Positions 1-29,601 of a DNA stretch of 29,601 nt are shown here, one piece after another. Source of the DNA: an uncultured Candidatus Saccharibacteria bacterium (lineage in GTDB: Bacteria > Patescibacteriota > Minisyncoccia > UBA6257 > Colwellbacteraceae); contig CAYMRK010000001.1 of the NCBI GenBank assembly GCA_964392905.1, positions 1 through 29,601 on the forward strand. Reading direction: 5' to 3'. The position numbers and the translations under genes are program-made. The notes beneath the pieces are model-generated. The model ran no database searches. It had not been told where the DNA came from and saw only the letters and a program-made list of their open reading frames with translations. Every line of letters begins with the position of its first letter. Position 1 is the stretch's first letter.

Positions 1-283
1 GTGTGGGAACTTGGAATTTCACAAGGGACTCAAGAACTGGGGTCTCCCTCCAGATCTTCACACTCTGTCCCACTTTAAGGTCACTAGTGAAGCTAATGGT
101 TCCATCAGGATTCTCTGTAAAGGTAGTGACCTCTACGTCGTCCACATGGACAACTAGCTCACTAAGGCTAGAGACATAAGGCATACCGCTGGGCGTGAGA
201 TCTGGGGCCACGAAGTTGTTAACCCCAGCACCATCGACTCCAGCGATATACTCTAGGTATGTATCTACTGCTGGGATTCTCAT
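1..283 (-). CDS. gp17: Tail fibre/tailspike, N-terminal part (T7 gp17-like anchor domain); runs off the window edge
   Basis: Not in the ORF track. Its ATG (281-283) overlaps the gp16 stop (ATGA). Hand translation MRIPAVDTYLEYIAG...LVVHVDDVEVTTFTENPDGTISFTSDLKVGQSVKIWRETPVLESLVKF is open to the edge and fits the gp17 N-terminal pattern (V.V.vd...i.f...G..v.I.R.T...v.F). Position after the largest internal virion protein agrees. Confidence 0.8.
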   Translation of the reverse strand, partial: MRIPAVDTYLEYIAGVDGAGVNNFVAPDLTPSGMPYVSSLSELVVHVDDVEVTTFTENPDGTISFTSDLKVGQSVKIWRETPVLESLVKFQVPT

Positions 284-3200
284 TCGAGACCTCCTTTGTC
301 TAACAGGCGTTTAGCTGTGGGATCTTTACGGATTAGACGAGTGACATCCTTGGATATACCACCAAGGATTCTATCGAGTAGCGCCTTCTTTTTCTCAGGC
401 TCTCTGGTTTCCCTGAGAGACTTGAGTAGCTGAGGTGCCACACGCTTCACTCGTTCACCATGAAGCTTCTCAGCTTTATACGCTAGGTTCTGTTCCTCAG
501 GTGTATTCCCTAGTTTCACTCCACCAATTGAAGTTCTCTTACTAAGGTACCCTGACATGTTATAGCCAGCGAGTTCAGCCTCTTGCATCAAGGGATCACT
601 CTGGATCTCGCCGGGCCTATACTGCTTAGGTTCACCATAGATATCCAAGACCGGACGGGTTCTATCTGGATCACCTAGGCCACTATAAATAGCAGCCAGT
701 GTACTGTCGATTGGCCCATTGTAAGCCCTCTGGTAATCATCGGAAGCCTTGCCTACAGTTCTGAAGAATGCTGGGTAACTTCTGGTCACTACCTCTTCCA
801 TGTACTTAGATACCTTAGTGCTAATGGCTTCAGGAGATCGGAAGGAACCACAGATACTCATGAAGTCGTCGATCTGACTTGGGGTAGCATTGGCTAAAGC
901 TGAGTACATCATGTAGCCCACGCCCTCGATAATCCCAAGCTCATCTTCAGTAGCATTACCCCTCCGCTGTACGATATCTGAGATATCCTTATAGAGACCG
1001 AGGGATAACTTGAAGAGACCAAAACGCTCCATGTCTACGAATTGACCAGTAGATCTATTGTAGATACCGTAGGGTCGAATGTTTTGGGCACTCTTGGCTG
1101 CCATACTTGAGTCAAACTTACCGGAGCCTATGATGTCCCATCCTGAGGCCTGAAGTGTGCCAATGGCAGCCGTGGTCATCATCAGCCCTGCTGTTATTCG
1201 CCCAGCTATATCAGACATCTGGCGAACAGTCGTGGAGTCCATGGGAATTCCCTTTGTGGAATACTCCAGCCATCTAAAGAACACCTCACGATCGGCCTTC
1301 ACCGTCAGGAGCGCGAGGGGCGAGTGGCGAACCACATGCCTAGCAGCTACCATAGGTGTTCTGAAGATCGGGAAGACGAGTTTACCAAAGGTAGAGTCGC
1401 TGTGGAGATCCATTAACTTCTGAGTCCAGCTGTCCTTAGGAAGTCTGGAGGTCATTGTGTAGTCCCGGGCTCTCATCAGAGCGCCCTCTCGTATCTCAGA
1501 CATTATCGTCTGGTCACCTCTGACCTTTAGGATAAACTCCTGAAGAGCGTCAGGGCGCTTAGCTTTACGCGCCAGATCCAAGGCCTTCTCTACCACCAGC
1601 TTATTCTCATAACCACCAAAGAGCAGCTGCTTAAAGAAGGTGTCTGGGGCAACAGTGAGGTTCACGGGATCTACACCCACAAGTTTCATGAGACTATTGA
1701 AACCCCGTGTGATAATATTTGGGGCTTCAAGCCCCAGTTCTCTCTGGAGTATCGTCTGACTTTTATAGTCAAAGTACTCCTTGTTAGCTGTGGGATCTAT
1801 GCCCAAAGATTCACCAGAGGCTACCTTCTTGGCCTCGCGCCATGCGTCAGCAAAGTTATCTCGGATGCCCTGGAAGAACCCCTGTCTTCCGTAGATTGCT
1901 TCAGGCACCGAGTCTCCGACGCTAGACGCAAGTTTATTACTTATGACTTCGGATATCATGGAGCTTGTGAAACTAACGCTATCTTCAATCCAAGGCCAAG
2001 ACCAAGTTCTAGAGTTACTGAACATAGCAGAGAACTGCGCTTGGACAATAGCTTCGGTTAACTTAAGGTTCCCACCGACACCGTCTAAAAAGCTAGTGAT
2101 CCGTGGGCCCTTAAGCTCCTGTCCAGTGGACAGTTTATTGTAAATCAGACGAGCAGCATTAAGGGTATCGTCGGTACTTGTGATCTTGGCTAACATAGAG
2201 TCGGGCATCATACTCATGACGAAGCCTTTGTTAGCTAGAGCTGTAGCATTTAGGAAACGTTCAGAAGATACGTTGCCTCCAGCTCTCAAGTATTCAGTGA
2301 GCGCTCGTCTCTGGTTTATTACATTGATAAACTCAAAGTACTCTTTGGTAGTTGGGATTCCCTCTTTTGCAAGAAGGGACTTCATAGTGGAGTCCAGAGA
2401 ACCGAGAATACCTCTGACCGTATGGACTCTGGCTGAACGCCTCACGGCATCCTCTGTCATACCAAAGACCTCACGGTTTATCAAAAGCTCTCTGAGCATT
2501 CCGTCGTGTGCCTCCGTAGGCAACGTACGACCTGGGACTCCTTTGAAAACTTCGGCCACTTGATCCATCAGTCTCCCAAACTCTACGGCGTAGGTCTGAG
2601 GATTTATCAAATGATATCTTTCTACAGAGAAGCCTTTGTCTACTGGAGCACGGGGAAGGGCAGGATCTTGTAGGCTTAGCCGAAGGTCGTTCATTCCCTT
2701 CTCGGTGAACTTCATCGGGGAAGCACTAAAGTTACCAGTGACGTTAGGGTCTTTAAGAAGTTCCTCAAGACCAGCTTTTGAATCAAACAGGTAACTCTCA
2801 AGTTTCTTTACTGCGGATTCATAGAGCTTCACTTGTTCCGGTGGGAGAGATCCCGCGTTCTGCTTCAGTGTCTGAAGCGCTGAGTAGTAGACAGTAGTGA
2901 CCTGTTGGTTGGTCTTCTTAAGGGAAGATACAAAAGCGTCCCTATTGGCTATAGTCACTGCTGTTTCATCAAGCATCATTCGGGAGCTAATGGCCCCTGA
3001 GAGGGTAAACAACAGACCACCCATAGCTACATCCCTAAGATCGAACTTGCCGTCTCTAGTGATGTCTATACCTGAAGCATAAGTAGCTAGGGCTCCGCCG
3101 TAGAATCCCATCTTAGTCGAAAGCTTAATGGCTCCTTTAGCTAAGTCTATTGTGCCATCATAGGCCTTGCGTGCCAACTCAGGAATAATCTCTGCAGGAT

Positions 3201-5151
3201 TCAGTACGGCCCCCTTCTTACCAAGAAGCTTATTGACAGAGATCCCCTGTTTCTTCGCCATGTTCTGGGCGGCTACCTCATTGTAGACCCTCTGGTTTGT
3301 TACCTCTCCGGTGACCATGTTCAACACTTGGTCTTTCTGTGGGAGCCGTCCCTTTACTATAGCAATAAGATCATCAGCCTTTGTCCGCAGTTCCTCAACA
3401 GTTAACTGTAGTTCCTTAGCCAGAGATTCCATGGAAGCCTTTGATGTGGCCTTACCTCCAGTAATCTCTCCCTTGAAGGTCTGGAGAATCTTCTGTTGTG
3501 TTTCATCCACAGCCCTGATGGTACGAAAGTCTGAGGATTTACCGAAGTGTACATCCAGCGGTTCCTGCAGTCGAGCCTTGGGTTCTGGGACTTTCTTCGG
3601 GGCTCCTGCTTTCTTAGCTCTCAGGATATTTCTAGCGGGCACTTCAGCTAACTCTGGTGCTGTCTTCACAGCGTCATCTAGAGTTTTAACTACAGCTTCT
3701 GGTGCCTCATCAACGGCTTTAGCCAGAGTCTCTACAGCCTTAGATGCCTGCAGTTTTACCTTGAGATACTTAGCTTCAGGAGCTCCAGCCATATCAAGGA
3801 TAGGACGAGAGGTTGTTAGGGTCTCCGGCTCTATATTCTTAACGATAAAATCTGCGGCGACTTCTTCGACAACCTTAATATCCGGGATATCATCAAGCAT
3901 TTTGATCGCATCAACCACAGACTCCTCTACAAAGTCCCCCTTATAGAACACTAGTGTCTCTTCTGTGGAGGTCTTAGGAAGCCAGACCGCAGCATCATCC
4001 ACGATATCTCCAGTATCTACAGACTCAGTTCTCTTAAGAATATCCTCAAGAGCCTCATCGGCTGTGGGCACGCTCTTAGTTGCTTGCTCAGAGATATCGT
4101 CGGTTATTTTTCTAAAGAGCTCGACTTCTTTAGCTATCTGGCCCTCATCCACAGCAGTCGCGGGTCTGCCAAGAGCTCCAATGAGAAGGTTCACAAAGAG
4201 ACCTTCAGCTAGGTTAGCTCCGCGCTTTGTCAGCGGATCAGCCTTAGAGTACCAGTCAATAAAGCCACTGAAAGTCTCAGGCGCAAGAGCAGCTATAGTC
4301 ATCGGATCTGAGAACATTGTGGAACTCAGGTCTAATGAAGCCCCCTCAGCACTAAGGCGAAGCACTTTGGCTAAGCCCTCGTGAGACTTCAGGAAGGAAG
4401 CCCCCGCAGTTGCTGCTCGTGTCTCTCCAATTAGAGAACCAAGGGTAGCGCCCCCGACTCTAACTGCAGCGCCTGCAGCAGCCACATGGCTTAGGATCGC
4501 AGCCCCAAGAACAATAGTTCCAATATTTTCTACCAAAGGTAAGACAACACCCTCGGGCTTCTTATAGAAACCACCAAAGGATTTAATGGCTTCCTTGGTC
4601 TCTTCACTTAGGCCCTCCTTGTACTTATAGACAAGAGAATTAGCGTCGTCAAATAGGTCTGAACCTACGGCTTCTGCCATCCAATCTAGAGCTCTGAAGG
4701 CTCCGCTAGTGGCCTCAAGTCCAAAGTCAATACCACCAGAGACCACACCCAGTCCTGCACGAGAGATAGGATCTATAAGTGTGGCCTCACGAACCGAAGT
4801 TGCAATACTCTGGAAAACGCTTGGCTTCTGTGGGGTGTAGGCTTCAGGAATCTTCAGGGTAGCTGTGTCCTTGGGCTCCACGTTACCAAGTATATCGTCC
4901 TCTACAGTGCTTATGAGCTCCTCTTGAGAGAGCATCGGGTCTTCTGTGGCCAGTTCCCTAGACCTAAGGGCCATATAGGAACTCTCAAGGTACTCTGGAT
5001 TATCTGCGTAGTACAGGCGCTCCTCAGGAGTAAGACCGTTGACATACTTTTGAAAAGACATTGGTTCAGTTGGAGCCACAGGAGCTATGGCGGGCTCTTG
5101 TACTATCGGCTCATCACTGGGGACGGTGGGGATATCGGTGAGGTCTGCCAT
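280..5151 (-). CDS. gp16: Internal virion (ejection) protein D, gp16-like, 1623 aa
   Basis: Largest ORF, last of four genes between tail tubular B and tail fibre. Mostly helical. C-terminal VFPIFRTP segment resembles the FPFxRTP motif of podovirus gp16-like proteins. Confidence 0.75.
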   Translation of the reverse strand: MADLTDIPTVPSDEPIVQEPAIAPVAPTEPMSFQKYVNGLTPEERLYYADNPEYLESSYMALRSRELATEDPMLSQEELISTVEDDILGNVEPKDTATLKIPEAYTPQKPSVFQSIATSVREATLIDPISRAGLGVVSGGIDFGLEATSGAFRALDWMAEAVGSDLFDDANSLVYKYKEGLSEETKEAIKSFGGFYKKPEGVVLPLVENIGTIVLGAAILSHVAAAGAAVRVGGATLGSLIGETRAATAGASFLKSHEGLAKVLRLSAEGASLDLSSTMFSDPMTIAALAPETFSGFIDWYSKADPLTKRGANLAEGLFVNLLIGALGRPATAVDEGQIAKEVELFRKITDDISEQATKSVPTADEALEDILKRTESVDTGDIVDDAAVWLPKTSTEETLVFYKGDFVEESVVDAIKMLDDIPDIKVVEEVAADFIVKNIEPETLTTSRPILDMAGAPEAKYLKVKLQASKAVETLAKAVDEAPEAVVKTLDDAVKTAPELAEVPARNILRAKKAGAPKKVPEPKARLQEPLDVHFGKSSDFRTIRAVDETQQKILQTFKGEITGGKATSKASMESLAKELQLTVEELRTKADDLIAIVKGRLPQKDQVLNMVTGEVTNQRVYNEVAAQNMAKKQGISVNKLLGKKGAVLNPAEIIPELARKAYDGTIDLAKGAIKLSTKMGFYGGALATYASGIDITRDGKFDLRDVAMGGLLFTLSGAISSRMMLDETAVTIANRDAFVSSLKKTNQQVTTVYYSALQTLKQNAGSLPPEQVKLYESAVKKLESYLFDSKAGLEELLKDPNVTGNFSASPMKFTEKGMNDLRLSLQDPALPRAPVDKGFSVERYHLINPQTYAVEFGRLMDQVAEVFKGVPGRTLPTEAHDGMLRELLINREVFGMTEDAVRRSARVHTVRGILGSLDSTMKSLLAKEGIPTTKEYFEFINVINQRRALTEYLRAGGNVSSERFLNATALANKGFVMSMMPDSMLAKITSTDDTLNAARLIYNKLSTGQELKGPRITSFLDGVGGNLKLTEAIVQAQFSAMFSNSRTWSWPWIEDSVSFTSSMISEVISNKLASSVGDSVPEAIYGRQGFFQGIRDNFADAWREAKKVASGESLGIDPTANKEYFDYKSQTILQRELGLEAPNIITRGFNSLMKLVGVDPVNLTVAPDTFFKQLLFGGYENKLVVEKALDLARKAKRPDALQEFILKVRGDQTIMSEIREGALMRARDYTMTSRLPKDSWTQKLMDLHSDSTFGKLVFPIFRTPMVAARHVVRHSPLALLTVKADREVFFRWLEYSTKGIPMDSTTVRQMSDIAGRITAGLMMTTAAIGTLQASGWDIIGSGKFDSSMAAKSAQNIRPYGIYNRSTGQFVDMERFGLFKLSLGLYKDISDIVQRRGNATEDELGIIEGVGYMMYSALANATPSQIDDFMSICGSFRSPEAISTKVSKYMEEVVTRSYPAFFRTVGKASDDYQRAYNGPIDSTLAAIYSGLGDPDRTRPVLDIYGEPKQYRPGEIQSDPLMQEAELAGYNMSGYLSKRTSIGGVKLGNTPEEQNLAYKAEKLHGERVKRVAPQLLKSLRETREPEKKKALLDRILGGISKDVTRLIRKDPTAKRLLDKGGLE

Positions 5152-6986
5152 GATCTACCCTCGCTCCTATTCTTAAGTTGTTCATTAGCAATCTTTCGTT
5201 TTTGCATTATTCTATAAAGCTCTGCTTGAGCTTCATTATATTTACTTGAGCCTACTTTGTAGCGCTTAAGGTTTATAGCTGCCGTATTCTCTGCCTTAAG
5301 TTCCTGCTGTTCCTCAGGAGTAAAAACCCCAGACTCTATACGGGCTTCTCCAGCGCGCTCTTCGGTGAGGAACTTACGGTAGACTCCTCGGTATCTAGCT
5401 ATAGAACTCTTCATGATATCTGCAGGGATATCCTCGTAGACATTCGTAAACTCCTGAGAGAAGGTCTCCTCTATGTAATCCTTCTCAGAACCAGAGAGCC
5501 CAAGCTCATTAGATATCCTATTGAACGCATCAGAGTTCCGTTGCTTAGCCTCCCGCCTAACCTTACCTAAGTTCGCAGTGTCCCCTGAGATTGCGGCCTT
5601 GGCCCTTTGAGACAAAGTGTAGCGATAGGAGTCATCGTTTCTGTAGTCTGAGATTAGACCAGAGAGTTCATTGTAGGCTTCTTTGGTCATCCTGTTGTTG
5701 ATACTAGACTCTAGAAGCTCTTCATGAGTAAGCTGGCCGGTGACCGCTTGTCTCCTAAGGTTGTCCATGACGTCCAGAGGAACGCGAGAGAAAACTCCAG
5801 CGTCCCACACTCGTCCAAGGTCAACTAATAGGCCCATGCCTATGGTACCGTCGATATCGCCAGAAGCCATGGAGCTTTTGATCTCGGCGTGTACGCTCTC
5901 GAAGTCTCCATCCTTTGCTAAGCGCTGAGCGTATTGCCCTAGCTTATCGTCACGAACCTTAGCTTGATTCTTCTGGCGTACACCTTCGGCCATACCATTG
6001 AAGCGCTCAGTAGTAACCCGGAGATCCTCTATTGCCTTCTGTACTTCTGGAGTCTTCAGGCTAGACAGACGAATACCGTCGGCATCTGGGGCATCTACAG
6101 CCAGCAGGAGGGCATCGGCCATATCTTCTAGGTCTGTCAGACGATCAAAGGAATCTTCCTGACTGAGGGCCTGAGTCTGCTGCATACGTAGTTGATCCTT
6201 GAGATTATCAAGGACTACAACTACTGCCGTGTCTCTATCGAAACCAAACTTGTCCCGCCCGATTCTAGTGAGATCTGTGATTTCACCACGGAGCCTAAGG
6301 GTATCGGGAGTAGTTCCCATCCTAAGGGCTTCTTCCATACGTGGAGCCATTTCAGTGTTAAAGTGGTTATTAACAAACGAACTATAGTTATTAAACCTCT
6401 GCTTCTTCTCTTCAGCCTGCCAAAGGGCAATGCCCTCGACACGAGCCTCAAGCTTAGCTTGGGTTATAAACTTAGCGGCTCCCTCCATGTACGCTTGGTT
6501 AGCATCCGGGGGAAGGAACTCACTCATGATTCTTGTGGTCTCAGCGTCAACCCTTTGGCGCACATCGTCTGGGGTACCAATAGCTTCCTGAGAGATCCCA
6601 TAGTTACTCTCTTGTAGCCTGCGGCGCAGCTCAAGCATAGCCTCTTGGCCCTTGAGTATACCAAGTCCCTCATTGTAGCCCTGAGCTACACCGTAGTCCA
6701 ATAGACCTTGGCCTTCAATGGGTGGAAGACCCATCTGAGCTCTGACTCTATTCTCTACACGATTAGTTTCTTCAAAAGACTTCTCCATTGAGAAGAAGTC
6801 CTTAAGTGCTTTGTTGCCACTAGCTAAGGCCTCAGCCATCTGTCGAAGCTTCTCGCCTTCTCCAGATACTACAGGAGTCTCAGCAGCCACTACGGGCTCT
6901 GCCGTAGGCCTAAGCCCCGGCAGATTCCTATAGGACTCTTGCTGTGGCACGTAGCGCTTTTCTACTCTAGTTAACTGCTTTGCCAT
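5103..6986 (-). CDS. Internal virion protein C, gp15-like, 627 aa
   Basis: Synteny (between gp14-like and gp16-like genes), size and helical Q/E/R-rich composition. Confidence 0.65.
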   Translation of the reverse strand: MAKQLTRVEKRYVPQQESYRNLPGLRPTAEPVVAAETPVVSGEGEKLRQMAEALASGNKALKDFFSMEKSFEETNRVENRVRAQMGLPPIEGQGLLDYGVAQGYNEGLGILKGQEAMLELRRRLQESNYGISQEAIGTPDDVRQRVDAETTRIMSEFLPPDANQAYMEGAAKFITQAKLEARVEGIALWQAEEKKQRFNNYSSFVNNHFNTEMAPRMEEALRMGTTPDTLRLRGEITDLTRIGRDKFGFDRDTAVVVVLDNLKDQLRMQQTQALSQEDSFDRLTDLEDMADALLLAVDAPDADGIRLSSLKTPEVQKAIEDLRVTTERFNGMAEGVRQKNQAKVRDDKLGQYAQRLAKDGDFESVHAEIKSSMASGDIDGTIGMGLLVDLGRVWDAGVFSRVPLDVMDNLRRQAVTGQLTHEELLESSINNRMTKEAYNELSGLISDYRNDDSYRYTLSQRAKAAISGDTANLGKVRREAKQRNSDAFNRISNELGLSGSEKDYIEETFSQEFTNVYEDIPADIMKSSIARYRGVYRKFLTEERAGEARIESGVFTPEEQQELKAENTAAINLKRYKVGSSKYNEAQAELYRIMQKRKIANEQLKNRSEGRSWQTSPISPPSPVMSR

Positions 6987-6989
6987 AGC

Positions 6990-7586
6990 TTACTTCCAGA
7001 ATCCTAAGGCATCAACCTCAGGAGTCCCGGCCCTTTCGATTACTCTTGTACTACCTATAGAACCAGAGAACGCGGGTTCCAACATCTTACCTTGGGAGAA
7101 ACCAGAGACACCAGCGCTTATCAGCTGAAGAACTCCGGGCCCAGTAGTTGTACGCTGGTTCAGTAGTGACTGAGCTTCATTGATTCGACTCTGGCCTCGG
7201 ACTACAGCCCCGCGCTGCTCAATTATATTCTGGTTCTTAGACCACTCTTTAGAGGTCTCAAGAGTACCAATGTCTGCTTCTTGCTGTATAACAGAGGCCA
7301 CAGCGTCACGCACTGTAGTGCCTCCACCGACTCCTGCGTCAGCTATACGAGAGCTAATGGTCGCGCGCTCTCTAGCTCCCTGTCGGTAACGGCGGACTTG
7401 ATCCATAGTAATCTTTGTGGACTCTTGGAGACCACGAGTCTGAAGTAGCGCAAGATCACTAGCAGTCTGTCGCTGAGCCTGAAGAGCCATACCTTGAGCC
7501 TGCTCAGTGAGCTGGGCGTTGGTTCCTCTTATTTGTGCCAGGGTTGAAGCTACTTGTGTTAGCGCTAGTAGTGCGGCAAGGGACAT
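6990..7586 (-). CDS. Internal virion protein B, gp14-like, 198 aa
   Basis: Synteny; hydrophobic N-terminus, Ala/Gln-rich coiled coil and Gly-rich C-terminal segment, as in gp14-like ejection proteins. Confidence 0.7.
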   Translation of the reverse strand: MSLAALLALTQVASTLAQIRGTNAQLTEQAQGMALQAQRQTASDLALLQTRGLQESTKITMDQVRRYRQGARERATISSRIADAGVGGGTTVRDAVASVIQQEADIGTLETSKEWSKNQNIIEQRGAVVRGQSRINEAQSLLNQRTTTGPGVLQLISAGVSGFSQGKMLEPAFSGSIGSTRVIERAGTPEVDALGFWK

Positions 7587-8064
7587 TGGTTACTCCTTTC
7601 TTTGTGAATGTTAGACCGTGGGTATTAAAGGTATCAAACCCTAGGTACTTTAGAAACTTGCGATTCTTTTTGTTACACTTACAAGTACCACCAAAGAGCC
7701 GGTTTCTAGCGTGTAGCTGCCAGCCCCTAAGTATTTCCGTAGTAGCTCTTAGGAAAGCTCGGATGTTCCATGGTTTTCTTTGGAACCCAGTTCCTAGGAA
7801 CCATGGAGTCACTACGATTTCCCCGTTGTGTATTTGTTGGTAAGCTCCAGTGATACCTACGATTCGCTTAGTTGCGACATCAAGGAATACCCAACAAGAG
7901 TCAGACCCTATGAGCCAATCTAGAGCTATTTGATGTGGAGTGTACTTTAGATCCTTGAAAAGAGAGCTTGAAGTAAGTTCCTCCATGGATAGCTCATCGA
8001 AAGTCATAAGAACGAAACGGTTCATGTGTTTCTCATAGACAAATTCTTCAATAGTGAAATCCAT
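7504..8064 (-). CDS. Internal virion protein A, gp13-like (GNAT-like fold)
   Basis: Directly after tail tubular B. PWFLGT...FLR and KFLKYLGF segments resemble gp13/GNAT-like proteins. Confidence 0.6.
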   Translation of the reverse strand: MDFTIEEFVYEKHMNRFVLMTFDELSMEELTSSSLFKDLKYTPHQIALDWLIGSDSCWVFLDVATKRIVGITGAYQQIHNGEIVVTPWFLGTGFQRKPWNIRAFLRATTEILRGWQLHARNRLFGGTCKCNKKNRKFLKYLGFDTFNTHGLTFTKKGVTNVPCRTTSANTSSFNPGTNKRNQRPAH

Positions 8065-8067
8065 GGA

Positions 8068-10335
8068 TTAGCCCCAATCTCTAGATACATCTAGGTTATA
8101 GCTCACATTGTTTATTTGCACGGGGAAGTAACTCGTGCCCACAACGGATAACTTGGCGCGTCGAGCCGGTGCCATCACTGGTAGTCTGGTGGGTACTGGT
8201 GAATCATTGGAATTATCAGGAGAGACCTCAGAGTCCGTTGTCGTCAGTGGTACAATCTGGCGAGTCCTAGAGGGCAGTCCCTGTCCCTCGATGACAAAGG
8301 AAAACTCTCCACCTAACCAGTCGAACTGGATGTTCTCAATAGTTATCATGAGGTCATTTCTAGGAAGGCCGTTGTCATCCCGTATAACTAAAGGACTAAA
8401 CTCTAGTTCCCAGTCAATGATCTTGCCGGTGATTACATCTATGGGAACATCGGAATCTGTAGTTACAACTCCGGCGTCTGTGATGTCCAGCTGTTTCCCT
8501 GTGTCTGCGTTTATAGCGATAGAGCCAGAGCTTACAGACAAAGTGTCACCGTCGCCTACATTAGAATGTAGCTCATAGTAATCTAGAGCTATGTCTGTGT
8601 AGGATGCACTGGTGTCCATCTGAAGTATGGTAGCTGATGAAGTAACAAAGAGAACACTGGCGTCATCGGTGACGTGCACATAGGCTATGTTCTCGGGCAT
8701 CTCCCAAGAACTCCAAGCCATCTGAGTTAGCTGACCGTCTTCTCGCTTGTTAAACTTATAGATGTAAATTGTAGGTGTCCCCTTCTTATAGAAGAGAACT
8801 AGATGCTCCGAAGGAACATACAGCATTTGGGTTACATCACTAGGAATAAACCGTGGAACCGTAGAGCTCAAGAGGCTTCCCTCGGTGGCAATCTGCTGAT
8901 CGCTTAGTTTATACTCCAGTACACCAAGGTAAGGGGTGTGAGCCAGAGGCAACAGCAGACTCGCTGGAAGGGCAAGAGGTTCTAGTGTATTGACCAGAGA
9001 GTAACTTGTGGCCTCATCAATAGCCACAGTCTGTGGTGTAAGACTATCGTACCCACTGTGTAAGACATATTGTTTCCTTGGGCTCACTAGGATCAGTTGT
9101 TTACTGAAGGGTATAGCCCAGAGAAGTTCACTGAACTGAACGCTGGTGGGAAAGACAACGAGGGGGTCGCTGTCTAGGACTTCTGTAGCTGTATCAGGGA
9201 ACCAGTCGTAGTACTTCCCTACCTTAGACAGGGCCACATAGTTGTCACTAAGGAGTCCTAACCTGTTTCTATAGAACACTAGGTTATTCAGTGTCCGACC
9301 GACAAAGTCCGGCATCGGCGCGCTATTGGAGTCTCCTACTAGACGCCCTAGATCGTCATAGTCATCCACGTCGGAGAAAGACCACCCGGTGGCTGTGCTG
9401 TAGGTAAGTAAGTGGGGAAGCGTTGCTTTATTTAGTTTGTATCCATGGTTGGGACAGGCCGTCTCTACATAGGTAGCTCCATCAAACCTGACGTAGTACC
9501 CTTCAGATACTTGAAAGTAGGCATTTTGTAAGGGAGAAGGAGGAAGTGTCTCGTAAGACAGGGTTGTATTAACGAATGTCTGGGCTGCCCCATTAGGATC
9601 TATAGGCGCTGGGATTAGACTATAGCATCTAATTTCAAAATCAGAATTGGATGTAACGTGGAACGTAGGGGTCTGTGCCATAATGGTGGAGTCAGCCACC
9701 AGATAGACCATGTTGCTACCTATCCCGACTATTATAAAGCCCGCTGGGGCCGTAAGCCCTGTGGATATAGCGCTGCGGAGATCTGCTGTAGTATCTCCTG
9801 GAGCTATAGTTCCCGATGTGCTGTCCGACCAGAGACTTGCGCCTGTGGCGCTTTTACACTCAACTACAATCTCCCAGCTAAGCCCTTCGTATACCTGTGG
9901 TATATAGATCATAGCGGCTGTGCCTGGAGTAGGAGAAGGTGCCACGGACGAGGCTGTGACTGTCTTCTTCTTATTAAGAACAATCATTGTGTCTAGAATA
10001 GGAAGGGTCACAAGGTCAGAGCTGGTGGCTCCAGTGAGATACGTAGTGGGATCTGTGATAGTCACAAGTTCTGGAGTAAAAGGATCAAAGAGCCTCAGGT
10101 TGGTGCCATCCCAGTTGACAAACCAAGTGCGATCATCCGTAGTCTTAATGGTACCAATGATCCCATTCAAAGGGGAGGCCGATGTGCTAAGGAGCTCTGT
10201 TCCCCAGCGCGGCCCTCGGATACCCTCAAGCAAATCAAAGAGCACATTAGACGAACTCTCGTGTTGATTCTGGAGCCTGAGGTTTGGAGACTGCTGGCTT
10301 ATACCACCGTGTACTCCGGGTAGATTAAACTTCAT
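8068..10335 (-). CDS. gp12: Tail tubular protein B (nozzle), 755 aa
   Basis: N-terminal GGISQQ; PDFVGRTLNNLVFYRNRLGLLS and SKVGKYYDWF..T....DSDP segments typical of gp12; synteny. Confidence 0.92.
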   Translation of the reverse strand: MKFNLPGVHGGISQQSPNLRLQNQHESSSNVLFDLLEGIRGPRWGTELLSTSASPLNGIIGTIKTTDDRTWFVNWDGTNLRLFDPFTPELVTITDPTTYLTGATSSDLVTLPILDTMIVLNKKKTVTASSVAPSPTPGTAAMIYIPQVYEGLSWEIVVECKSATGASLWSDSTSGTIAPGDTTADLRSAISTGLTAPAGFIIVGIGSNMVYLVADSTIMAQTPTFHVTSNSDFEIRCYSLIPAPIDPNGAAQTFVNTTLSYETLPPSPLQNAYFQVSEGYYVRFDGATYVETACPNHGYKLNKATLPHLLTYSTATGWSFSDVDDYDDLGRLVGDSNSAPMPDFVGRTLNNLVFYRNRLGLLSDNYVALSKVGKYYDWFPDTATEVLDSDPLVVFPTSVQFSELLWAIPFSKQLILVSPRKQYVLHSGYDSLTPQTVAIDEATSYSLVNTLEPLALPASLLLPLAHTPYLGVLEYKLSDQQIATEGSLLSSTVPRFIPSDVTQMLYVPSEHLVLFYKKGTPTIYIYKFNKREDGQLTQMAWSSWEMPENIAYVHVTDDASVLFVTSSATILQMDTSASYTDIALDYYELHSNVGDGDTLSVSSGSIAINADTGKQLDITDAGVVTTDSDVPIDVITGKIIDWELEFSPLVIRDDNGLPRNDLMITIENIQFDWLGGEFSFVIEGQGLPSRTRQIVPLTTTDSEVSPDNSNDSPVPTRLPVMAPARRAKLSVVGTSYFPVQINNVSYNLDVSRDWG

Positions 10336-10336
10336 G

Positions 10337-10921
10337 TTAGTACCTCGGTATCCGGGGACTCACGTGGGTCGAAAGCTTCAGAGACCCCAGCATAGTCTTT
10401 CGTTTCTGACGGAGATCCCAAGCCTTAGCAGCAGCTTCAGCCATTAGGATATCTCTCTGGATAACATTGGCGTCTGCTCCGGCCTCTGATTTCATCTCAA
10501 GCTTAAACGCAAGTCTAGCTTTATGAAGCACAAGCATCTGCAGACACCCCGGTAGCTGCGACCAAGAGAAACCAAGAACAACGTACAGGCTCACACTGGA
10601 CTCGAAGGTTTTCTCCATAGTAGCAAGGTCAATCAGTCGGTTGTCACTATCGACCATAACCTCATCGTCACCTTGAGGAACAAAGACGTCAATAGTATTT
10701 CCAGGGACTACTATTGTACCATCGGTCTCTGGGCTAAGTGTCATGTACCGAGTGTTGAAGTTCCACCCAGGAACTAGGGTATCAAGGATCACTTGCCTCA
10801 AGACCGAACGGGCTATCGTGCCCTCTGCGTATACATCCAGATCATCAACCGAAGCTATAGGTGCCAAACGAATACCAAGGAGCATTCGGTTGATTACCTC
10901 AAGTTCTGTTAAGCGTTCCAT
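10337..10921 (-). CDS. gp11: Tail tubular protein A (gatekeeper), 194 aa
   Basis: TELEVINRML...PI and GWNFNT motifs; follows the capsid gene; RBS TAAGGAG upstream. Confidence 0.9.
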   Translation of the reverse strand: MERLTELEVINRMLLGIRLAPIASVDDLDVYAEGTIARSVLRQVILDTLVPGWNFNTRYMTLSPETDGTIVVPGNTIDVFVPQGDDEVMVDSDNRLIDLATMEKTFESSVSLYVVLGFSWSQLPGCLQMLVLHKARLAFKLEMKSEAGADANVIQRDILMAEAAAKAWDLRQKRKTMLGSLKLSTHVSPRIPRY

Positions 10922-10946
10922 AGTTACTCCTTAAGTATTAAATCGG

Positions 10947-11030
10947 TGGACAGAGGAGGATTTGAACCCCCGTGGATTATTAGTCTTCAGGTTTACAGCC
11001 TGATGTCTTCAACCGCTCGACCATCTGTCC
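10947..11030 (-). tRNA. tRNA-Tyr (anticodon GUA), long variable arm, CCA not encoded
   Basis: Minus strand GGACAGA...TCTGTCCA forms a 7-bp acceptor stem with A73. Anticodon arm TCAGG-CTGTAAA-CCTGA. T-arm GGGGG-TTCAAAT-CCTCC. D-loop contains GG. G1:C72/A73 is bacterial Tyr identity. The 3' end reads ACCG, not ACCA. Confidence 0.93.
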
Positions 11031-11064
11031 AAAGTTAAATGGGGGCATCCCAAAGGACACCCCC
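11031..11064 (-). terminator. Hairpin terminator after major capsid gene (T7 Tphi-equivalent position)
   Basis: GGGGGTGTCC-TTTG-GGATGCCCCC forms a 10-bp stem (2 G-U pairs), followed by an imperfect U-tract ATTTAACTTT. It starts about 10 nt after the capsid stop. Confidence 0.75.
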
Positions 11065-11073
11065 AAAGAAAGC

Positions 11074-12138
11074 TTAGTTGCTAAGCGAATCCAGAGTCAG
11101 CTCGATGGCACACTCAGGTCTAAGGACACCGCCGCCCACCAGCATATAGCTGACGTTCAGCTGACCAAGGTGCGTCAGTTCTTCTGACATCTTAGTAGCA
11201 AGCCCCTGCTTCACTACGTTACCAACGCACTCAGGAGTCCAGATGACACCAATGGTCTTGGAGGCATCGACAGTGTGGTTGGTGTGAACCGGAGAAGTAC
11301 TCAGGGTATTCGGGGTACCACCTGAGGCGTCACCAGTTGCAGTAAGGTTAGAGCTGGGCACCATATTGGACTTGCCAATGTTGATACCACCAATAGGCGG
11401 CAGAGTGGCATTGTTGATGTCAGCACGCAGTGACATATAGTCAGCGTTGCTGAGAGCAAAACCATTCTCCATCACAGCACGAACCAGAAGGTTGTAGTGA
11501 TAGGGGCGCAGGGCCATGTGGCGATTCATATAAGGAACCTTCTTGGTGTCGAAGATATCGACAGCCGCAAAGATCGCCTGAAAGAGAGCCATAGCCACTT
11601 CGCCTTCAGTAGCTGCACCACCAGCGCCAATCTTGAAGCTATCAGATACAATCTGTGAGCCCCCGTCGGTTTCGCCAGCGATAAGCGCGGCGCTTCTGGC
11701 GGCCTTGATGATCTCTGCGAAGTTCATGGTGTCTTTGGTTTCGGCGAGAACCTGAGCTGCACCACGTGCATAATCCTGACGGAAATCAAGGTGGCCAATG
11801 AGATCATACTCAAGAGGGAAGAAGAGAGCAGCGTAGATGATATCATCAATGGTGATGGTGCGCTCTGCCTGCTTGGTAGAGTTGATGGTGATAGGAGTGC
11901 CGGCCTTATGGAAGCCCCCCTGAACAACGCCAGTATGCGGGAACTGTGCGCTGGTACCTTCACCAATAGTAATACTGCGAACCTTGCCCTCTGTGAAAAT
12001 CATGTCATAGAAGATGTTCATGATTTCGCCAGCGAACAGCTTAAGACCAAGCGCTCGACGATCGGCTTCTGTGGTCTCTACGCCCAGGCTAGCAAGTGGG
12101 ATAATGCTTGTGAAATCCCCAGATGGAAACGTAGTCAT
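11074..12138 (-). CDS. gp10: Major capsid protein, 354 aa
   Basis: ALGLKLFAGEI, RSITIGEGTSAQFP, ERTITIDD and C-terminal GGGVLRPECAIEL are gp10A hallmarks. Confidence 0.95.
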   Translation of the reverse strand: MTTFPSGDFTSIIPLASLGVETTEADRRALGLKLFAGEIMNIFYDMIFTEGKVRSITIGEGTSAQFPHTGVVQGGFHKAGTPITINSTKQAERTITIDDIIYAALFFPLEYDLIGHLDFRQDYARGAAQVLAETKDTMNFAEIIKAARSAALIAGETDGGSQIVSDSFKIGAGGAATEGEVAMALFQAIFAAVDIFDTKKVPYMNRHMALRPYHYNLLVRAVMENGFALSNADYMSLRADINNATLPPIGGINIGKSNMVPSSNLTATGDASGGTPNTLSTSPVHTNHTVDASKTIGVIWTPECVGNVVKQGLATKMSEELTHLGQLNVSYMLVGGGVLRPECAIELTLDSLSN

Positions 12139-12152
12139 CGTTTATTCCTTTG

Positions 12153-12848
12153 TTAAAACTTAGACAGTGCAACACGCTTGTATACTTCAGCAGTATACGC
12201 GGGATCTACACCATAACGCTTGTCCTTTTGCGCTGCCATCTGCTCACGGAAGGAGGCAAAAGGAACTATAGCTGCTGGTGCTGGAGCCCGAGGTGCTACG
12301 GGAGCTGTGGGAAGCTGTGTGGCCGCTGCTTTTTCAGCCTTGGTTGAACCGTTTACCGCAGTAAACCTGTCCTTCAGGGATCTAATAGCAGCAAGGGCCT
12401 CATCCTTGGTTCCACTTACCAAGGCAGCGTTGAATTTTTCAGCATCTTCAGAGCTGTAGGAAGTTCGCGCCCAGCCGATCATCTCAGCGTAGGCGTCCTG
12501 TCCCCCAGCTACAGACAGAATCTCGTTGTTACGTGTGGCCTGTCGAGACCTCATGCCTTCATAGGTGAGTTCGACCACTTCAAGAGGCGCTCCAAGTTTC
12601 TCTGCAAGAGCTTTGAGGGAATCCCCTGAGAGTTCTCCTTTGGTAGCAAGCTCCTCGCTGAAAGGCTTAATGACCTCTGAGAAATCCACAGATTCTGTGG
12701 ACTCAGGAGCTGTTGGAGCCTCTGGTACCACTGCTGGCTGAACGGCGTCAGTAGAAACAGCTGGAGTAACCGCCGCTTCCGCAGCGTCCACAGTAGCCGG
12801 GGGCGTCTTTTCAAGAGGGACTTTTGCACTGGCGAGTACGTCACTCAT
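12153..12848 (-). CDS. gp9: Capsid assembly scaffolding protein, 231 aa
   Basis: AGGQDAYAEMIGWA and C-terminal D.RYGVDPAYTAEVYKRV match gp9-like scaffolds; lies immediately before capsid. Confidence 0.88.
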   Translation of the reverse strand: MSDVLASAKVPLEKTPPATVDAAEAAVTPAVSTDAVQPAVVPEAPTAPESTESVDFSEVIKPFSEELATKGELSGDSLKALAEKLGAPLEVVELTYEGMRSRQATRNNEILSVAGGQDAYAEMIGWARTSYSSEDAEKFNAALVSGTKDEALAAIRSLKDRFTAVNGSTKAEKAAATQLPTAPVAPRAPAPAAIVPFASFREQMAAQKDKRYGVDPAYTAEVYKRVALSKF

Positions 12849-13160
12849 TTACTTTACCTTTCCGAGGTCAATCTTCAGGGTAACCTGATTGCTATGGTTT
12901 GCCTTACCACCTGTGTTAATCGTGGTATCCTTGGCATTCACTGGGCGAACTTCCATAGTTCCCTCAGCAATGCGCATCTTGATTTTCCCACGCATAGCAA
13001 CAGCCTTAAGCTTATCAATGTCACCCTTCACAGTTGCTGCGGGGGCAGCTTTAACCATAGTGTCATCCATTGGGGCAATAGCATCAGCTGCTGCCAGCAG
13101 AGCATCAGCGTCCTTAGGATCAGCTGCCATTACGTCTTCTACTTTTTTACCACGGGCCAT
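12849..13160 (-). CDS. Hypothetical 103-aa protein between portal and scaffold, in frame with scaffold
   Basis: ATG overlaps the portal stop and has an RBS (AAAGGAG) upstream. Its TAA directly abuts the scaffold ATG. Confidence 0.65.
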   Translation of the reverse strand: MARGKKVEDVMAADPKDADALLAAADAIAPMDDTMVKAAPAATVKGDIDKLKAVAMRGKIKMRIAEGTMEVRPVNAKDTTINTGGKANHSNQVTLKIDLGKVK

Positions 13161-14704
13161 TATCTAGTTACTCCTTTGATTATATCTGGGCCAACTGCGT
13201 TAGCCATGGAATCCATCGCCTGCTGCTGTTGTTCTGCAGCAAGCTCCTCTGGTGTCTTAAAGAGACCAGCGATCTCAAGTCCTCTAAGCATTGCCATCTT
13301 CTTAGCCAGGGCGTCATACTTAATTAAGACAGCCATTTGAGGTACGCTCAGGATATCTCTGAGAAACATCTGCAGGTTATCGAGTTCCAAAGAACGCCCG
13401 AGTCCCTGCAGACCAGTGGTGACTATTGGTAACAGATCGTTAACATTAAGTGCACCATAGTCGCCCTTCTTAAAGAGCGCACGAATCAATAGAAAAGCCA
13501 TGGGCGACTGGATGTTTCTAGCCAGTGTACTGTAGGTACCACCCTTGGACTTCTCAAATTCATTAGCCATCATCCGAATCTCTTCGGCTGTGACACGCTC
13601 GGCTTCACGTCGGATAACCGAGGGCATCATGAAGGTTATGTCCAGCTCACGCTTGATACCCTCAAGGAACTGGATGAAGTTGCTCATGTCGTAGACCTTG
13701 TTAGCTTGGACTACGCCAACGTCTCCAGCTTCACCACTGATGATCTCAGTGTTTTCAGCGTCTGCTACATCCTGAGCCTTGGTCACACCGTTAGGTCTGA
13801 CGGTAAAGATTACTTTGGCTAGAGCCGTAGCGCTGTCTTTAACTATCTGGGTTCCACTCTCGTAGGTACGGATGTCGCCCAAGGACTCTTCTACAGGCCC
13901 ACGACCATAGTCTTCTCCAGCCACAAGTTCCCAATAAGGCACGTGAATCCAGAGACGGTCGTTGTTTTCCTTAATGCTGCTACTAGCGACTTCCGAAGAA
14001 CCAACGAACTTTTCTATAGTCCACTGGTTCCCATTGCGGAAAGCTCTGGTGTAGAGTGTGGTGTAGCCTTGAGCTATCTCCTGTTCACTTAGGGGCGGGA
14101 GCTTCTTTCGTGTCTCATCATCCACAGGGAACGTTTGTCTGAAGACAATCTCAAGCAGGTCACCACTGGCCGACCTAGTACATACCCAATCTTCCATGGG
14201 TATAAGCTCAAGTTTATCATCGACATCCAAGTAACAGGAGTCTCCAGCGACCACGAGCTGCTGAACGATCATCTGTAGTTTTTCCCTGTGTGTCTCAGTG
14301 TCCAACAGTATTGTACTGTTGTTTTCTATAGAGACAAAGGATTCCCTCAGGGCATCGTGCATCGTCTTATCGTTTGTCACCTGTATACCCTTGGACATAT
14401 TCCTAAGGTCTACGCTGGCGAGATCCAATTTGAAGAATGGGATACCCGGAGGAAACAGAATGAGGAGCAACTGTGAAACCAAGTTAGACACGAGACGTGC
14501 ACCATGGCTCTGGTGTGGATGCTCAATAGGCTGACCCGAGGTGTGTCCGCTAGGTGGCACCACTAATGGTTTGGTCAATCTAGAGCATTCCCTAGCTATC
14601 GTGAGTTTCTGCTCTTTGTACGTTCGGAGCTCGTTGAATCTTCTGGCTCCGGGCTGACTCACGTTGAACCCACGGAACTTATTGAAATTAAGGGATTGTT
14701 CCAT
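13160..14704 (-). CDS. gp8: Head-to-tail connector (portal), 514 aa
   Basis: QSHGARLVSNL.S.LLL.LFPP..PFFKL, GEDYGRGPVEE.LGD and RREAERVTAEEIR are canonical gp8 motifs. Confidence 0.96.
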   Translation of the reverse strand: MEQSLNFNKFRGFNVSQPGARRFNELRTYKEQKLTIARECSRLTKPLVVPPSGHTSGQPIEHPHQSHGARLVSNLVSQLLLILFPPGIPFFKLDLASVDLRNMSKGIQVTNDKTMHDALRESFVSIENNSTILLDTETHREKLQMIVQQLVVAGDSCYLDVDDKLELIPMEDWVCTRSASGDLLEIVFRQTFPVDDETRKKLPPLSEQEIAQGYTTLYTRAFRNGNQWTIEKFVGSSEVASSSIKENNDRLWIHVPYWELVAGEDYGRGPVEESLGDIRTYESGTQIVKDSATALAKVIFTVRPNGVTKAQDVADAENTEIISGEAGDVGVVQANKVYDMSNFIQFLEGIKRELDITFMMPSVIRREAERVTAEEIRMMANEFEKSKGGTYSTLARNIQSPMAFLLIRALFKKGDYGALNVNDLLPIVTTGLQGLGRSLELDNLQMFLRDILSVPQMAVLIKYDALAKKMAMLRGLEIAGLFKTPEELAAEQQQQAMDSMANAVGPDIIKGVTR

Positions 14705-14707
14705 AGG

Positions 14708-14992
14708 CTACTTTCCTTTTGGAGCACCGGGTATCAATAGGCCCGGTGAGACGTTAGGAACCGACAGCCCGAGGATCGCTTGGATACTTGGGGTTAAGTT
14801 CCTAGAGAACTGACTTATGTCACTAGAGGTACCCCTGGGTCTGTTGGGTCTCTCCGGTGGTTTTAACACAGGTAACGGGGGGAGCACCTTCTGTTGCGGG
14901 AGGTCTATGGTAGGCAGAGTTACCTTTGGGGTCTTGAAGAGAGACGTAAAGAACTCTCCTACCCCTTTGAATAGGTCTGAAATAAAGGACAT
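14708..14992 (-). CDS. Small virion/tail assembly protein candidate (gp7.3 position), Pro-rich
   Basis: Immediately upstream of portal, with RBS GGAGGAG. Function is inferred from position only. Confidence 0.5.
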   Translation of the reverse strand: MSFISDLFKGVGEFFTSLFKTPKVTLPTIDLPQQKVLPPLPVLKPPERPNRPRGTSSDISQFSRNLTPSIQAILGLSVPNVSPGLLIPGAPKGK

Positions 14993-14995
14993 AAC

Positions 14996-15148
14996 TTAAG
15001 TCTCCTCCATGATACGTTTGATTACAGTTATCACCTCCTGATTGCCGATGTCCTTAAGGACACGTTCAGGACTATAGTCTCTAAAGGACGGGAGTTTATT
15101 AGGGAACACCTGTTCCAAACGTTCCAGAAGTTCTCTTACAGATATCAT
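14996..15148 (-). CDS. 50-aa hypothetical protein (MISVRELLERLEQVFPNKLP...IGNQEVITVIKRIMEET)
   Basis: Hand-translated, below the track threshold. Its 3' end encodes the RBS of the next gene. The LE..FP..LP...G...V pattern recalls small proteins upstream of the portal in T7-like phages. Confidence 0.7.
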   Translation of the reverse strand: MISVRELLERLEQVFPNKLPSFRDYSPERVLKDIGNQEVITVIKRIMEET

Positions 15149-15306
15149 AAGTTACACCTTAGGTTACACTTTAGGTTATCTTTATTTTGTCCCCCCTTAA
15201 GAACTGAGTTCATGTCACAAGTCCTAAAGTCCGCTCTAGATGCACACTCTAGAAGTAACGCTAAGAAGTCACGAGCAGTTTGTTCATCAGCCTTAACCAC
15301 CTGCAT
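15145..15306 (-). CDS. Possible 53-aa ORF (MQVVKADEQTARDFLALLLECASRADF...)
   Basis: GGAG RBS 7 nt before ATG. It overlaps the exonuclease end and couples to the next gene by ATGA. Its 3' half runs through the regulatory repeat, so it may not be a real gene. Confidence 0.35.
   Translation of the reverse strand: MQVVKADEQTARDFLALLLECASRADFRTCDMNSVLKGGQNKDNLKCNLRCNL
15193..15218 (-). promoter_or_regulatory. Candidate phage RNAP promoter/operator, copy A (GTGACATGAACTCAGTTCTTAAGGGG)
   Basis: 22/26 identical to 25628-25653. Ends in TAAGGGG (compare T7 TATAGGG) and sits just upstream of the structural module. Confidence 0.6.
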
Positions 15307-16117
15307 CTTTTATCTCCTGAAGTAATCTCTGGTAGTTCTCTGGGAACTCTGTAGTCCACATTTCACTAGGTACTACAGGCTGCCCATTGATCTTGGCTAG
15401 ACAAAAGGTAGTCTTTAGGTCATCTACAGTAGCTCCGCAACTCTCATAGGTAAAGCGCACGGTGTTCCATAGATCTCTATAGTCAAAACCTTTGACCTCT
15501 ATATGTGTCAGGAGAATCTCTTCGGCCCTTTTACTTCCGATACTAGGGCACCCAGAGAAACCATCGGCCCCATCTCCAACGAGACATTGGTAGAATAGGG
15601 TGGCGTGGGCTGCATTACTATTGATCCACCTGAGTTCTCCAGAGAACGGATGGTAGTTCCATCCGGGTAGCGTATAGAAGTCTTTGTCATTAGACACTAC
15701 ACAGGTACTGCCGTCTTCTTTGTGGTGGTAGCCTATGATATCGTCGGTTTCTAGAGGCCTAATAGAGGAGACCACCAGCAGTTTATCTCTATACTCTTGT
15801 CTAAGCCAAGCCCTTAGAGTCCTGACGATACCTGGGGTCTCATCCCTATGTGCTTTGTACTGGGGGTAGAAGCTATAGCGAAAGCACCGGACACCGGGGT
15901 TCGCCAGCCCAAGTCTGAAGTCAGGAACCCCGGTGTCGTCCAGTAGAAACTGGAGCTTCTGTTGTATGGCGCACTTGGCAGCCTCAAGAGGATCAATAGG
16001 TTCGGCCACTTGTCCATCGAAGTCAACATCAGCTTTGTCGTGGTTCATCAGGCCATACCTATAGACCAAGGTATCACCGTCGATCAAGAGAAGTTCACAG
16101 GGCTTCTTGGGATTCAT
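15293..16117 (-). CDS. gp6: 5'-3' exonuclease (T7 gp6 / FEN-like), 274 aa
   Basis: LLIDGD, YKAHR, ETDDIIG, VSNDKDF and GDGADGFSGCPSIG motifs. Confidence 0.93.
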   Translation of the reverse strand: MNPKKPCELLLIDGDTLVYRYGLMNHDKADVDFDGQVAEPIDPLEAAKCAIQQKLQFLLDDTGVPDFRLGLANPGVRCFRYSFYPQYKAHRDETPGIVRTLRAWLRQEYRDKLLVVSSIRPLETDDIIGYHHKEDGSTCVVSNDKDFYTLPGWNYHPFSGELRWINSNAAHATLFYQCLVGDGADGFSGCPSIGSKRAEEILLTHIEVKGFDYRDLWNTVRFTYESCGATVDDLKTTFCLAKINGQPVVPSEMWTTEFPENYQRLLQEIKDAGG

Positions 16118-16389
16118 AGAGCCTCCTTTGGGCCTACGTATCCCGGAGGGGCGTAGGCTTTAGCTAGGGGACAATCCTCTGGTAGCAGAGGAGTATCCTT
16201 TAGGTGCTCGATAGGTCTCACGCACCAAGGGACACAGTCCCGGTACTTGTACACAGAACAGAGCTTTGTTTGAGTATTTAGGAATACGCAGGGCTTATGC
16301 GTGAAATGTACTACACCCTCTATGTAGACCTTATGGTAGCAGCATCGTCCACACTTTTGACATAGAACTTTAGGGTCTCGCTCGTTCAT
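16114..16389 (-). CDS. YkgJ/YcgN-like cysteine-cluster (CxxCxxCC) protein, about 91 aa
   Basis: CQKCGRCC...PCVFL...LCSVYKYR.C...LLPEDCP. Start moved to MNERD (16389) because of the ATGA overlap with the upstream stop. Confidence 0.75.
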   Translation of the reverse strand: MNERDPKVLCQKCGRCCYHKVYIEGVVHFTHKPCVFLNTQTKLCSVYKYRDCVPWCVRPIEHLKDTPLLPEDCPLAKAYAPPGYVGPKEAL

Positions 16390-16826
16390 AGGTTTCTCCA
16401 GTGGTCTAAGGAAGCCCAGAGCCCATAGTCTATAGGGTCTGGTGTAGACTCCCGCTCCTTTAGGATCTCTTGATGACACTTAAGACAATAGGTATATTCG
16501 TTTTCTTCATCAGAGCATTTGTCTTGATGCTTAATATAATATCTTACTAGTTTTTGCATCTGCTCGATCAGCTTGTCTTTCGCCGCAACCAGCTCGGTGA
16601 TACTCTGCCCCTCCGCACACAGGGAGGCCTGTTCTTCGATCAGGCTATCGTGTGCCCGTTCAAGAATGTCGGTTCTGGCCCGCGCCTCGGCAAGCTCGCG
16701 CTCAAGCTCCCTTGCTAACTTCCAAGCGTACGCCTCAGCCATGTCCTCATATTCAATTCCAGACCTGATAAGATTGTTCACTCTCTCTACTTCTGTATCT
16801 ACTATCGGAGTATCAGTGGGTTTCAC
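16386..16826 (-). CDS. Hypothetical coiled-coil protein, about 146 aa
   Basis: Track ORF 16386-16898. Likely start is GTG at 16826 near the polymerase stop, after an AAGGAAG RBS. Contains a heptad-like LARELERELAEAR segment and CxxC. Confidence 0.6.
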   Translation of the reverse strand: MKPTDTPIVDTEVERVNNLIRSGIEYEDMAEAYAWKLARELERELAEARARTDILERAHDSLIEEQASLCAEGQSITELVAAKDKLIEQMQKLVRYYIKHQDKCSDEENEYTYCLKCHQEILKERESTPDPIDYGLWASLDHWRNL

Positions 16827-18639
16827 TCCAGTTACTTCCTTCCTTAGCGCCTCCAGTAATCGGACAGCGCATCTTATAGTAGTCCGTAGCATGCGCAAAA
16901 GCGTCCTTAACTACGGACTTGAGAACCTTAACATGCTCAGGCCTAACTGCTAGCTGCCACTCATCGTGTACATGAAGCAGCCACTTATAGTCTACCTGAA
17001 GTTCTCTAAGTTTCCAGTCAAGATAGATCTCAGCCCGCTTCATTAGGATAGCTCCGGCTCTCTGGTTAAGCTCGTTAAGAATACTATGTTCTGATCTAAC
17101 TCGGAACATCTGTCCATCCAGATCAAAGAGGAACCCTCGCTTCTTGTTAGTTTCAACTAGAAGCTCCTTGAGTTGTACCAGAGCAGGAAGCCCTTTCTCA
17201 AGACGATTTTTTATCCATCGTCCTTTCTTAAGATTCAAGTTCTTATCCCAGCTCTTAGTAACTATTCGTCCAAGCTTAAGCAGCCCCGCTCCATAGACAT
17301 AAGCATAGAAGATTGTCTTACCGGGATCATCTCTATCGACACCAAGGGCTATAGCATTGCGCCAGTGTATATCATCCTTGTTCTCTTTGGTTCCATGGAT
17401 GGCTGCATGAGCGTAGGCTCCACCATCAAAAGGAAACAAGAAGTGACTCAAGGTTCTAAGTTCCAACTGGTCAGCATCTATGCCTACCATTGTGTAGCCT
17501 TCTGGTGGACTGAAGAGACTTCGGCATTCCTTACCAAGGTAAGCACGAGAACTAGGGACTTGGCCAAGGTTCGGACTATTGTGTGTCTGGCGTCGGGTAC
17601 CAGCGCCACAGCCCTGGACTTGACCGTGGATCTTACCCTCTGGTGTCACGAAGTTTAACCACGACTTTTCACCTGTGCTAACATAGGAGAGAATCTTAGA
17701 GGCCGTCTTGTACTTTCTAATGAGCGCCACTTCGGGCATGGTACCCATGTTCTCTAGGTCTTCTAAGACGTCATCATCCATCTGAGGGTTCCCCTTGTCT
17801 GTGAAGACTTCAGGTTCCCAGCCATACTTCTGGTTTAGACAATGGACTATGTGGTCTGTAGAGTTGGGGTTAAACTCTATGGTCTCCCAGACTTCATACC
17901 AGCCCCCCTTGACTCTCCCAAGTTTCTTGTTGTTAACCTTTGATATCGCACGCTTCTTGAGCTTCTGCCAAGGTGGGAAGCTTTTCTGAAGCTCTACCCT
18001 TAAGGTATCCAACTCATCAGCCAGCTGTACCGCAAGTTTCTCGGCACCTTTGACATCAAAGTTTACCCCTTGTTGCTCTTGTCTCACAAGTATTCCGGCG
18101 ACTTCCATCTCAAGATCAACAGCTGACTCACTTGTTGTCCAGCGTTTTAGTTCCTCATATAGAGCCTGAGTAACTACAGTGTCTTGGTTACAGTAGTCGA
18201 GCATCTCTGGACTGTAGTGTTGCCATGTTTCATCTGGAGCTGTGCCCTTTAGGATACCTAAACGATAGCCCCAAGCCCGGAGGCTATGGCTTCCAATGAG
18301 GTCTGGGGGAGTCGCTCGTCTCCAAGGTGCTTTACTCATGGTAAGCTGATAGACGTCAGCGGTTACCAACTGTGACCAGACCTTAGTATCCAAGGGTAAA
18401 CGCTTTGGTTGGAACCACGGATACAGCTTCTGTATCGCTGGTATATCGAAGGCAATAACATTATGTCCACAGATTCTGCGGTCAGTCTCATGAAGTCTGA
18501 GGAGACCAGCATGTACATCCTCTGGTGCGTAACGAACTGCTGTGTTATCCAGAGGATCACGAATGACTAGACAGTGGATCTTGGTTAGCTGGGGGATAAG
18601 GCCATCAGTTTCTATGTCAAAGATCAGAGGGGTTTCCAT
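16813..18639 (-). CDS. gp5: Family A DNA polymerase with 3'-5' exonuclease (T7 gp5-like)
   Basis: ExoI FDIETDG, ExoII GHNVIAFD, ExoIII YCNQD, motif A DADQLELR, motif B KTIFYAYVYGAG (Tyr at the T7 Y526 position), motif C HVHDEW. Likely start METP (18639) rather than 18687. Confidence 0.96.
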   Translation of the reverse strand: METPLIFDIETDGLIPQLTKIHCLVIRDPLDNTAVRYAPEDVHAGLLRLHETDRRICGHNVIAFDIPAIQKLYPWFQPKRLPLDTKVWSQLVTADVYQLTMSKAPWRRATPPDLIGSHSLRAWGYRLGILKGTAPDETWQHYSPEMLDYCNQDTVVTQALYEELKRWTTSESAVDLEMEVAGILVRQEQQGVNFDVKGAEKLAVQLADELDTLRVELQKSFPPWQKLKKRAISKVNNKKLGRVKGGWYEVWETIEFNPNSTDHIVHCLNQKYGWEPEVFTDKGNPQMDDDVLEDLENMGTMPEVALIRKYKTASKILSYVSTGEKSWLNFVTPEGKIHGQVQGCGAGTRRQTHNSPNLGQVPSSRAYLGKECRSLFSPPEGYTMVGIDADQLELRTLSHFLFPFDGGAYAHAAIHGTKENKDDIHWRNAIALGVDRDDPGKTIFYAYVYGAGLLKLGRIVTKSWDKNLNLKKGRWIKNRLEKGLPALVQLKELLVETNKKRGFLFDLDGQMFRVRSEHSILNELNQRAGAILMKRAEIYLDWKLRELQVDYKWLLHVHDEWQLAVRPEHVKVLKSVVKDAFAHATDYYKMRCPITGGAKEGSNWSETH

Positions 18640-18851
18640 AAGTGACACCACACTTCCCAAGCCCCCCGTGTCCACGGGTGTAACCATGGATTACGCTCGT
18701 GCTTTTCTATCTCTCTAGTAGTGCCTCTCCAGAGTTTTGGATGAGGCGAGTGAGACAACATAAACTCACCTCCACCTCTGGTTAGAACCCATGACTTGAA
18801 GGCTTCAAGCTTAGGGTCAGAAGTCTGAGGGGAAATCTGGAGGCGGCTCAT
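18624..18851 (-). CDS. Hypothetical 75-aa Trp-rich protein
   Basis: AAGGAG RBS upstream; fills the helicase-polymerase gap and overlaps both neighbours. Confidence 0.55.
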   Translation of the reverse strand: MSRLQISPQTSDPKLEAFKSWVLTRGGGEFMLSHSPHPKLWRGTTREIEKHERNPWLHPWTRGAWEVWCHLWKPL

Positions 18852-20406
18852 AAGCTTCTATCTCCTTCATTGTGAATGTTATAGGATCATACTCAAGAGG
18901 AATGACCGTGCCGGTGTACTCACCCATCGGCCTATTCTTCAGATCTCTTAGTAAGGGACGATTGCGTAGCTTAGGATCTTCGTGCTGATTGTCACGCTCA
19001 AGAGCAAACACGTGTTCGGCCCATTGCTTAAGCGCTCCCGCACCAAGTAGATCATCAAGGTGCACACGTCCTCCTTCTTCGTGTGGCTTACCATCAGCTT
19101 TTCGTAGGTGACTGATGACAAAGAGGGGAAACTCCAAAGAGGTCTGAAGCTTCCCTAGTTTTACAATTAGGTTACGGGTCTTCTGGTTTATGTCTCGATC
19201 GTACTGGTCGATGATAGCTGTAATGTGATCTAGGAATACTGCTTGGCATCCTAGGCCTTGTACCATGTAGCGGATGTGACTTAGGATTAGGTCTTCATCA
19301 AAGCCTATCTGTTTGTCATATAGTACCACACGGTCTTCTGTAATCAAGGTAGTAACAGCCTGTAGGCGCTCATCATCAGAGACCTCAGACTTAGCTGTGT
19401 GGAAATCCTTGCTGTGGAGTAGCGTCAGTAGTCCATTGAGTGTATTCTTGGAGGGCTCCTCAAGATGAATCACTCCTATCTTGAGCTTCTCTTTGTAGCA
19501 ATGGGCTTCCAGTTGTTTGAACAACGTTGTCTTACCTATACCACTGCCAGCAGTGATAAAAATAAGTCCAGGACATATACCGGGAGTTGTCTCATTGAGC
19601 GTGGGTATAGGCCAAGAGATCCCACGCTTTGGTTTTTCAGTGAGAATCTTGAAGTAATCCGCCGGATCTATAATGCCCCGAGGTTTCCACACTCGGGCAC
19701 CTTGGTAAGCCTCAAGCATTCCGGCGCGACCTCTGGATAACCATAGATCATTGAGGTCTTTGGTATCTGCGGGGAGGTTCATCACGCGGAATTTTGAGGA
19801 ACCGAGGGCTTGACATACCTCCTGTGTAGCTTTAGTTCCAGCCTCGTCGTTATCGAAACCAAGGTAAACCTCTTGGTATCTGTCGATCCAGTCAAGGTTA
19901 AACCGTAGAGTTTCTAATGCTCCCTGTGCACCACAAGGAACTGAGACCACATGGAAACCAACAGGACTAAGGGCCTCATAAGCACTGAGGGCATCAATTT
20001 CTCCCTCAGTTATTAGGAGCTTGAGACCACCGTGGTCACCATAGATTCTACGTCCAAAGAGCAGGTGCTTTAGCTGAACCTTAGGTGCCTCGGCACTGTA
20101 GACTCGGAAGTTTTTATCCTTATCGCGCACCTTTTGGAACAAGAGGTTACCTTCGTTATCAAAGTAGCAGGCGACCTGTAGGTTCGGGATGCAACCATAG
20201 GTAAACTTCCGACAAACTTCAGTGCTTAAGTTTCTGGTAGGCAGCGGTCGATACTCTAGGTCACCCAGTGATACGAGGGAACCACTGGGTGTAACCTTAG
20301 AGCTATCGCCACCAACGTCACCACAGCTGAAGCAATACGTGTGGTCTCCGTAGTCCGTTAGTGCGTCAGAGGACGCGCAGCTTGGACATGGCAAGTGCGT
20401 TCGCAT
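18817..20406 (-). CDS. gp4: Primase-helicase (T7 gp4-like), 529 aa
   Basis: Zn finger CPSC...YCFSC, TOPRIM ITEGEIDALS and GFDND, Walker A AGSGIGKTT, FLDHIT, VISHLRK, KNR arginine-finger region. Confidence 0.96.
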   Translation of the reverse strand: MRTHLPCPSCASSDALTDYGDHTYCFSCGDVGGDSSKVTPSGSLVSLGDLEYRPLPTRNLSTEVCRKFTYGCIPNLQVACYFDNEGNLLFQKVRDKDKNFRVYSAEAPKVQLKHLLFGRRIYGDHGGLKLLITEGEIDALSAYEALSPVGFHVVSVPCGAQGALETLRFNLDWIDRYQEVYLGFDNDEAGTKATQEVCQALGSSKFRVMNLPADTKDLNDLWLSRGRAGMLEAYQGARVWKPRGIIDPADYFKILTEKPKRGISWPIPTLNETTPGICPGLIFITAGSGIGKTTLFKQLEAHCYKEKLKIGVIHLEEPSKNTLNGLLTLLHSKDFHTAKSEVSDDERLQAVTTLITEDRVVLYDKQIGFDEDLILSHIRYMVQGLGCQAVFLDHITAIIDQYDRDINQKTRNLIVKLGKLQTSLEFPLFVISHLRKADGKPHEEGGRVHLDDLLGAGALKQWAEHVFALERDNQHEDPKLRNRPLLRDLKNRPMGEYTGTVIPLEYDPITFTMKEIEAYEPPPDFPSDF

Positions 20407-20626
20407 GAGCCACCTCGGCTTTCACGTCGATAACGGCTGGAGGATCTTGGATAACTATGTACTCGAAGTTCTTAGGAAGCCTTTGACAGCCGCTTCCATG
20501 AGTCTCCAGTTTTCCATTAGGTAAGACCTTGTAGATTTTATACCCAAGCTTAGACCTGCGGCAGACACCTGCCACTATTGCTCTAGGAGGAGGGGGGAGC
20601 TCACTTGCTTTAATCCAGGGGGTCAT
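20366..20626 (-). CDS. Hypothetical 86-aa protein
   Basis: ATGA-coupled to the upstream ORF; part of the tightly packed minus-strand series. Confidence 0.6.
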   Translation of the reverse strand: MTPWIKASELPPPPRAIVAGVCRRSKLGYKIYKVLPNGKLETHGSGCQRLPKNFEYIVIQDPPAVIDVKAEVAHANALAMSKLRVL

Positions 20627-20733
20627 TGGTTATCCTTTCGTTTCTTCTGACTATCAAGAAGCTTCTTTAGTAGCTTCCTACGATTCTTGCGGTTTAACTT
20701 AGGGAAGTCATCCGGGTGTAACTTTGGTTTCAT
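20623..20733 (-). CDS. 36-aa basic peptide (MKPKLHPDDFPKLNRKNRRKLLKKLLDSQKKRKDNQ)
   Basis: 3' part of track ORF 20623-20859. ATG at 20733 overlaps the FmdB-like stop (TGATG) and its stop overlaps the next ATG. Confidence 0.5.
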   Translation of the reverse strand: MKPKLHPDDFPKLNRKNRRKLLKKLLDSQKKRKDNQ

Positions 20734-20957
20734 CAGAAACTTATGTCCTCTCTGTCGATTCCTCGGTCGCCCTTGTTCGTGGTGACACCCATAGTCCCAC
20801 GCTTCTGCTTGAACTTGTGTGGTGGGGCGCCCACGAGTTTCTTCATGGGGTAATCGCACTGGTCACAGGTAACAGAAGGGGTACCAGAGATGCTATGGAA
20901 AAGGTCGGTCTCATGGAGACAATCGGGGTTAGTGCAGCGATAGGTGTACGTGGGCAT
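20733..20957 (-). CDS. FmdB-family zinc ribbon protein, 74 aa
   Basis: MPTYTYRC...C.H....F.S......TCDQC..PMKKLV matches the FmdB (CxxC-CxxC) pattern; RBS TAAGGAG. Confidence 0.8.
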   Translation of the reverse strand: MPTYTYRCTNPDCLHETDLFHSISGTPSVTCDQCDYPMKKLVGAPPHKFKQKRGTMGVTTNKGDRGIDREDISF

Positions 20958-20966
20958 TGGTTCTCC

Positions 20967-21083
20967 TTAGTACCTACAAAAGTAGTCCATCAGGCCTACG
21001 ATTACAAGAGTAGTCACAGCTACACCCGTGACTACGACCACTGTATAACAATAGATTTTATCAAGAAGTGTTCTATTGTCCAT
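20967..21083 (-). CDS. 38-aa single-TM membrane peptide (MDNRTLLDKIYCYTVVVVTGVAVTTLVIVGLMDYFCRY)
   Basis: Hand-translated. TAATG-coupled to the upstream gene; its stop runs straight into the TAAGGAG RBS of the next gene; about 20 hydrophobic residues in a row. Confidence 0.65.
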   Translation of the reverse strand: MDNRTLLDKIYCYTVVVVTGVAVTTLVIVGLMDYFCRY

Positions 21084-21346
21084 TAGTTAATAGCATCCTT
21101 TGAAGCTTCGGTACCATAGGTACCGACTATCCCAAGGAGTTCCCCCAAGCGCCCATTGACTAGACCAAAGAAGCCAAAGACATCCTCCTTTTTATCAAGA
21201 GTTTCAATGGCATTCCCATTAGCATCCACCGCGGAGACATCAATCTCGAAGTTTCCGGTGCCATCGTTAGCTCTTGTCAGAGCTACTGTCGCTGTCAGCT
21301 TGGTTCCCAGATCGTTTACCACGGTTACGGTTGTTACGTGTTTCAT
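21083..21346 (-). CDS. Hypothetical 87-aa protein
   Basis: AAAGGAG RBS; beta-rich N-terminal half. Confidence 0.65.
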   Translation of the reverse strand: MKHVTTVTVVNDLGTKLTATVALTRANDGTGNFEIDVSAVDANGNAIETLDKKEDVFGFFGLVNGRLGELLGIVGTYGTEASKDAIN

Positions 21347-21426
21347 TCTTTCGTTGCTCCTTTAATCTCTTTTGAATCAGTCGTTTAATCGCTGGTACAC
21401 CCAATAGTTCAGGAGGAATCAATGGG

Positions 21427-21732
21427 CTACGCATGAAGTACACCTAATGCTAGATTCTTAATGTCAGCCATGGTTCTCTTAAACATCGCAAGTTCCTTTG
21501 AGAGCTCAAGGTACTCAAGCCCCTTTGCTTCAAGGCGCTGCTTAAGGCCAACGACTTCGGCATTGGCGTATTCTAGAGCTTTCTCAGCGGCTATCCTCTG
21601 TCTGTCCGTAATGACTATAGTGTCCTTAAGAGAGGCTATAGTATCTTGAAGCTCCTTGATCTTAGATGCAATAGGGCAACTGTTGTGCATATCAGCCACA
21701 GATATTCTTATGTCAGTCATTCGTACCACCAC
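21427..21732 (-). CDS. Hypothetical coiled-coil protein, 101 aa
   Basis: Heptad-like composition; overlaps the endonuclease end. The start could be the second Met (MTDIR). Confidence 0.55.
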   Translation of the reverse strand: MVVRMTDIRISVADMHNSCPIASKIKELQDTIASLKDTIVITDRQRIAAEKALEYANAEVVGLKQRLEAKGLEYLELSKELAMFKRTMADIKNLALGVLHA

Positions 21733-22127
21733 TCCTCAGGTATTGATCGTCCAATGTGATACTTGAACCCGTGCTTGACGCACCAGTCCGAGTACCGTGT
21801 CTTACTCCGGGGGTTGATCTTATTGTTAGCCATGAAGACAAAGCGAATGTCCTTCTCTGGATTCGCCATCTTAACCCGAAGCATCTTGGTTCTATCGATA
21901 CTATCGAAGAAGCCCTTGGCCTCTACGTAGATACCATTGGGCAATAGGAAGTCTGGGATATACTCAAGCATGTAGCCCAAGTGTTTATCCTTGGGCTCAT
22001 ACTCGAAGGATAATCCTCGGCGTTCCATGTCGGATACAAGCGCTGCCTCAAAGGTGGAACGCTTGCCATTCCGAGGACGTGCCGAGGCCCACCACGGCTT
22101 ACGTCCATAGACTCTTGGTTTAGGCAT
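21717..22127 (-). CDS. gp3: Endonuclease I / Holliday junction resolvase (T7 gp3-like)
   Basis: RSTFE, FEYE, YIPDFLLPNGIYVEAKG (PD-(D/E)xK), DRTKM, DIRFVF, YSDWCVKHGF. Confidence 0.95.
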   Translation of the reverse strand: MPKPRVYGRKPWWASARPRNGKRSTFEAALVSDMERRGLSFEYEPKDKHLGYMLEYIPDFLLPNGIYVEAKGFFDSIDRTKMLRVKMANPEKDIRFVFMANNKINPRSKTRYSDWCVKHGFKYHIGRSIPEEWWYE

Positions 22128-22365
22128 TAGTTACCTCTATGTCTAAGGTAGCACCTGAGTCTACTACTACAAGGATGTTTTGCCATCCAAAAGAATCAGG
22201 ATGCCAACCACTATTACTTTTCTCCGATAAATCCCATGCAAACTCTGGAGATACTTTGATTACCCCTTTCCCGCACACTTTTGTGACTCCCCATGTTCCA
22301 ATAGGCATGTCCTCTAGTGTGTACTCTCTAACTTCATGATCCTTACGTGTCTTAACTTTAATCAT
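22120..22365 (-). CDS. Hypothetical 81-aa protein
   Basis: TAAGGAG RBS; fills the SSB-endonuclease gap. Confidence 0.65.
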   Translation of the reverse strand: MIKVKTRKDHEVREYTLEDMPIGTWGVTKVCGKGVIKVSPEFAWDLSEKSNSGWHPDSFGWQNILVVVDSGATLDIEVTNA

Positions 22366-22375
22366 AGATTACTCC

Positions 22376-23002
22376 TTAGAAATCTGAAGTTCCATCGCTA
22401 TCGAAGTCCGGGGCTTCTGGTGCAGCCACGAACCCTCCGGGTACACTGGTGAAATCAGCAGCACATGAGGCACCTTCGACAATAGAAATCAACTGTACCT
22501 TCTCAAGGTATAGCACTAGACCAACAGTCTTACGCTGGGTATCAATAGACTTCCTGAAGCTCATGACGATACGACCAGTGGAACCAGAGAACGCACGACC
22601 AGCGGCAGCATCAGACATGATGTTATTCGCTGAGTCTTTAATCACTGGTTTATTCTTAGAAGTAGCCTTCAGCAGGTAGAATCCAGTTTCGTTACCGTCG
22701 TCATCTTCTTCAGCTTTGCAGATGTCCTTGATCCTATAGGACTTGCGGTCTTTGGTAATCGTTGGTATCAGTTCGTTACCGACAGTATCATTAAGATCGT
22801 TGAGAGCCTTGAGGTAGGCAGCAACTACTGGATCTTTAGAGTCCAAGCGTAGGGTAACGGAGTACTTCGGTGGAGCAAAGCTGCCATCGGGAAGCTTGTA
22901 GCGATCAGGTGTCACGATATGAATGTAAGGCATAGGAGCAGCAGGTGTCACCTGAAGCTTGGGCACATTAACGTAGTCGCTGGTTCCAGAATTCTTAGCC
23001 AT
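22376..23002 (-). CDS. gp2.5: Single-stranded DNA-binding protein (T7 gp2.5-like)
   Basis: OB-fold-like KYSVTLRL, LKATSKNKP.IKDS, LYLEKVQLI; acidic tail ending in Phe (DFDSDGTSDF); synteny. Confidence 0.85.
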   Translation of the reverse strand: MAKNSGTSDYVNVPKLQVTPAAPMPYIHIVTPDRYKLPDGSFAPPKYSVTLRLDSKDPVVAAYLKALNDLNDTVGNELIPTITKDRKSYRIKDICKAEEDDDGNETGFYLLKATSKNKPVIKDSANNIMSDAAAGRAFSGSTGRIVMSFRKSIDTQRKTVGLVLYLEKVQLISIVEGASCAADFTSVPGGFVAAPEAPDFDSDGTSDF

Positions 23003-23181
23003 TAGTTTTTACCTCCAAAGATATTATCGGTCAGAGCTATAGCAGCACAGACGAGACCAGTGAGCCAAAAGGCTATAGGTGCAAGGTTCACAGGGGCAGC
23101 TGGTGACAGGATGGCGCAGTCGTTCAACATAAGTACACAGACCATAATAATGAGGGCAAGGGTTACATTGGTACTCTTCAC
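23002..23181 (-). CDS. 59-aa two-TM membrane protein (GTG start; MKSTNVTLALIIMVCVLML...IAFWLTGLVCAAIALTDNIFGGKN)
   Basis: Hand-translated. GAGGAG RBS overlaps the RNAP stop; TAATG-coupled to SSB; two hydrophobic segments. Confidence 0.7.
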   Translation of the reverse strand: MKSTNVTLALIIMVCVLMLNDCAILSPAAPVNLAPIAFWLTGLVCAAIALTDNIFGGKN

Positions 23182-23190
23182 AAATTCTCC

Positions 23191-25578
23191 TCATGCAAAC
23201 GCATAGATAGCCTCCCGGATTTCTCCGGTTAGCAAAGTTCCCTTCTGGGGAACAGGTATCGGAAGTTCTTCTCCGGTCTTAGACTTGAAGTCTAGCTTGA
23301 TAGCCTCTGTTATATCGAAGGTATCATACAGATCAGCAAAAGCCTCAGCTATTAACTGCTGACCACAGCGGGCAACATCTGGAGCCGTCAGACCGTAAGA
23401 GTCGTGGATTGTCACAAAGGGAATTCCCTTTGGAAGTCTAGAAACCACCATGGCCAAGTGAGTGGCATCCATGGAATGGGTAACATTAGGGCTATATGCA
23501 CTTAAGTTTCTCCTTACATCTTGTTTGTCCGTGGGGACGCGGTAGTTAATAAAGACCGTCTGATTCTCCAGTGCTACCTGCTTTGTCTTGGTCTTTGGTA
23601 GACGCTGGATTACCTTGAAGCCGTCAGGTAGAAGCCATGAGATCTCAAGGTTCCTATCCATGTACTCCTTGGCTACATCACGATACCATTGCATTAGATC
23701 CGCAGTGGTTCCAAGCAATCCCATGATACAGCTATGGTTATACTCCCTTAGCTCAACAGCATGTACTTTGTCCTCCTTGCTCAAGAAGTTGTTAGGGCTT
23801 GCATTCAAGAGTTCCTCTTGTATCTGCTGACCCATGCCCATGATACTTACGTTATATGGAGTAGTCATGGTATTACGTTTGACTAGCTTGCGTGTAACCT
23901 TTCCTTTCCAATAGGAATCTTCAGGTATCACGGACTCCACACGTTCAAGGACTTTTGTGTAGATGTCGCTTGGTTTACTCATAGGAACCAAGGACACCAG
24001 TTCTGCTGTGCCTCGGTCTCTAACTGTAGTAGCCAAGTGCTGTAGACCATTGCATCTTCCGTCTCGGTTCACTGGAAGCTGGGTGTAGTCCTGCTTACCA
24101 AGGACAATACTTGTGTACTCTATACACCAAGCCAAGAAGCACCATGGTTTATCAGCATCAGTCCACCACTGATACTCGAAAGGATCAACAGCACACTGCA
24201 GAATTCTATTGTGGTTCACTCGAATAAAGGACACACGATCATCAAAGGAAACCTTGTCGTTACCCATAAGGTTAGACCCCTGAATCATATACCAACGCCA
24301 TGCTTCAGAGTCTTTAGGAGATAGCGGTGTACGTTGGTGGAATCTCAAGAGGCTACGTGCCACATCGTTACCCTGAGGATTCAGGGAGGTAGCGATAGAA
24401 TACACTCGGCCTCTATAGTCTAGACGATAGGGAAACCAGATGGCTTCATACTGAGCGAACTTCTTAGCTATGCTCATGGTTCTTAAGAACGCTAGTCGTT
24501 GGCCTACAGTGCGACTGTGGTAAAAGGTTCCGTAGGCTATAGCTGCCTGCTGTTTCCACTCATGAACCACGTCAGGCCTTGTAGCTTCCAGTGTTTTGTA
24601 CTCCACGTAGGACTTCCAAGGCTTCTCTGGTATCACGATATCCACGTCATTCAAGGGAACTGACTTATGGTTAGTCTCATAAGCGTGCTTAAGATGCCGA
24701 AGTATCTCTTGGTTTATTTCCCAAGGCACAGCCCCTTGTTTATTGAGGATCTCTAGGCGGCTACCCAAGGCGCCCTCGGCTTCCAGCTGTATAGCTGTAG
24801 ACTCTTGATGTGTGATAGCCAAAGAACGTAGCGTTAGGTAGCCCCCGTCATCTATGGTAGTCCAAGGCTTCGGAGGACAGACCATTGGCATATACATTGG
24901 GTGCATAGAGGCCATCTTCTCGATGCTACTCAAGACATACCTCATGACCTTTTCTGTCGGATACAATAGGTTCATTGTCTTGGTACCTATTGTTTCCGGG
25001 TGCACCTCAAAGAGACCAGAAGTTTCTATAGCTCCTTTGAGCATAGGATAGCCCACGCTCGTCAGTTCACTGGTAGTTCCACGGAGATCTGTGTGTTTAA
25101 GAGTGTCCTTGTACCATCGTATAGTTCTGTAGTAATAGCGTTTGTTCTTATTTTCTAAAGATTCTACCATGTGGGCGTAGGCTTTAGGCGACTTCTTCTT
25201 TAGAACCACATAGTTGAAGTGATCCAAGAGCAAGTGCCCAAGCTTTATAGACAAGGAAGATATACAGTTAAGGCTCTCGGACTTCTTAAAGTGTGCACGT
25301 CCTGAGAAAGCTGCGTCCATAAGGCACTTAAGAACTATGACCGAGATTTCCGTAGGTGTAAGACATAAGAAGATACCCTTTTGCACATTGCTATTGAAGG
25401 TCGTAGACTTAGCAAAAGTCCTTACGTAGTCTTCCATAGCTGTCATAGCTTTACATAAAATGTAGTTTCCTATGTCTGTGTAACTGAAGGCTGTCTCTGA
25501 ATAGGTTCCTTTGTACTTGGAAACACCAATGTCTAGCCACTGTTGTTCTAAGGCTTCTTGGGTTTCTCTTAAGTCCAT
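23191..25578 (-). CDS. gp1: Single-subunit DNA-directed RNA polymerase (T7 gp1-like), 795 aa
   Basis: DYRGRVY, LNPQGND, motif A DGRCNGLQH, motif B RKLVKRNTMTTPY, PNVTHSMDATH, motif C IHDSY; RBS TAAGGAG. Confidence 0.97.
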   Translation of the reverse strand: MDLRETQEALEQQWLDIGVSKYKGTYSETAFSYTDIGNYILCKAMTAMEDYVRTFAKSTTFNSNVQKGIFLCLTPTEISVIVLKCLMDAAFSGRAHFKKSESLNCISSLSIKLGHLLLDHFNYVVLKKKSPKAYAHMVESLENKNKRYYYRTIRWYKDTLKHTDLRGTTSELTSVGYPMLKGAIETSGLFEVHPETIGTKTMNLLYPTEKVMRYVLSSIEKMASMHPMYMPMVCPPKPWTTIDDGGYLTLRSLAITHQESTAIQLEAEGALGSRLEILNKQGAVPWEINQEILRHLKHAYETNHKSVPLNDVDIVIPEKPWKSYVEYKTLEATRPDVVHEWKQQAAIAYGTFYHSRTVGQRLAFLRTMSIAKKFAQYEAIWFPYRLDYRGRVYSIATSLNPQGNDVARSLLRFHQRTPLSPKDSEAWRWYMIQGSNLMGNDKVSFDDRVSFIRVNHNRILQCAVDPFEYQWWTDADKPWCFLAWCIEYTSIVLGKQDYTQLPVNRDGRCNGLQHLATTVRDRGTAELVSLVPMSKPSDIYTKVLERVESVIPEDSYWKGKVTRKLVKRNTMTTPYNVSIMGMGQQIQEELLNASPNNFLSKEDKVHAVELREYNHSCIMGLLGTTADLMQWYRDVAKEYMDRNLEISWLLPDGFKVIQRLPKTKTKQVALENQTVFINYRVPTDKQDVRRNLSAYSPNVTHSMDATHLAMVVSRLPKGIPFVTIHDSYGLTAPDVARCGQQLIAEAFADLYDTFDITEAIKLDFKSKTGEELPIPVPQKGTLLTGEIREAIYAFA

Positions 25579-25627
25579 CTTAAGACTCCTTAAGTTTTTA
25601 GTTTTTACTTTAGTTTTAACTTAGGTT
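25579..25627 (-). repeat. AT-rich leader with short AAC(C)TAA(A/G) direct repeats
   Basis: Minus strand reads AACCTAAGTTAAAACTAAAGTAAAAACTAAAAACTTAAGGAG. Related units AACCTAAAGTGT-AACCTAAGGTGT-AACTTA occur at about 15148-15180. Confidence 0.55.
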
Positions 25628-25653
25628 CCCCTTAGGAACTTAGTTCGTGACAC
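25628..25653 (-). promoter_or_regulatory. Candidate phage RNAP promoter/operator, copy B (GTGTCACGAACTAAGTTCCTAAGGGG)
   Basis: 22/26 identical to 15193-15218. Lies in the only sizeable intergenic gap (25579-25707), upstream of RNAP. Confidence 0.6.
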
Positions 25654-25707
25654 TCGCGCTTTGGACGCGGGTTTGCGAAAGTTTCGTTTGGAGCTTTGGC
25701 GTACAAC

Positions 25708-25962
25708 CTACGCTTCCATCAGGTTTAACTTTAGGATTGCTGATCTAAGATTACAAAGGTGCCACGCTGGACTCCATTGATCCCGGAATATCAGGTAGCC
25801 TCTAAGGCGTCTTAGATTCAGATCGAATCTTCTGGACACTTCTTCAGAATCGAAATGAACTCCGACCATTTCACCATCGATGACAACAACAGTTCCTCGG
25901 TACTCTTGTTTCGGAAGACCTGGAAGCTTAGCGATAACCTTCTGTCCCACCTGCCAGTTCAT
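25708..25962 (-). CDS. SH3-like paralogue P1, 84 aa, ends ILKLNLMEA
   Basis: WQVGQKV...GTVV...VGVHFDS; shared C-terminal motif; ATGA-coupled. Confidence 0.8.
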   Translation of the reverse strand: MNWQVGQKVIAKLPGLPKQEYRGTVVVIDGEMVGVHFDSEEVSRRFDLNLRRLRGYLIFRDQWSPAWHLCNLRSAILKLNLMEA

Positions 25963-26387
25963 GGGACATCCTCCTCATCGGAGGATACCAAGGCCACAAT
26001 AGAATCCACCAGTTCAGTCTCAAGATACTCAGGATAATCAGCCCCCCAGTCATCCTTGAACAGGAGATCAGCTTCAGCCTTAGCCAACAGGCCAGCCACA
26101 GTTTCTCTGATGTTAGCCATGGCTTCTGAGAACGCGAGGAATCCAGCGTCACGTGCTGCCAAGCGCTCAGAAACAACAGGCCAAGCATCACCACGGATAA
26201 CCATGGATACCAGTTGCTTAGGTTTATCATAGGCGAGCTTAGTAAGGTATCGTCGGAGTTCGCTGGTGGACACTTTGTTAGGCACGAGAGCCTTTCGTAT
26301 CTGGGGTTCCAGCTGCTCCAGTGTCTTGTGCGCCACACGGCGAAGGTTTTTCATTATGAATCGAACGTGCGTTAAGGTGTACTTCAT
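25959..26387 (-). CDS. Hypothetical helical protein, 142 aa, acidic C-terminus
   Basis: RBS ATGGAGGAG supplied by the P2 tail; ATGA-coupled to P1. Confidence 0.7.
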   Translation of the reverse strand: MKYTLTHVRFIMKNLRRVAHKTLEQLEPQIRKALVPNKVSTSELRRYLTKLAYDKPKQLVSMVIRGDAWPVVSERLAARDAGFLAFSEAMANIRETVAGLLAKAEADLLFKDDWGADYPEYLETELVDSIVALVSSDEEDVP

Positions 26388-26390
26388 TGG

Positions 26391-26645
26391 TTACTCCTCC
26401 ATTAGGTTAGTCTTAAGAACTACCGGACGAACAAAGCGTCCCCAATCGTAAGCAAGCCAGACTCTATCAAGAGCCCCCAGTTCTTCATCAGAACTGAAAA
26501 AGCGCACAAAGAGAGCCTGCCCACTATCGTCCTCTGCGGATATCACACGTATACGATAGTACTTAGTGTACTGTGGAACATAGCACCCCAGAGCGCCGAG
26601 GACTATGTAGAGCTCCTGTCCTGGGCGAATACTTCGGACATCCAT
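26391..26645 (-). CDS. SH3-like paralogue P2, 84 aa, ends VLKTNLMEE
   Basis: IRPGQELY N-terminus, same length and C-terminal motif as the other paralogues; more divergent core. Confidence 0.75.
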   Translation of the reverse strand: MDVRSIRPGQELYIVLGALGCYVPQYTKYYRIRVISAEDDSGQALFVRFFSSDEELGALDRVWLAYDWGRFVRPVVLKTNLMEE

Positions 26646-26648
26646 AGG

Positions 26649-26897
26649 CTACTCCTCCATTAGATTACGCTTGAGTATTGCACTCATGAGGCAAGAGACT
26701 GGGAACTCTTGAGCGTCGTCGTATTCAAAGAGTATGTATCCCCTAGACTCTGGTCGGTTTACCCTGTAGACGTTATCCACAGCATCCGAGTCAAAGTGTA
26801 CCCCAACATAAAGCATAGTTTTATATACCACAGTCCCACAGTGTCTTCCGGGTACTAAATAGAGCCTGTCCGTGTAAACTTTCATGCCTACGTGCAT
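26649..26897 (-). CDS. SH3-like paralogue P3, 82 aa, ends ILKRNLMEE
   Basis: HVGMKV...GTVV...VGVHFDS...RGY..F aligns with P1 along its length; RBS GGAGGAG. Confidence 0.8.
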   Translation of the reverse strand: MHVGMKVYTDRLYLVPGRHCGTVVYKTMLYVGVHFDSDAVDNVYRVNRPESRGYILFEYDDAQEFPVSCLMSAILKRNLMEE

Positions 26898-27109
26898 AAG
26901 CTTTTCTCCTCCCTAAAGGAGCACCATCCACACATCCCACTGAACAAGTGGGCACCACACCTGGGACATCCTCCATTCTCAGGCCTCACGCCACCACAGC
27001 GTTCACACTTGTCTCCAGGTGTGACCTGTAGTCCACAGATTCTACATCTGGTTTCCTTAATACCCATAGTTTCTATAGGAGTATCCTTTCGAGTATCTTT
27101 TTTCTTCAT
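26888..27109 (-). CDS. Double zinc-ribbon protein (four CxxC pairs)
   Basis: CRIC, CERC, CPRC, CGWC. Start uncertain: MKKKD at 27109 (GGAG RBS) or MGIKE at 27067. Confidence 0.7.
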   Translation of the reverse strand: MKKKDTRKDTPIETMGIKETRCRICGLQVTPGDKCERCGGVRPENGGCPRCGAHLFSGMCGWCSFREEKSLCT

Positions 27110-28028
27110 TGTATTTATACTCCAGCTCCTTTGATATCCCACGTTCTTTCAGAAACGTAATGACATACTCTGGTTCATAGAACACAATGTCACTTGTGGT
27201 TAAATCATAGTGTCCGTAGTTCCCTGTGTAGGCATAGACCTGTGGTTCCTTTGGTATTCTCTTAGTCACCAAGGTCTCCCATTCAAGAGTCTTTAGTTTT
27301 CCAATGAGATTATCTAGGAACCCAAGGTGCAGAGTTTCCTTATAGGTATGCTGACAGGCATATCCTACAGACAAGTTAGTACACTCAGGTATCACATGGA
27401 TTAACTTAGCGGTATCCGTAAAGGTACCACTCTCGTCGTACCATGTGTCCCCAAGTTTCCTGATTAGATCATCGGCGAACTCCTTAGAACAGCACTGGCC
27501 TCCCATTTGCCAGTTGATTACATCGGTGTAGCCAGCCCTATCGAAAGCTACGGCTCTCTTGAACTGCGTGAAATCTACGAGGGCATCTTTGATGATGCCC
27601 TGGATTCCTTTGCATCCAGTTTCTTCTTCGGCTGTCCATAGATAATAGCCGGGGACTTGAGCCTCAGCTAGACAACAAAGGATTTCACAGCCGGCACCAT
27701 CGTCAGCGCCAAGGCACCCCACGCCTTTAGGCTGGGCACCAAGAAGACCAATAGTGTCAAGGTTCTTCCAGTAACCGAGGTTCTTAGTTCCTCGGTTCGT
27801 AGTGTCCACGGTGTCTGTGTGGGCTGTGAACAAGGTAGCGCTCTTGGAACCATCGGCCATCGGTACTACCCAGTGGTAGTTACCGTAGATATCACACCAA
27901 GGGAGGATGCTTGGAGTGAACTTAGCGAACCACCAGCGCATGAAACGCTGGGTTGCGGAGGGTTCGCCCCGGGGTTTCTTGAGTATCTCAAGCAATCTCG
28001 CAGGCTTGAAGTGTTGTCTTACCATCAT
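27057..28028 (-). CDS. Zinc metallopeptidase, M28/M20 (clan MH)-like, 323 aa
   Basis: Ligand motifs in clan MH order: AHTD, GADDGAG, EETG, FDR, QHT..E. Confidence 0.85.
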   Translation of the reverse strand: MMVRQHFKPARLLEILKKPRGEPSATQRFMRWWFAKFTPSILPWCDIYGNYHWVVPMADGSKSATLFTAHTDTVDTTNRGTKNLGYWKNLDTIGLLGAQPKGVGCLGADDGAGCEILCCLAEAQVPGYYLWTAEEETGCKGIQGIIKDALVDFTQFKRAVAFDRAGYTDVINWQMGGQCCSKEFADDLIRKLGDTWYDESGTFTDTAKLIHVIPECTNLSVGYACQHTYKETLHLGFLDNLIGKLKTLEWETLVTKRIPKEPQVYAYTGNYGHYDLTTSDIVFYEPEYVITFLKERGISKELEYKYNEEKRYSKGYSYRNYGY

Positions 28029-29137
28029 TCAGCCTCCTCTTCGCCATCTTCTTCTATAGTTTCTTTGTCAGCATAAGAAGACCACCCCTCAGTAGATCTA
28101 AATGGGGAGCACCCAGCTCTGTTATATCCGTAAATCTTTCCTGTTGTGGTATCAACATAGTAGCTGTCCCCGTCGATGTAAGGAGCCAGAAGTTTACCGC
28201 TTGGAAGTTTTATGAGTTTCATGTGGCAGTCTCTCAGGCCAGTGGAGTAGCTATAAGTGAAACCTTTGGCTTCTAACAGTTTACAGAAAGCGTTCTCTAG
28301 CTTTCTTGTGGCATCGTTGGTGGTACCACTGACATACACCCGAGCATAGGTGTTATGCTTAAGATTCAGCAGTGCACGAGCACGGGTATTTCCAGTGGTC
28401 GGATGTGTTACATAAGCCAGAGCTATGTCAGAGGAGCAATAGGCTTCCACCGGATGGTGTCCATCTGTGTCATCGAAAGAAACAGCAGCGTATTTCATGC
28501 ACGAGGCACTTACGCTACAGCCATAGTCTCCTCTCTCATAATTGGTGTAAACTTCGGTAAAAATCTCTGGAGCATTGGGGTCATCGCCGCTGACTATCTT
28601 GAAGTAGTCCTCAAGGTCGTGCTCACTATCACTAATAGCATTCAGACACTCCTTAAGAAACTTATTAGAAGGAGTGACGCCGAGGTGTTCCTTGAGGAAA
28701 GCCTGAAGACTGATGTGTAACCGGGGCTGCTCACGAAACATGCGTGTCCATGTGCTGTGGTAATACATGTGTACTGATTGATACAGAGGATTTCCGTTGG
28801 CCTTATCCAGTTTGTAGTCTAAGGTCATTAACTTTAGGAAAGCTGGAGGTTTAACGAACGCCATGCCCAAGCGAGACAGTAATTGCACAAGCTTCCATCC
28901 TGTGTGATCCTTATTCCACTTGGTGGGGAGCTCATGGAGAGTCTCCAAGGGAACAACAAGGGACACATGCTGAGCCTCAGTTAGCAACTGTTTGAGACTA
29001 TTGATGCTGACTGTTGGCCACTGTCCTTTTATGGCCTCAAGGTTCTTGAGGATGTCCTTGGAATCAAGTGTGACATCAATAGCTCCGCCACAGATCTTGG
29101 TCACGGGCTCTCCCTTATAGGTAAACGTGTGTTTCAT
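28025..29137 (-). CDS. Uncharacterised 370-aa phage protein with SCM...HPVEAY...RARALL...ARVY...PYID segments
   Basis: Long ORF, RBS from the P4 tail, ATGA-coupled to the peptidase. I could not assign a function. Confidence 0.8.
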   Translation of the reverse strand: MKHTFTYKGEPVTKICGGAIDVTLDSKDILKNLEAIKGQWPTVSINSLKQLLTEAQHVSLVVPLETLHELPTKWNKDHTGWKLVQLLSRLGMAFVKPPAFLKLMTLDYKLDKANGNPLYQSVHMYYHSTWTRMFREQPRLHISLQAFLKEHLGVTPSNKFLKECLNAISDSEHDLEDYFKIVSGDDPNAPEIFTEVYTNYERGDYGCSVSASCMKYAAVSFDDTDGHHPVEAYCSSDIALAYVTHPTTGNTRARALLNLKHNTYARVYVSGTTNDATRKLENAFCKLLEAKGFTYSYSTGLRDCHMKLIKLPSGKLLAPYIDGDSYYVDTTTGKIYGYNRAGCSPFRSTEGWSSYADKETIEEDGEEEAE

Positions 29138-29139
29138 CT

Positions 29140-29391
29140 TCAGTCCTCCATTAAGTTAGTCTTTAGAATGACAGGCCTAAACCATGTCTCGGGATAATCA
29201 CCAAGGCACCAACGGGAATAAGTAAAAGATAGGGGATTAGAGCCCCTATAACCAATAGCGTACCACCAAGATCCCTGTTCAGAATTACCGGCTCGTAATC
29301 TAGTTTCGCCTACAATGTCAAGGATTTTTCCTTTGTACCACCGGTTATCTCTCGTTCTGAACACTATGCGTTGTCCGATAGTAAAAATCAT
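29140..29391 (-). CDS. SH3-like paralogue P4, 83 aa, ends ILKTNLMED
   Basis: Start moved to MIFTIGQRIV (ATG 29389-29391, overlapping the upstream TGA), which matches the 82-84 aa length of the other paralogues. FTIGQRIV...YKGKILDI. Confidence 0.75.
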   Translation of the reverse strand: MIFTIGQRIVFRTRDNRWYKGKILDIVGETRLRAGNSEQGSWWYAIGYRGSNPLSFTYSRWCLGDYPETWFRPVILKTNLMED

Positions 29392-29540
29392 AGGCCACTC
29401 CCTAGAACCCCAATACAAAAGCCTATCAGAAACAGGCAGATGACAAGGGTGTAGCAGGCGATGAAGCTGGTGGTATCCAGGGTATACCATAGTCCCAACG
29501 TAGGAACCAGAAGAAGGAGCGTTAGGATCAGAAGTTGCAT
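29388..29540 (-). CDS. 50-aa two-TM membrane protein (MQLLILTLLLLVPTLGLWYTLDTTSFIACYTLVICLFLIGFCIGVLGSGL)
   Basis: Hand-translated. RBS ATGGAGG from the P5 tail; ATGA-coupled to P4; almost entirely hydrophobic. Confidence 0.75.
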   Translation of the reverse strand: MQLLILTLLLLVPTLGLWYTLDTTSFIACYTLVICLFLIGFCIGVLGSGL

Positions 29541-29541
29541 C

Positions 29542-29601
29542 TTAAGCCTCCATTAGGTTAGTCTTGAGCACACATGACATGAGGTACTTTGGATTCCAGA
29601 T
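29542..29601 (-). CDS. 3' end of paralogue P5 (…IWNPKYLMSCVLKTNLMEA*), truncated by window edge
   Basis: Hand translation of the last 60 nt gives the same C-terminal motif; LMS..LK.NLME matches P3 closely. Confidence 0.75.
   Translation of the reverse strand: MWNPKYLMSCVLKTNLMEA

Follow-up and report, generated by a model that had tools for sequence, protein, structure and literature searches.

Paired elements that may serve as promoters for the RNA polymerase of uncultured T7-like podophages, with one copy retained in a ribonucleotide reductase relic

What role does a 26-bp sequence play that occurs twice in an uncultured phage genome, once ahead of the gene for the phage's own RNA polymerase (RNAP) and once ahead of its structural genes? 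The stretch of DNA analyzed here (the window; 29,601 nt, 48% GC) comes from a T7-like podophage of subsurface or rock metagenomes and covers its genome incompletely; all genes, and likewise both elements, lie on the minus strand. Copy 1 (GTGTCACGAACTAAGTTCCTAAGGGG, 25653→25628) ends 49 nt before the ATG (25578) of a gene for a 795-aa single-subunit RNAP (23191..25578, minus strand; Pfam RNA_pol 8.5e-81 plus RPOL_N), which is proposed to read the element. Copy 2 (GTGACATGAACTCAGTTCTTAAGGGG, 15218→15193) is located ahead of the portal/capsid module. The two 26-mers are identical at 22/26 positions, and both contain GAACT-N-AGTTC and end in TAAGGGG. The first-pass annotation had quoted both sequences exactly and had given their placement, about 50 nt before the RNAP gene and ahead of the structural genes, correctly. 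It had found only two copies by eye, and a search allowing ≤3 mismatches likewise returned two in the window; the whole bin (464 kb in total) also contains only two. An all-against-all test yielded four direct 26-mer pairs matching at ≥22/26, compared with none in 10 shuffled windows; three of the four come from an unrelated family of paralogue-tail repeats, the other being the twin. The pair is therefore unusual, yet by itself only moderately significant.

The first-pass annotation missed that copy 2 is not intergenic but lies inside a 53-codon open reading frame (15145..15306, minus strand), which is the relic of a gene for a B12-type ribonucleotide reductase (RNR) and retains the equivalent of RNR residues ~274–312. 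By BLASTP, 18/39 residues are identical to the RNR of one relative, L089 (E = 6e-7). The GEPG motif of the relic has decayed, everything from NPCGE onward is deleted, and only ~150 nt of the gene remain around the element. Contigs from runs of two studies span the RNR-deleted junction, and the deletion is thus real in independent runs. The last intact DNA-metabolism gene ahead of the relic encodes a 5'-3' exonuclease (15293..16117, minus strand; Pfam 5_3_exonuc_N). On the other side, the relic's stop codon overlaps the start of a conserved 50-aa gene (ATGA; 14996..15148, minus strand), the first gene 3' of the element, whose homologues come after the RNR gene in L086 and L089. A 94-aa gene and the portal gene follow (13160..14992, minus strand; Pfam Head-tail_con 7.9e-40; syntenic with L085, L086 and L089), and a promoter at copy 2 would serve the structural module that begins with them. 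In overlaid DNA contigs, neither element contained a variant, although the 14 variants found in 11.5 kb are too few to gauge constraint.

Scanning viral contigs with the RNAP protein alone returned no relative; the relatives required an alignment query, and L089 was found through a portal cluster member. The element is present at corresponding places in these genomes, in gene orientation throughout. Homologous but genome-specific copies lie ~50–75 nt ahead of the RNAP ATG in L003, L004, L006-8, L009, L010 and L092, and these non-coding copies are conserved among RNAPs that have diverged to 42% identity. A second site lies within the B12-type RNR gene, identified from Pfam, between GEPG and NPCGE and just upstream of the structural genes; copy 2 of the window can be aligned codon by codon with the elements inside the RNR genes of L086, L089, L085, L004, L006 and L010. 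The relatives add a third copy to the two of the window, at the 3' end of an Amidase_3 gene in L003 and L006, next to the end of the genome and to an extended non-coding stretch. The window contig lacks this genome-end region, and an amidase query against the window's own bin gave no match. A metagenome scan added only short contigs of the clade. Four primase-anchored contigs supplied further RNR copies and no further pre-RNAP/RNR pairs; every one of them breaks between the RNAP and primase genes.

The core is built alike in the copies: an AA(G/C)T(C/A)A-like hexamer is followed by a genome-specific stretch, then by (C/T)TAA or ACA, and then by a G (sometimes A) at the presumptive start. The hexamer begins ~14 nt before the first G, a spacing of 14 in most copies and of 13 in L006, in its pre-RNAP and RNR copies alike. 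In the subclade of the window and L003, the conserved part reaches about −22. Several copies begin with GGGAGA(A) or GGAGAA, which resembles the initially transcribed sequence of T7. In the window, the TAA|GGGG junction is compatible with a G start just after the motif; transcription from copy 1 is predicted to begin (+1) at the initial G of its GGGG run (~25631), and from copy 2 at that of a GGGGGG run (~15196), with the ATG of the next gene 48 nt on.

Within genomes, the copies vary together. In each of five genomes, the copy before the RNAP gene and that in RNR are closer to each other than to the copies of other genomes, and the third copies also match their own genome. When the 150 nt ahead of the RNAP gene were compared with a codon-aligned 28-nt RNR segment, own-genome pairing ranked alone in first place among 120 permutations whatever the window size, in a test with n = 5 genomes only, one of which combines L003 and L089, contigs from different samples that share an identical portal protein. 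An anchored version of the test likewise placed own-genome pairing first. The co-variation is most easily seen in the triplet after TCA, which reads GTT/GTT, ACC/ACC or CGC/CGC at the two sites. A conserved K/R-S-x-L protein motif accounts in part for the RNR-internal copies. In the RNR genes of three close relatives (85–90% DNA identity), however, the longest invariant run measures 76 nt and has the element inside it, the second-longest being 47 nt, and these sequences indicate that the RNR-internal element is under constraint beyond coding. Between the RNAPs of the window and L003, differences are no more concentrated in the specificity loop than over the protein as a whole.

Taken together, these results support a model in which both elements are promoters of the phage's own single-subunit RNAP, initiating in the G run, a reading to which we assign a probability of roughly 0.8. 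The first-pass annotation had left open a choice between promoter and operator, and it is the promoter half that the comparative evidence favors. The genome encodes a T7-type RNAP, and its genes and elements share one strand. The motif falls in the ~17–26-bp range of a phage promoter family and is repeated in gene direction at the heads of modules, with two copies in the window and three positions in relatives; it is specific to each genome and co-varies with the genome of the cognate polymerase. The promoter reading is further favored by the conserved positions, the G-run start with GGGAGA(A)/GGAGAA in several copies, and the retention of the element after RNR deletion. A sigma-70 scan found no sigma-70-like site at either element. 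The kind of element is already well known and its sequence is new; most likely, the family represents a new sequence specificity common to an uncultured clade of T7-like phages. The sequences and positions of the elements, their conservation and co-variation and the relic status of the RNR fragment were observed directly, and from them we infer the RNAP as reader, the exact +1 positions and a feedback loop.

In the proposed sequence of events, host RNAP would read through the early genes and yield the first phage RNAP. The phage enzyme would then start at copy 1 and transcribe its own gene and the DNA-metabolism genes, and the comparative evidence supports the positive autoregulation suggested for this copy in the first-pass annotation. 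Starts at copy 2 would serve the 50-aa and 94-aa genes and the portal, capsid and tail genes. In relatives, this late promoter would be written into the RNR reading frame, whereas the window phage has deleted RNR on both sides of it and kept a stub that would bear the promoter. A third copy is expected by the amidase gene and genome end, in the part missing from the contig. Between copy 1 and the RNAP gene lies an AT-rich leader (25579..25627, minus strand; 24% GC) that contains repeats of the AACCTAAG/AAACTAAAG type as well as a ribosome-binding site, TAAGGAG, and similar leaders were seen in all relatives. RNA folds of the element flanks and leaders were not significant, and an Rfam search of the window returned one tRNA only, away from both elements. 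Among the sequencing runs listed with the phage, there was no RNA run.

It is instructive to compare this arrangement with known phage promoters. Those of classes II and III in T7, T3 and SP6 are 23 bp long, span −17 to +6 and read TATA|GGGAGA around the start. The elements described here resemble them in gene-strand orientation, placement before modules, the G-run start and a homologous single-subunit RNAP as the presumed reader, and relatives add GGGAGA(A)/GGAGAA copies and leaders resembling that of T7 phi1.1B. They differ in that one copy sits within the coding frame of an enzyme and in that there are two to three copies, as opposed to the 18 reported for T7 (PMC11880802). The best ungapped match to T7 phi1.1A/B covers 9–12 of 23 positions, which most shuffles also reach. 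We therefore rejected membership in the narrow T7-like promoter class (consensus TAATACGACTCACTATAGGGAGA), the similarity being no better than chance.

A parallel in architecture is cyanophage Syn5, whose RNAP promoters (ATTGGGCACCCGTAA; Zhu et al. 2013, cited in PMC3950665 and PMC11880802) also occur in very few copies. In Syn5 the promoters number only two: one lies within a gene, the other immediately follows the terminase gene, and each initiates at a G after TAA. The resemblance extends to one copy in coding sequence, one close to the right genome end, behind the last large late gene, and, as predicted here, an initiating G that follows TAA. Nevertheless, the motif sequences are unrelated, only the TAA|G junction being held in common, and the elements do not match the 15-bp Syn5 sequence despite the similar two-to-three-copy architecture; the Syn5-like class comprises only nine genomes in PMC11880802. 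The internal Syn5 copy lies within the RNAP gene and thus cannot give a full-length RNAP mRNA, whereas here one copy is upstream of the RNAP gene and the other is in the RNR gene. For the upstream copy, LUZ100 offers a precedent: a mapped phage promoter, phi1, lies directly upstream of its RNAP gene, and a feedback loop is proposed (PMC10134795). The predicted promoter here is likewise immediately 5' of the phage RNAP gene, a position that would make RNAP expression self-amplifying after initial host read-through. Differences from LUZ100 are that no regulator or integrase was found here, that the promoters are predicted from sequence, and that an entire uncultured clade shares the layout. Both Syn5 and LUZ100 thus show the same logic as the promoter reading.

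Among the alternatives, the one that survives best, although we consider it unlikely, is that initiation is not the main role of the elements, which would instead function in replication as an origin, in packaging or recombination, or as a target of another DNA-binding protein, or would have been homogenized by gene conversion. Concerted evolution could also come about through gene conversion or another genome-encoded DNA-binding protein, and within-genome similarity by itself cannot separate conversion from a shared reader. The primary origin of T7 consists of the phi1.1A/B promoters and an AT-rich stretch, which the 24%-GC leader after copy 1 resembles, and in the relatives the third copy has the end of the genome and a long stretch of non-coding DNA beside it. 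However, the origin and packaging functions of T7 depend on phage promoters, so another cis function would mostly add to the promoter reading. Strict gene-strand orientation, fixed spacing to the G run and placement at module boundaries also fit a promoter better, and gene conversion alone leaves the retained stub after RNR loss unexplained.

Less probable still is an operator, on which a dimeric repressor bound to GAACT-N-AGTTC would gate the RNAP and late genes of a temperate T7-like phage, either by itself or superimposed on a promoter, an arrangement proposed for MarR sites in LUZ100-type phages. Among temperate T7-like phages there is precedent for a phage promoter that is flanked by an operator and located ahead of the RNAP gene (PMC10134795). 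The perfect 5+5 inverted repeat is kept in both window copies, which differ at its center; it is real but statistically weak, given a chance of ~0.12 (by arithmetic) that the four mismatches would miss its 10 positions. The palindrome is absent from the homologous copies of L003, L085, L086, L089, L004, L006, L009, L010 and L092. The temperate lifestyle floated in the first-pass annotation also found no counterpart in gene content: Pfam and PHROGs revealed no integrase and no HTH or MarR-type repressor among the window's open reading frames, and the gene lists of L003 and L004 contain none either. The early region of the contig is incomplete, and a regulator gene could lie off it. Least probable of all, and already disfavored, is that the elements have no function, the late copy being RNR coding sequence in decay and the copy before the RNAP gene resembling it by chance or through hitch-hiking: a 22/26 pair is not extremely rare in 29.6 kb (roughly 0.1–0.3 expected from the all-against-all test and arithmetic) and the K/R-S-x-L motif explains part of the RNR signal, but own-genome pairing, matching copies at a conserved third place, the 76-nt invariant run and the conservation of non-coding copies across distant RNAPs all argue against it.

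Returning to the promoter reading, we lean slightly towards its full form, in which several features hold jointly across the clade. Three promoters, at the genome end, before the RNAP gene and ahead of the late genes, would form a circuit, with the late one lying where the RNR frame is most conserved; the specificity of the polymerase would drift jointly with an RNR codon; the promoter would have preserved the RNR relic; and the copy ahead of the RNAP gene would turn that gene into a natural autogene, in phages that look strictly lytic. Our analysis provides a concrete and testable predicted RNAP–promoter pair from a deep-branching uncultured subsurface phage clade, with a polymerase that shares no more than 30% identity with that of any cultured phage (top match 29%). 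The natural specificity variants of the relatives (GTT, ACC and CGC triplets) could supply orthogonal pairs for synthetic biology, and the stub suggests that part of a lost gene can persist through the cis-element it carries. According to PMC11880802, current promoter-mining pipelines gave no definite prediction for 741/1757 RNAP-encoding phage genomes; comparing paralogous copies across relatives can reveal low-copy phage promoters that repeat-counting methods miss. Finally, a search with a 55-nt "Syn5 template" matched T7, because the transcribed part of that template is the T7 phi1.1B leader.

We predict, with good support from sequence comparison, that the two 26-nt elements are promoters for the phage's own single-subunit RNA polymerase (RNAP). 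A phage RNAP promoter is an already known kind of element; its specificity here would be new. The copy ahead of the RNAP gene, GTGTCACGAACTAAGTTCCTAAGGGG (25653 to 25628), and the late copy, GTGACATGAACTCAGTTCTTAAGGGG (15218 to 15193), both on the minus strand, are identical at 22 of 26 positions, and each contains GAACT-N-AGTTC and ends in TAAGGGG, as the first-pass annotation had described. Its by-eye count of two also held, as a scan allowing up to three mismatches found no further copy in the window. In an unbiased all-against-all comparison of 26-mers, the window contained four direct pairs matching at 22 or more positions, whereas ten shuffled windows contained none; three of the four belong to a paralogue-tail repeat at 26.4–29.6 kb, and the fourth is the twin. 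Taken alone, the twin is unusual but not overwhelming, and the case for the element rests on its context and on relatives. The paralogue-tail repeat itself (..CTCCTCCATTAGGTTAGTCTT.., plus strand) lies at small early gene junctions (26383–26416, 26641–26666, 29140–29165 and 29540–29565).

The contig covers part of a T7-like podophage genome. Every gene is on the minus strand, in an order running from early genes through RNAP (25578–23191), SSB and endonuclease, primase/helicase, DNA polymerase, exonuclease (16117–15293), two small genes, portal (14704–13160), scaffold and capsid, a tRNA gene, and tail tube and nozzle to the internal virion proteins. The phage was found in subsurface and rock metagenomes, and the closest match to its RNAP in 50,697 phage records has 29% identity. 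The contig (C1) was binned with a 464-kb, 72-contig genome (completeness rating 78.8%), so far a putative host link; the only element copies in this bin (G000) are the two in the window, and the remaining phage genome was not found there. The tRNA gene between the capsid and tail-tube genes (10947–11030, minus strand; Rfam RF00005, 62.5 bits) has no element copy near it.

A loose pattern (GTG..AY.AA ... GGG) returned few matches in close relatives: besides the two window copies, L003:9916, L003:1811 and one in each B12-type ribonucleotide reductase (RNR) gene of contigs L085, L086, L089, L090 and L091. The L003:9916 copy precedes the RNAP gene, the L003:1811 copy directly follows the Amidase_3 stop, where a long non-coding region begins, and the RNR copies fall in the interval from the GEPG motif to the NPCGE motif, in codon register with the window's late copy. 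More distant relatives carry their own versions at corresponding places: TTAAGTAACGCTTTAAGG before RNAP and TTAAGTCACGCTTACAGG in RNR in L004, AAGTCAGGCCTTAAGG and AGGTCTGTGCTTAAGC in L010 (no amidase-end copy was seen in either), and TTAGCTCAGTCCTAAGGG, TTAGGTCAGCTCTAAGGA and, at the end of an amidase gene supported by Pfam, TTAGGTCAGTTGTAAGGA in L006. L009 has two copies (at L009:1520 and L009:3799), of which one, AGTGCCCTCTCTAGGA, precedes the RNAP gene and the other, AGTGGCCTCTCTAGGA, falls within that gene's 3' end, the latter recalling the Syn5 promoter located inside the Syn5 RNAP gene. The pre-RNAP copy of L092, AAGTCAACCCTTAC, is nearly identical to RNR-internal sequence of L174. Every copy is oriented with the gene strand. 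The first-pass annotation had held that a lack of conservation in relatives would speak against the element; copies instead recur there at conserved places, and the window pair is probably part of a scheme of three promoters that an uncultured clade has conserved. The long non-coding regions after the amidase-end copies (L003:1811–3642 and L006:776–2090) are rich in short direct repeats (GGTAACTATAGG, CTTAAGG and GTGACTAAGTG..CCTGTGG). They probably represent the genome terminus together with the start of the early region. The RNR of L175 (L175:7576–9606) has a ~58-residue insertion exactly between GDPG and NPCGE, the element's site in other phages, and that contig also carries three DNA methyltransferase genes (MT-A70, N6_N4_Mtase and DNA_methylase).

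The late copy sits within a 53-codon ORF (15306–15145) that, judged by its sequence, is a relic of the RNR gene. Its residues 4–42 match residues 274–312 of the relatives' RNR at 18 of 39 positions (E = 6e-7), and the DNA could also be aligned. Between the exonuclease gene and a conserved ~50-aa gene, L085, L086, L089, L090, L091, L004, L006, L010, L173, L174 and L176 have an RNR (580–630 aa; Pfam Ribonuc_red_lgC, with a B12-RNR insertion domain additionally in L004). In the window only ~150 nt remain, with GEPG decayed to DFRT and NPCGE and everything beyond it lost, and an ATGA overlap fuses the relic to the next gene, the conserved one of 50 aa (15148–14996). This junction is spanned in contigs that come from runs of two studies, so the deletion is not an assembly error. 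The late promoter would be embedded in the RNR gene of relatives and persist in the window within the relic.

The copies also change together. We compared the 150 nt upstream of RNAP with a codon-defined 28-nt RNR segment at the best ungapped offset, with no hand-picked anchor, in only five genomes (the window, L003 with L089, L004, L006 and L010). L003 and L089, contigs from different samples with identical portal protein, were treated as one genome; 26 of 27 positions are shared between the L003 end copy and the RNR copy of L089. Own-genome pairing was the single best of 120 permutations at window sizes of 16, 20, 24 and 28, and a hand-anchored version left this unchanged. The triplet following the TCA-like core differs from genome to genome but is the same in a genome's two copies (window, GTT/GTT; L003/L089, ACC/ACC; L004, CGC/CGC). 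Spacing from the hexamer to the first G is 14 for the majority of copies, whereas L006 has 13 in its pre-RNAP copy and its RNR copy alike. Such tracking is not expected of paralogous copies that diverge independently; it requires a shared reader encoded in the same genome, or gene conversion. The RNR genes of L089, L090 and L085 have 85–90% DNA identity, and their longest three-way identical run, 76 nt, includes the element (next longest, 47 nt). The Pfam-detected RNR stretch (residues 272–353) coincides with this run, so conservation is partly at the protein level, although the lack of synonymous change across ~25 codons goes beyond what coding accounts for.

The first-pass annotation had left two readings, a phage promoter of new specificity or a dimeric-repressor operator in a temperate T7-like phage; positions, co-variation and orientation favor the former. 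GAACT-N-AGTTC is unique to the window phage; in every relative the homologous stretch lacks an inverted repeat. The window genes yielded neither an integrase nor a MarR or HTH protein. The gene for a lineage-specific dimeric regulator may lie off the contig, because the early region extends beyond it, but with the palindrome missing from relatives and no regulator found in the window, such an operator is very improbable. We take the palindrome for a chance product of the specificity region in this lineage. With just 1 nt between its 5-bp arms, it cannot fold into a hairpin.

Several further features are consistent with promoters for the phage RNAP. The elements stand at module boundaries in gene orientation, an A-rich tetramer and then a G run form their 3' ends, and several relatives' copies start GGGAGA(A) or GGAGAA, resembling T7 initially transcribed sequences. 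The predicted 5' UTRs are 53 nt (pre-RNAP copy) and 48 nt (late copy), each with a TAAGG-type ribosome-binding site. A sigma-70 scan found no sigma-70-like site overlapping either window copy. The elements are no more T7 promoter-like than shuffled sequence and do not match the Syn5 motif; they fall outside both narrow motif classes. What we claim is that they would function as single-subunit RNAP promoters do and belong with these in the broad sense. The Syn5 RNAP, the one marine-type enzyme studied biochemically, has only two promoters, at 4929 inside the RNAP gene and at 44797, close to the right end and six bases past the terminase gene, both with initiation at G after TAA (PMC3950665, PMC11880802). 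In LUZ100, a phage-specific promoter was mapped directly upstream of the RNAP gene and a positive feedback loop proposed (PMC10134795). The window and L003 RNAPs have different residues within the specificity loop, at a density no greater than elsewhere in the protein.

Immediately upstream of the pre-RNAP copy is a conserved GC-rich block, CGCG..N7-9..CGCGAG (window 25654–25672, minus strand; L003:9897–9915), for which only a 5-bp hairpin, not significant, is possible. The leaders behind both window copies (25579–25627 and 15149–15192) and behind all relatives' copies carry AACCTAAG / AAACTTAAG-type repeats, which resemble the T7 phi1.1B leader (GGAGAACCTTAAGGTTTAACTTTAAG). These leaders may enhance translation, direct processing or act as an origin-like signal. 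Across the 29.6-kb window there are 33 CTTAAG sites, against ~7 expected.

Follow-up and report, generated by a model that had tools for sequence, protein, structure and literature searches.

A constant C-terminal peptide on divergent, putatively barrel-shaped small proteins in the early region of a T7-like phage

Early regions of phages are rich in small orphan genes of unknown logic. The stretch of DNA analysed here, 29,601 nucleotides in length and referred to as the window, belongs to a T7-like phage, uncultured and originating from subsurface rock. It encodes a single-subunit T7-type RNA polymerase, which marks the region above its gene as the early region, and at least five small proteins of this region share a common C-terminal peptide (Table 1). 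The endings of the five open reading frames had been described in an earlier note made from the letters of the sequence; all five are present on the minus strand and lie upstream of the gene for the phage RNA polymerase. Hereby, P1 comes last, followed by the intergenic region that precedes the polymerase gene. The lengths of 82 to 84 residues given in the note for the complete members hold, with 84 amino acids for P1 and P2, 82 for P3 and 83 for P4, the latter counted from an ATG that overlaps the upstream stop codon and in agreement with the gene call of its orthologue P0003 (L007), which is likewise 83 residues long. P5 is cut by the contig end, which leaves its last 19 codons within the window; its full-length orthologue has 69 amino acids (L007:34-240) and ends in ELKTNLMED.

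Table 1. Genes of the tail-bearing array and the RNA polymerase gene, with their positions in the window (SD, Shine-Dalgarno sequence).
Feature	Coordinates	Strand	C-terminal end	Tail codons	Remarks
P1	25708..25962	-	...SAILKLNLMEA	25711-25734	84 aa; from the ORF list
orf142	25959..26387	-			helical, function unknown, between P2 and P1; pN/pS 0.20
P2	26391..26645	-	...PVVLKTNLMEE	26394-26417	84 aa; carries the SD of orf142
P3	26649..26897	-	...SAILKRNLMEE	26652-26675	82 aa; carries the SD of P2
Zinc-ribbon protein	26888..27142	-			directly upstream of P3; same order in the distant lineage (L009)
Peptidase-like protein	27057..28028	-			323 aa, inside the array; phrog_4191, E 2.9e-55
orf370	28025..29137	-			phrog_13313, function unknown; pN/pS 0.28
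P4	29140..29391	-	...PVILKTNLMED	29143-29166	83 aa; carries the SD of orf370
50-aa hydrophobic ORF	29388..29540	-			between P5 and P4; not a family member; identical in L007
P5	29542..29601	-	...SCVLKTNLMEA	29545-29568	carries the SD of the 50-aa membrane ORF
RNA polymerase	23191..25578	-			single-subunit T7-type; 27-29% identity to Autographiviridae-type phage RNA polymerases

Within the array, orf370 is translationally coupled on both sides, with P4 upstream and the peptidase-like gene downstream. The peptidase-like protein shows distant similarity to M28 aminopeptidases and matches leucyl aminopeptidase weakly (E 0.09), while homology and Atlas searches returned nothing usable for orf142 and orf370. 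Related arrays were found in near-orthologous sequences (L006, L007, L008) and in a distant lineage (L009, L010), designated lineage B as opposed to lineage A of the window. The gene order of the tail-bearing array is not the same in the two lineages. In L010, the family array is immediately followed by a homologue of orf142, and no gene at the P1 position is visible on the short contig.

The degenerate codon pattern of the tail occurs at exactly these five sites in the 463-kb bin, in each case in frame at the end of an open reading frame. Copies of the DNA motif in other reading frames, which the earlier note had named as a point against its reading, are absent from the bin, as are internal copies, and the 23-nt consensus of the tail yields three matches at ≤3 mismatches compared to none in 100 shuffles. 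The extent of the conserved segment had, however, been overestimated. Instead of the last 9–10 residues, the invariant part comprises 7–8 residues, namely LKxNLME followed by [ADE], and the Ile or Val preceding LK does not belong to the motif, as the orthologues of P1, P3 and P5 carry S, K and E at this position.

To evaluate the level at which the tail is maintained, synonymous and non-synonymous changes were compared. Synonymous variation, as put forward in the earlier note, is present at several codons (CTA/CTT/CTC, AAC/AAT, CTA/CTG/TTA and GAG/GAA), but the proposed AAG/AAA exchange is not among them, since Lys is encoded by AAG in every copy. Across the six fixed codons of the five copies, at least six synonymous changes stand against zero non-synonymous ones (binomial p ~4e-5), and with the three lineage-B tails added the counts are 8 and 2 (p 9e-5). 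The case of P1 is in line with this: its tail is indeed kept without the GGAGG sequence, ending in ATG GAA GCG TAG, and although no gene follows closely, both P1 and its orthologue still read L-K-x-N-L-M-E-A. Among the near-orthologues, no change is observed at the fixed tail residues, while 13–15% of the core residues of P1–P3 are changed; 2.6 tail changes would be expected, so that the probability of observing none is 0.07. The tails of lineage B read LKTSLTEE and LKTNLTEE, again with synonymous variation (ACA/ACC, TTA/CTT), and carry T in three of three copies where all five lineage-A tails have M, which results in the consensus LK-x-N-L-M/T-E-[E/D/A] over both lineages. Thus, as judged from the five copies, a single independent comparison of strains and a single distant lineage, the tail is conserved as protein and not only as DNA. 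With conserved amino acids, free synonymous sites and tail pLDDT values <50 in both structural models described below, it has the properties of a protein-level SLiM.

The cores preceding the tail behave very differently. P1 and P3 are demonstrably homologous without it (40% identity, blastp E 1.8e-13), and together with the lineage-B proteins P0008 and P0009 they form a clearly related group (blastp E 1e-11 to 1e-22); the lineage-B cores (L009, L010) are 38–47% identical to P1. The SH3/KOW-like start had been called clearest in P1 and P3, and VG.KV...GTVV...VGVHFDS is in fact common to both. The description of all five genes as paralogues can be retained for this pair, but the cores of P2, P4 and P5 reach hhalign E-values of only 0.17, 0.023 and 0.09. 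Besides the tail, weak likenesses consist of an N-terminal start of the G-Q/M-x-V type and of RP before the tail in P2 and P4. As the tail-free cores of P1/P3, P2, P4 and P5 cannot be aligned with each other, no other sequence feature shared by the five comes close to the tail in strength. The strong divergence of the cores noted earlier is accompanied by fast evolution. The pooled pN/pS of P1–P3 is 1.74 compared to 0.22 for five neighbouring genes (Fisher p 1.5e-4), an excess over 1 that is not significant by itself (p 0.11), and non-synonymous evolution of P1–P3 proceeds ~9x as fast as in the neighbouring genes. In L006, the P1 orthologue is 87% identical at a pN/pS of 1.9 and the P3 orthologue has a pN/pS of 3.4; P2 orthologues are present in L006 and L008.

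AF2 models were obtained for P1 and P2. The P1 model (pLDDT 74.6) contains five strands (residues 8-11, 21-29, 32-37, 57-60 and 72-74), with tail residues 78-84 below a pLDDT of 50. The P2 model (pLDDT 85.6) has its strands at residues 11-14, 30-39, 44-50, 61-65 and 72-74, in the same order as P1; here residues 80-84 fall below 50, while residues 71-80 still reach ~75. The tail thus appears to be disordered in both proteins, although low AF2 confidence is not proof of disorder. Both models correspond to the SH3-like small beta-barrel superfold, a five-stranded, strongly bent antiparallel barrel of ~60 residues. The best structural matches of P1 are the PHF1 Tudor domain, the Spt5 KOW domain and PWWP, those of P2 are EF-P domain I (Z 7.5), Tudor, the Tudor domain of PcrA/UvrD and PsaE, with Sm proteins matching as well, and both models match Tudor, KOW, PsaE and EF-P domain I, at Foldseek E-values >=0.01 and Z <8, a level rated by the tool as common arrangement only. 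A common fold of P1–P4, for which the earlier note had suggested structure prediction and Foldseek, is hence predicted for P1 and P2 as small SH3/Tudor/KOW-like barrels and extended to P3 by its homology to P1.

In keeping with the statement of the earlier note that it did not recognise the family, the cores show no significant Pfam, NCBIfam or PHROG match. P1–P3 lack any Pfam match and P4 has a weak one to Tudor_2 (E 0.05, 13.8 bits against a cut-off of 31.4), no NCBIfam or PHROG family matches with E <0.02, and ESM Atlas features point to unnamed clusters only. The suggested HMM search, carried out exhaustively over 1.84 billion representatives and complemented by word-indexed searches, returned only near-orthologues and two lineage-B proteins. 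No match to the family was obtained by blastn against INPHARED or among 60 relatives of the bin; an alignment scan and a codon-pattern scan of IMG/VR gave chance out-of-frame matches only, and IMG/VR holds no close relatives of the phage RNA polymerase. A pattern scan of JGI metagenomes gave at least 120 matches, with no small ORF of this type among the matches listed. In the literature searched, no relevant paper contained the tail peptide strings, and no description of such a family was found. The tail family was seen in a few subsurface and rock metagenomes only.

Known systems share single aspects of this arrangement. SH3-like small barrels (Tudor, KOW, EF-P/eIF5A domain I, PsaE and the C-terminal Tudor domain of PcrA/UvrD) resemble the P1 and P2 models in their five strands and ~60-70 residues, but are devoid of the C-terminal LKxNLME[ADE] peptide and show no significant sequence match to the phage cores. 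The T4 internal proteins IPI, IPII, IPIII and Alt bear a capsid targeting sequence, a constant short terminal tag that directs diverse, fast-evolving accessory proteins to one destination and in this respect is comparable to the peptide described here. It is N-terminal, however, is cut off by the prohead protease and resides on late, virion-packaged proteins; a T4-type targeting sequence was therefore dismissed for the present tag, which is C-terminal and belongs to early-region genes upstream of the RNA polymerase gene. C-terminal tails that dock several proteins onto one hub are found in T4, where gp43, gp55 and gp33 bind the gp45 clamp, and in T7, where the acidic tails of gp2.5 and gp4 bind the DNA polymerase. 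Like LKxNLME[ADE], these are similar short flexible ends on several proteins of one phage, but their consensus is either hydrophobic-aromatic or acidic and terminated by Phe, and their carriers are replication or transcription proteins instead of ~80-residue barrels. The bacterial sliding-clamp-binding consensus is a QL[SD]LF-like pentapeptide, and with neither Gln nor an aromatic residue in LKxNLME[ADE] this motif was rejected. To our knowledge, the peptide fits no nameable docking or degron consensus.

The best reading of the five genes, to which we give about an even chance, is that of a variable barrel joined to a constant C-terminal docking motif. The genes would then encode small (~70–84 aa) SH3/Tudor-like beta-barrel proteins made early in the infection by a T7-like podophage, each consisting of two parts, a fast-changing barrel and a short, flexible, constant C-terminal peptide. 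The peptide would be a short linear docking motif through which all members may bind one common partner, and the divergent barrels could confer a separate second specificity on each member. A host hub protein or protease, or the phage proteins orf142, orf370 or the peptidase, might serve as partner, with orf370 a candidate by position only. The last two to three codons of the tail additionally supply the ribosome-binding site for the gene that follows, and the tail DNA can also function as a recombination junction. As an extension, which we consider highly doubtful, the proteins might form a phage-encoded adaptor set, in which each barrel binds a different host target, such as defence proteins or the transcription machinery, and the peptide delivers the barrel-target pair to one effector; this effector could be the peptidase/orf370 pair of the array, a host protease or a host hub. 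The locus provides unusually clean sequence evidence for a set of early orphans built from a variable domain and a constant terminal peptide, with amino-acid selection on the peptide and domains that evolve at the neutral rate or faster. Should the peptide prove to be a docking handle, identification of its partner would place the whole set of orphan proteins in a pathway at once, and looking for small barrels that diverge but keep their terminal peptide would become a search rule for similar sets in other phages. An adaptor set, if true, would represent a diversifiable system of binder plus common handle for host takeover or counter-defence.

An alternative function for a constant protein tail is that of a degradation or processing signal, recognised by a host protease of the Lon/Clp type or by the peptidase of the array, by which the early set would be cleared or matured together. 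The C-terminal, exposed and predicted disordered position of the motif and the presence of the peptidase-like gene (phrog_4191) within the array are compatible with this, as is the fact that in T7-type infections early proteins are needed only briefly. We nevertheless regard it as unlikely: ssrA-type C-terminal degrons have non-polar last residues (LAA-COOH type), unlike the acidic end of the tails (E-E, E-D or E-A), so that an ssrA-type degron was discarded on this consensus, and the peptidase is only weakly aminopeptidase-like. For the same reason the notion that it trims the tails as a Glu-specific carboxypeptidase was found to be unsupported.

The docking motif also has to be weighed against maintenance of the tail mainly as nucleic acid, with a ~25-nt junction that combines the ribosome-binding site of the next gene with a short homology for cassette duplication or shuffling, and with the peptide as by-product. 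The codons for the final E-[E/D/A] (last 2–3) are in fact the Shine-Dalgarno sequence of the next gene, with GGAGG in frame in four of the five tails, 6–8 nt before the start codon. In lineage B, a 62-nt junction that spans the tail, the stop codon and 11 codons at the start of the following gene is repeated at two gene boundaries with one mismatch and unrelated flanks, which indicates that tail identity in this lineage is partly due to recombination or gene conversion at the DNA level. In a related strain (run X7), the P5 tail together with the next start codon is present in another perfect copy of 38 nt, located 283 nt past the window end, where the contig breaks, and the differing gene order of the two lineages likewise fits shuffling. 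Since the tail end doubles as a Shine-Dalgarno sequence and as part of a recombining 62-nt junction, part of the tail conservation has an ordinary cause. As the main explanation, however, it appears distinctly unlikely, given that the synonymous sites of the fixed codons are saturated with change at zero amino-acid change, that P1 keeps the peptide with neither a Shine-Dalgarno sequence nor a closely following gene, that the ~70% identity between tail copies upstream of the Shine-Dalgarno sequence is too low for efficient homologous recombination in lineage A, and that no RNA fold is conserved. At the junctions, a conserved hairpin or an RNase III site was rejected, since RNAalifold gives two trivial pairs at -0.12 kcal/mol and no covariation. 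A hidden promoter for the phage or host RNA polymerase was also rejected, as no promoter- or terminator-like site is found at any tail and the synonymous positions vary.

Self-assembly, in which the tail supplies an extra strand or a short helix to the barrel next to it to give homo- or hetero-oligomers, would suit the frequent oligomerisation of Sm/Hfq- and SH3-type small barrels via edge strands, the match of P2 to Sm proteins and the pLDDT of P2 residues 71-80, but it is very improbable, as the last 5–7 residues are unplaced in the monomer models and a tail in contact with fast-changing barrels would be expected to change along with them, while it is constant instead.

Glutamate-rich C-terminal ends also occur on unrelated genes of the array, with orf370 ending in ...EEEAE and orf142 in ...DEEDVP, and are caused by the overlap of GGAGG with the downstream gene.

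All long ORFs of the 29.6-kb contig lie on its minus strand, and a 795-aa ORF among them encodes a T7-type single-subunit RNA polymerase with 27–29% identity to the polymerases of Rhizobium, Caulobacter, Roseobacter and Pelagibacter podophages. Because this gene adjoins below, the stretch that carries the five small ORFs with a common C-terminal tail (P1 to P5) is the early region of a T7-like phage. At its centre the array encloses a translationally coupled pair, orf370 (phrog_13313, no assigned function) and a peptidase-like protein (phrog_4191, faintly similar to M28 aminopeptidases), both of which are under purifying selection. Subsurface, rock and hydrocarbon metagenomes contain nearly identical DNA. 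The contig has the G+C content of its bin (0.48; 463 kb in 72 contigs; relatives of the bin's group have genomes of 0.4–1.3 Mb) and an outlying tetranucleotide profile (r 0.62 vs ~0.88), and contigs C16, C17 and C25 are outliers as well; the phage may have been binned through composition or coverage only, and the link to a host is putative.

Features of the early region in minus-strand gene order, followed by sites and by features of related contigs
Feature	Coordinates	Remark
Early region	25579-29601	
P5	29542-29601	cut by contig end
50-aa ORF		hydrophobic
P4	29140-29391	83-aa form; ATG overlaps preceding stop; orthologue called alike
orf370	28025-29137	
Peptidase-like protein	27057-28028	323 aa
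Coupled pair	27057-29137	orf370 and peptidase-like protein
Zinc-ribbon protein	26888-27142	
P3	26649-26897	
P2	26391-26645	
orf142	25959-26387	
P1	25708-25962	
Non-coding spacer	25579-25707	129 nt, P1 to RNA polymerase gene; repeated CTAAG/TTAAG-rich sequence
RNA polymerase	23191-25578	795 aa
Codons before LK	25735-25737, 26676-26678, 29569-29571	hydrophobic to polar in sister strain
Assembly break	29535-29601 and beyond	inside P5
62-nt repeat, lineage B	L009:459-520, L010:36-97	
orf142 homologue	L010:329-688	lineage B

Word-indexed searches of 5.8 billion proteins and an exhaustive HMM search of 1.84 billion representatives yielded two groups of homologues only. The first comprises near-orthologues on three short ENA contigs (L006, L007 and L008; 91–98% nucleotide identity to the window), which together with the window form lineage A; on L007 the P5 orthologue is full-length, with 69 aa and the end ELKTNLMED. 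The second, from another sample, comprises P0008 and P0009 (38–47% identity to P1; ends VLKTSLTEE and VLKTNLTEE) and, with contigs L009 and L010, forms lineage B. The layout of both contigs is related to that of the window: on L009, one barrel gene and the beginning of another come after the zinc-ribbon protein, and on L010 a barrel gene of which the end is present precedes another barrel gene and a homologue of orf142; the third tail of this lineage reads FLKTSLTEE. Nothing related was found among INPHARED phages, in IMG/VR, among the listed matches to JGI metagenome contigs or in 60 relatives of the bin, and a literature search for the tail peptide strings returned no relevant paper. The tail-bearing family is undescribed and its distribution narrow.

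The five ORF endings read from the sequence in the earlier note (SAILKLNLMEA, PVVLKTNLMEE, SAILKRNLMEE, PVILKTNLMED and SCVLKTNLMEA) are present as described. Scanned with a codon-degenerate pattern and for the peptide in six frames, the whole bin yields exactly these five sites, all in frame and directly before a stop codon, and out-of-frame copies of the motif were sought there without result; the DNA consensus of the tail gave 3 matches at up to three mismatches, compared with 0 in 100 shuffles. Besides the start of P4, two details required correction: Lys is encoded by AAG in all copies rather than by AAG and AAA, and the I or V before LK gives way to S, K and E in the P1, P3 and P5 orthologues. 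The constant unit is thus LKxNLME followed by A, D or E. The change before LK between window and sister strain, from hydrophobic to polar in three of the five paralogues (I to S, I to K, V to E), is directional but may be due to chance given the high rate of change in the cores; lineage B retains a hydrophobic residue.

Between window and sister strain, 13–15% of the residues in the barrels of P1, P2 and P3 differ. Nearly all nucleotide changes in these cores are non-synonymous (pN/pS 1.9, 1.3 and 3.4; pooled 1.74), compared with a pN/pS of 0.22 in five neighbours, i.e. orf142, the RNA polymerase N-terminus, orf370, the 50-aa ORF and the peptidase C-terminus (Fisher p 1.5e-4). The excess over neutrality is not significant (p 0.11), so that selection on the P1–P3 cores may be either relaxed or diversifying. 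P4 is quieter (pN/pS 0.42).

The proposal that all five are paralogues holds in part. P1, P3, P0008 and P0009 form a group of clear homologues (blastp E 1e-11 to 1e-22), while P2, P4 and P5 could not be joined to it once the tails were removed: the profile of this group reached E values of 0.17, 0.023 and 0.09 against P2, P4 and P5, and P2 against P4 gave 0.2. An extended ending, ...W-x-R-P-[VF]-[IV]-L-K-T, is common to P2, P4 and the middle gene of lineage B. P1 to P5 may be very old paralogues in which fold and tail have persisted, or the tail, together with the last strand, may have been transferred onto different small barrels. Under both readings nothing but the tail is strongly conserved in sequence across all five.

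AF2 models, made with a shallow family alignment, predict a five-stranded barrel for P1 (pLDDT 74.6; below 50 at residues 78–84) and the same strand order for P2 (pLDDT 85.6; below 50 at residues 80–84). The P1 model matches PHF1/PHF19 Tudor, Spt5 KOW, PWWP and NdhS (Foldseek E at least 0.1), and the P2 model PsaE, the Tudor domains of SGF29 and ERCC6L2, and Sm. VIA-align adds EF-P domain I, eIF5A, Tudor, the C-terminal Tudor domain of PcrA/UvrD and KOW (Z up to 7.5), BFVD small phage proteins without names, and the ESM Atlas N-terminal barrels of SNF2-type helicases (TM 0.67). The structure searches thus bear out the label 'SH3/KOW-like' at the superfold level, with generic SH3-like barrels and no specific family among the matches. 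Among the bacterial hits, several (UvrD/PcrA Tudor, KOW) are modules that bind RNA polymerase, which we take as a lead and not as evidence.

Our preferred reading, to which we give an even chance, is a design in which each protein would combine a variable small barrel with a C-terminal docking peptide that is constant, exposed and bound by a single partner. Lineage-B tails carry T at the position of M in every lineage-A tail; this difference, consistent across all paralogues, fits co-evolution with a single partner and also gene conversion. The internal proteins of T4 are diverse and have a common capsid-targeting tag, and in T4 or T7 several proteins bind to a common hub through their C-terminal tails. 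These two are the nearest known designs, although the T4 tag is N-terminal and the tail of P1 to P5 C-terminal; a barrel with a common tail would be a plausible design principle. A degron or processing signal, a special case of docking with a protease as the partner, seems rather unlikely to us. The motif fits none of the C-terminal signals compared with it (ssrA-type, clamp-binding, SSB-type).

It is slightly less probable still that the nucleic-acid junction is the main cause of tail conservation. The GGAGG of the next gene does fall inside the tail in four of five copies, 6–8 nt before the start codon, and the unrelated array genes for orf370, orf142 and the zinc-ribbon protein also encode EE-rich C-termini because of an in-frame GAGGAG. 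Against this reading, the six fixed codons (L, K, N, L, M, E) of the five window copies read CTA/CTT/CTC, AAG, AAC/AAT, CTA/CTG/TTA, ATG and GAG/GAA, which amounts to at least 6 synonymous and 0 amino-acid changes (binomial p 4e-5, at 18.5% synonymous sites). All eight tails of both lineages show 8 synonymous and 2 non-synonymous changes (p 9e-5), with synonymous variation also within lineage B (ACA/ACC, TTA/CTT), and the 18 fixed tail codons of P1–P3 are unchanged in the sister strain (2.6 changes expected; P(0) = 0.07). P1, which has no gene closely downstream, indeed lacks GGAGG and still encodes M-E-A (ATG GAA GCG TAG), as does its orthologue. RNAalifold found no shared RNA structure across the five junctions, and no site resembling a promoter or terminator falls on any of the tails. 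Given the synonymous-only changes, the P1 case and these null results, L-K-x-N-L-M is under selection for its amino acids, and for this part the protein-level selection proposed in the earlier note stands; on the terminal E-[E/D/A] the ribosome-binding site imposes at least a joint constraint. That the tail acts as an oligomerisation strand we regard as improbable.

In lineage B, a 62-nt stretch with one mismatch occurs at both junctions, between the first and second and between the second and third barrel. The repeat takes in the tail, its stop codon (TAA), 3 nt of spacer and codons 1–11 (MTHKF[FV]VGQQV) of the following gene, with unrelated sequence on either side; we take it as a sign that recombination or gene conversion acts at the junctions. 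In metagenome run X7, which holds a ~90% identical relative, a 979-nt contig repeats the 38 nt of P5 tail, stop and next start codon (ATGCAA) in a second, perfect copy that lies 283 nt outside the window, beyond P5, which implies at least a sixth tail-bearing gene upstream, probably with a further small MQ... ORF; this repeat may be the reason for the assembly break. From these two repeats the junctions appear to recombine, which supports recombination as a mechanism by which the family grows; the conservation of the tail in lineage A, specific to its amino acids, is not explained in this way.

The helical protein orf142 has detectable relatives only in these phages, and its lineage-B homologue lies directly downstream of the barrel-gene array. 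Its pN/pS is 0.20, in contrast to its fast-evolving neighbours, and judged by position it is a candidate partner.
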